A stretch of 64,000 nt of DNA from Bugula neritina (lineage: Eukaryota > Animalia > Bryozoa). The translations under genes and the position numbers were made by a program. Of this stretch, positions 1 to 64,000 are shown in pieces (position 1 is the first letter of the stretch; every line of letters starts with the position of its first letter). The stretch spans positions 10,668,480-10,732,479 of the forward strand of contig OZ037771.1 in assembly GCA_964035545.1 (NCBI GenBank). Direction: 5' to 3'. The notes below the pieces were generated by a model that was given only the letters and a program-made list of their open reading frames with translations, was not told where the DNA came from and did no database searches.

Positions 1-141
1 TTCCATGGTCTTATTGCCTTGAAATCAATTTGAGTTCAAGCTCTACAGACCGACCAGCTCAGGACAAATGAGATCGAACTTTGACGTCTTTTCATGGATT
101 GATCTCCGCAAGATCGATCTGAGATCGATCCATGGAAAGCC
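1..141. mobile_element. End of a small non-autonomous DNA element (GATCGATC-rich terminus)
   Basis: Ends in gatcgatctgagatcgatccatggaaagcc. A reverse-complement match (ggctttccatgtatcgatctgag) occurs near 46911. No coding capacity seen. Confidence 0.35.
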
Positions 142-637
142 GCTGAATGTTGTTATTAGTTTTCTCTATTTTGTTCAAAAACATTTCCAATATATTTTAG
201 CTTTTAGGTCTCAAGTGCTGGAGTAAAACAGATTTTATTAGCCCTTAATACTGGCAATTTCAGTGCGCTTAACTTCCAAGTTTTAAGTGAGAAAAGGTTC
301 CAATAAAAATATGTATTATTGTGTGTTGGCTTACGGAATACTGTAGCTTCCACTGAGCTGTTATGTCGCAAAATTTGTAACATCCAAAAGAGAAAGTGAT
401 TTATTGGTTTCTACTTCGTGGGTAAGTTTTATGTTAGGATGGAAAATATTAAGTGTGTTGAGTGTTGTGTTAATATAATCAGGGTCTATTGTTGCAAATG
501 TATCATCCATGTATCTTACCCAAGGTGAGATTGAATTCAATTTTGGTATTAGTTTTTATTCCAGCTTTGTCATAAATATATTGACAATTTTTGGTCCCAG
601 AGAAAATCTCATAGCAACCCCATCCGTCTGTGTATAA

Positions 638-1260
638 ATGATGTCGTTGAAAGAATACCTACACAACATAATTTACAAAAGAACCTACCCTGAAGCGTCG
701 TGTCAACAAACCTATATAGGTGAAACCGAGCATCGCCTATCACACAAAATAAATGAACATTGCCATGGCCTAAATTCGAAAATATATCTCTACGAAAGCA
801 TATCAATAGACAACGTAACAGTTCTGAATCAGTCATTTAAAGGAATCCACCATCGAAAGTTAGCCGAAGCTCTCTATATTAAACAAACAAAACGTCAACT
901 TAATAAACAAAATTACTTCATACCACTAAAACTATACTAACAAGTTCTATAACAATTAAGTTTTACACTACTCAACCTTTACATACTTTTCATAGCTAAT
1001 CCATGTTGTTTTTACGTTCAGATATTTATATTTTGTCAACTAACCCATTTTTATGCAAAAAAATTAGTATAATTTTTGACTCATGTAATATAAATAACAA
1101 GATTATTTTTCTCAGTTTAAATAATTTAAAATATAACTGCCCCTCTCTATACTTTGTGTCATGCATAGTTTTTAATGTAACGTCACAACTTTTGAATTTT
1201 TATCAATCATTGTTACTCTGAAGATGGGAACAGTGGTGCCTGAAATATAATATTAGCTAA
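638..1260 (+). mobile_element. Penelope-like retroelement 3' fragment (GIY-YIG endonuclease remnant and downstream repeat region)
   Basis: ORF 638-940 has IIYK..C..TYIGET..RL..KINEH and RKLAEALYIK...LNKQ, the usual PLE GIY-YIG pattern. A hammerhead-like motif follows. Confidence 0.75.
1213..1260 (+). ncRNA. Degenerate minimal hammerhead ribozyme of PLE type
   Basis: ttact-CTGAAGA-t-gggaac-agtg-gtgcct-GAAA-tataatatt-agctaa: CUGANGA and GAAA core boxes, imperfect stem II, near-palindromic stem III, short imperfect stem I. Confidence 0.5.
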
Positions 1261-1383
1261 TTACTTTGCCTAATAAAGTAATAAAACTACAATGTCTCTG
1301 GTATACTTATTCATACACATACACATGCACACGCACACGCACCCATGCATTACACGGTATAAGTTTGACACTTTAGCTTTTAG

Positions 1384-1385
<2 letters not shown>

Positions 1386-1468
<83 letters not shown>
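1386..1468. repeat. Compound (CA)n(TA)n microsatellite
   Basis: Directly visible dinucleotide runs. Confidence 0.98.
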
Positions 1469-1472
<4 letters not shown>

Positions 1473-1600
1473 TAGTGTTGTATTATTTTATATTGAATTG
1501 AATTGTTGTATTACAAAAGATAAACTATGCATTCCAGCTTTTAGATACATTGTATTACACATAATGTAAACTACATGTATGTTGAAAGACAAACTCATAC

Positions 1601-4600
1601 TTTTATATGTAGCATGTGCCACTCTTTGATACAGCTTACGCTCTTCTATCCTTTTCAAGAGTTGTCTTGCCTCTTCTAATCTCGGATCATTGCTTTCTTT
1701 TATCTAAAAGTGTCTTTAAGGTATGTGCAGCTGAAACTAACCAGTAGTACTGTAACAAGGTTTCTGCTCCTGCATATCATAACATGGTATAATACTGCAT
1801 ACTGTGTATACTAATACTGTACTGTATATAACACTAGTATTGTACTGTGTATAATACTGATACTGTACTGTATATAATACTAATACTGTACTGTGTATAA
1901 TACTAATACTGTACTATGTATATAATACTGTACTGTGTATAATACTAATACTGTACTGTATATACTGTACTATGTATATAATACTGTACTGTGTATAATA
2001 CCAATACTGTACTGAGTACACTAATACTGTACTGTGTCTAATACTGTACTGTATATAATGCTAATACTGTACTGTGTCTAATACTGTACTGTATATAATG
2101 CTAATACTCTACTGTGTATAATACTAATACTGTACTGTGTATAATACTAATACTGTACTGTGTATAACACTGATACTGTACTGTGTCTAATAATAATACT
2201 GTACTGTGTATAATACTAATACTGTACTGTATATAATACTAATACTGTACTGTATATAATACTAATACTGTACTGTATATAATACTAATACTGTACTGTA
2301 TATAATACTAATACTGTACTGTGTATAATACTAATACTGTACTGTGTATAATACTAATACTGTACTGTATATAATACTAATACTGTACTGTATATAATAC
2401 TAATACTGTACTGTGTATACTAATACTGTACTGTATATAATACTAATACTGTACTGTGTATAATACTAATACTGTACTGTGTATAATACTAATACTGTAC
2501 TGTATATAATACTAATACTGTACTGTATATAATACTAATACTGTACTGTATATAATACTAATACTGTACTGTGTATACTAATGCTGTACTGTATATAATA
2601 CTGTACTGTATATCCTATGTTATTTGTGACAATATAATAATATTTTCAAACAACTGTGAAGATTTAAATGAGTATTGTGCCTTATTTTAGCAAACTGGTT
2701 GCTTTAGTGTAAGCAAAACTTTAAAGTTCTATTGAGTGAAAATGAAACTAATAATAATTACCATGTAGAATATACCATCATGGAGATTAGTGTAGGCCTC
2801 CATGTCATCCAAACACTCTACTATACTCTTGCCACAAATCTCCAATGAGTCTGATGCCATCACTATGGCATCCTCAACCATCAAAGCAACTCCTAAGGTC
2901 ACGGAATGCTGATAGGCTAAAATAGTATACTGTGTTAGATATTCAGTTTCCTTTAACAATTAAGTTTTCATTCAGTGATGCATTAGCTGTTAAAAATAAA
3001 CTTGTTGTGAAAGCTAAGAACTTTCTGTGTGAGGAAAGGGTGTGTGGAGAAAGGCTCTATGAATAAGGTTTGGGATTCCTTACTCATAGAAGTGACTGTA
3101 AACCTTATTTCATAACTGCAGGCAAGCATTAGCTAGCTTCTTGTCTTATATGTAATGACTATCTCCATCTTCTTGTCTTATATGTAATAAATATAAGTGG
3201 CAGAACTGTTTGTTACCCTTAAACCAGGGTGCCTAGGATTACCAAATGTACCAATTAAATCATGTATTAGTTTTAGTGAGCCAATATCATTCTAGATTAG
3301 ATATCCAGCAAAAAGAGTTATGTGCCTCAACCTAAAATTTATTAAAGAAATTCAAAGAACTTTGGCTATCACAATTTCACCACTGCTGCTCCTAAATGCT
3401 ATTTACTAGAGAATTATTGATAGCTGGGGTGGTACATGTTTTGTTCAACCTTCAGTGCACAGCTAGTGTTACAGTTGTTACTGTATTCTCTAGTGCAATA
3501 CTTGCATACACTTTTATATGTGTAGGTGATCTCAGTGGAAACAGATTGAGTTCCATGTTAATGGCTACTGTTTAGTTTATGGTTCCTTTTAGCATTCATA
3601 AAGTAAGTTATTTATTTTTGTCATTCATTCAATGGTATGAATATATAAGTAGCCATGTTGCTAAAACTACGATATTATCAATTTATGCAACTTTTTACTT
3701 GAATGCTTAATTTAGCTCAGCTATTTTTAAGTTAAATTTCCACTACTGTTCAGATATAGAAAGAAGATAATCCTACATTTGATGTTTAACCTTTTTGTAA
3801 AGTTGAAAAAAGTTACACCAGGCACCTACCTACAAGAAAGCAAGTTGCTTTGTAGGTATAATAAATCTATTAAATGCTAATACCACCTAATGTTATAATT
3901 TATACCCAGTACGCATATTGATAGCTTCATTAATTACAAATATATTAGGTGATGAGCGACTGACAACAGTAAACTCTTGCATATTCTCCAAACAGATTTA
4001 AGATTTAAACCAAACTATTGTAGTCAGTCTGGAAAATATCTAAAATCTTACACAACTAGTCATTTAAGCTACTTGCAAAACCCTACAGTGCTTATTATCC
4101 ACTATAAAAATAAATAGGAAAAACCTAATTTTTGGAAAGTCAAATTAAAACTGATATTTATATTTTAGATATGCTAAAAAAAGGAAGCATGAACACGGTT
4201 TTAAGTATTAATAGAACTGGTAAAAGTGCAGATGCTCAACGAGCATATTCAACAAGAATGCATTGAATTTTGTTTATTACCTGCAACTATTCTAGTTTAA
4301 ATTTTGATATGGTTTGAGTATATTCTTACATATGTTATGTAAGTAAGTAGGCTAGTAATACTATTTTACTGCATATGCAGCATGTAATGTTTATATCTAT
4401 AATTTAATCACTGTATTGCTGCTGTAGTATATATTAAATATTAATAGAATAATGATATTAATTAGCAAGAGGTCTGTGATGTAGCAGACAGTGCACCTAA
4501 GCAACAGTAAGTCATAAATGTGAAGCATAACCTTTGAAGGTGTTTATTCCTGATAGAATTACAAATCTTGAATCAGCTGTACCTGTGTCATATAGTATGT

Positions 4601-7600
4601 TTTAGTAGTATTTGAAATAGCATTTTACTTGGTGGGGCAGTTATATTATTTACCAAAATTTAGCCTACTGAGATAGTTAAACTTGTCTTTGGACTAGTGA
4701 AATGATCAAACTTACTTTGACTTTAGTTTGGTGAGATAGTTGAACCTTCAATATACTTGGCTTGAAAACTATAGGATACTCAAGTTATTATCTAACTATG
4801 TGCTAGTCAAAACGATTGATAACAAAAACCATGATATTTTTTCTACTTTGCCATTACAGAAATTACTATTTCACCAAGCTACTGGACATTGTTTTTTGCC
4901 ATAGAAGGCATTATGACTGGCTTAACAATTGTAGCTTTGATGCCTGAAATCGGAAACCATTGACATGGCTGGAATAGCATTATACTATGATTATTTTCAA
5001 GTCAAGATGTATGCTTCATGCATCTGAAATTGGGGACATGCTTCAAAACAAAACCACCTGAATTAAACTTCATTGCTTCCAGTACACAAAGTCAATTGAA
5101 AAGCTCATAAATACAAAATGAAAACTGATGCAAAATCTTGTGATGTACTCATCTCTTAGTATTGATTAATAATTGAATAAGAAATTTAGTGAGTATACTG
5201 TATGTTGAAATGTTAACTCATTCTGAGGATGCAGAGATGTTTAACTATGAGGTGAGATTTATAAGTTAGTATAGCTGTGACCATTGTTTAAAGACCCGCT
5301 GGTCAGATAGAAGTTCTGATGTTTATATAAAGCAAATAAGTGTTATGTACCATGTTTATGCAGACTGTATCTTGTATAGTAGAGCTGATATATAGTGTCC
5401 ACCATCTTGTCCCTCACACAGATATGTGGCCTGCCTTTATCATCTTTGATAACTCTTGCGTAGTGCAGGATTCGTTTGTAGTCAAAACTATGCTTTAAAC
5501 CTGACAAATAAAATGTATGTTGCTTTTCTCCAATTTGCTACTTTCAATTTACCATGTAAACATCTAATGTAAAACACTTTATGAATTATAAAGACCTTAA
5601 AGTTATTTTTGTAGGCTAAAACTATGTGAAATCTAACAAATAAAGACCATAATCAGCCAAGTAAAGTCATTGAAGTAAGGTATTGCTTAACATGCAACTG
5701 TGAAAAATAAACTTGCAGGCAAAACTTGGAAATAAGTGAACAAGTTTTAAATTTTCTTAAAAGAAAACAAACAATTATATCTAAAACATAATAACAATTT
5801 TAAAAAAGCTTAATTAGAAGCTACAACGCTGCATTATGCAAATAAGTATTTTATAAAAAAGTGGTTCAACGACACCAAACTTACACATTATACAGTCACT
5901 CCATGTTGCAAGATGTTTTGGTGTTGATAGAATAAAAGTCCCAAATTATGTCAAAGCTTTTATGACGGAAAATACACCTAAATTTCTTGTTTAAAATTAG
6001 CATTATGCGAACCATTTAACCATCAACCTAGCACACGTAGCACACTTACCATCCCAGCACATGTAGTACTATACTTTCCACCCTAGCACATGTACTATAC
6101 TTACCATCCTATCACATGTAGTACTATACTTAACATCCTATCACATGTACTACACTTACCATCCTAGCACAAGTAGTATACTTACCATCCTATCACATGT
6201 GGTATAATCACCACCCTATCACATGTGGTACTATACTTAACATCCTATCACATGTAGTGTACTTACCATCCTAGCACATGTAGTATACTTACCATCCTAT
6301 CACATGTAGTGTACTTACCATCCTATCACATGTAGTATACTTACTATCCTAGCACATGTACTATACTTACCATCCTATCACATGTAGTACTATACTTACC
6401 ATCCTAGCACATGTAGTATACTTAAGTAGTATATGAAGCCTGTTTTCAACAAGTTACTTTTGCTAACATCTTTGCTCTTTAATTCTATAATAACTTTTCA
6501 GCAAGTTAACTTTTGTTTTATTGGTTGTTTGACAATCCTGTTTTTAACAAGTTACGTTTATTGCCACCTTGTTGTTCCTATTAGCATTTGAACTAGTTAA
6601 TTTTATGGCATTGGTCATCAGGGTAAGCTCTGCAAGTGTAATAACCACTCATAAAACTATCTTGTGTAGGGGTATAGCTTACAAAGCTGAATTATGCAAT
6701 TCACTATTCCTATTATGTTGTGTTAAGTTAAGCTTTATTAAATGCTAACTGCTCAACTTCACTTAATTTATTAAACCAAGGAGGCACCTAACTCTTTGAT
6801 TAAATCGAAGTAGTGGTATAAATAGAGTTATAGAAAGCTAACTGTGATTATATCTGTGTATTGGTATGCCACCAAACTTTGAAGCTTTCTTGCTTTATCA
6901 ATACTTTCATCAAAAGCTATTCTTAGCTGGCAGTGCTGTTACTATAATTCACTGCACAGCACAGGTCAGTGTGCTCTATTCAAGCAGCAGCAGAGGAATA
7001 TTTATTAACTTCTCTCTTCCAACAGACGGCTCACTATATTCACTACAACATTATATGTACACACAGTTCTATACTCTAACATTTACACTCTGAATAGACC
7101 ACTGGTTTTGACATTGGGATAACAAAAAATCTTATCTGTGCATCAATCTTGTAAGTTTCATTCGGATTACAATAGCTAATGTCTCTCTAACCTTTTGATT
7201 TATATTATTACTTACAACAGTTTATATAATTTCTATTTTTTCCATTATTTTTCCAGGGTACGATTTGATAGTCAATAAACTTAAGAACCTGTTGCCAAGT
7301 TGGCTAATAGATAAAGTATATCACAATCTAAGTCACCCAAACACTGTCACAAACCGATACAGTACCAAGATTGATGAGGCTGACATGGACCGACAAGCCA
7401 TAGTTAATCTCAAGAAGCAAGGTACTACTCTAAGGTCTAAGGTAACAATGCTAGCTAATCTCATATAATCAGCAATCTCTAGTAGCAGCTCTACACAAGT
7501 AGAGTGTCTGCAATCTCAGCTTGAATCTACATATCAAGAGTTTCTAACTATCCATTATGACTTTTCGGAATACGTTTCATCAGATGAGTCAATGGAAGAC

Positions 7601-10600
7601 ATTGCTTATGTTAATAAGATGAGTCCAGTAGAGTACCATCTAGCTGTAAAGGCTATTTATGACAAAACTCTTTCTGACTGCATAACTTGGCATAGCAAAT
7701 TCTATAAAATCAAGCGCAGCCTTATTTTAGCAATTAAGAAAGCCAATGGAATAATTACTGATTGTACTGACAACACTCTTCTCACTGAACATCATAGTAA
7801 ATGTGCAACTCTTTCGGAAATTTTGGTGGATACCATAGGTTTTTCTGATTTAATATTAGAACTAGACGAAGTTATTTTATCTTTAGATTATTGCATGTCT
7901 AAGTCTATTCCTATGTCAAGGGTTCAGTCACAGAGCATGAATTTTGAACACCATGAATCTGATCCGTCCGGTCCGGTCTTGTGGAGATGGGCATGAGTGG
8001 GGGCGCGGGTCATGCACCGACTATGGTCATGTTGGATTGGTTGTTTCCTTCTAGATCACACCCTAGCACACGTGAGGCTACTCTTGCATCAAATTCAGGT
8101 ATCACAGCAAACGGTAGTGACAGGCAGGTACTACGGGAAGATCATACATCCAGTGAAGCTTTGGCATCAAATCCAGGTGTCATAGCAATTTGCTAGCAGA
8201 GCATTTGCTAGCAGTTGAAGACCAAGAAAACATTGGGATGAAAAAGTATGGTAGTCAGGTTATAGAAAGCCTGCCTAAGTGTTCCAAATTCAAGTACTTG
8301 GGCACAATAATCCACCAAAAAGGAGGCTGCTGGAGGCAGCTTGAGTTGAGAATATCCAAGGCTTGGAATAAGTGGAGAGAGTTGTCTGGTGTGCTCTGTG
8401 ACAAAAAATGCCTACAAAACTGAAAGTGCTGATTTATAAAACAGCTATCAGACCAGTGCTGCTATATGGAAATGAGACATGGCCTATCACAAAATCTCTG
8501 GCGGGTAAGATGTCATCATGTGAGATGCGCATGCTGCGATACTGTTTAAACGTCAGTTTAAAAGATCATAGGCCAAATGAAGAAATAACAGCAGAAGCCA
8601 GAGTGATGCCGATTAAAGACCTGATGAGGAAGAGACGAATGCAGTGGTATGGGCATGTTAGAAGAAGAGAAAGTGAGGATGACATCTGGAGAGTGTCAGA
8701 GATGACAGTTGAAGGAGTTCGACCTAGGGGTAGACCGAAGCAAAGATGGTGTGATACAATAAACTCAGACCTTAGATGGCTTAATCTAGATGGTGCAGAT
8801 GCTGAAGATCGAGTTCGATGAAGAAGTCTGATATAACTTGGTATCAAGCAAAAACCCGCCACGCGCGCAGGACCACGCCGGTGAAAGGTGACCAATTTAA
8901 ATGTTGAATTGTAGAACATTCCCAAAATATTCATCTCAGAAAAAAAAGAAACTATTCTGAATATTTTATGATTCTTTTTACTGTTCTCTAAACATTTCCA
9001 TTGACTTGCAGGCATGATATATAAACAAATGCTTTTAAAGCATATATAGCTATCTGCTATGTTTGACATTTTTAGATCAGATATTGTTTAAAATTACAAA
9101 TTTAATCTATCTATTTTAATACATATTTTTATATCTGTAATAATATTTTTGGTAAGAATATTAAATAGTAGGGTGGCCTAGTTATTTTTATAGTATAGAT
9201 GTTTAAATACGTGAACATGTTAATACAAATGAGTCAGTGCCTTCATAAACGTACAGGCTTGTGTTCCAACCCATAATTTGGATCATTTGGATTTTAGTAA
9301 GACAGGGCTGACTAGTGTAGCTATATTGTGTGAGATGAGCATGCTATTATTGTCCTAAGAGTTGAAAAGTTAACAGTTCTAAACAGAGTGGTGACAGCCA
9401 GCAAAACAAATGATAATATGATAGCTGCCAGCTTCAGAATTGCTCAATTACCCAAAACCACAAATATGGTTTAAAGTTTTCTTTTTGTGAAATTTATCAA
9501 AAACACAAATTTTTAAAAAATTTCCAAAACTGCTAATATGTGTCTTATCCTAAAATATTAATCTCAGAAAAAATTAAACTCATACTAGTAATAGTCTTCA
9601 CTCAAACCTTATATTTCTACTAATTTCATGGGCCTTAATCTATATATCATGGAAACTGCCCTTCCGCCTGGTGGGAGGAGACTACTTCAAAATACAAATG
9701 CCCCTAGAAGGACATCTATTCATTACTTCTTCATCAATGTGAAGCGTAAAAGAATTCAACGAAGAGATAAGAAAGATATATTCTCGTGTTAGCTATGTCT
9801 TACATGTTTGGACATAGCTGTTTGGCAACAAAACCTAAACTAGATTTGTTCAACAATCTACCAACGCAAGCATCAATTGAAAATGGGTTTCATGCAGAAC
9901 ATATGCCAACAATATTGCTAACAGGTTCTGGACCCATTAAATTCTCTGTATCAGGAGATTCAAATTATTATATTGTGGTGGCTCGTAGAGCTACCAGCAA
10001 CACAATACGCAAGGTTGTGTATTGACCCGGAACGATGTACTAGCCAATTAGCTAAGCTGCTTATGAGTAATAGTAGCAGCTTCGCGCTACTAGCTCAGTT
10101 GAGGATAGTGCTGTAAATTAAATAGACGTGCGTATAATTACTGTTGTATATTAGATTTTATTATGTATTCTTGTATTCAAATATAACGATATCTACTCGA
10201 ATTATCTCGGTGAAGTTTCTCTAGTAATAAATAGACTCTCTTGGTTGCACATCGACCCTAAATCCGAAAATCATAACAGTGGTGGCAGCGGTGGGATAGT
10301 GTACATCAAAGATGGAGACTGAAAATGCTAGAATGCAACCACCCCCAGTAGAAGGTGAGCGTAGAAATGATGTTAACCCTGTGAATCGTGAGGGAGAAGA
10401 AGCTTATAGATATTGCTTGAAAGCTCCCATCCTTTACTGGGTCAGAAGATGTCGAACAGTTTATACAAGAATTTAGAGAGGTAATGGAGATTGCTCAATG
10501 GCCGCATAGAGTGGCCCTTATCCAATTGCGGAGAGCGTTGACGGAGCAAGCCAAGCCGTACGGAGTGGGAACGGACGTAAAAGGGATACTGGCTGCGCTG

Positions 10601-13600
10601 CGGGCCCGTTTTGGCATCTCCGAAATAGACGCTAGGACCAAGCTACAGAGATTGTGCTGCACCCCGCGGACCTCGCTGCAAGAACATGCCGCGACGGTGA
10701 AGAAGCTGGCACAGATTGCGTATAGTGACCTACCAGCGCAACACCAAGAGCGTTACACATACGACGCCTTTGTCCAGTCGCTAAACGACCTGGGCCTACA
10801 CCATCAACTTCGAGCTAAAGGGATAACCAGAATAGAGAATGCCCTGAAGGCTGGAGAAGCTTACCTGTTGGCTACCCAAATGCATCGAGCACAACGGAAC
10901 CCACCAGTAGTTGGAGTCAGTGCTGCCAGGGCTACAACAGGCCCCGAAGCTCCCCCGCTGGAAGCCGAAGTGGACCGTATGGTAGAGATGCTGGGACAAC
11001 TGGTAACAATTCTGGCCGGCGCTGGCCCCGGTCAGGCCCTGCGGGTGCCACCAACACCTGTGGGGCAGGGCTGGAGTAGTGCTGGTCAGGACCACGGACA
11101 GAAAGGACGACCCCAATACCAGGGGGCGTTAAACTGTCACGGCCCGCGGACACTCTCCCTCCCCGCGGGCCACAACTGAAGGAGTCTGGTGGGACACGCC
11201 GTCGTCTGTCCGTACGGACACGACGGAACACTCCCCCCGAGTGGCAGGTACCACGCAGGACTAGCAGGCCCGCGCAACGGCCAAGTACCTTCTCCATGCC
11301 ACTCGCCAACCGGTTCCACCGGTTACCTTGGGAAGAGGAGCCCGCCACTGAAATGGAGCCGGAAGGCCCAGTGGAGAGCCCCAAACCCCGCCGGCACCAA
11401 CCTCGCCGCCGGAAACCCCGTAAACCACGGGTGAAACCCCCGCCGTCCTATCAATTTAAGACAGCACATGCGGGGGGTGAAAGTACAACCACATGGAGAG
11501 AGCTATTTCCTACCCGGAAAGGTGGCCGGCAACGCCCTCACTTTCCTGCTCGACTCCGGTTGTACTACCAACCTTCTCAGTCGTAGAGTCTTTGAGGCAC
11601 TGCCCCGCCGGGACAGGGATAGAGTACGACCGTATACGGGGGAACATGGCACCCTGGCAAACGGGTCATGTATTCCCTTCTACGGTATTATCGAGCTCCC
11701 TGGGCGTGTCCGAGACCAGGCTGTACAGGAGACTTTTGTCATAAGCCAACTGGAGGAAGATGCTATCCTCGGAATGCCCTTCTTGAAGCAACACCAGTGT
11801 CGAATAGACTTCAGCAAGTCGGTGGTGCTGATGGGCGGGCGAGAACTCGCCTGTATGGATAAGTTTGGGCGTCCTCTGGTGGGCGGTGTTCAGGTAGTCC
11901 GAAACTGCACCGTGCCCGGACGCTCCAGAGCTACTATCCACTGCCGAGTGAACAGCAACCGGATAGCCAGGCTCGGGGTCGTTGAAGGCGCGCACGAAAG
12001 GATCCAACTCGCTAGTAGTTTAAACCGACTAACTGAGCGAGGGGAGGTCTTAGTGCAGTGTGTCAACCCCTTTACCGAGCCCATTGAGCTCCCAGCTGGG
12101 TCAATGCTGGGCCGGTTCCACTCCGTCCAGGAAGAGGACGTGGGCCCGTCGCTGGGTGACGCGACGGAGACACCCCCTCGACACCCTACTCAGGGGCGAG
12201 GGGCAGTCCCAACACATCTCCGAGAGTTATATGAAACAGCCTGTGGCGGCTGTGCGAGCAACAAGGAACGCCAAGCGATGGCGAAGTTGCTACGCGACTA
12301 CGGTGATGTGTTCAGCAGCGGAGATCATGACGTGGGGCTGACGGGAGTGGTCAGACACGAAATACCGCTGACTGCAGGGACAGTCCCTGTCCGGCAACCC
12401 ACACGCAGGCTGGGGCCGGAAAAAGAGAAGGAGGTTAGCCGACAAGTACGAGATCTTCTGGACCGCGGCCTCATAGAGCCCGCCCATAGTGCGTGGAGCT
12501 CACCGGTCGTACTGGTCCGGAAGTTGGCAGTTGGCGGTTCTGTGTGGATTACCGCAAACTCAATAACGTAACAATACAGGACGCCTACCCTCTACCTCGT
12601 ATTGACCAGTCATTGGACGCCCTAGCTGGCAGCAAGTACTTCAGTACGTTAGACTTGCTGAGTGGCTATTGGCAAGTCCCTCTGAGTCCCGACGCCCAGG
12701 AGAAAGCGGCGTTTATCACACGGGACGGGTTGTGGAAGTGGAAGGTGCTGCCCTTCGGGTTAACCTCCGCCCCAGCCACCTTCCAGAAGCTGATGGAGCA
12801 AGTCCTTAGCGGGCTCCATTGGAAGACACTGCTGGTCTACCTCGATGATGTCATCGTGATCTCCCCAGACTTCGAGACACATGTCAGTCGTCTGCAGGAG
12901 GTTTTCGAGAGACTCCGAGGTGCCGGTCTTAAGCTCAAACCTTCCAAGTGCGCTCTATTGCAGCCGGAGGTCAAGTACCTGGGGCACGTTGTCGGTCGGA
13001 ACGGCGTGGCAACGAATCCCGAAAAGGTACGGGCGATAGAAGACTGGGTCACCCCCCAAGACTTGACCGGACTCCGGGCTTTCTTGGGGCTGGTAGGGTA
13101 TTACAGGCAATACATACCGGACTTTGCGGGCATAGCCCAGCCGTTAAACCGGCTCACCGCAAAGGGAGTGACGTGGCAGTGGACCCCAGTCGAACAAGGA
13201 GCGTTCAACCGCCTCAAGGGCTGCCTGCTAACGACGCCCATCTTGGCCTACCCAGACCCCACTCTGGAGTACATCCTCGACACGGACGCCAGTGACCAAA
13301 ATGTTGGCGCTGTGTTGTCTCAAGTGCAAGAAGGCCAAGAGGTAGTAGTAGCCTACTACAGCAAGTCTCTCTTACCCGCTGAACGAAATTACTGCACTAC
13401 CCGCAAGAAGCTTCTGGCAGTAATCAAGTCAGTGAAGCACTTCAGACCATACTTATACGGCAGGAAGTTCCGGCTGCGTACGGATCATGCCTCGCTGATC
13501 TGGTTGTGCAAGAGAGCAGAGCCCTCCAGTCAGGTCGCCCGGTGGCTCGAAATCCTAGCTGAATTCTCCTACCGGATCGAACATCGACCGGGCAGGAGAC

Positions 13601-16600
13601 ACAGCAATGCGGATGGGTTGAGCCGCCAACCTGATGGAGGTTGCAAACAGTGTCTCAACATTGAGAGGAGGGACGGAGGTCCCCCGCGATGTGAGTTAGA
13701 GACGCTGTCTCGCCATGGAGCACCGTTTGACTGGGACCAGGGTCAACTCAAACAGGAGGTTGACGAGTCCCCGGAGGTTGTACAAAACCTCCGCGCCAAC
13801 CCTGTACTGGCCGATAATGTCCGAGAGCTGAAGAAGCTCCAAGAAGAGCTACCTGGAGTAGTGGCAGACATATATCGGGCCAAAAAGGAAGGGCGACGAC
13901 CCAGCGAGGAACGCGCAAGACAGGGATGCGCCGAGTTCCGGCTATACTGTCAGCGTTGGGACTCGCTGCGGATCGGGCAGGATGGTCTACTGACCATTTC
14001 TCTAGCTGCCAGCGGCAGACACCCGGAAAGGAAAAGGGTGGTCTGTCCCACTGCCATCCGCCGTGAGCTGATTTGGGACACTCACAAACAGGCCCACGCA
14101 GGGGTCAAGAGAGTGATCTCCAAATTACGGCTCCGGTGGTATTGGCCACAAATGGAGCGTGACGTCCGACTCAGAGTCAAACAGTGTGAGATCTGCCAGG
14201 CCAGTAAACATAGCCGCCCCCCTGGTGAAGCGGGACGGCGGAGGCTATATGCTGGAAAGCCCTGGCAAGTAGTCGCTGTAGACCTGGTCGGACCCATGCC
14301 CCTGACCCCTAGAGGCAATAGTTGGATCTTAGTACTGGCCGACCACTTTACTAGGTGGGCGGATGCTCTGGCTATCCCAGATGCGTCAGCCCCAACAGTG
14401 GCCAGGGCACTAGACCAACATGTATTCTGTTATTTTGGTCTCCCCGAACAGATACACTCTGATCAAGGCGCTCAGTTCCAGTCTCAACTGATGAGCAACC
14501 TTTGCCATCTCTGGGGAATAAATCAGAGCTGGACCACCCCCTACCACCCTCAAGGTAACGGGGTGGTGGAGCGCAACAACCGGATGCTAGGTGATGCGCT
14601 CCGGAGTCTCCTCCTTGGACGAGGCCAAGAGGAATGGGATACGGTGTTGCCGCAAGTCATGCGTGCATACCGTAGCACCCCATACACCAGTACTGGTGAG
14701 ACCCCAAACCTCTTGATGCTCGGGAGAGAGACTCGTGTCCCTGACCATCTTACCTACCACGTTCCAGAGCAAGACAACTCGGTTCACGAGTATGCCAGTG
14801 AACTAGTGGAACGGATGAAGGCCGCACACGATATACTGCGTGAACAGCAGTGGAAGGTGCGGCACGAAGATTCTGAAGAACCACCTCTCTACCAAACGGG
14901 AGATAAGGTGTGGATGGTCAATTACCGTAGGCGTCGCGGACAGGCTGACAAACTAAAGCCTAAGTTTGTAGGACCCTACGTGATCGTCGAGGCTATGCCC
15001 AATCATACGTACAAGATTGAGCGCTCAGGACAGGTGTCTATCCAGAATGAGTCTCGCTTGAAACCGTATTGGGCTAGCCCCGACCCGGTGGGAGAAGCCC
15101 CCCCGTTGTTGGAGCCCAGGAGGCAGACAACAACACGCGGGCGACGGCGGCATGGACCTGAATACGAAGTGGTCATACCGCGGGAAGAAAACTTGGTGAG
15201 AGAGGAGCGACAGCTTTTGCCAACGGAAGCGTGTCCGCCACCGCCAAGTCTAACTCCATCACTTCCAGAAACCGAGCCGGTTCCGGAAGTGCAAACCCCC
15301 ACGAAGGGAGGGGCTCCATCCGGAGAACAAGAAGAGGTGACCGCTAACGGTGAAGTAGAGACGCCATTAGAGGCCCCTACTAACGAACCGGTGAGCGTGT
15401 CACCCCCCCTAGAACGGGGACAGCGTACGAGGAAACCCCCACCATATTTAAAAGACTTCGTATGTGACTGCATTAGAAGCGGCACGCATGAAAGTCTAGG
15501 GGAAAACCGTACGATAAAATGTTGGAGTTGTGAACCCCACGCAAATATCAACTTTTGCGAGGGCGGAATAGTGGGAGGAATTAATGCGCGTAAAGCAAAT
15601 AGTTCCGACCTCGTGCCTCAGAAACGATGCTCAGTCTTTTCTTATGCTGACATCGCCAGAGGCAGACGTATATCACAACCAACTCCAATCTTACCAAGAA
15701 CGTTGAGTATGGACATTAATACCGAGTTTACAGGTAAGCCAGTATAAGTCTTGTATTCCTATCCATGGAAACGGGCTCGATGCCAGTAAATTCTGAACTA
15801 ATTCAACAGATTGAATCAGAATTACTGGGAACCACGTTTCACGTGAATGACGATGAAGACACTGTAATGGCCGACGGTCTGTTAGACCTGGAGCTAGACA
15901 CTGTTCTTGGTCAGTCCACACATGATTCACTGGTTCCTCGAGTGCATTCTAAAAGTTGTGACTCTCAGGCTAGTAACAGTCGACCGTCACTAGAATTATG
16001 TTGTAAAGATCCACCGTGATCTAACAATAATTCTACTTTTGTAGACACACTCGCGCCCGTCTCTCCGGGCATGCCTTCTCTAGAGATGGCATGGGACCCA
16101 GAGCCGGCCTCACCAACTTCCACAACCGGACAACTGCCACCCCAGTTGGAAGCAACCTCTAACTGGACTACCCCTGCCACAGAGAAAGAGATCAAGACTC
16201 ATAGAGGAGATGACAGTAACCGCAAATGTCGCCTATGTCAGCAGCGGTTTACAACCCATCGTAGGCTGAGAGTCCACTTGCCGCAGCATTACATCACAAC
16301 GTTCTGCCCCTGCGGAGAATATACACAAGATAGTTAAGGGCATCCTCACTAAGAATATCATAAATTTCTCTCAAAATGTAGTTCGGGTTCTTGAATAATA
16401 TTGCTCTGCGGGTGGCATGTGTGTTGCCTACTTGTAATTGTTTAGCCTAAGATTAAACTACAACCAATAAGCAGCAACCTTCGTTAGGGCTGCGTTATCT
16501 ATCAACATTCCATTATTGGTGCTACATAAACAAAGTACAAAGCAAGCTATTCATTATAGCCTGCCAGCTAGCTAGGCTGTAATTATTATGTAGGCGCCAA

Positions 16601-19600
16601 TATCTTCTCATCCCTACGTGCTCAGTGAAGCGTGAAGTGCTGCGAGCTGCTAGTTTCTTATGAGAAAATATGGCATTTTCAGTGTATAAATCACCAATTT
16701 ATGAGCATTCTAGCAGAGTTATTGAAAAAAGAAAAAAACCTACACTGGAGAAATATCTTAGGATTCCAGCAGTGCAATTTTTATTCAGATATCATGCTTT
16801 GCTGCTGAGATATTTTACTGGTACTGAAAAGTCAGCTTTTCAGGCAAAATTGGGCAAAATTCGGCAGTTTTTTGTCTATAACTTCGCAAAAAAATGAAAA
16901 TTGAAATTTCCAAAAAACTTACACTGGAGAAAAAGAAGATCTACAACATAGTTTTTAAATTTTGACTCTAGCACAATTAGGTGAGATTTTATTTTACTGG
17001 TACTGAATTCTTATATGATTACAATGCAAACCTCAGCAAGGCAGTTGCAGCTAAAAGGTTGCCCTTAACTATCCTGTGTAGTTACAATCGTGATTATCTA
17101 CTGCGTCACCAACGCACTATGCAGTGCTTTCAAGGACACGTCTATGAAGTAGACAAAGCATCATATCCCGCATTCCTTAACGCCATCAGACCCCTCATCA
17201 CTGACTCAGCTCTGCTGTCTCTCCTGGAGCAAGGCTTCCCCTCCCCTCGACCCATCATCTCTGAAACCATGGATAAGCCTACAAAATCAACTAACTCCCC
17301 ACCTCTCAGTCCTATACCTCAACCGCATACACTTCCCCGTGTCGTACTACAGAGGGTAGACACGAAGGCGTATACACTCCCTCCCCCACTTCCATCTTCA
17401 GAACGAAAACGGCACAGACAGCAGACCTTCTCTCGTTCATCTCCTCTGGCCCGCAACTTACGTGAAGTAGAAGCTAGGGCCCGCGACCTGGAGCAAGAAG
17501 TGTATAGACTGGCCCCGCGCATGCATGCTGCCTCCAGTGAGCTCAAGTATCTACAGGAGTCTATTAAACGCATGAGGCGGGCGGCCCACGATTAACATGA
17601 GTCCATCTCCAATTCCATACTACTCTTCCCCCTTACCTCTCTGTGGCATTCCCTCCTGTTACGGTGGCACGTACTCTACATGTAAATAGGACTTTCTTTT
17701 ACATACTTGCATCATTCATTGTGCATATATTTTTTTATATATACCTGTATCTCTTATCAGTTGGCTCTTGTATATACTTTTGTATCATTCTCTCTCTGCC
17801 CACTGATGTATAAGTTTTTTTACGTGAATTATATTTTTATCAGAAAGAGGGCTTTCTGCTGGAGGGGGCAGTGTGGTGGCTCGTAGAGCTACCAGCAACA
17901 CAATACGCAAGGTTGCGTATTGACCCGGAACGATGTACTAGCCAATTAGCTAAGCTGCTTATGAGTAATAGTAGCAGCTTCGCGCTACTAGCTCAGTTGA
18001 GGATAGTGCTGTAAATTAAATAGACGTGCGTATAATTACTGTTGTATATTAGATTTTATTATGTATTCTTGTATTCAAATATAACGATATCTACTCGAAT
18101 TATCTCGGTGAAGTTTCTCTAGTAATAAATAGACTCTCTTGGTTGCACATCGACCCTAAATCCGAAAATCATAACAATATGGACCTTAATGGTAGTCATA
18201 TTATGCTAGAAGTAAAAATTACCAAGGAAGATGGAACTAATATTGACAATTTTGGTGATGTTGGTCCTGTAAATCTCATCACACATTCACTCTTTCAGCA
18301 TATAGATGTGAGTTTAAATGATGTTGTCATTAGTAACGCATCAAATCTTTATCAATATCGAGCAGAGTTAGAGACTTTACTCAGTTATAATCAAGAAGCT
18401 AAGGAATCACAATTGTCAATGTTATTGTACTCCAAAAACACATATGAATGATGTCAATGATAATGTTCACCTGGCTGTTAGAAAAGCTATAGCAGAAGCT
18501 AGCCAAGTTGTACAGTTAATGATGAAACCTCATGCAGATATATTTGTTCAAAACTGATTCATACTAAATGATATGGACTGAAAACTGAAGTTAGTTAGAA
18601 ATAATGATAATCTAGTGCTTATGGCCCCTCAAAATTCCAGCTTCAAAATGAGGATTTTGAATGCATCTTTCTTTGCGTGAAAAGTGAAAATTAACTCTGG
18701 CATACAACTGAAACACATTGATAAATTAGACAAATTATTGCAGCTAGTTAGCTACCCTGTTAGGAGAGTAGATATAAAATCATTCAACTGAATCACTATC
18801 TTGAAACGAAGAAAACTTTTTCCACGGTATACTAGTAATAGCAATGGTAAATTCTAGAGCATATGAAGGAACTTATGAACTGAACTCCTTCAACTTTGTA
18901 CATAATAATCTTAAATACTGTAACTTGCTGGTTGATGGTAAAAGTATGCCACAGAAACCTCTAGTTTCAGATTTTACCAATCATAGTAGGTACCCTAAGA
19001 AATTATTTCATGCAGCTGAAATCAACCGGAAAGGTGTTCAATAATGGTGGTTTGGATATAAACAGATCAGATTATGAAAATAGCTATAGTCTATTGGCAT
19101 TTGACTTAACTTCAGCTTTGGATGAGAGTGGTTGTTATCACGTTATAAAGAAAGTCAACATTCAATTAGAGTTTAAGTTTGACCACGGACTTGACCAGCC
19201 TGTTAACGTAATAGTGTATTCTGAGTTTGATTCAGCTATAAAAATAGATAAAAATAGAGCTGTACTTACCAACTTCTTCACACAATGAACACAAAAGAGA
19301 TGTACTCCATTCTCAACAGTGATGACAAAGTAAAAGAGATGAACTTTCTCGGCGTGTTGCCAATTGATAGAATTTCAAAAGAAGCTCTTCAGGGTTTGTG
19401 CTGTGCAGTCATCAACACTAAGCCTCACACCCATCGGTGAGAAAACTGGGTATGTTTTGTCAAGACAAACAATGAAAGAGCTATCTACTTTAATAGTTTT
19501 GGCTACCAACCCTATAATTTAGCACAGATGAATGTTGTTCTTGACAGTGTAAGTGAATGAACTTTTAATTCCTTTCAACTACAGTCTTTATTTTCTACAG

Positions 19601-22600
19601 TATACATACAGTATGTAATATTCTTTTTAACACATTTTGCTAGAGGGTTTACTTTAGAGCATATTGTTGAATTGTTAAATGTTTGCAGTGACACATTCGC
19701 CAATGATGCACTGATTTTTAATTATATCAAGAACAAATACTCTAAATTTAACACTAGTCACCTAGAAATTGTTGATTTTTTTTTATATTTAACCAGTCAG
19801 CTTATCCACTAACATTTTAATTATCAAAGCATAATGTAATATTGTGCACTTATTTATTTGACAAAAACATACAAATATAATCACAGTTAGCTTTCTATAA
19901 CTCTATTTATACCACTACTTTGATTTAATCAAGAGTTAGGTGCCTCCTTGGTTTAATAAATTAAGTAAAGTTGAGCAGTTAGCATTTAATAAAGCTTCAC
20001 TTAACACACCATAATAGGAATAGTGAATTGCATAATTCAGCTTGGTAAGCTATACTCCAACACAACATATTTATAATAAGTGGTTATTAAACTTGCCGAG
20101 CTTACCCTGATGACCAATGCCATAAAATTAACTAGTTCAAATGCTAATAGGAACAACAAGGTGGCAATAAACGTAACTTGTTGAAAACAGGATTGTCAAA
20201 CAACCAATAAAACAAAAGTTAACTTGCTGAAGAATTATTGTAGAATTAAAGAGCAAAGATGTTAGCAAAAGTAACTTGTTGAAAACAGGCTTCATATACT
20301 ACTTACTTACCATTCTAGCACATGTAGTACTATACTTACCATCCTGGCACATGTGGTACTATACTTACCAAGGTAGTGGGAGTCTCGTAGCAAATAGTCC
20401 CATTTGTCAACATCGTTTCCACTTTCCTTGTTGGCCACAATGTCATACAGAAAGAGTTTGTTTTTTCCCCTGCCTGTTTTTCCCTAAAAACAAATCATTT
20501 GGATGCAAAAACTTCTAAATAATAGACTTGGACAGCTTTTAATCACAGTAATATTTTCATAATGTTCTCTAGTCAAATTATACTAACCTTTTGCTATTGA
20601 ACCAAAAAAACTTTTAGCAGCCCTATCTCATACTAAGATAATTAAACGCAGTTGTTGCTGCTTTTTTACAATCAATTAACTGCTTTTGTAATATTACTGG
20701 TAGCATAACAGATGTGAAGCTAAGGAAAATTCGTGGATTTGCGCTATTATTGGAAAATAAACATCTTTATTAGTCAGTGACTTTTACCTCATGTGGTTTA
20801 CAATTGATGAGAGATTTTATGAACTCCCAATCTTTTTTTGTTATTTTCCATGCTTGCAACTCTTGCTCAAGTTGGTTGTTATTCATAGAGTACATGTAGT
20901 CCAGCATTGTCACAGAAAGAGTCTCGTGAGAGTGTTTGACCTCTAGCCTTGGGAGAATTTGCTGATCAAAGATGTGAGAGAAAGGGCCATGGCCTAAATC
21001 ATGGCAAAGTCCTGCCAACTGGAAGTATAACAGTATAAAACAACTACACTAAGGTTAACTCTATATGAGAAAACATGTACACGTATTCAGTTGGCAAATA
21101 ACGTCATTACAGCTACATAAGTAAGTAGGAAATGAGAAGTGTGCAGGGACACGTGCAAACGTGTTAAACTGATAGGGATTAGAGACAACTCCAAATTTAT
21201 TATATTATTTTCATGATAAATATGGACTTATGTTTACTTTACACTCAATGACTTAAATGAGCTCAAGCATGCATACACATTTATACTAAACCAGTTCAAT
21301 GATCTAAAATACCAAAAATATCTTCAGAGTTCATTCTATTTATTCAGTTAAAATATCATTACAATATTATTTTGCAACTTTAATCTGCTTATCTTATAAG
21401 TTCTCAATGTCATTTACTATTAAATTACAAATTTTATTCTCTATATAAACAGCTAAAACTTATACATGCTGCTTGATTAGGCTTTTTATCTTCTCAACAA
21501 CAACACATTTTTTCTATAAGTAAAACCTTTTGCCTTGACCTTCTTATTGCAGGCTTGTCAGCAGGTTCTTTAGGCTTATTCATAAAGAATCTGAATACTT
21601 TTTTTACTGTGCTTGTTTAGCATTTGAAATAAATTTTATAGTAACTGAGTATTTCTGAAGAATAGTAAAACCTATAGCAATCATATTTGTAGGAGCAATG
21701 TATTTTCCCTTATCATGTCATGATTGCACCGTTTTGTCAGTCCAGTATAGAAGGTGATCTGTGTAGAGGTTATGAACTCAGTTTTCTTATCTACTACCAG
21801 ACCCTGAATTAAATCACTATTGGAATAGCTTGTTAAATATAAAAATTTATTATTTGTACATACCTGAAACATAATTTCTTTTAGTTAATGCTTATTTTAA
21901 AGAAGTCAATTGTTTTTTTTTTGAGTTTGATCCACCAAACTTGTATATGATACTCATTTATTAAAAAAATAGATTTATGACTTTCTAAGAAAGAGTCTTT
22001 ACTACTAGATACTGGTTTCATCCCAGATAAACGCTTCCCAGTTGGACGCTAGACTAAATTTTCTACTTTGACGCTTTCCACTTGGACACTTCCCAGTTAG
22101 ATGCTATTTTTTATTTTGGTACAATTATTATATACCAAAATTGTACCAGTATATTATACTACAGCATAGTATAATATAAGCTGTAGCAAGATATTGCTGT
22201 ATTATCAACAAGAAACTTCATTGTTATGATCAATGCAGACGCCTGTTCTATAAGTGATAAGTACAATATTGTTTACAGTATTGCTTTAAAGAAATACTCT
22301 ACTAGATTGATTTCTCATTTTATCGAATCTCAACTAAAAAAAATAAAAAACAATCCTCGCAAACGATATTTGAAAGTTGCTAGCTAGTATAAACAAGCTA
22401 CTGTGTTGCTATAGTCTGACTGGCATACTCATTTACTATAAAATTTACTTCAAAACCTAAATAAACCAGGGAAAATATAAATAAACAAGTAAATCTCATT
22501 AAACAGCCATTAAAACATTACATATTTTCCAATAACTTACAAATTGACAATTATTGTTAAGGAAAAAATGTATTTATGTTGGTTCATATTTATTAATGCA

Positions 22601-25600
22601 CTGTGCTGTTAATAGATGTATTGCATTAAAATTCAACCCTCATTTTCGTCGCAATAGGTGATCAATAAAAAAAACGTACACTATCAAATTCTTTATGAAT
22701 AAGCCTAAAGAACCTGCTGACAAGCCTGAAATAAGAAGGTCAAGGCAAAAGGTTCTACTTATAGAAAAAATGTGTTGTTGCTGAGAAGATAAAAAGCCTA
22801 ATCAAACAGCATGTATAAGTTCTAGCTGTTTATATAGAGAATAAAATTTGTAATTTAATAGTAAATGACATTGAGAACTAAGATAAGCAGATTAGAGTTG
22901 CAGAATAATATTGTAATGATATTTTAACTGAATAAATAGAATGAACTTTGTAGATATTTTTGATATTTTAGATCATTGAACTGGTTTAGTATAAATGTGT
23001 ATGCATGCTTGAGCTCATTTAAGTCATTGAGTGTAAAGTGAACATAAGTCCATATTTATCATGAAAATAATATAATAAATTTGGAGTTGTCTCTAATCCC
23101 TATCAGTTTAACACGTTTGCACGTGTCCCTGCACACTTCCGATTTTCTACTAGTTATGTAACTGTAATGTGATAATATACCGCTAAATATATTGTGTGAA
23201 CTATAGTAATATGTAAAGTCGGTGCTTGAAAACAAAGAAAAAACAAAAGAATAAATAATACATAAAAAGTAAAAAAAAATTCTTAAAGAGAGGAAATTTG
23301 GCTTTTAAACAAAAAATTATCATAGATCATAAAGTTGAAAAAGCTGCGAGGCCTAGTAACATCTTCATCAAGGTGTCTAAAATTTTCAGACTAGAGGGCA
23401 GCTTTAATAATTGTTAGTTAGAGCTAAAGAATCTGGTTTTACATGCATTCAATTAGTCTTACCTCCACACAAAGACAGTCTTTTTCCGAAAGTTCTAACT
23501 CAGGTTGCTTGTCTTTCAAACATCGTACAAGTTTACCTGCTAGATGATAAACTCCCAGGCTATGATCAAACCTCGTGCCATTAGCTCCAGGGTACACATA
23601 GTGTACGGTGGACAACTAAATAAATAAATAGCTCTGTAAACAAGAAGCCATATGAAAAAAAAACAGTCAGAAAACTTAAAAACAATCTCAAATACTTTAA
23701 GTTAAAATTTTTAGCCTTGTTTATTAATCATTAAATAACTTATTTTTATATTTAATACTTTTATTTTTATATATCAAATATATCACAGTTTTCCTGTTTG
23801 GTCAAAGCAAATTCTCATTTTTCTTGTTATCTGTGAGTCTTGCTGACTAAATTATTTAAGATGGCTACTTGAAAATGATGAGTGGATTAAAATAAACAAT
23901 TTGCCTTGATATTTACAGTCAGATGCTAGCCAGTAAAATATAATAATAGTAAAAAATTGGTGCCAGTGCATGTTTTGGTTTCCTTGCCATTCGAAATTGT
24001 CAACTTAGAAAGAGACACTTCTAAAAACTGACACATTTAAAATGAGATCGTTTGAAAATAGACAGCCCAAAAATCAGGCATATTGGAAACTAGTCAAATG
24101 CAAAAACAACTGTTTCCGAAAATGGGCATCTTTGGCATGATTCATTCAAAGAAAGATTCAAGTGTATTTTGTTATAACATAAAGCATTTACTGTCGGGAG
24201 ACAATTTACATTATGTTTAATTTTTGATATGTCCATGCACTAGAAAATAATTCTGTATTTATAGACCTGCTTGATATGACGAAGTCTTTGAAACTGAGGA
24301 GTGTTTATGATGAGAAGAGCTGCTCTGTGAACTTCAATGTAGTCGTATATCGGATCCTTGAACAGTTTGCTTTGAAGGGGAGTTTCCTAATAATTATCCC
24401 GAACTAAAGATAACTTGCATCAACTTTGTAAAAATTTGCAATATTTATGGCATTTTTACACATGCATTCACTTTACACAACGAGCTACTCCAAAAGGAAA
24501 GTATTGACTTTTGCACACACTAGTTCAATATTATAGCTCAGTAAATACTCGAAAAATAAAGACTTACTCTTTTTAAAACTGCTTGACACTCCAAATTACC
24601 AACTCACGGTATAATATCATTTGATAGTATAACAAGACAACAATATAATGATATAATAAAAACTACCTAAGAAACCAAAAGGAATACATATAATAGAAAA
24701 CTGCTGGGTTTCTACTACATTGATATGATAATGCTTATTTTAAGCAGTTTAAATTTTTTTATGGCTTATGCAATATGTTTATTTTTCTAATAATCAAAAT
24801 AATAGGTTGAGTGACAAAATTTGTGATGATCATATTTAAAAGCTGAAGCTTAATATTGTAATGGATTTCACTGGTGCAATTTATGTTAGTATTATATCGA
24901 AAGGGTCGACTCTATATTGTATGCTATAGTGGAGTTCGACTACATTGACCTCCTGCGACTTGTAGCTATGGCCAACAGTGGCACCACTAGTAACAACCAA
25001 TCAGAACTGACATTCTAATTGATAGCAGGTAGAGCTAGCTACTCGTAGTGGAAGCGCGCTGAGTAGCTAGCCAGGCAGAGCAGCTTGGGACTTCGTTTAG
25101 AGTAGTTGTGTATTGAAGCTCACTAATTATGTAATGTTTCTATTCATGTTTAGCAGTAATTAGAACTTCTTGTATCGTGTAAATAATAAACTTATCATAG
25201 CGTAAACAACCTGGTGTAGTGGCTTTGTTTAAGTTGACCCACACATAATATAGTGAATTGTGAAATTCACTACAGTGGTGGCAGCGGTGGGATTCCACTT
25301 AATACAAATGCTCCTAGCCAGGGAGTAAGATGGCCGACGAGGACGACGCGCCCAGACAGGGACCGGCAGCAGTAGAGGAGGATCACATAGGCGGCCCAGC
25401 GCTGCCTATGGACAGGTACCACTTGCGGGCTCCCATCTTCTCAGGGGAAGAAGATGTGGAGCAATTCATCACTGAGTTTAGTGATGTGGCGGACATCTGC
25501 GGATGGCCGAATAGGGTTACTCTGATCCAGCTGCGGTTATGTCTGACAGGGCCGGCTAAACCCTATGAGATAAGCCAGAATGGCGGTGACATATTTTTTA

Positions 25601-28600
25601 AGCATTACGAGCTTGGTTTGGATTAACCGCTCAAAATGCTTGCGTGCAACTGCAGGGGCTTAGGCAAAATCCTAAGACCAACCTGCGAGAGCATGCTACC
25701 GCAGTCGAACGACTGGCACAAGTCGCCTACGGTGACTTGCCTGCTGATAGTCGACAGAGCCTAGCACTGGATGCATTCCTCCAGTCTATTAACAACCTCG
25801 GTCTGAAACAGCATCTGCTGGTGGCCGAAGTTGAGACTATGGAGAGAGCTCTAAGGCTTGGGAATGCCTATTTTTAAGCCGACAGTGCGTGTCGACCTGG
25901 TGCGACGATACAGCAGGTCGGAGCAGACGACGACGTGTCGACGTCGCCGGCGAAGACAGCTGTACATGTCGCCTCGGCAGCAACAGACAAATTGACTAGC
26001 TTGACCACAAGCTTGATTCAAAAACTGCTAGCCGAGATCAGGCAACTGCGCCAGCAGTCGACAGCTGAGCGACCCAGGAGGTCGTCGGTAGCTGTCGACG
26101 ACAGGCGCCGCCCCGTATGCTGGGGCTGTGGTAGTGGTGGGCACTTCATACAAAGTTGCCCCCGCGGTAATGGGAGACAGTTGAACAGCAACGGCCCACG
26201 GTAACTTCCGCCAACCGTGGGCCCCAGTTTAACCCCCCAAGGCAGAGGCCAAGGCCCAAACCCCACCGGGTGAGGAGGCCGCCTTCGCCAGAGTGGCAAG
26301 CCCCAAGGAGAGTTTGCAGGCCGCAAGGCCCACCAAAACCTCTGGCTTGGGCACTCAAAAACCGCTTTGAAGGTTTGCTTGATGAGGGAGTGAACGACGA
26401 GTGGGAGCAAAACAGGGATTTTCCTCGGTTGCCCACACGAGCATCAGTCCGAGAATTCACTCGGCTGCCCATGTGTAAGCGAGACCGAGACGTAACCTGC
26501 CAGCCCCTGCGACGTCGACGACCCCCTCGCAACCGAAAAGCACAGGTGCATCCCCAACTCCATGCACATGAAGTGTCGCCTCAAGAGACGAACTGCTCAG
26601 TGAGCGCTCAGCCATATGGAAGCAGCTATTTCCTCCCCGGCAAACTTGCCGGCAAAGCTGTCACGTTCCTGTTGGATACTGGGTGCACCACAAATCTACT
26701 GAGTCGGCGTCTATTCGACACTCTCAGTGCCAGGGAGAGGGCTAGCCTAGAACCATATGAAGGGGAACGTTGGCGGACGGGTCGTGTATTCCTTTCTATG
26801 GGGTAATCTAGTTGACTGGTAGAGTCCATGATCAGACGATCAGTGAGACCTTCATCGTCAGTCAACTCAAGGATGATGCCATCTTGGGCATGCCATTTCT
26901 GAAGCGACACAGGTGGTACATCGACTTTAGCAAGTCGGCGGTAGTGATGGCCGGGCGTGAGCTGGCCTGTGTCGACCGATTTGGCCGACCCTTTGTGGGG
27001 GGAGTGCAGGTGGTACAGCGTTGCACTGTACCTGGGCGCTCCTGGGCTACAGTTCGCCGCAGAGTGAACTGTAGCGAAATCTCCGAGTTAGGAGTGGTGG
27101 AAGGTGCACTGGGGGGCGTCCAGCTCGCTAACAGTCTGAATAGGCTGGATGAGCCGGGGGAGTTCCTAGTCCAGTGCGTAAACCCTTTCACGGAGCCGGT
27201 AGAATTGCCGGCTGGGTCTCTAGTGGGGAAGTTCCACTCCGTACAAGAGGAGGATGTAGGGCCTGCGCTGGAGACGGCGGACGAAGCCCGTGGGGTACCC
27301 ACTAGAAACGGCAGGGGGCCGGTGCCTGAACACGTAGCGGAGTTGTACGAGGATGCCTGTGATGGCTGCGAGAGTAAGCGAGAACGCCTGGTGATGGCGC
27401 GGCTACTCTCTGAGTACAAGGACGTGTTCAGTTGCGGCGACCATGACATGGGTCTGACTAAGACTGTCTGTCATGAGATACCCCTGGCGGCGGGGACGGC
27501 GCCCATCCGGCAGCTGACCCGCCGGTTAGGTCCTGAGAAGGAGAGAGAAAAAGTGAGCCGTCAGGTGCAAGACTTTCTGAACCGGGACCTAATTGAGCCA
27601 GGCCATGGGGCCTGGAGTTCTCCAGTCGTCCTGGTTTGGAAAAAGAATGGTAGCTGGAGGTTTTGCATTGACTATCGCAGGCTGAACAGTGTCACCATCC
27701 AGGACGCTTAACCTCTTCCTTGGATCGATGAGTCGCTCGATGTCTTAGCTGGTAGCAAGTTCTTCAGCACGTTGGACTTGCTAAGCGGGTATTGGCAGGT
27801 GCCCCTGAGTCCTGAAGCACAGGACAAGGCCGCGTTTATAACGCGGGATGGGCTCTGGAAATGGAAGGTGTTGCCATTCAGACTTACGTCCGCACCGGCC
27901 CCCTTCCAGCAACTCATGGAGCAGGTCCTGAGTGGGCTGCATTAGAAGACCTTGCTCATCTATCTCGATGATGTCATTGTCATCTCCCCCGACTTCGACA
28001 CACATGTCAGTCGACTCAGGGAGGTGTTTGACAGGCTTCGAGCTGCGGGTCTGAAGCTCAAGCCCTCTAAGTGTGCATTATTGCAACGCGAGGTTAAGTA
28101 CCTGGGCCATGTAGTTGGTCGAGACGGGGTCGCCACCGACCCCGAGAAGGTACAGGCTGTGAGGGACTGGGCTGTCCCTGTCGACCTCCCTGAATTGCGG
28201 GCATTCCTGGGACTGGTAGGGTACTATCGTCAGTACATACCAGACTTCGCCGGAATTGCACAGCCGTTAAATCGGCTGACAGCAAAGGGTGTGCGATGGC
28301 AGTGGACGCAGGCCGAGCAGAAGGCATTTGACCACCTGAAGGATCGCCTGGTGGAAGCACCCATCTTGGCGTATCCTGACCCTGCGAAGGAGTACATTTT
28401 GGATACTGATGCCAGTAACCATAATGTGGAGGCTGTGCTATCGCAGGTCCAAGATGGTCGCGAGGTGGTGGTGGCTTACTATAGCAAGGCCCTGTCGGCG
28501 CCTGAGAAGAACTACTGTACAACCAGGAGGGAACTCTTGGCAGTAGTCAAGGCGGTCAAACACTTTAGACCATATCTATATGGGCGCACATTCCGTCTTC

Positions 28601-31600
28601 GGACGGATCATGCGTCTTTAATATGGCTGTGTCGACGGGCGGAACCATCAAGCCAAGTAGCGCGCTGGCTAGAGATCCTGGCAGAGTTTTCTTATCGGAT
28701 CGAACATCGACCCGGTAAGAAACACGGTAATGCCGATGGACTCAGCCGCCGCCAGGTAGATGGGTGTAAGCAATGCCAGAATATTGAGCGCAGGGACGGT
28801 GGACCCCCTCGCTCGGACGTTGAAGCGCAGTTGGGGAAAGCGGCTGTATACAGCTGGGAAGAAGGGCAACTCCTGTCCGAATCTCCTAACGAAGCTGTTA
28901 ACAACCTTCACTCAAACCCCACGTTGCTCAGGAACGTCAGGGAGCTATGTCAGCTCCAGGCTACGCTACCAGGGGTGGTAGCTGACCTAGTCCGGGCCAA
29001 GAAGGAGGAACGGCGGCCGAGTGAGGCCAAACAGCAAGTGAAGAGTGCAGAGTTTAAGTATTTCTGTGACTGCTGGGACTCCCTCAGGTTCAACAGCAAT
29101 GGACTGCTAACGATCACGTTGGCAGCCGGCACCAATCGCAGTGAACGAGAGAGGGTAGTCTGCCCGTCTGCTCTGAGGCGGGAGTTGATCTGGGACACCC
29201 ATAGGCAAGCTCACGCGGGAGCTAGCCAGGTGACTAGGTGTCTTCAACTCTAGTGGTTTTGGCCCGGTATGACCCGGGATGTCCGACTCCGGGTGCGGAA
29301 GTGCGAGGTGTGCCAAGCCAGCAAGCATGGCCGCCCCACTGAGACCGCAGAAAGGCGTCGCCTCCATGCCGGTCGTCCGTGGCAGGTAGTTGCTGTCGAT
29401 CTGGTAGGCCCCATGCCCACAACCGCGAGAGGTAATAACTGGATACTGGTATTAACTGACCATTTCACGCGGTGGGCTGATGCACTGGCTATTCCAGATG
29501 CGTCGGCCCCCACGGTGGCCAGAGCCTTGGATCAGCAGGTGTTCTACTATTTCGGCTTGCCGGAGCAGATACACTCTGATCAAGGCGCCCAGTTTCAGTC
29601 GCAACTTATGAGCGATCTCTGTAAAATGTGGGGGGTAAACCATAGTCGGACGACCCCGTATCACCCGCAAGGGAACGGGGTTGTGGAGCGGAACAACCAA
29701 ATGCTAGGGGACTCTCTGAGAAGCCTGCTCATCGGTAGGAGCCAGGAAGAGTGGAACTTGGTGCTGCCGCAGATCATGCGAGCGTGCCGTAGTACCCCTC
29801 ACTCCAGTACACTGGAGACCCCTAATTTTCTCATGCTGGGGAGAGATTCAAGGGTTCCTGAGCACGTAACCTATCATGTTCCGGCTCCCGAGAGCAATAT
29901 CCACGATTACGTGGAGAAGCTCGTAAAACGCATGGGGACGGCTCACGAGGTGCTACGTGAGCAGCAGTGGCAGGTCAGAAGCGTGACTCTGACGACCCCC
30001 CTTATATAAGATGGGAGACTGGGTCTGGATGACCAGTCATTGCCGACGGCGCGGACAGGCAGCCAAGTTGCAGCCGAAGTTCGTAGGACCCTACTGCGTA
30101 ATTGAGGTAATGCCAAATCACACCTATAAAGTGGAACGATCTGGACAAGTGTCGATCCAGAACGAGGCACGGCTGAAACCTCACTGGGCAAGTCCTGACC
30201 CGGCAGGTCAAACACCTCCTCTCTTAGAGCCCGCTAGACGCCTTCCTATGAGGGGGCGAGGCATGGCGTATAAGGAGATTGAGGAGATACTGCCAGATCA
30301 GGACGGGGCGGCTGACGCGCCGCCCAACCAGTCCCAGCCACCTCCACCCCAGGAGGAGGAGGCCGACACACCAGAAGACCTGTCAGAGCCGGCCCCACCA
30401 CCTGTGGAGCCGGTCGACAGGCCCATCGCCCCGGATGAGATGGAAATTCCTCAAAATCATGAGGAAGAGGCAGCTGGGGGAGGACCACCCGTAATGGTGA
30501 ACCCCCCCGTACTGGCGACACCACCCGTGGTGGAAGAGTCGCCAGTCGCAGCAAATTCCCCGGTACCGTTGGACTGTAGCCAACGTACCAGGGCGCCACC
30601 ATCTTATTTGCGAGACTTCTTGTGTGACTTGGTCGACATGCACAGTATTCTGTAGCATGTCAACATGCACAAAGAAGTCTGGGGGAGCGAGGTAATTGAT
30701 AACATGCTACCCAGTGGCGGATTGAATAGGTCAGCCGGGGGTCAGCAGAGCGTAGCCAACTCAACAGCGTATAGGGTATTACATAACCTCTCTAGCTGTG
30801 AGCGCTCTTTTCAATTGCAACCAGCAAACAGGCAGCACGTTTTTTGCAGTAAACAATTTGGCTATCTACGAGCCCTAAGAAAACAGCAGCAACATTATGT
30901 CTTATGCAGCAACTGTTTTGGGGGTAAGTCTACTAGAAATTCTATGATAATTAATTTAATTAATTAGAATTTACTCTGGTAGCGACAGCAGTCTCGCTTT
31001 ATCATAATGATAAAGTTGAAACTCCTGACACCAAACGATATTTTGATAGTTAGAGTGGGACGGTCGACTCAACTGGTTACACGATCAGTTAGTGACAGAC
31101 TGTGAGACTCGATTATCAGTATCGTTTGGAACGGGAGTCCCACGCATAGAGTGTGATTCAGATGAATTTAAATACTCTATTGCAGGTAAGACTGAGTCTG
31201 TATCCGACGAGATACAGGCACTACTCGACACACCAACGACTAACTGGGACAGCATGTCAGAGGCAGGGGTAGACATGCTGTCCGACGTACACCTGCCAAC
31301 ACTGACGGACTTACCGACAATAACTGACAGACATACTGCAATGCAACTGGACATACCCGACTTGACCGAAACCACTGACAGGACTATAGCGCTGCCCCAA
31401 GCACTACTTCGACGGACGAACTGGACTACTCGACGGACTCGTACACTAATCCAAGCACTTATAGGGACAGACGACAACAGACAATGCGCGGAGTGCAGAC
31501 GAACCTTATCGACTATGAAAAGACTGAAGATACATATTCCCCAACATTTCACTGTGACTTTCTGCCCCTGTGGAGTCCACCATTTCTGCAGGGACACCAT

Positions 31601-34600
31601 ACTACACCACCAGAGAACTCAAGACTGTTATGTAGGACACCTATATAAAGTTGACGCAGACTCTTACACCGAATTTCGAGACCTAATCCTACCCCACGTG
31701 ACTGACCCGGACCGACGGCAGACCCTCCTAGACCACTTCCCCGCTACCCGACCCACAGTAGAGAGTGACTCCGACGCAGACCCCCAACCCACAGAGATGA
31801 CGACACACACCTCCGACGTAGCTATTCAACCCCTACGTGTTATTGTAACCCGTGCTGGACGCACTGTAGCTGACGACTCACACCCCCCAACAACGACGAT
31901 CTCCTATGTACCCCGACATACTCGCAAGAAGAGGAAGGGTGCTAGCCACACACCCCGAGATGACAGCGACCCTGACCAGTCCCTGCTAACTGACATTAAG
32001 AAAGTGCAACGGCGTATGGCTCGCCTCAGTAAAGAACAGAAGCGAGCGGCCACTGAGCTGGCTAAGTTGCAGACTCGACTGGAGAGACGACTGGCCAGGA
32101 AGTGATAGAGATGCGGTCACCCCCCCCCCTCTTAGACTGAGTAATGTAAATAGATAGGTGTTATGGACTATGCGAGTAAAGACTTGATTATTCTACTTAT
32201 ACTATTCTGTACTGTACAGGGATGTAGTGGTACCCATACGGTCCCATACGCCGTATGGCCTAGAAGAAAATAGACTGTTCTAGGCCATACGCCCGTATGG
32301 GCATAATTATTTTTGAAAGATGATTAGTGCACAGAATAGTTTTGGCATCCCCACTGAGAATATCATAAATTTCGCTCACAATCTAATTTAAGTTCTTGTT
32401 ATGTTAATGCTATGTGGGTGGCATGCGTGTTGCCTGCTTGTGATTGTTTAGCCTGAGATTACACTATGAATAATATGCAGCTATCAACATTCCATCTTCT
32501 TATCTCTATGTGTTCACTGAAGCACGAAGTGCTGTGCATTGGTGATTACTAAGGGAAAAACCTTTTATTTTCAGTGTATAAATCACTAACTTGTAGAAAA
32601 TCTATGATGGCTATTAAAAAGATCAAAAGATTTGCCATGCATAAATTTATCAGGTTTCCGACAGTGTTTGTTCTATTCGAATACCATGCTTTCCTGATGA
32701 GATATTTGGCAGGGATTAAAAAATAAATTTTTCAGGTAAAATTGGCCAAAAATAGGTAGATTTATGTCTAACTTTGCAAAAAAATATTGAAAACTCAAAA
32801 AAGCAGGTGCTCTGAGGAACAGGAAGATCTAAAACATGGTTTTTAAATTTTAATTCTAGCACAATTAAGTGAGGTTTTATTTTGCTGGACTGAATTCTTA
32901 TAATATACCAATAATGTGGCCTCAGCAAAGCAGTGACAGCTAGAAGGTTGCCCTTATCTACCTTGTGTAGACTTGCATTTTGTCAATAAGCAATGGAATT
33001 TGGAAAAAACCAACATGAAATTCAGAAATAGAATCAAAATGTCTTCAAGAAAAAGTACCAGGTGTGTAGGAAAGGCTAATGAAAATTTATCACTGAGGTC
33101 TACAGGTACTATATTCACATTTTGGTCAAAAACCTAGCGTTTTTTACATGTTAATTATTAATGCAATAAGGTTTTGCAAATTGTAAACCACCATAGGTAA
33201 CCTTTTATGTTTGATTGTACTAACGTCTGGCTTTACATTTAATTATCTTCTAGGTTAACACATAATATTAAGCCTGTCAAATTTGTTCTTTTGATGTATA
33301 TTTCCTTGATGTATCTAGTGGAAGCTCAGGGGTTTTATTTTAAAACCAAGTTAACATACTCTTCTTGGGTGTGCTTTATGGTGTGTAAGGAGGTGTGGCT
33401 GTATCACCTTATGGATTAGACTAGTACTCTAATAAACTCCAAATAGGTTTTCAACCAATTTCTGCTTGTCAATAAGTTATCAATTCAAACTGCTCTTTAT
33501 AAATAACCAGCACACATTTCCTGATTAGCAATCTTCCTCTGTTCTGATCTATTATTCTTTTTCTGTGCACGACAGTGTATTAGTTATTTAAAGTAATCAG
33601 GTTGCATTTGGAGAGCACTTGTTACATGCTTCTATCCTTCCATCTTTTTGAGATATTCAGCAATTTTTCTGTACAGGTTGGACTTAGTGTCAGAACAAAC
33701 CTAACTGCAGTTAAGTAAGACTACATTACATTACATTACAGTAAACAGGTATGGGAGACAATACTGAATATTTATATAGTTTGCAGCAATGCCCATGCAG
33801 TCGTCATGTAGCTGGTATGGTATGAAAATAATAGCGAGGTGCACATTTCAACACAAATTTTTTTCAGAAGAATTATAATTCACAATGGCTTTAAATTGCA
33901 TAAATTTGCATCAGAAGCGCTCTGAAGGCTTCGGCGGCGCTGCCCCGGACCCCGCAGGGGGCCTGGGCGGCCCCCTGAACCCCCGGCTTGAGAGTATGGC
34001 CTAGAATATTTTTGCCACTACATCCCTGGTACTGTATATATATATTCTTTTTCCAGTTGTGTATATCTCTAGTTTTGTAAAACCCTATGTTATTTCCAAC
34101 CGTTATCTTGTTTTATTATTGTCATGTAAATAGTAATCATAGAGTGTATCTTTCGATAAGTGTGGAGAGTGTAATGGATTTCACTGGTGCAATTTATGTT
34201 AGTATTATATTGAAAGGGTTGGCTCTATATTGTATGCTATAGTGGAGTTCGACTACATCGATCTCCTGCGACTTGTAGCTATGGCCAACAGTGGCACCAC
34301 TAGTAACGACCAATCAGGACTGACATTCTAATTGATAGCAGGTGGAGCTAGCTACTCGTAGCGGAAGCAGCTGAGTAGCTAGCCAGGCAGAGCAGCTTGG
34401 GACTTCGTTTAGAGTAGTTGTGTATTAAAGCTCACTTATTATGTAATCGTTTCTATTCATGTTTAGCAGTAATTAGAACTTCTTGTATCGTGTAAATAAT
34501 AAACTTATCATAGCGTAAACAACCTGGTGTAGTGGCTTTGTTTAAGTTGACCCACACATAATATAGTGAATTGCGAAATTCCCTACAATATCAACACTAA

Positions 34601-35470
34601 AGAGAAATATTCACTAGGATTTGCTCACTAAATTAATTATAAAATACTGCAGATGTATACAGAGAGAACCTGAACTTATGTTAGGTACTACAAAATTTTG
34701 TCAACTTTGTTCATTATTCACAGTAGGACAAAGATAAAAATCGTATATAATGCAAAAAAGTGCCTTTGCTAAAATATCAACTGTATAGAAAATAAGCCTT
34801 TGCTAAAAATTACGAATGTTGGATGAATTGTGTGATTGCATATGAAGCTTGGTTTGCATAGAACAAGATTTAGAAACCAACTTAAATGCTCCCTAAACTA
34901 ACTAGATGTGCACCATTCACCATGCAGTATCAGCATCTGAAGTAAATTGTAAAGCAGTTGCTGTTAAAAAATGATTTAAAAGGAAAAATCTAGCCACAAT
35001 CAACATAGACTAATCACATCACCTCTTAAATTGCACTAATCACATAGACTAGAGAGCTAATTAGCCACCAATGTCCTTGCCAAAAGAGCTAAACTGTGCT
35101 ACAGAATAATTTGTTTGCTTGATTTGCTCCTTTAATTTTTTTCTCCACGCCTTTTTGTCTATGTGTTTTGTGTGTGTTCTCTTGTGTGTACTTTCTCTAC
35201 TACATCCTCTAGCTGTTGCAAAATTTTGCCTTACTTATTAAATGACACAAGACAACATTACATATATAGCATACCATTAAAAAATATTATGCAATATAAT
35301 ATTATATATTACACTATATAACATATTATGAAAGGGAATACTATATAATACAACAATATATTATGTAATATCATGTAATACAATAAAAATAAATGTAGTA
35401 TAAATACCATTACTCTTTTAGAAGCGCTGCTAGTGCCAGCTTCTTCATTTGACTTTCTATCAATTGACAT
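1601..35470 (-). CDS. SAMHD1: SAMHD1-like HD-domain dNTP triphosphohydrolase (SAM-less), multi-exon, continues beyond window start
   Basis: Phase-consistent GT-AG exons: 35470-35414 ([19 protein letters not shown]; least certain), 24386-24267 ([14 protein letters not shown]...[12 protein letters not shown]), 23615-23463 ([17 protein letters not shown]), 21018-20788 ([18 protein letters not shown]), 20483-20369 ([29 protein letters not shown]), 5500-5351 (TRYSLHKH), 2916-2762 (AYQH...YTNLHD), 1703-1601 ([15 protein letters not shown]). About 361 codons with no stops. The metal ligands H...HD...D are intact. Confidence 0.93.
1785..2612. repeat. ~23-bp intronic minisatellite (tactaatactgtactgtRtataa)n
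   Basis: More than 30 tandem units in the intron between SAMHD1-like exons at 2762 and 1703. Confidence 0.95.
6040..6424 (-). repeat. 26-29-bp minisatellite of repeated 5' splice-site motif (left part; resumes at 20304-20368)
   Basis: Unit tatacttaccatcctaKcacatgtag(tac). About 15 units here and 2-3 more after the Maverick, ending at the real exon donor at 20368. Confidence 0.92.
7265..7960 (+). pseudogene. Possible BEL/Pao gag N-terminal remnant inside the Maverick
   Basis: [15 protein letters not shown]...[11 protein letters not shown]...[18 protein letters not shown] resembles the helical N-terminus of BEL/Pao Gag. In-frame stop at 7466-7468. No LTR pair found. Confidence 0.4.
8217..8891 (+). 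mobile_element. RTE-clade LINE 3' fragment (RT C-terminus)
   Basis: FKYLGTII...[45 protein letters not shown]...[11 protein letters not shown]...[10 protein letters not shown]. One frameshift near 8405. Confidence 0.9.
9649..9792 (+). pseudogene. Short basic Maverick ORF remnant ending [16 protein letters not shown] just upstream of the MCP
   Basis: 47 codons, basic C-terminus ending in DIF, 2 bp before the MCP ATG. Resembles the small basic core-protein genes that precede the capsid gene in Mavericks. Confidence 0.45.
10280..10297 (+). promoter_or_regulatory. Primer-binding site complementary to the tRNA-Leu 3' end (same at 25276-25293; variant at 39237)
   Basis: TGGTGGCAGCGGTGGGAT is the reverse complement of ATCCCACCGCTGCCA-CCA, the 3' end of metazoan tRNA-Leu(AAG/TAG). 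It sits 1 nt after the 5' LTR. Confidence 0.88.
10312..11179 (+). pseudogene. Gypsy copy 1 gag (1-nt frameshift near 10430)
   Basis: METENARM...LKAPI[+1][14 protein letters not shown] joins ORF 10484-11179. Aligns with copy 2 gag ([19 protein letters not shown]). Confidence 0.85.
11128..11171 (+). promoter_or_regulatory. Putative -1 programmed ribosomal frameshift signal (gag-pol)
   Basis: G_TTA_AAC in the gag frame, 6-nt spacer, 9-bp stem GGCCCGCGG/CCGCGGGCC with a 13-nt loop. The -1 frame is open into the pre-protease region. Confidence 0.8.
11128..15747 (+). pseudogene. Gypsy copy 1 pol (protease, dUTPase-like insert, RT, RNase H, integrase)
   Basis: LLDSG protease, YLDD RT, TDAS/TDH RNase H, HHCC + DDE + GPY integrase. 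Frameshifts at the G-run near 11475 and near 12525. RNase H Glu appears as Lys (13408-13410). Confidence 0.95.
16045..17595 (+). pseudogene. Gypsy copy 1 ORF3: C2H2 zinc-finger/coiled-coil protein, interrupted by a MITE
   Basis: Removing 16324-17078 and one TA restores CRLC-x12[16 protein letters not shown]|[20 protein letters not shown]...RKRHR...[18 protein letters not shown]. Homologous to 31092-32105. Confidence 0.85.
16324..17078. mobile_element. Tc1/mariner-type MITE (TA target duplication)
   Basis: TIR CACAAGATAGTTAAGGGCA / TGCCCTTAACTATCCTGTG, flanked by TA at 16322-16323 and 17079-17080. A related copy lies at ~32330-32967. Confidence 0.9.
19285..19812 (+). pseudogene. Maverick adenain-family cysteine protease remnant
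   Basis: ATGA overlap with the MCP stop. FLGVLPID...[14 protein letters not shown]...YFNSFG...[16 protein letters not shown] matches the adenain layout (INT..GEHW, YFDSFG, S..CG.YC) with catalytic His, Asp and Cys all altered and internal stops. Confidence 0.8.
21105..23169. repeat. Long foldback inverted repeat (arms ~21105-21590 and ~22688-23169), probable non-autonomous DNA transposon
   Basis: Arms of ~485 bp are near-exact reverse complements (e.g. gtgtgcagggacacgtgcaaacgtgttaaactg / cagtttaacacgtttgcacgtgtccctgcacac). Spacer of ~1.1 kb includes a MITE end near 22014. Confidence 0.88.
25330..30655 (+). pseudogene. Gypsy copy 2 gag-pol, disrupted
   Basis: ORF fragments 25330-26204 (gag), 26270-27711 (PR and start of RT), 27952-29253 (RT/RH), 29269-30655 (IN) are colinear with copy 1. 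Confidence 0.93.
31092..32105 (+). CDS. Gypsy copy 2 ORF3: uninterrupted C2H2 zinc-finger/basic/coiled-coil protein
   Basis: 337 open codons. CAEC-x12[14 protein letters not shown]12[11 protein letters not shown], RKKRK, and C-terminal heptads [37 protein letters not shown]. First ATG at 31254. Confidence 0.8.
   Translation: MTDCETRLSVSFGTGVPRIECDSDEFKYSIAGKTESVSDEIQALLDTPTTNWDSMSEAGVDMLSDVHLPTLTDLPTITDRHTAMQLDIPDLTETTDRTIALPQALLRRTNWTTRRTRTLIQALIGTDDNRQCAECRRTLSTMKRLKIHIPQHFTVTFCPCGVHHFCRDTILHHQRTQDCYVGHLYKVDADSYTEFRDLILPHVTDPDRRQTLLDHFPATRPTVESDSDADPQPTEMTTHTSDVAIQPLRVIVTRAGRTVADDSHPPTTTISYVPRHTRKKRKGASHTPRDDSDPDQSLLTDIKKVQRRMARLSKEQKRAATELAKLQTRLERRLARK
32217..34028. mobile_element. Non-autonomous hAT element inserted in the Gypsy copy 2 3' UTR
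   Basis: TIR CAGGGATGTAGTGG / CCACTACATCCCTG. 8-bp TSD GTACTGTA (32209-32216 and 34029-34036). Subterminal CCATACG/CGTATGG motifs. Contains a diverged copy of the TA-MITE (~32330-32967). Confidence 0.9.
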
Positions 35471-35935
35471 GCTTTCTGAGTTTATCTGCAAATACAATAA
35501 AAAAATTATACTCGCAGTTTTATAAAATTCAACTGCCTTAAATAAAATGTGATGTTTGTTTTCTGTGCAATTATTCAATGCGCTAAATGTTTAAAAAGCA
35601 TAATATTGTTAAACATACCTTTGAGTTCAAAGCAACCAGTATTACTTGTTATATATTATGAATGAAGCTACTTATATACATTGTTATTTCTATTATTCAA
35701 TAATATACCTGTTTGTTTTTTTTTATCACATTACACAGTTCAGAAATTATCATTTTAAATCAATCAACTAATCAATAATGAAGTAGATTATTGTTAAAAT
35801 GACTAGGCCTTATTCAGATTTTATGAGAACATTTCCACACAAAGGAGTCAATAAATAATAAAGAGTATTTTTGTATTCAACTTATTGATGCAGTCTATAT
35901 GTCTAGCAAGTAATGAGCAAGTTACTATGTAAGTT

Positions 35936-38230
35936 CACTTACGGAGTAGATTCCCAGGGCAATGTTTGGCTGAAGTTGCTAAACAACAGTACTTCTTTGA
36001 AACTTTTGTTTTCAATATTTATTTATTTTATTGATTAGTAATCAGTAAATCAGTAAATCAGTAAATCAGTAATCAGAAACTGATCAGTAAAGTAAGTTGA
36101 ATAGTATGCACTTGTTTTGTAATTGAGTAACGAATTGTTTTATACATTCTTGGTTATAGCATAGGCATTTATACATGCTATGTTTTAAAAGATATGCATT
36201 GCAGTGTACATTAAACATGGACCTTTAGTTATTGATTTTTTTACAATAGTCATCAACTATGCAACACCCTGAAGTTAACCGGCCAGACTGATCAGAAAGG
36301 ATCAGCAACAATAATCAATATGCGTCTTTGTAATTCAATGGAGTAGATTTCTACTCACCAATCTTAGCAAATCACTGAAAAATGTGTAAATTTTGCATCA
36401 GCATTTGACATTGTAGATGATGGCAAAGAAAGAACCTTATATGCAAAAATGCCTCTGTTTTTCGAATCTGAATAAACATGGGAAAAATAATTTTATTCAT
36501 TTAATGTGCCAATTATTAACAAGTTATTAGCAAGTTTTTATAAGTTTTGGACAAACCACATCTGTCAAATTGCCTTAAAATATGGCAGGTTTAAATATGT
36601 TTTACTTTTTCTGTTATGTTATCTAATGCTAGGGTAGTATTACTATTTCACGTGTCACTTCTGCATTGAGGAGTTTTAAAATATTTTGGGTTTGCATCAA
36701 AATTACGCAATTACAGCTGAGCCAGCTATTCCAATAAACAGCATATGTCAACTTATCTATATATAATAGAGCCTATGAGTTATATACAAATAACATAGAG
36801 ACAATTATTCTTAGCAAGTTTCTCTCAAGTCTTGTTTTATACTGGGTGATCACTTCTCTCCTAGTAATTAGATGAGATGTGACTTGCTTATTCATTTCTT
36901 TCATCTACCGAATAATTTGAATAGCAGATCTTATTATTGATTCTGCATTGAATGAATGGGAACTTGTTTTTGTAATTTACAATGAAGTTAACATACTGGC
37001 ATATAGCAAGAATTTTTTGAAAAATTCATAAAATAGGCACACGTTTACAGCCTTCCCAAAGCTTTTGCACATAGAAACTCAATCTTATATACAGAAACAT
37101 TTAACAAGCATTCAAAAATATTTGAGAAAAATTTGTTAATATAACAAGCCATTATGCAACAATAAGTTAGATATCTGCTCTATTCCATATCAGACCAAGA
37201 AAACAAATTAGCAGTCATATTACAACACTACTCTCAACCCAACATCCTTTGATAAAAACTGTCTATAATACTTAAAAATAAATACTAAAATAAATGTAGG
37301 ACTGAATGCACACCCCATACTTTAGCAAATTAATTCATATCATTCACGGAGCAAATATATCAACTTGTAAGGACTTAAGTATTTGGGCATCTTGTTGGTG
37401 ATAAAAGCATAATATTATTATATTTTATTAATTGCTATTTTTAAACTATTCTGTCTTATCTATTCTTAATATAAATATAAATAAAAAGGTCCTTATGACA
37501 ACACCAAGAAAAAATCTTAGAAGTTATTAAAAACAAAATAATTCAGTCTTGACTTAGCACACTTAGTGGTGCAGCTGCTATGGGATTCGTTCAGAAAAAT
37601 CATGACTGTGTAATGTTTCCAGAGCCGTTTGAAACACTTGAATACACTGAAATAGTAGCATGCTTTGTGGAATGCAGCTGGTAAATGCAAGTATAACCTG
37701 TTATATGATCAGCACTTACTGAGTAGATTCCCAGGGTAATGCTTCGCTGAAATTGCTAAGCAACAGTACTTCTTTGAAACTTTTGTTTTCAATATTTGTT
37801 CATTTTATTGATTATAAATGTGGAAACTAATCAGTAAAGTAAGTTGAATAGTATGCACTTGTTTTGTAATTGAGTAACGAATTGTTTTATACATTCTTGG
37901 TTATAGCATAGGCATTTATACATGCTATGCTTTAAAAGATATGCATTGCAGTGTAAATCAAACATGGACCTTTAGTTATTGATTTTTTGCAATAGTCATC
38001 AACTATGCAACACAATGAAGTTAACCGGCCAGACTGATCAGAAAGGATCAGCAACAATAACCAATATGCGTCTTTGTAATTCAATGGAGTAGATTTCGAC
38101 TCACCAATCTCAGCAAATCACTAAAAAATGTGTAAATTTTGCATCAGCATTTGACATTGTAGATGATGGCAAAGAAAGAACCTTATATGCAAAAATGCCT
38201 CTGTTATTCGAATCTGAATAAACATGGGAA
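35936..38230. repeat. ~520-bp direct duplication (~35936-36483 and ~37714-38230) upstream of the SAMHD1-like start
   Basis: Both copies begin cacttac-NGAGTAGATTCCCAGGG and end TCTGAATAAACATGGGAA. Confidence 0.9.
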
Positions 38231-38925
38231 TAAGGATTTTGATATGTTTGCTGTATAAATGGGATGCATTACAGTGCTGAAACTTGCGAGTTAATAGGGC
38301 TGTTTAAAAATTATTACAAAACGTTCTTAAAACAATTTTAGCCTTTGTAAAGATGATGCTCTAAGAATTAAGAAAACCCCAACAGAAACAGGAAATTTAA
38401 AAAATAAAACTGCAAATTATTAAAGGTGTTGTCTATCGAAGTTAATAAATCTATTATAAAATTTTTATCCTCAAATCTAAATATCATATACTTATATAAA
38501 CAATGATTATAAGTTACAACCTACGATGAAGTGTCTTTTATCTCATAACAATTAAAATTATTTTATTGATCTTAGCTGCTATCTAAAATAATTACCAATC
38601 ATTTTAAATCTATAAAACCTTTGTGTAAGTCAACGCATTCCCAAGCTGAAAACAAACTAACAGCTATTTTCATTTTGAAAACTTAAATTTCTCCTATATC
38701 CTATACATTCATTAGTTTGTGCTTTTTGAATTTAAAATAAATTGGCTCAGTTTGTATACTTAATGAAGGTAATCTAGCAAAAATGGGGCAGAATCGGGGC
38801 AGAAGTCATTGGGCATGATGTGGTGTTTTGTAAATTTATCCCCTCATTACATATTATTCATGTTATTCATGCTTTTAAAATATGACTCCTCGCCTCCTTA
38901 TTTTGTTTCGTTTTTGCTCATTCAT

Positions 38926-41900
38926 TGTAAATCGGTCGCAACCGAAGTTTGGCTTGTCGGTTGACCAACATTCGAATGTCGGTCACCAAGGACTCCGACA
39001 TTCCGAACTTCGGCCGACAATCGGTCAAGGGTTCTAGAATAGCCTTTGTGCTAGTATAAAAGAAGGTGAGTTTTAAGCTTGTAAGTCAGCTGAAGATTGG
39101 AGCTCTTACTGGAAGGAATTATACTACATAATAAATCTCACTTTTATCGCACTACACAATACTTTCTTATCTCTTACCACTTGCAAGGAGTCATGTTCTT
39201 TGCCTGATTACATCCTAAACCCACAAGTTACTACATTGGTGGCAGCAGTGAGATTTCAAATAATTAGGCAGCCTTACAAGAGATAGAGGGAGGAGCCAGA
39301 TAGCTAGGATGTTAGGAGGGAAAGAGGTTCTCTAGATGGAGACCTTAGTTAGAGCCTTTCGAGAAGTCGGCAGAGCCAGTCAGGCGCCAGCTGGTGACAG
39401 GTAGGCCTACCGCCTCCAGCCGCCCTTTTTTAGAGGCGACAGTGGTGTCAAGCATCTCATTATGTAATTTAAATCGCTGAATGGCTGGCACCGGTACGAC
39501 TCCTACAACTACAAGAGTTACGCACTGGGACCCGATGTGGACCACATCTTTCAGGCGCTCCGGAATTGGTTCGGTATGTCCGCCTGGGACGCTCGAGATA
39601 GATTACAGAGCCGTTCTATGTGACAGAAAGACTTTCCTACAGGATCATGCTAACGCCGCAGAGAAACTAGCACAAATAACATACAGCCGCACAGATCCAG
39701 AAGAACGACGGGACCTTATCTACAAGGCTTTCTTCAGGACGGTAAACAATGGTGGGCTCTAGCGTTATCACCTGGCAGCCAAAATCTCCACCATAGAAGA
39801 AACGCTGGACATGGGATGGGCGTACTATCAGATCGAACCCTCTCACAGAGCTGAATTCACCGCCAATCAAGTAAAGGAAACACCCAAGGAAGCTAGTCAC
39901 CGTGGCCGCCACCAGCATGGCACCAACCTCCCTGCAGTTCACCATGCTGTTAGATATGGTGAAAGGTCTGCAAATAGATATGTTGAATATGCAGCAGCAG
40001 CAGGCTGACAGGCAGATGCCTGATTCTTGGGTCAACTGTGCCAGGTCTACACAGCCCACTTGCTGAGGGTGTGGCGCCTTGGGCAACGTACGACAGCAAT
40101 GTCTCCAGAGGGGAAGGATGCCTTTAAACATCCGAGGCTCACGGTACCTAGATGGTCCCAGGCTCCCCTACGCTGCAAGGTTAACTGCAAGAAAATAGCC
40201 AAACTGGGAGTAGTGGAAGGGATGCATGAGATGATCCAACTGCCAAGCAGCTTGAAAGAGTTATACTGCCGGGGCGCTTTTTGTACAATGCATCAACCTT
40301 TTCGCTGAACCTGTTAAACTGGCATGTGGTGCACTAGTGGGGAAGTACCACTCCGTCTAAGAACTGAACATGGGAATGGCACTACAGACAGTGGCCAGCA
40401 TCCAGGAAACCCCAGTAGACTTAGTCGGACCTACGCCGTTATCCGCCAGAGGGCATACTTGGATACTGGCACTCATGGACCACTTCACTCGGTAGGCCGA
40501 TGCTCTGGCTACACCGGACGCGTTAGCTCCCACTGTGGTCCAGGACCAGAAGCGGGGTGTGTCTGCTACTTCGAGCTACCCGAAAAAATCCACACTGACC
40601 AAGGTGCCCAGTTCTAGCCCCAGCTAATGGGAGACCTCTGTCGGATATAGAGGGTGAATCAGAGCGAGACTACTCCATATCACCCACAAGGGAACAGAGT
40701 CGTGAAACGGAACAATCGGATATTGGGTGACGCCCTCAGGAGCCTACTCTTAGGTCGGAACCAGGAGGAATGAGTTGTGGTGTTGCCTCAAATCATGCGG
40801 GCCTACCGCAGCACACCACACTCCAGCACACAGGAGACTCCAAACCTCCTGATGCTCGGCCGCGAGACCCGGGTTTCAGAACACATGATTTACCATGTTT
40901 CAGCACCCGAGTCCCCAGTACATAAGTACACAGGGAAGCTGATAGAGACAATGGCTCACGATTCTCTTTGGGAAAAGCAGTAGAAAGTGAGGACAGAGGA
41001 CTCTAAAAGAACCTTCTTTATACTGACTAGGAGACTGGGCATAGATGATTAGCTACCGTAGGTGTTGCGGAGAGTTGGCTAAACTGCAGTCCAAGTTCGT
41101 GGGGCCCTACGGTGTAGTGGAGGTTTCACCCAACCACACAAGTCGAGTGAAACTCTCAGGACAGATTGCGGCCCAAAACGAGCAACGGTTTTAACCTACC
41201 ATGGTAGCCCGGAGGCTGCAGGCCAAGCACCCCCGCTTCTGGAGCCATCCCATTAGCTCATCTCCAGAAGACAGGTGGCCTGACCCAGAGAATCGAAGAT
41301 CATTGTTTGTGACCCAGCTGAGCCCGACAGTACACCTGATCATCTTCTTCCTCCTAAATCCCCAAGTCGGCCAGCCCCGGGGCGAGTTTCAGCGGCTCTA
41401 GAGATAGAGGATGTCTCCACGACTAGAGGGAACAATGCTGAAGCCCCTCCCCCTGTCGAACCTACTACTGATGAACCAGTGTCTATCAACTTGGGTAGAC
41501 AGCAAAAAAACAGGAAACCCCTGAGAAATCTGGCAAAACACCACGTGGGGTACGTGGGAACACCTCCACCAATGAATGGTGCACCTGGTACAGTTATATA
41601 CTCTAACCCCCACGTGAACAGAGGTCCCAAAGGATGGGAAAGTTCCTCTGAGAGAGTTGAAAACACGTGCCGAAAATTGGACGAGGCCCGACATGTAGAG
41701 TTGTCCTACCGAAGATTGTCAGGAAACCTATTAGATACGTGACCGGAGGGTTGTCATGTGAAAATCTGACAAGAGGTTGAGTCATTTCAACTTTTACCCC
41801 AGTCGCGAACACACGTACAGTTACAATTTCTCAACGATTTAAAATGGGAATAACTTTACCAGAGACGACGCATAACCACAATCAGTAAGGTATTTTTTTA

Positions 41901-42060
41901 GGGCTAGACTCTCCATTCTCGGAGTTCAGCTGATTTTTAATCGATCTTCAATAATCAATCAGGTTGAAACCTAATTGAAGAATTCTAGATGGAATTAGGG
42001 GACGAGTCATCCCTTTACCTGTCGGATCAGGACATGGGGTTGGCAGCTCTCTTAGGTTCA
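38926..42060 (+). mobile_element. Decayed, internally deleted Gypsy copy 3 (same lineage)
   Basis: Putative 5' LTR 38926-39235 (TG...CA), PBS TGGTGGCAGCAGTGAGAT, gag remnant with C*GCGALGNVRQQC knuckle, TTTAAAC at 40123-40129, then dUTPase-like and integrase pieces ([22 protein letters not shown]). PR, RT and RH are missing. No 3' LTR found, so the right end is approximate. Confidence 0.85.
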
Positions 42061-42276
42061 CCTGAGCACCATGTAAGCAATTGCCGGCTTTTCTGACATA
42101 TATTATACGCTTGGCCATGTGACTTCCATAATGACCTATATATTATATACTTGTTTACATGATCTTTGTGACATATATATTATATGCTTAGTCATGTGAC
42201 CTACATAGAAGAAATTTTATCAAGTTTCTACTATTTGTCTGGTATTAAAGTAAACTTATTAAGAAATGACTAGCCA

Positions 42277-43570
42277 ACTGTAGCTGTCAGTAGTTTGTCA
42301 TTGTGAACCCCTATTTTAGACGGTCTCTGCATACTGCATCTCCGGAATTGTGAACAGTGAAGTGTTTGATGAGGCTAAAAGAATATTCAAATAACACGGG
42401 CTAAAGATATCAAACCTTCATGATTGAACTAAAAAGTAGCACAGCCAAATTCCCATTCTGCACAGATAAACTTTTTGTCAAGCAATCAATTTTATCTGGT
42501 GATTTGATTTTCTGATGCTTTTCTTTTTTAGTTTCTATGTAATAAGTTGGTGTATTTTATGATGCCATTCTTTACAGAGGTCTTTTTTTGTGACTTTTGC
42601 AAAAAATATTTTTATACTACAAAAAGGCTACGGGTAAATCTAAAAATATTTTTATACAATAAATAGACTAGGGGTAACTCTATGAATATTTTATGCTATA
42701 AGTAGACTACGAGTAAATCTAAGAAAGTGTTTCCTTATTTTATCTGACGGCAGGTTTTGACAATTTGCTTTTGCAGAGCAAAGTTAAATAAAACTTTACT
42801 TTTACAGTTGGGAATTGCTTGAAATGTGCCTTAGCTTTTCTTGTTGTAAAGATAATTTTTATAGTTTATACTAACAAGTATGACATTTGGTTTGTAGCAG
42901 CATTTGATCAAAACTATATACAGTAAAAATTACTTATACAACTACTTCTTTATATTTGCAATCTCTTTTATGCTTTAAATATTTCTGTAGAAAATAAACT
43001 TATTTGGTCTACAAAGTTAACAGTTTATAGCTGGTTATTCTACATAGTGTTAAAGGTTGTTGAACAAAGTCTGATGTAGGATTGGCTAAAGTTGTTGTCA
43101 TGTCTTGTCACAGTCAGCTGGTATATATTGCATTTTATATTATATGGAAATGCTATTTAAATTACAGTCATCAGTTTGTTTGCAGTGGCATTGTTTGTCG
43201 TTCAGTTTAGTGAACAAACCTGTAAATAAAAGGAATAAAACTGAACTCAGTAAACATGCCTCGATATAAAAATGAAACATCACAAAACTATGTGGATCGA
43301 ATTTGAACGTGACCACCCGATGCAATTTATGCAGCTATAAAATATACAACTTTAAAACAACCAGAGTTGTCATCTTTTAATAATACTGGACTTGGTAGAC
43401 ATGCCTGGATATTAAAATGAAACATCACAAAAATAGCGTGCAACTACTATATATTTATATGTTGGGGTTAACCCACAGCTGCAGTGAAGTGATTGTATTT
43501 ATGATAACCAATTTTTTGACTACAAACACATAAATTTTGACAAATAATTATTTTGGGAGTAGTAGAGTTA

Positions 43571-43628
<58 letters not shown>

Positions 43629-45172
43629 CGTGCGTGTGTGTGCATGCATGCGTGTATGCATGCGTGTATGCAAATGTATACAGTGTTTTAACGCGTGATT
43701 GCGTGATTGTGTGTGAGAATAGATAAATAAGTAAGATGAAGTAAGATCTGAGTAAAGTACCAGTATTGAGGAAAGAAGTTATTATGGTAAACACAGCAAA
43801 GGTTCACTCCACAGAAACTTTTCACTTTGCCTGTAAACAGCCCACTGTTTAACTATTTCATTTTAAGTTCTCTCTAACTACTATTCAGAGTTTCATAATA
43901 ATTATGTATACAGATATGCTAGATCATATTATTCATACTGCCTATAATTGCAACTTAAAAATTTAAGTATACTTTATAATAGTAGTAAAGGTTGAGATCA
44001 GACCTACAGCCACCAAAAAGTTGGCTTGGTTTTGCTAGGTGTGCCAATACTCATACCCAGTCAGTTAGTACAAAATAAGCTTACAACCTGCACATGCTTA
44101 TCTATTACTATTATTCATTCACTTTTACAAACACAATTTATTATTGTTTTATGCTTTATATGGACAATAGGAGCTAGATGCACTTTTTTTTGTTTATTTG
44201 ATTCACAAGTTTGGTCAACTTTATTTGGTTAGTAGTCCTGCATACACATGTACATAGCATGCTGTGATCAAAGCAGTAATAAGTAAGTCCTCTGCTACTA
44301 AACATGCATAGATTCACTCTTTTCATCATCTCTACTGTATTCTTCTCTACATAACATTATCACACAATAAAAACATTCAGAAAACCAAGTGTGAGGCACA
44401 GAATTGTAGCTCTTTGTCCAAATCTATTTAATTATATTCTTAGTACAAGGAGTTGTCTGCCTGGGAAACAAAACAATCAGACTTCAAAACAAAATGTTAA
44501 ATAAAAAATTGTCAACATAAACTAAGCAAAATCTTCATAAAATTTACATATAACAGTAAGTCTTGTTGACAAAAATGATTTTATTGGAAAAGTTTTGCAC
44601 AAAATATTTTCCAGGAATATTTGACGCGTAAAAAAAATTGCAATTAAGCAAAAAACTAATTGCATAAAAAGCCTACTAATTTTTGTTTTCGATAGAATAC
44701 TATTACAAACAGATATGCTAACAACAAGGAAAGATAAAACAAACTTTAAACAACTCCTAACTTTAAAAATGTTTTCTGATTAAACTGCAAAATAAAATCA
44801 TCAAAAGTCACCTTTTCAAATAGTAATATATCACAAAATATTTCTCTCTAAAAACAAAAAAGAGCTTCATAAAAAATTCTATTACAAAAATAAGTTAACT
44901 TGTGATGTGGAAACTAAAGCAAATCCAGAAAAGTGTCAAAATTGAAATACATAATGGCAATGGAATGTTTATGAATATCCCATCAACATCCCACAAAACA
45001 CTTAGCTGTGCTTTTCATTGATTCAATAGTAAAGGTTTGATATGTTTAGCTCCTATTCTCTGAATTTCTTTCAGCCTCATTAGGCACTTCACTGTCCACA
45101 ACTCTAGAGATGCAGTAGGCAGAGACTGTCTAAAATAGTATTTCATAATGACAAACTACTGACAGCTACAGT
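42277..45172. mobile_element. Old non-autonomous DNA element with imperfect ~170-bp terminal inverted repeats
   Basis: actgtagctgtcagtagtttgtcatt... at 42277 is the reverse complement of ...aatgacaaactactgacagctacagt ending at 45172. No TSD recognised. Contains a (TG)n tract at 43572-43670. Confidence 0.65.
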
Positions 45173-47402
45173 GCAAATTTGTTGTACATAAAAACAAGGA
45201 AATCACACAAGAAACTTTCTATTTATAAGTAATGCCCATGAAATTTTTTAAAACAGTTGATTGTTTTCCATGCTAAAATTCAGTTCTCAAGCTCTGATTA
45301 GATATTAGCATGACTATGCTATAATATATAAGAGTATAGTATATAGTTGTAGATGAAGAATAACAATTTTATGCGGATGTTTCCTATCAAGGAAAAATCA
45401 ATGCTGGTTGCCTTCTTTGCAAATGAGTACTTCAAACTCTAATTTTCATCTAGATAATATATATGAGTACATGTCTCATAACACAATTAGGTTGTTGAAT
45501 ATTAGCAGTGTGTGTATAATGTGTATCTGAACTATTTAATGTGTGCCGTAATGAAGCATATGCAGCATGCTAACTGCTTATAAGAAGGATAACATATAGT
45601 ACTGTATAAGCTGATTAAACACTTGAGCGCAAAATAAATTAATGAATCAAGAGATAGAGACACAAACATGCTTCTAGAATTCCACATCAGCAAAATGAAG
45701 CTGCTATGTTATAGCTACATTATTTTGTTGACAGAAAAAATACAAAAACTGATACTTTTAGATAACATTGGCAAGTAAATGCTGAAAAAATTCATTATTT
45801 GACAAGTTTTCTGTAGGAAATGGCTGGTGTTGCTGTTTTTATGATGGGTATTTCATTATATAGTCTCTCTGCTTTTAAACATTGCACTGTTAAGTGACAG
45901 CATAACTCTTTGGGAACATAATAAACATTAATAATTGTATTTTGTCTATCAAATCTATGAGTTCTTTAGAACAAACTTGCTCTCAACATTATAAAAAAGT
46001 TGTTAACTTTATAGCTTTAGTAGCTTATAATCTTTGCTGGAATTTGACTTCAACAGCTTCAGGTAACATCTCCTTAAGTTTTTATCTAGAAATTTGACAG
46101 TCAAAAAAGTTTCTTATTTGCATGAGGGGAAATTTAGTGCAGCAGATAAATAGAAAGGAATTAATATTTTCTGCCAAGAAGTTTCATTGGTACAAGCAGA
46201 ACCTGCATGTTGTGTACCTTATAATAATGATTGACAAGCAATCAATATTTTAACCTTGAAGTACTTTGGGTTGGATATAATTGCAGACCACATATATACA
46301 TCATAGAATAATTTACAAATATAAGGGCAGCTGGCTATAGATTGTATAATCAATATTCTAACTCCTACGTAATATAGTAAGCATGCTATTCAAAAATGTA
46401 TGTTATCCCTGCAGTTATAATGGTATGTGTAGATTATATAGATGTGGTAATGAATGAGGAAATATAGCATCAATAGAGAGCAGCACAGCTAGCTAGTGGT
46501 AGTGTTTACACTGTTTGTCTCTAAATACATTTATCTCTGCTTTTTTTCTTCAAACAGGAAAAGATTCTGAGGAGGACATAGGGCAATCTGACTGGCAAGT
46601 TCACTCACTGTTTAACTTTACAATTCATAAACAGACTCTGTGAACACTGGTTCATTAGTAAGCTTGGCAGCATGAACAGCTCAACTATAATGAGAATGTT
46701 TTCAGGAAACTGTCAATGTGTTATCTCTTGTGAAGAGTGTGTAAAGCTTAGTTTACATTCTAGCTGTGTAATGATGTGTTACGCTATCTAGCATATACAT
46801 TGCATGCAATAACTGTATATCTGATATCTGATATATCTGATGTATTGGCCATTGCTCAAATAAAGGTCAATGTAAAGCTACAGTTCACGTCTGAGTAACT
46901 GTAATTCATGGGCTTTCCATGTATCGATCTGAGAAATGTGCTCAGATCATTCGTTTTTCCATGAGAGTGTCAGATCGATCTCGCAAAGTTGCCTCCTCTT
47001 AAATGAAGGATACTTTAAAAATATAAATTGTTCACCTATTTTAGTGATTAAAGTTACTACTGTTGAAAACAAAATTGCCGCAGTCTAAAATTTAATCCCA
47101 GCTATAAACTATACGCAGCAAAGCTTTTAGTGTATGGTAATTTGGCCAATTTAAAATAATTAATTTTAATTTTTTAGCTTGACAGCTTATATAAAATTAA
47201 TGGCTGTCTTGCAGATTTTTAATAAACTTACAGGACTGTTAAGCTTAAAATTACAAAGAAAATAGCTAATGAAACTAAGTTTTAATAGTGTAGCAAGTTA
47301 AATTATAAATAGCATGCTTTCATATTTCTGAACTTTATGAAGATAATACCGGCTCATATAAATGTATACATTTAAAGTCTTGCAACTGTTATATGTTTAC
47401 AG

Positions 47403-47531
47403 AATATTCAGAGATTTCCCCTTCAAAGCAAACTGTTCAAGGATCCGATATACGACTACATTGAAGTTCACGGAGCAGCTCTTCTTATCATAGACACTCC
47501 TCAGTTCCAAAGACTTCGTCATATCAAGCAG
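47403..47531 (+). pseudogene. Orphan inverted copy of SAMHD1-like exon 2
   Basis: ag|[43 protein letters not shown]|gt. Near-identical to 24386-24267. Exons 3-7 not found downstream. Confidence 0.88.
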
Positions 47532-47695
47532 GTCTGGTAGTGTATTTACCCACAGCATAACAAAGTTACTACAGCTAAACATTGCAGATATATTAGTTAC
47601 AAGGAATAAAAGTATTCATACCTGAATCAATTTTATGCTAAGCAAGTCATCATTAACTAAATTTCGCATATGCATGACTGAAAGATTTTGTATAG

Positions 47696-49043
47696 GAAAA
47701 GTTCTGATAAAAGGAACACAAATGATAAGGATTTTGCTGTTATCAAATGCCATGAGATTAGTGCTGCAGTACTCTACTATGTCAGCTGATGATATCATGA
47801 CACTTGCTATGCTATTTATAATTAAAGTAAGTGGCTGAAAGTAAAAAACAAGATAGGTCCCATATGAAACGATTAGCTAATCAATGCACTGCATATGTAT
47901 TTTGTTTCACAGTAAATCTAAAAAAGTTTAAAACCTAATGGTTGTTATAATTTTACTTATAAAAAAGTCATTTTGAGTCTACAGTATATATGAAGCTATC
48001 ACAAGACTCAGTTGAGAGTTGTTTAGAAAAAACAGGTTTTTTTATTAGAAACGGAGGTTTTAATTTTCTTTTTGCAGTTTGTCTAGTTTGCAAAAGCTCT
48101 GCATGGAGCATTTAGTATACTGCATTAATTAAAACTCTTGTGTTATATTTGTCTAAGCAGATGCTGGAAAAAATAAATTTTGTTTAGAAACGATTCAAAT
48201 CTCAACAATTAGTGCTGTATAGCAACATAATTATATTGTGCTATTAAAAAATACTTCTAAATATAAACATGTATCACCTGCATATGTTTTATAGCATTGG
48301 TGGGACTTTTTCCAAACTCAGATGAAAAACACTAGTTTATTTGTAGAGTCAGAGGTAGTGAGAAGATTGACATTCAAGGCAGACTATGACGTGGCATGTG
48401 ACTTACTCAATAGTAATGTTAGCAGAGCTGCACTGAGATCCACATTAACTCACAGGAGAAATCAAATTCAAAAGATCTGTTCTGGTAGTGAGTATCATGT
48501 GTATTGTTTGTTATCCTTCTGGGGTATTGCTATGTAATTCTTTACACTGGAGATTTTCGTAGTCCTGAATGGATAGTTTTATTAGAAATAGGCTAATATG
48601 TTAATGAAATTCCTTGTTTTTTTTCATAATTTCAAGTGTGTGAATAGAGATATAAAGATTTGAAAGATCATGTTTGTATTTTAAAAATATAATGTAAACT
48701 ATGATAAATTTGTAGCTCTAGCTGTTTATTTGGTAAATTTCTAAATAGGTTATTCTTTAAAAATATTGAATCACTATTATAGTTTCCTTTTGCTAATGCG
48801 ATATCAATATAGTGTATTAGCGACCTGAATATTTATCCCATGTAGATTGTACAATATCTGCCACACCTGAACCATTCTATGACTGTACCAATGATCTCTT
48901 AACTTTCTACTGGCCAACTGATAAGCTGTATCCTGCCACCATCTTGGAACCCCGGCAGTGTTGAGTGAGGAACTTCGAAAGATTCTAAATCAATTTGATG
49001 CTACGAGAGCTCTCGAGATTTTTATTCTTTCCCATCGACCACC
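47696..49043 (+). pseudogene. Three phase-compatible exons of an unidentified gene (possibly death-fold-like), frameshifted in the third exon
   Basis: AG/GT-bounded 47696-47826, 48295-48487 and 48846-49043 join as ...MSADDIMTLAMLFIIK|HWWDFFQTQMKNTSLFVESEVVRRLTFKADYDVACDLLNSNVSRAALRSTLTHRRNQIQKICSG|NCTISATPEPFY... A stop or frameshift occurs near 48950. Confidence 0.45.
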
Positions 49044-49967
49044 GTGAGTCTGATACTCTATAGCAGCCTTTTTGTAGGGTTTTGTAGTTCAAGGCAATGT
49101 TTGGCTCACTTTTTGGAAAATATTGAAAACTAAGTAAATTAGTTGGAACAAAAATATTTGCTTCGTTCCCCTTATAGCTAAAATATGTAGATATAAAAAT
49201 TAAAAAAAATCATTATTTGTGCAGTTTAAATAAATATATGTGACTATTTATATGCTGGAATTGCATGGTAATGTTGTCTTCAAGCACTGTGGCTTCTAAC
49301 CCAGGTCAATGTGAATTTACTGCTCATTATATAATTAACGGGATAGTTGCTGCTAAGAAAAACTCAAAAGGAGAAGCCATGCAGATAATTATTTATTCAA
49401 CCTGTGCTGATGAGACTCAAACTTATGATGCTGTCGAGGACACGTGCACCTAGATTGCTGACCAATCAGCAGCAAGGACACATTCACATGTATCTTTTGT
49501 TGTCTAACTAAAAGCTATCATAAGCTACATGGAACTTGATTGCTAAGCCATGATAGCTTACATCCAAATCAACTATAATCATGAATGTCTAATTCTATGT
49601 GATTTATTAACTTCATGTGTTGAAATGTCTCTGATTAAAAGTTTGATTTTGCAGTGAAAGCTTTTTGCCTTGTTTTGTACTCTTAACTTTCACTTAGTAA
49701 ATTCATTAGAGTGAAGGACTATAAGTATTGACACATTTGTTTTCAGCAAATAGATACCTACATGCATCAGATTGAGTTTATAAACACACTTAATAGTGAA
49801 ACTATGTTGTATATCATGATTGAACACTGAAGATAATATTCAATAACTCATGCTATATGGAGTTGCAACATGGGTTGTATAATCACACATAGTATTATAA
49901 TATCTTTGCAATCAGGGCACATTGTGAAGAAGAGAATGAGGTCAAAGTTTAAAAAACCTGAAAAAAT

Positions 49968-51190
49968 GGTCTCTGGTAAAAATGGCACAGGCAAATGTTA
50001 GCACAGGTAAAAATGGCAAAGTAAAATTGGCGCAGGTAATAATGGCACCAGCAATTTCATAGCACAAATGGGATAGTTATAGGTTTAATGTGACACATTC
50101 TTAATATATTCGGGTTTTAGGTTCGGAATGAAATGAGTGGGGGACTGGAAATTAGGGGTTTGAGGCTGGAGTTGGAAGTGGGGCTTAATTTTGTGGGGTT
50201 TGGGTTTGGGTAAATATAACGTCAGTGTGCCATTTTACTTACTTTTCCATTTCTGCCAAAATGTTTTCCATGCCGTTGCTTATTGTGTCAATGTTGTTTG
50301 TGCCATTTATAGCGTGCCACTTTCATCTATATACAATCAAATAAATGTAATGGACATAGTATACATTAGAAATTGCTGCAAGAAAATTGACAAACACTGC
50401 ATAATGTAGGCAAGATCTAGAGCAGTTTTCAAAAGCTGCCTAATAAGTATTGTCTAGGCAGACTAACTCCAAGTCTTCAAGTGTTGAGAGAATAAACAAA
50501 TGTGTATCAGAGACTACGTCAGTCAGTTTTATCTAAACTCAAAGTATAACTATATATAGTAACTTTCCAGAGGGTATAATAGCTGTCATAATATACTGCT
50601 GCATGACGTACAAGATAGGCAGCTGGACTTTCACAGCTGGTTGTTTACAATTCTATCTTCTTTTCCTCACCATGCATTTAATTAAATTGTAAATATAATA
50701 TTATTAAGGTGCTGTTAGCTACAATATATCATAGTATATAGTTGACACATATACAAATATATATAGTATAGTTGGTACAGGTACAAATAGCACAAGTAAT
50801 AGTAGCACAAATAAAAGAAGTAAGTTAAAAGGAATGCTGATGTTAATTTTACCCAATTCCCAAACCCCAATAGACTCTAATTCTACGTACCCAAACCCCT
50901 CACTCTTAGCCCACCAATACCAATCACCAAACCCCTACCCCTCGCTTCCAACCTGTCCCTCTACCACAAACCAAAACCACTATACTGCTAACCCCATAAC
51001 CCCAAATCCTATAGCTTTCAAATCTCTCAACCCCAAACCCTCAAAGCCTTCCCTATAATATACTTGCAGCTTCAACCCCAAATCACACTATTTAAAATGT
51101 GATATTTTCGCATAATTTTCCAGTTGTGCAATTAATAATTACCTGTGCAAATTTACTTGTATTATTTGTATTGTGCCATTTTAACTAGTG
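49968..51190. mobile_element. Two related MITE-like elements in opposite orientation (~49968-50330 and ~50770-51190)
   Basis: Subterminal tandem aaaatggcacag motifs with the complementary gtgccatttt at the other end. The core is G-rich in the first and C-rich in the second. Confidence 0.5.
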
Positions 51191-51881
51191 CAGCTGTAAA
51201 TTTATTTCCGATATTTTTTTCCAAACATCATATATACAACTTCTCACATCATATAATAGCAAGTTGAATTATTAATATAGCTGATGCCATAACCGAATGA
51301 TGTAATATATAGATGACATGGTGATAGGAGGAACAATGTGGTATAATATTAGAGTTGTCTCCCTTGGAAATGTAGTCACTTTAAGGGCTGGAAATGACTG
51401 GAAAATGCTTATGGATCACTGAGTGTATATATTGATTTAATGCTTTGGTCCCCATCTTTAAAAGATTCTCTTTAGCCTACTTTGAAGATACTTGGTTTTA
51501 AATTATTTTCAGCCTTCAAATATTTTGCCCTTTTGGTTTCAAGTCAGGTAATTGAACTATTCGATGGTATTGATGTACTGGATATTTGTTTATTAATAGA
51601 TAGACCCGGTGTTTTGCATATATTAGCAAGAATTACGTTCTGTCAAATCTAGACTCATTTGTTAACTGCTGATTTATTCATAAATTTCCCAAAAAACCCT
51701 TGGCAATAAAATAACTAAGCATGCAGGAGTTTCTAGCTGTGATATGGTTTAGGGAGCGCAAAGCATTGGTTTCCAGTCTATCTACATTTAGTAGCCCAGA
51801 CTGTTTACTAATTGCACACGTACCTACAGAAACAGTTTTGCATTGTGAAATACTCTTCACTGCTAAAAGACGCATGTTGAG

Positions 51882-52330
51882 GGTGTCATCCCAGATAGAA
51901 GCTTCCCAGTTAGGCGATATTAATTTTTATTGGTACAGTATATATTTTGTGTGTAATTTATTCAAATACTATTTACATATACGTCTGTTTAAATAAAGCA
52001 CGTATTGAGCATATAAATAAATTTCTTTGATCTGTATCAACATATATAAATTTTACTTTTTTTGCATTTTTTGAACATATATTTTGTTAATGAGTATTCA
52101 TTAATTAATGATAATGTTTATTATTATTATATTACTGTTTTTTGTCTCACACAAATTTATTAAAATTGGAATATCATTCTAGATAATCCATGTTAGCTAT
52201 TGTAGCTATTAGAATTTTAGATATTTAGCAATCAATGCAACAGTTATATAGTTATATTACTATATAGTTGTATAGCACCAAAATAAAAAAGAAGCGTCTA
52301 ACTGGGAAGCGTCTATCTGGAATGAAACCG
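51882..52330. mobile_element. MITE with ~35-bp TIRs
   Basis: ggtgtcatcccagatagaagcttcccagttaggcg ... cgtctaactgggaagcgtctatctggaatgaaacc. The same terminus occurs near 22014. Absent from the paralogous block near 61070. Confidence 0.7.
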
Positions 52331-53116
52331 TACTAAATGTCATATCTTTAGCATTTTCATTAATAAAGGAAAGAGGGTAGTGTCCATGACCAGTCAAACT
52401 GGGGTCATGACCCTGAGTTAATTCACCATTAAACTGCCTATAGAGTTGATGATTATATTTCGATGTTTGAAGAGGTAAACTTCTCAGCTAATTCTTGCAG
52501 TTAGTAGGATGTACTGAACAAGTTTAAATGCTATCAGAAATAAGAAATAAGTAAGAATTGATAGTAAAATTTATTGTTTTGAATAATGATTATTCAGGCC
52601 ATAGTGTTTTATATAAAGTAGAAACTGTTTTCAAGATCTTGGTTTTAATGGTCATAGGAAAACTAGAAACAGTTACATATTATAAAGTATATATAATCAA
52701 TGCGTATGCTTCATTCTCTACCATAAACAATGATAGGCAAATAATACCATATATACATTCTAGCTTGGGATATAACTATTATATAAAACAAACTCTTAGT
52801 ATGCCCAGAATTTATCGGAATTGTCCAACTATTAAAGGTAGTACATACATACATACATACATACATGTATATACATATACAGTGTATACACATAAATTCT
52901 ATGAACATCATAAAAACATATGAAAAAAAAGTGATTCATTTTTATTTAAGATTAGGAAAACTATACAGCTGTGCTTTAGCAAAATAGATAGTAAATTAGG
53001 CTTCTGCTGTAACACATTGCTTAAAATATTACATAATAATATGGCACCTGGTAAGAATATAAAACTTTCTCAACAAGAAGTTTTGTCAAATCTTCTTAAT
53101 ACTCAATTAAATCAGT

Positions 53117-56100
53117 TCACTCACTGCTTTCTGCCCACCTCCCTCTAAACTTCAACATGACAGGCTCAGCAGGCAACATGGTAACAACCCTAGCTTGAAA
53201 CTTCAATGGTCTTTCCTAGCATCAAAGTGAAAAAAGAAGTTTTACAAAACAGTGCAGCTTTTTAAAAACAGTAAACCCTTCTTTCCTGTAAGTTTAATTA
53301 GTCTATTTATTATGAATACTAGCAAAATTCTAAAATATGCTCTCAAACTTTGCACTTACGGGTGTCTTCTCACATCTCTCAATAATAAATGATTTGAGAA
53401 CAGAAACTACAGCTATCTTCATTTCTATCAGTGCAAGGCGACTCCCAATACATTGTCTTTTTCCAATTCCAAAGGGAAAGAAAGCGTTTGAGCATTGAGT
53501 TGTAAATCTCTCTGGTGAAAATCTACAGTATAAAACTATAGTTATGCTAATGAGCTATGGCTTTGTTCTAAGAGCTCTGTCTCTTATTGAGAAAGAGTTT
53601 ATCCCACAATCACAGAAAACTTTAAAATCTTGTCTTTCTGGGAGTCTGAAGGGTGAAGGGTGTCTGGTAACTCATTAGAGTTCACTTACACTGTATATTT
53701 ACTCTGTATACTTACTCTGTATACTTACTCTGTATACTTACACTGTATACTTACTTTGTTTACTTACACTGTATACTTACTTTGTTTACTTACACTGTAT
53801 ACTTACTCTGTATACTTAGACTGTGTACTTACTTTGTTTACTTACACTGTATACTTACTTTGTATACTTACACAGTATAATACTTACACTGTATACTTAC
53901 TCTGTATACTTACACAGTATAATACTTACTCTGTTTACTTACACTGTATACTTACTTTGTTTACTTACACTGTATACTTACTCTGTATACTTACTCTGTA
54001 TACTTACGCTGTTTACTTACACAGTATAATACTTACACTGTATACTTACTCTGTATACCTACACTGTATACTTACACTGTATACTTACGCTATATACTTA
54101 CTCTGTATACTTACACTGTATAACAATTACTCTGTATACTTACGCTATATACTTACTCTGTATACTTACACTGTATAACAATTACTCTATATACTTACAC
54201 TGCATACTTACGCTATATACTTACTCTGTATACTTACACTGTATACTTACTTTGTTTACTTACACTGTATACTTACTCTGTATACTTACTCTGTATACTT
54301 ACACTGTATACTTACTCTGTATACTTACACTGTATACTTACTCTGTATACTTACTCTGTATACTTACGCTGTTTACTTACACTGTATACTTACTCTGTAT
54401 ACTTACACAGTATAATACTTACTCTGTTTACTTACACTGTATACTTACTTTGTTTACTTACACTGTATACTTACTCTGTATACTTACTCTGTATACTTAC
54501 ACTGTATACTTACGCTATATACTTACACTGTATACTTACACTGTATACTTACGCTATATACTTACTCTGTATACTTACACTGCATACTTACAATTATACT
54601 GTAACACACTACAAACAGTTTGAATTGGCGTAATAGTAAAATGCTGCGCTTAAACATTCTAATCATAAAAATATAATCCAACATTTACAATGAAGGTGAG
54701 AAATAATTAGTACCAGCTCTATGTACAGTACCATGGACATTGAGCCTAACAACCTCATGTATGCAGAGAAAATGTATTATAGAATCGGAATGCTTGGGTA
54801 TATACTACCCTGAAGTTGTATTTAGTTGATAATCAAAGTATATGTGAACAACGTAATATTGAATAAATGTGGATGTATAAAGAAGGCTTTTAAGTAGCAA
54901 TATAAAAACACTTAATTTACCTCTCCGGAACAAAATCTTCTGGGTTTTCCCAAATATTTGGGTCTCGATGAATCACCCAGTTGGATGCAGTTACTACTGT
55001 ACCTTTTGGAACAAAGATGTCTCGAACAGTTATATCTTGAGACGCGACTCGTTCAAATCTAATGAGAGATAATAAATTTTAAGAATTTAGTTAAAACAAA
55101 ATACCTTAATTAAATTTTGAAGCCTTTCAATGCTGCTCCAATCAAGTCTTGTTTTACTAAATAAAAGATAAAAGCTGCTTACAGTATAATGATTTTTTTT
55201 CATTTAATTTAATCACCTGTAAAGCTTGGCTATATTTGAAAAAGTTAAGCCAAGTTGAAATATTTCCAGGTAAATTAAAACAAAGTAACAAAATGAGTTA
55301 TAAGCTAAGACTGGAATATTACTTCACGCAAAAATGACTTTTTACATTTATATCGCTGCCGTAAATGTTCCTTAATGTGTAGACAACTACCTACTTAAGA
55401 TGATATCAGACATAACTGACTATCTGCATAATATAAACATCTTTCTGTTATTATGAAAAGTTTCTTCAAGCATTTGTAAGCAAGTAAACAACCTTTTAGT
55501 ATAATTATTTGAGGGTTACACTTACCTCGCCCCATGTGGATAAAGTCGTAACACTTCATTCACACAGTAACTAAGATAAGTAGCATGACTCAGCTGTTCG
55601 GGAGCTATCTTATCTGTAGTGAAGATTCTGGAAATCTCTTCATAGAGCTACAAAAATAACTTTTATGATTGAGTATAAAAGTAGGATTCTACAATTTCGT
55701 AAGATAAATTATACCCATATTTAAAAATAAAAGTGCAAACCGCTTTTTGTCCTACAGTTATTAGAACTAGAATGAGTATAAAAATGAAAGCTGCTAATTT
55801 CGCTTCATAGTAAAATTCTGCATACATTAAAATATTGCACAAAATCCAAATACAAATGTTAGTCTTTAAGTAATGATGGCAGATACTGGTTCAAATAAGA
55901 TTTAGTTACTTAACTTCGATCAATGATTTGCTTACATGCAATACATGTATCTTTACTGAAAGATTATAACTGTTTGGTGAATGGCACGTAACAACATTAC
56001 CTCCTTTTGAACATTGGGGTGACAGGCCAACTCATAGAATATTAAAGACAAAGTATGGGTTGTAGTTAACTAGCCAACCAAGTGGAGCAGAATTGTGTTG

Positions 56101-59100
56101 GCCACCACCTCCTTTCTAGTGAGCCCTACAATAAAATTTTCTATACGAACTGCAAAGCCCATCAATTTGAAAATTATGCATTGGAGCTATATCTGACAAA
56201 AAGTAATACTATACCCTCAGGAAATGATTAAGTAGTACAGTAAATTTAAAGTAAAATTGGCAAACAAATTAAATTCATAAAGAACTTTTTATTGAAACCA
56301 CTGGTGACAACTTGATCAATTTGTGAGTTGAAAAATGATGACTAATTTATTACTAATAGTAGAGATTTTTATTCATATAAATGATTCCAATCTTGATCTT
56401 AACATGGTTTTGTACAGTATCACTACAATTCTGAATACAGAGAAAAAATATTTTTTCACTATAATTTCTTTACACCACACAGGTTACTATATAGCAAACT
56501 AATCATGCTTTAACAGAATATATTCTTGAACATGGGTACTCACCATCTTTGCTCCAATTTACCCCTGAAGAACTCCTGAGAGTGTTTGGACTTTCAGCAG
56601 GAGCCTCGACAATGTGATCTGTCAAAGATTGCACCAGGCTATTGTCTGGAGACTCTTTTATCTGGTTTTCAAGAAGAGTCTTGTACAGAGTTTTAAAGTA
56701 TTCAAAGGATTTTGGATTTGAAATGAACAGAGCTTTGATATCAAGACGTTTGAGCAGCCACACTGGTACATGCACTGAAACAGCAGACAAGAAATATGAA
56801 AGTTTAGAAAGTGGTAGTAAAGTGCTACCTGTAGTATAGTGAGTTTATATATTGAGCACATACATGTTTACAAGTTTATAAGTTCAGACCCTTAAATAGC
56901 TGTTGATAATTCAAGAAGGTTATAATTAGGTTATAATTGCTCCTGTGCTATAAAATATCCCCCCCCCCCCAGTCAAACCCACAAAGAGAGAACTAGACAG
57001 AGAAACTCAAAACTCCATGTGCTACAGTAGAATCAAGACTTGGTCTTTAAACTCGAGGATGAGTTGAGGCTACAGCAGGGTTAGACTAAATTCTCGTGAT
57101 CTCAAGAAATTTTTTTCTTTTGCAATTTATCAATAAATTAAGACTATCATGGCAAAAGTAATACTCGTCATCAAAAAGTTTTGCAATGTGAATCTTATTG
57201 CATTTTAATGTAAAAGTTTAGTTAAACTTCCTTACCAAAAACGAATGAACTTAATGCTAGTCGAAGTTTTTCCTTGAGACTGACTTTGTCACTTTCACCG
57301 TTTACTATTCTTGCAGCGTGTAAAGCTATCTGACTGTTTCTGTTAGTCTGTGCATCACTTTCCAGGCCACAGACAATCCTCGAGAAACTATCCAGGTTGA
57401 AACGAGCTATTTTCCTGCGAGACAAAAAGTATTTATATCACAATTGCTGTTTTACATAAAAAAATTCTTAGAGCATGATGTAATGCAGTATATAGATTTT
57501 GCTATGCTGTATAATATCTTAGACAAGACCGAAAGAGTTGGCTAGAATAAAGTTGTTTATCAAAATAGATGAGTTAATCAGATGAGAAGAGTTAAATAGA
57601 CTAAAGGATTTTGTTATTTCAGTTTAGTTTGGTTGAATCATTAAGAATGGAATTTTAGCTATAGATAATTACTAGCAAATAAAACAATTGAATAATTTAA
57701 TAAAATTATGAAAGCAATACATAAATGAAAGCTAATAATAAACTTACTTGTGTATGTTTACTGGCTCTCCCTTGTAACCTTTTCTTAGAGATACAAAAGT
57801 GTCTGTTGCCTTCTGAATTTCTGGTATCATCTACATGTTTGTTGGAATAAACTTGGATAATATTTGATAAAGATACATGGATACATATAATTGTGAATAA
57901 AGTAGCTTTAGATAACAAATATAATATAGAGATGCATATTAAACATGATAATATAGGAGAAAAGTTAGAGATACAAAATTTACATTCGTTAATAGAGATA
58001 AAAGGCTTTAAAAAACTAACAGTTATAGTTTTACACTTTTTATTCAGCAAATTTAAATTTAAAAAACAATCAAATTAATTTTTTTCAAATTTTTTGGCCA
58101 GGCCTAACTATAAGACTTGATTTTCTACCTTTTTGAGTTTTCCAGTAGTAAATTCTAAAGCCAGGATTCTTCTTACATGCTGCCAATGTTCTCCTTGTAA
58201 ATTAGGCAGCTTATACGCTGACAGGGGGGTCACTGAGAGCTGTCGTGTGTTGGTAAAGACAGAAAAGTTGTTGACAAGAGCTTCCTTCAGCCAATCAGCG
58301 TCATACACCATCATCACAGGCAACACTCCCTCAAAAGTTCTAAAATCATGTGTGATTTTTAGTATGACACTGCCAGGACATGTAAAGCAGGCTATTGGTG
58401 ATGTTAGGAAGAGCATATAGTCATATTTCAGCCCACTTTAACAAAAGCCCTTTTCCATCAAAGCTTCTAATAGGCATAGTGACCATAAACCTGTGTGAGT
58501 TACACTGCATCATAATAATATAGTGTATTAAAATTTGCCTGCATTACATTAGTATATATATTATATACAATAATATTCTATTACATAAGCTAGTTTGGCG
58601 GAAATAGTTTAATTTAAAAATTAATTTAGAGAAAGTAAAATAAATGCATTGCAACAGAAAGACAAAATGAGATACTTTTAATTTGCTTCAAAAAGAGACT
58701 AACTAAATAAATTACTCTCCCCACTCATCTAAATTATTCACTCGGATTTTAGTGACTTGTCAACTCAAGTCACTAATGCTAATTAAAAAAACTATTCTTT
58801 GCTATCATGGCGCAACTAGTGGCCTGAAAGAAATGCTAACAATTATCGTATAATATGTGTAATGCCCAACTCTTACTTGATAGCATGGCACTTTATTTAT
58901 AGGTCTATATTGCTAAACTAACTTAAATTAAACTAGAAAAGAAAATATTTTAGTAAAAAGATAATAAACTATTTTAGCAAAGCAAAATTTTCAAACACAT
59001 GCTTTTCTGGCATGTTTTAGGTTTGAAAGAACACAGAAGTAATAACGCAATTAGTTAACAAGTATAGTCTAAAGTTAAACTGATAACGAGAATGTATACC

Positions 59101-60057
59101 GAGAGAAAATTATTATCTTTGTTTTCAGAGCTTACCTAACAAATTTGCCATATTGTTTGTACATTTTCATATCTCCAGCCATCAAAGACTGTAAAGGAAG
59201 ATAAATGTTTATGAACTACTTTTACCAACACATCAACTTGCTGAAAGTTTAAAGAAATGTTGTAATTAGGTTTAGTTTACCAAGAGTTATTATTCAAATT
59301 AACAAAATGAAACAAATATATTATGGCAATAAAAGCATGAATTCCATTGACAAAAGATTTGTTGAAAAATATTTGACGTAACTAACATCTTCTATATAAA
59401 TCTCCATTGTTGTACCAATAAAAGGCCAAGCCCTTGGCCCAGGAATCTTAGATCTGTGGAAGTGGCTGTAGACCTTTACATAGTACCTGAAAATACTATC
59501 AGTTCTTTTTATTAGCATCTTCAGCCAATCAGTTAGCACTAAAAGCTTTAGATATTTATATTAGCATACAGAATAAATGATCAACAACAAAAACTTGGTA
59601 GTTTAGCCAAATATACAAATTACAGTCCCATTGTATATTGGCAGATATTTTGCTATAGACAACATTTGGTATACTTAGTGCTGTTGAAATTATAGTATAA
59701 ATTATGATAGTCAAATATGCCATGTATTGAAATTTCCTAGAGTATTTTAGATTCAAGTCACGATATAGTACATACAGATATTATTCAGCTATGATACAAG
59801 AAAATACATATCAAATTAAACCAAGCTACATAAAAATTTTTTAGCAGCTTGTATTAATTTTCACACATGAAAAATACTGTTTAGTAAATATTATCCACAT
59901 AAACTAAATTAAAATAACTAGACTGTGGAGAAAGTTGAACTGTAATGATACAGGAATTGCTTTGTAATATATAAAAATAAACTTACAGAGAAAGCAGTAA
60001 TACTAGAAGTGCTGTAAGAATGGTAAATATTGAAGAGTCAAATCCTTCGACTATCAT
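53117..60057 (-). pseudogene. Cytochrome P450, clan 3 (CYP3-like), 12 exons, single in-frame TAG
   Basis: Exons 60057-59987, 59486-59387, 59188-59136, 58339-58129, 57830-57748, 57414-57236, 56774-56544, 56125-56001, 55647-55526, 55058-54921, 53522-53360, 53215-53117 (525 codons). Membrane anchor, IPGP, WQHVR, EVLR, PERF and FGIGKRQCIG present. Exon sizes 71, 53 and 163 nt as in CYP3A genes. TAG at 56070-56072. Confidence 0.9.
53680..54600 (-). repeat. ~13-bp minisatellite (tatacttacWctg)n in P450 intron 10
   Basis: Roughly 60-70 units. Reads cagWGTAAGTATA on the P450 sense strand. Confidence 0.95.
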
Positions 60058-60679
60058 TCTGACTTGAAGATTCAGTTGTATTTATATGAACCTGTCAGGA
60101 AGTAGTTTGACTATAGTTAGAGCACCAGTTACTAATCTAAGTTGGTGCGCATAAAACAATTAGAACACTGTGGTGAAATAGCAAAAGCCTTTATGTAGTA
60201 CCAGAATGATTAAAATTCTATATATGCTCAAATATTATGACTTTTTTTATCGAAATTTGGCAAAGTTGCCACTTTCACTGCCACACCTGACAGCACATTA
60301 TAAATGTCACCGACTCTATTTGCACAGTTTTTGACTAAACAGTTCTATAATGGATGCCTTCCAGCAATTTGGAATACACAAGTAGTTTAGCTTTACATAA
60401 ATTTCCTTTCAGCAGTTTATGTGATGAATATATTATTCAAGTTCTTTTACCAAAAGAAAAAACTGTTGAGAAAATAATAATTTTTGAAATTTCATGCAGT
60501 GTTACATAATTCCTTACAGAAATTTATGAGAAAAAAATCAGATCACTGTTGAGATAGTTTGTTGAGAATTGAATGCTAACTGTTAAACTACGCTATTATA
60601 TTTCAAGCTTTATTATTCTTTGTATTCTTCACATTAATTTTTGAGTTGTTACAAATTATTTTCAATGCATTTCAGAGAA

Positions 60680-61390
60680 ACTTGGTTTTAACAACAATTA
60701 TTTTTGGTCTTCAAATCTTTTGCACTTTTGGTTTCAAGTCAGGTCATTGAAATTTTCCCTGGTGCAGACACACTAGACATTTGCTTGTTTATAGAAAACA
60801 TACATTCTTTTATTTTGCATATATTAGTAAGAATAAATCACCAGCTGTCAAATCTAAACCCATTTGTCAACTGGTGATTATTCATAAGTTTACCAAAAAA
60901 TCCTTGGCCGTGGAATAACTAAGCATGAGTTTCTAGCTACATGTATGACATGGTTCAGGGATCGAAAAGCATTGGTTTCCAGTCTGTCTACATTTAGTAG
61001 CCCAGAGTGTTTAATGAGTGCACACGTACCTACGGAAACAGTTTTGCATTGTGAAATACTCTTCACTGGTACAATACACATGATAATAAATGGCCTATCA
61101 ATGTGGAGTAAACCTTCAACCAGTTCAGCATCTCCATAAATAAAGGGAAGAGGTTAGTGTACATATTATATAGTATATACATATAAATTCTATGAACACC
61201 ATAAAAACATATGAAAGGCAATTGATTTAAAATAGATAGTATATGGCACTTGGTAAGAATATAAAACTGCCTCAGCAAGAAGTCTTGTCGAATCCTCTTA
61301 ATACTCAACTAGATCAGTTCACTCAGTGCTTTCTCTCTGCCTCTTTTTAAACTTCAACATGACAGGCTCAGCGGGCGACATGATAACAAC
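60680..61390 (-). pseudogene. Remnant of a tandem P450 paralog (partial last exon plus 3' flank)
   Basis: VIMSPAEPVMLKFKKRQRESTE* matches the last exon VTMLPAEPVMLKFRGRWAESSE*. The flank duplicates ~52880-53120 and ~51490-51865. Confidence 0.8.
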
Positions 61391-62857
61391 TATAGGAATT
61401 CCCAAGTTAAGTTATATATTTGCATGTAATCTGAATTTCAACTGCATGATTCAGATATTAAACTGAAACAGTTCACTATTTTGATTTAAAATTTACACAA
61501 TTAACATTTTTATAGTTACATTATATTTACTTGACTGCTAGGAAGTTATATACTAAGATTACTTTTTGAGGCTACCTTAAGGAGTTGTATAATAATGTAA
61601 ACAGCAGAACTCTCAATTACCAAATACAGTTTAATACTCATTGGTTACAAATGATCTGATAATCTGTAGACTCTGTAATACCAGAGCTGTTGTGTAGTGA
61701 AAAGTGTACATCACACAGGTACTGTATGATCAGCTACTTTACCTTAACTCATACACATGTATAGCAGATTATAATATAAGAAATATATAATATAATCATA
61801 TATTTAGGTCTGCGTGATGTAGTGTTGGTGAGTTTTCTAGCTTCCACATAGTAAAGTGTGCAACATTCCGGGCGGTTGAAAGATGAAACAACTTATAGCA
61901 GAAACAGATGTTGTTCTGATGCAAGAGAACTGACAAACTATAGCCAGAGATCTCACCTTTTTATAAGGACAAGTCTTTATTTCCCCCTTAATTTATTCAA
62001 CCAGTTTAAATATTTAAATAGAACATACTTCTAGTTTTTATGCTGAAAAAGATTCTTTGAAACATAAGGCTTGCTATAATATGCTATGAACAGCATTACA
62101 TGCAATTCAATTATATAATAATCATCTCTTAGTTCACTCAGGCTACCCCAGGCTTTGTGGTTAGGAACGCTTGGGTTTGTAGATTGCTTGCTGCTCGACC
62201 TGTTGCTATATACCTCATTTATGCTCGCTTGTATAAAGTAAAGTGACACAATATGACGTTAAATTTGCCCATAGTTCAATTCTCAACAAACTCAAACCAC
62301 AACCTCTTCTTAATGAGATGTTTTACTCTCTCCCACTGACTTTATGCTGCCTCTCCAAATATTCAAATAGAAAACGGATTTTTATTTTTTTCAGCTGAAA
62401 AGGATTCATTTAGAAATAAAAAGCCTGCCATAATTTACTATATTAATCTGCACTACGATCCATTTACATATAATTTATCACAATAATATAAAATTATATA
62501 TACTACGTATTATATTTATGAAAAAAGGAAAGAATTGAAACAGATATTATATATTTGTGGAATAAAAACTTGCCTTAAGATGAGTAAATTTTAAACTACG
62601 CTCCTGAAGTTTATTTTCTAACAGTCTCAAAAATTATATTAAGTAGATAATATTCTAAACAGATACGGCTTCTAATAAAAGCATAAAAATTACTTGCATA
62701 TATCATAAAAATAAGATAACTCTAATTATGTTCAACACACATCTTTCTGATGGGAACTAACATATGCTGTTAGTGAGTTGATACAAAGTTTGTAACTTTG
62801 CTAGATACACTTCATTTGTGGAAAACATTCACTTCAGGTGGACGTTACACAGAAAAG

Positions 62858-63046
62858 ATGTGGTGGTACATAGCTGTAAGTAAAATTTATATTTTTTGTA
62901 ACACTCAAAATTTATTACTTCTTTTGTGTTTTGAAATTTCAAGTATTAGGCATATATAAATTTTGAATATTATCATAATAATATATGTTTTAGATTCTGC
63001 TGGTAGTCTGTGGACGGACAACTGCTGATAGGAATAATGAAACAAA
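62858..63046 (+). CDS. Possible first coding exons of a secreted or membrane protein gene (signal peptide)
   Basis: Exons 62838-62875 (ttcag|...|gtaagt) and 62994-63046 (tttag|...|gtaagt) join as MWWYIA|ILLVVCGRTTADRNNET. The rest would lie outside the window. Confidence 0.5.
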
Positions 63047-63508
63047 GTAAGTGTAGACTACATGGTTATGTTGATATATACATATGAACTGTCTTTACAC
63101 ATAGTTTTATATGCAAGATATGTAATTATTATTGTTGCTATGGTTAAGTGCCTTAATTTACTCTCTATATAATTATATATTATATTATCAAATATTATGT
63201 ATTCATTATAGAGCTGCTATTTGTGTCAACTAACTTAGAATTGATAAATATAAAAATATAGTTGAATTTTCCATAAAATATTTACTGAATAAATTGTGAA
63301 ATAATTTTTTATATGCATTAAAGCTTTTTGGCTTATTTTACTTAATTTAGTACACACTGAAAATCTCTTGTTTTAGCTATTTTTTACAATTTAGCTGCTA
63401 ATGAATATGGGTTTCCGCCCAAAACTAGTAAAATATATTCAGGACCCGAAACCTTGTTACAGTATTACTGGTTAATTTCAGTTGTACATACTTTAAAGAC
63501 ACTTTTAG

Positions 63509-63611
63509 ATAAAAGACCGTAATGATCCGAGGTTGGCAGAGGCAAGACAACTCTTGAAAAGAATAGAAGAGCGTAAGCTGTATCAAAGAGTGGCACATGC
63601 TACATATAAAA
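63509..63611 (+). pseudogene. Inverted copy of SAMHD1-like exon 8 with flanking intron sequence
   Basis: ag|[34 protein letters not shown]|gtatgag. Matches 1703-1601, including ~70 bp of upstream intron. Confidence 0.88.
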
Positions 63612-63664
63612 GTATGAGTTTGTCTTTCAACATACATGTAGTTTACATTACGTAATACAACAAC

Positions 63665-63780
<116 letters not shown>

Positions 63781-64000
63781 CTAAGAGCTACAGTGTATAA
63801 CTTATATCATGTAATACAACTTAATACAATTCAATATTATAAGAAACCCTTTGAGTATCTGGAAAAGTTTGCTCGCCACTTCACTTCAAATATTTTATTC
63901 GCATAGTCGAAGCATAACAAATTATTTTAACCAAATAACTTGCAATCAAGTAAAATTAGTTTCGAATAGTTATTCACATCAGTGCTGGACTTTATTAACT

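Follow-up and report, generated by a model that had tools for sequence, protein, structure and literature searches.

A conserved zinc-finger module encoded behind integrase in Ty3/Gypsy elements of Bugula neritina as a possible integrase tether

Two Ty3/Gypsy elements in the window (the whole stretch of 64,000 nucleotides of Bugula neritina DNA that was analysed) encode a conserved two-zinc-finger module behind integrase, in the slot where retroviruses keep the envelope gene. What is new, as judged by sequence comparison, is that the module appears in one reading frame with integrase in some relatives, and that the pol frame of both window elements holds a putative splice donor phased to this third open reading frame (ORF3). 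The original prediction had offered three roles for the ORF3 product (transactivator, anti-silencing factor or targeting tether) without choosing among them; the in-frame relatives and the phased donors favour the last. Thus, ORF3 is tentatively read as a C-terminal appendage of integrase that would anchor the integration complex on the DNA or chromatin of the host, a reading given a little less than an even chance.

Both elements were assigned to Ty3/Gypsy from the order protease, RT, RNase H and integrase (Pfam), the paired TG...CA LTRs, the target-site duplications and a shared primer-binding site, which we take to be of the tRNA-Leu type (Table 1). The best solved relative of Pol is Ty3 Gag-Pol (E 4e-112). 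The LTR pairs are 305 bp long in element 1 and 418 bp in element 2, both with ATAT duplications, and they are unrelated as had been claimed, blastn between them finding no similarity. ATAT, the insertion site of both elements, accounts for 1.5% of flanking positions. The inverted-repeat element behind ORF3 of element 2 is presumably hAT-like. A homologous third ORF had been described in both elements, and the homologue is indeed found in element 1 (41% identity to element 2 over 75 aa, 30% over 176 aa), but it is broken there by a stop and an insertion; its 5' part is 83–85% identical to an uninterrupted protein, P0038. A third, decayed element in the window lacks ORF3. The gag-pol of element 2 is decayed as stated earlier, with about 10 lesions (stops and frame changes) in 5.3 kb instead of about 7. 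The open ORF3 beside it had been considered suggestive, but about 1.7 lesions are expected in 0.9 kb and the probability of none is about 0.2, which is not significant, so this intactness was discarded as evidence of selection.

Table 1. Features of the two elements, in positions of the window.
Feature	Positions	Strand	Remarks
Element 1, 5' LTR	9974..10278	+	ATAT before; one internal difference from 3' LTR
Element 1, gag-pol	10312..15747	+	last pol frame 12490-15747, ~90-92 codons beyond integrase tail
Element 1, 5' part of ORF3 homologue	15738..16323	+	in-frame stop 16017-16019
Element 1, inverted-repeat insertion, 755 bp	16324..17078	.	at TA within finger 2
Element 1, 3' part of ORF3 homologue	17081..17595	+	rest of finger 2, YEVD block, basic patch, helix
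Element 1, 3' LTR	17872..18176	+	ATAT after
Element 2, 5' LTR, TG...CA	24857..25274	+	ATAT target-site copy before; ~96% identical to 3' LTR
Element 2, primer-binding site	25276..25293	+	same 18 bases in both elements
Element 2, decayed gag-pro-RT-RNaseH-integrase	25330..30655	+	Pfam; ends in integrase tail motif and stop 30653-30655
Element 2, pol-frame extension	30656..30967	+	103 codons after one stop, crosses donor 30924
Element 2, candidate GT...AG intron, 262 nt	30924..31185	+	donor phase 1 in pol frame, acceptor phase 1 in ORF3
Element 2, likely coding exon of ORF3	31186..32105	+	306 codons; first ATG 31254
Conserved ~120-aa core: Trp-led helix, two zinc fingers, YEVD strand, two helices	31392..31760	+	AlphaFold2
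Finger 1, C-x2-C-x12-H-x3-H, basic recognition helix	31485..31547	+	weak Pfam C2H2-type scores, under cut-off
Finger 2, C-x-C-x12-H, then Cys/His at variable distance	31563..31640	+	family alignment
Basic patch RKKRK, predicted nuclear localisation signal	31923..31937	+	sequence
C-terminal heptad helix	31971..32099	+	model residues 196-238, pLDDT 95-98
Element 2, non-autonomous inverted-repeat element, 8-bp target-site duplication	32217..34028	.	1.8 kb, between ORF3 and PPT
Element 2, 3' LTR	34170..34587	+	ATAT after

The stop-to-stop frame of ORF3 in element 2 (31050–32105) covers 351 codons, and its opening by chance at the local composition has a probability of 3e-8. As predicted, it is open for 337 codons from an in-frame GTG at 31092, but the coding part probably starts at the acceptor, with 31050–31185 being probably intron and not coding; the first ATG would give 283 aa. 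Every motif claimed for ORF3 was found as written within 31092–32105, including the Y-x-VD-x2-SY-x2-F-x3-I-x-P-x2-TD block. Finger 1 (C146-x2-C149-x12-H162-x3-H166) has the classical C2H2 spacing (C-x2-4-C-x12-H-x3-5-H) and, in the model, the beta-beta-alpha fold of the PF00096 clan. The pattern given for finger 2 is present in ORF3 (C172-P-C174-x12-H187-x5-C193-x3-H197) and its first three ligands are conserved (C172 in 102/103 rows, C174 in 103/103, H187 in 100/103), but the last His is not family-wide, being H in only 23 of 103 rows. The N-terminal stretch is acidic, with a net charge of −11. At the other end, at least four K/R in six residues were counted, without control, in 47 of 79 homologue tails, and 40 of 91 tails passed the heptad test against 1.3 in shuffles. 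Homodimer prediction for the ORF3 product scored 0.29, the mark being 0.32. No hydrophobic segment was found over the 351-aa frame (top 19-residue Kyte–Doolittle mean of 0.74), in agreement with the claimed absence of a signal peptide and a transmembrane segment. The claim that there is no furin site needs rewording, since RKKR at residues 292–295 formally matches the consensus, a match that is meaningless without a signal peptide.

Structure prediction of the core, which had been suggested as a check, gave a confident zinc-finger domain (AlphaFold2, pLDDT 95.7, pTM 0.87), confidently modelled as a C2H2-like finger pair plus extra helices, but fold searches of PDB and BFVD returned no match at E ≤ 0.001. 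With the whole model the best Z reached 4.6, on the helix only; with the core it reached 3.8, all core matches being under Z 4; this absence of a fold match does not make the core fold new. In Pfam, no family was above cut-off for ORF3 or the core, C2H2 models giving 16.5–17 bits against cut-offs of 27–30, and zf-C2H2_4 was matched at E ≤ 0.01 by 11 of 93 family members. The PDB sequence search reached E 0.002 at best, covering finger 1 only, and the ESM Atlas listed unnamed clusters at 0.95–0.96 with C2H2 families lower, as matches without alignment.

In the close family, mean identity is 80% in the core versus 46–53% in the flanks, and the finger-1 helix is near-fixed (+2 R/K 90, +3 R 74, +5 R/K 77, +6 V/I/L 74; n = 103). 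Between the two window copies the core shows pS 0.73 and pN 0.36, and 13 of 26 listed family differences are silent versus 25% expected (P 0.005). The core of about 120 aa is under purifying selection, with dN/dS at most about 0.2.

Core relatives form 302 unnamed clusters at E ≤ 0.001, which is an upper figure since P0150 was rejected as a generic multi-finger false positive; all named relatives are bryozoan, with genes of Bugula and Watersipora among them. Among 146 core-bearing proteins, five carry the module in frame with the tail of integrase, against 0.09 in shuffles. P0191 is a single frame of 1460 aa with RNaseH, integrase, tail, a 371-aa linker, module and helix, its core being 36% identical to that of ORF3 over 94 aa. 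In P0195 one frame spans the module and the C-terminal part of integrase, the latter being 53% identical to element-1 Pol over 137 aa. In P0155, P0181 and P0205 the integrase tail motif lies upstream of the core. The linker measures 230–410 aa in four of the five. All five score 53–58 bits on a profile made from the window's own clade alone, and they (or the cluster representatives P0156 for P0195 and P0159 for P0205) fall in four separate places in the distant half of the tree. This tree was built by a quick method and is poorly resolved (63 of 133 forks open); the fused-to-integrase label clustered on it no more than in shuffles, with a label set that included P0166 and P0073, later dropped from the fusion count, and excluded P0195 and P0205. 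Of the 19 proteins in which more than 150 residues precede the core, only 4 contain the integrase tail, which counts against an integrase appendage. Among 4175 candidates of 1300–3710 aa none had the core at E ≤ 0.001, a weak result since P0191 is itself a cluster member. Scans for the DNA context of homologues gave 160 and 93 pattern matches in two metagenome-contig scans, and 0 and 27 in two viral-contig scans, none of them confirmed; the element context of the homologues therefore comes from protein sequences alone. Among the titles and abstracts listed for the open literature none described the module family, which may still have an entry in a repeat database such as Repbase, GyDB or Dfam.

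Beyond the integrase tail, the chance by composition of the pol frame staying open as far as it does is about 0.004 in element 1 (some 90–92 codons) and about 0.001 in element 2 (103 codons), where a stop (30653–30655) directly follows the tail. Read-through of this stop was rejected, its context being unlike the CARYYA motif. In both elements the open frame runs over a strong phase-1 donor; in element 1 it ends 4 codons past that donor, at 15734, and several phase-1 acceptor candidates follow, e.g., 15819 and 16044; an acceptor at 15733 was rejected because stops follow in both candidate frames. Against the fusion, a match of donor and acceptor phase has a one-in-three chance. Both elements have a short ATG-led stretch directly ahead of the 3' donor. 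The 23 residues from the acceptor to the first Met match 15 other proteins and the 45 residues before the acceptor match one; since similarity starts at the acceptor, ahead of the first Met, an upstream coding exon is implied. Family contigs carry frame-breaking indels directly 5' of the acceptor.

The candidate intron is skipped by one contig (1/262) in run X1, one of three runs of which none is on record as RNA. The shorter arm of this contig is 24 bases long and 6 bases of microhomology span both ends, so that a DNA deletion accounts for it equally well. Past the joint it agrees with the donor and window copy and not with the 14 X1 contigs covering 31188, and before the joint it is 1 base longer than the window, which bears on the phase in other family members. 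Summed contig depth was lower over ORF3 than over pol, a measure that cannot rank genes; ORF3 also diverges faster, and no conclusion was drawn.

If ORF3 is an integrase tether, removal of the intron would join the pol frame to it, so that spliced RNA would yield Pol plus module and unspliced RNA plain Pol. The basic helix of finger 1 would bind DNA, the basic patch would carry the protein into the nucleus and the terminal helix would oligomerise it. The module would then hold the integration complex on the host's DNA or chromatin, in the manner of the chromovirus chromodomain, which serves chromatin targeting. Nuclear location, nucleic-acid binding and dimer formation of the ORF3 product are predictions. 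The finger-1 helix is near-constant although the LTRs are unrelated, which speaks more for a constant target than for a target specific to the LTR. The occurrence of both elements in ATAT would also fit a tether, though integrase itself may account for this preference. A viral protease might also cleave within the long linker and so release the module. Bryozoan proteins in which the module stands without integrase, in some of them twice, count against the tether. Of the nuclear regulator originally proposed, a conserved, element-borne, non-Env zinc-finger protein with basic patch and heptad helix survives, but its standing as a free-standing third gene is questioned.

That regulator, a free nuclear protein made from an env-like spliced message and acting on transcription of the element as activator or anti-silencing factor, is a serious candidate, if on balance an unlikely one. 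LTR-element ORF3s are typically separate spliced units in the available text of one study (PMC5408684). The layout resembles that of a transcription factor, with the acidic N-terminal stretch, finger pair, basic patch and heptad helix, and the bryozoan proteins without integrase point the same way, as do the ATG-led stretches and a second strong phase-1 donor in element 1 (10355, 14 codons into gag). However, no strong donor was found near the gag start of element 2, the recognition helix is conserved despite the unrelated LTRs, and the in-frame integrase fusions would require an extra step, release by protease.

A Rev/CERV-like role, in which the protein would bind unspliced RNA of the element and export it from the nucleus, is improbable. 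Basic C2H2 fingers can bind RNA, and an apparent intron would imply that unspliced RNA must be exported. In the text available, CERV of Cer1 has this function, with a spliced message, a leucine zipper, a KRKK signal and a Cys finger (PMC10309623). Nevertheless, the C4-type loop and G-protein-like domain of CERV are absent from the model, the best fold matches are DNA-bound finger pairs, and fusion behind integrase is ill-suited to a factor acting before Pol is made. Finally, the idea that the module is a piece of a captured host gene and does nothing for the element is largely refuted and highly improbable: host-like bryozoan proteins carry the module and have their own N-terminal region in common, the element-1 copy is broken though its two LTRs show a single difference, and the third element has no ORF3, but the module is under purifying selection inside elements and keeps the same position behind integrase across distant branches.

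To our knowledge, few integrase targeting modules exist in LTR retrotransposons of animals, and, env aside, the function of an accessory gene has seldom been demonstrated. The domain described here, compact, well folded and so far unnamed, has hundreds of members and occurs fused to integrase, split off by a candidate intron, or in bryozoan host-like genes. This raises a testable question: does a zinc finger encoded by the element choose the sites of insertion, or does it regulate the element? If true, a small self-contained reader of DNA or chromatin would be interesting in itself. A wider proposal, speculative and rather unlikely as a whole, is that in a widespread marine-invertebrate Gypsy lineage this zinc-finger domain is a second integrase targeting module beside the chromodomain, that one clade controls it by splicing, giving tethered and untethered integrase (or tether and free regulator), and that bryozoans tamed the domain as host genes.

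Among known systems, errantivirus Env and env-like ORF3s share with the present ORF3, in the text available, the slot from pol to 3' LTR, the sense strand and a likely spliced message (PMC13524379, PMC5408684), but ORF3 has no hydrophobic segment and is predicted to fold as a small zinc domain with a helix. Retand TRP28 and other plant aORFs (PMC11963269, PMC7264820), rotifer GDSL/DEDDy ORF3s (PMC5408684) and sORF1 of the MDG1 group (bioRxiv 10.1101/2025.03.14.642691) are likewise additional genes that are conserved, and for some of them a nuclear location has been predicted or shown; their domains are unrelated, and the accessible parts of these sources describe no zinc-finger pair or integrase fusion. 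CERV of C. elegans Cer1, which as far as its source was available has H, M (C4 loop) and G-like domains and exons shared with gag (PMC10309623), is also an accessory nuclear protein of an animal Ty3/Gypsy element with spliced message, zipper, basic signal and metal finger (predicted for ORF3); by that description it is set apart from the ORF3 module, which lies behind integrase and has a C2H2/C2HC pair without a G-like domain. Model residues 22–78 overlay, weakly, DNA-bound C2H2 pairs of Kaiso (5vmu; Z 3.8, rmsd 2.7, 57 aligned) and SALL4 ZFC4 (7y3k; Z 3.5, rmsd 2.6, 51 aligned). In SALL4, according to the text available, Val/Ile at helix +6 contacts thymine methyls (PMC9838217), and finger 1 of the module also has Val/Ile there; unlike both proteins, the module has a C-x-C finger 2, no canonical linker, and flanking helices and a strand that pack into one 120-aa domain, beyond these entries. 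No chromodomain was matched in Pfam at E ≤ 0.1 in either Pol end or ORF3, nor at E ≤ 0.01 in P0191. Chromoviruses, described in the available text as Ty3/Gypsy elements with a chromodomain at the integrase C-terminus after the SH3/GPY-F region (PMC2774666, PMC12440569), are alike in carrying an extra module behind integrase, whereas here that module is a zinc-finger pair with a heptad helix, placed behind a linker of 230–410 aa in four of five fusions and probably in a separate exon in the window's clade.

The window consists of animal DNA rich in AT (GC about 30% outside the elements) and contains two full-length Ty3/Gypsy elements, elements 1 and 2, together with one deleted relative. Protease, RT, RNase H and integrase follow in this order in the elements, the primer-binding site is identical in elements 1 and 2 and their Pol proteins are 75% identical, with Ty3 Gag-Pol as the closest solved relative. 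The LTRs of the two, originally predicted to be unrelated, indeed gave no alignment, nor did the DNA of ORF3, the third ORF between integrase and the PPT; despite the unrelated LTRs, both elements have the target-site duplication ATAT. By the features tested, they are Gypsy elements, neither env-bearing nor chromoviruses. The deleted relative is 38-60% identical to element-1 Gag and Pol; it contained no ORF3 match, and its second LTR was not found within the window.

Related inverted-repeat elements (74-80% identical) lie in the 3' region of both full-length elements. In addition, element 1 is flanked on both sides by inverted repeats and is inserted in a major-capsid-like gene, and these features are likely a decayed Polinton/Maverick. 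A stretch that looks like the 3'-terminal part of a non-LTR retrotransposon RT gave no match in a Pfam search.

Positions of the features within the window
Feature	Position	Details
Minisatellite	1739-2672	23 bp
Minisatellite	6014-6450	26 bp
Inverted repeats flanking element 1	6423-6796; 19931-20305	~370 bp, 94-97%
Presumed non-LTR RT 3' end	8150-8820	
Major-capsid-like gene	9771-9973 + 18177-18451	Capsid_N E 0.002, under cut-off
Element 1	9974-18176	305-bp LTRs, one internal difference between them
Target-site duplication, element 1	9970-9973; 18177-18180	ATAT
In-frame stop, element 1 ORF3	16017-16019	
Inverted-repeat element, element 1	16324-17078	
HD-domain match	20773-21048 (-)	short frame, E 1e-6; possibly host exon
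Element with long inverted arms	21124-23151	2 kb
Element 2	24857-34587	418-bp LTRs, about 96% identical
Target-site duplication, element 2	24853-24856; 34588-34591	ATAT
Stop in pol frame, element 2	30653	
Putative splice donor, element 2	30924	strong; phase 1 in pol frame
ORF3 frame, element 2	31050-32105	351 open codons
Acceptor-like site, element 2	31185	phase 1 in ORF3
Inverted-repeat element, element 2	32330-32970	nested inside 1.8-kb insertion
Deleted Gypsy relative	about 38800-42100	heavily deleted; variant PBS
Minisatellite	53606-54646	13 bp
Cytochrome P450 match	58111-58437 (-)	short frame, E 4e-4; possibly host exon

The open ORF3 frame of element 2 has a chance probability of 3e-8. 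All motifs listed in the original prediction are present in it, and no hydrophobic segment was found, in agreement with the predicted lack of a transmembrane segment. The homologue claimed for element 1 does exist, as two pieces with identities of 41% and 30%, but it is interrupted by an in-frame stop and, within finger 2, by an inserted inverted-repeat element of 755 bp; the database protein P0038 is an uninterrupted close relative of it, 70-85% identical by piece. That ORF3 stays open beside a decayed gag-pol (about 10 lesions) in element 2, taken before as suggestive, is not significant (P about 0.2).

AlphaFold2 modelling (103 rows) of the 123-aa core, which comprises two zinc fingers, the YEVD block and helices, gave a pLDDT of 95.7 and a pTM of 0.87, and a longer model extends this by a helix of 43 residues behind a disordered linker. 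Near-invariant residues, numbered within the element 2 frame, are C146, C149, H162, H166, C172, C174, H187 and the Val-Asp of YEVD. The predicted finger patterns hold for ORF3, but the exact finger-2 pattern occurs in only 13 family rows: its fourth ligand is variable, and of the 102 rows examined 77 could be parsed, 75 of them with a Cys or His 3-12 residues further along. A heptad helix follows the core in 40 of 91 long tails, compared with 1.3 in shuffles. Pfam contained no family above cut-off for ORF3. The finger pair overlays weakly on the DNA-bound C2H2 pairs of Kaiso, SALL4, ZBTB20 and CTCF (Z 3.4-3.8, 50-57 residues). The helix of finger 1 is basic and varies little across the family; 74 of 103 rows have Val, Ile or Leu at its position +6. 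In SALL4, residues of this kind touch thymine methyls in AT-rich DNA (PMC9838217), which serves here as a lead only.

A word-based search with 601 candidates identified 35 relatives (41-89% identity). When a profile was run against 1.84 billion representatives, 302 passed E<=0.001, 110 passed 1e-10 and 33 passed 1e-30; the best 150 of the 302 were examined, at least one being a generic finger protein. A near-complete core was present in 146 of the 206 collected proteins, near-duplicates included. Organism-named members occurred in 4 of 30 homologue clusters looked up, all bryozoan (two Watersipora subatra, two Bugula neritina), the others being predictions from contigs. The core is 80% identical in the close family; identity in the N-terminus, linker and helix is 46-53%. 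Between the window copies it shows pS 0.73 and pN 0.36 over 107 codons, and its dN/dS, proposed as a check, is at most about 0.2 with dS near saturation. Since Pol pN is 0.08-0.17, ORF3 evolves faster than Pol yet is constrained. Among family contigs, 26 of the best-supported 40 of 310 differences fall in the exon; 13 of these 26 are silent (25% expected, P 0.005), and 11 of 19 (P 0.002) once seven clustered sites are set aside, six of which came from a single contig in each run. ORF3 is a conserved gene, and it is very unlikely to be a passenger.

Five related database proteins have all or part of integrase, or its tail motif, in front of the core. P0191 carries RNase H, integrase, its tail, a linker, the module and the helix in one frame, P0195 carries the C-terminal part of integrase and the module, and P0155, P0181 and P0205 have the integrase tail motif upstream of the core. 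Counted in protein sequences alone, the combination occurs in 5 of 146 core-bearing proteins (0.09 expected), and the tail in 4 of the 19 with >150 residues upstream of the core. A profile built solely from the window's clade recognised all five. A quick tree of poor resolution puts these five proteins, or the representatives of their clusters, at four places in its distant half, and both window copies in the other half.

Integrase-free modules occur in the bryozoan proteins P0192, P0203 (Bugula neritina EB796_000763 and EB796_000764, adjoining locus tags), P0171 and P0037/P0185 (Watersipora subatra). An N-terminal region some 55 aa long is common to P0192, P0203 and P0171, and the module is present twice in P0037, P0203 and P0059. 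Judged by sequence, these bryozoan proteins may form a gene family domesticated by the host, or be the domain's source.

In element 2, similarity to relatives begins at the acceptor-like site. The stretch of 23 residues that follows has matches in 15 other proteins and the preceding 45 residues in one; this second count is weakened by the late starts common from gene callers. Frame-breaking indels in family contigs lie directly upstream of the site. One contig of sequencing run X1, not recorded as RNA, lacks exactly the stretch from donor to acceptor, for which a DNA deletion is equally likely because of a 6-base microhomology and a short contig side. After its stop, the pol frame of element 2 has 103 open codons running through the donor. 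That of element 1 extends about 90 codons beyond the integrase tail and stops four codons past the element's strongest donor, also phase 1, with several candidate phase-1 acceptors downstream. Other exons could also serve as the upstream partner: each donor is preceded by a short ATG-led stretch, and element 1 has a phase-1 donor early in gag.

The most economical reading, which we hold tentatively, is that the module is an integrase appendage predicted to bind host DNA or chromatin, which would be joined directly to integrase in some clades and by splicing in the window's clade. This accounts for the fusions, the open pol extensions and the phases, as well as for a recognition helix that is fixed while the LTRs turn over. 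A free transcriptional regulator, close to the original prediction of a nuclear dimeric nucleic-acid-binding regulator, is somewhat unlikely, and a CERV-like exporter is improbable; both are compatible with an integrase appendage if a protease or alternative splicing releases the module. It is probable, and much likelier than any single role, that the module is functional and, as predicted, binds nucleic acid in the nucleus.

The ORF3 core is a real domain family that is apparently undescribed. A search of literature titles and abstracts found no description of it, and the passages covered of PMC13524379, PMC8556966, PMC12440569, PMC2774666 and PMC2836005 do not mention the zinc-finger module. 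An integrase targeting domain has reportedly been described in Ty1 (PMC7459421). Extra genes in the env slot do have precedents: CERV (PMC10309623), rotifer ORF3s (PMC5408684), plant aORFs (PMC7264820, PMC11963269) and MDG1 sORFs (bioRxiv 10.1101/2025.03.14.642691).
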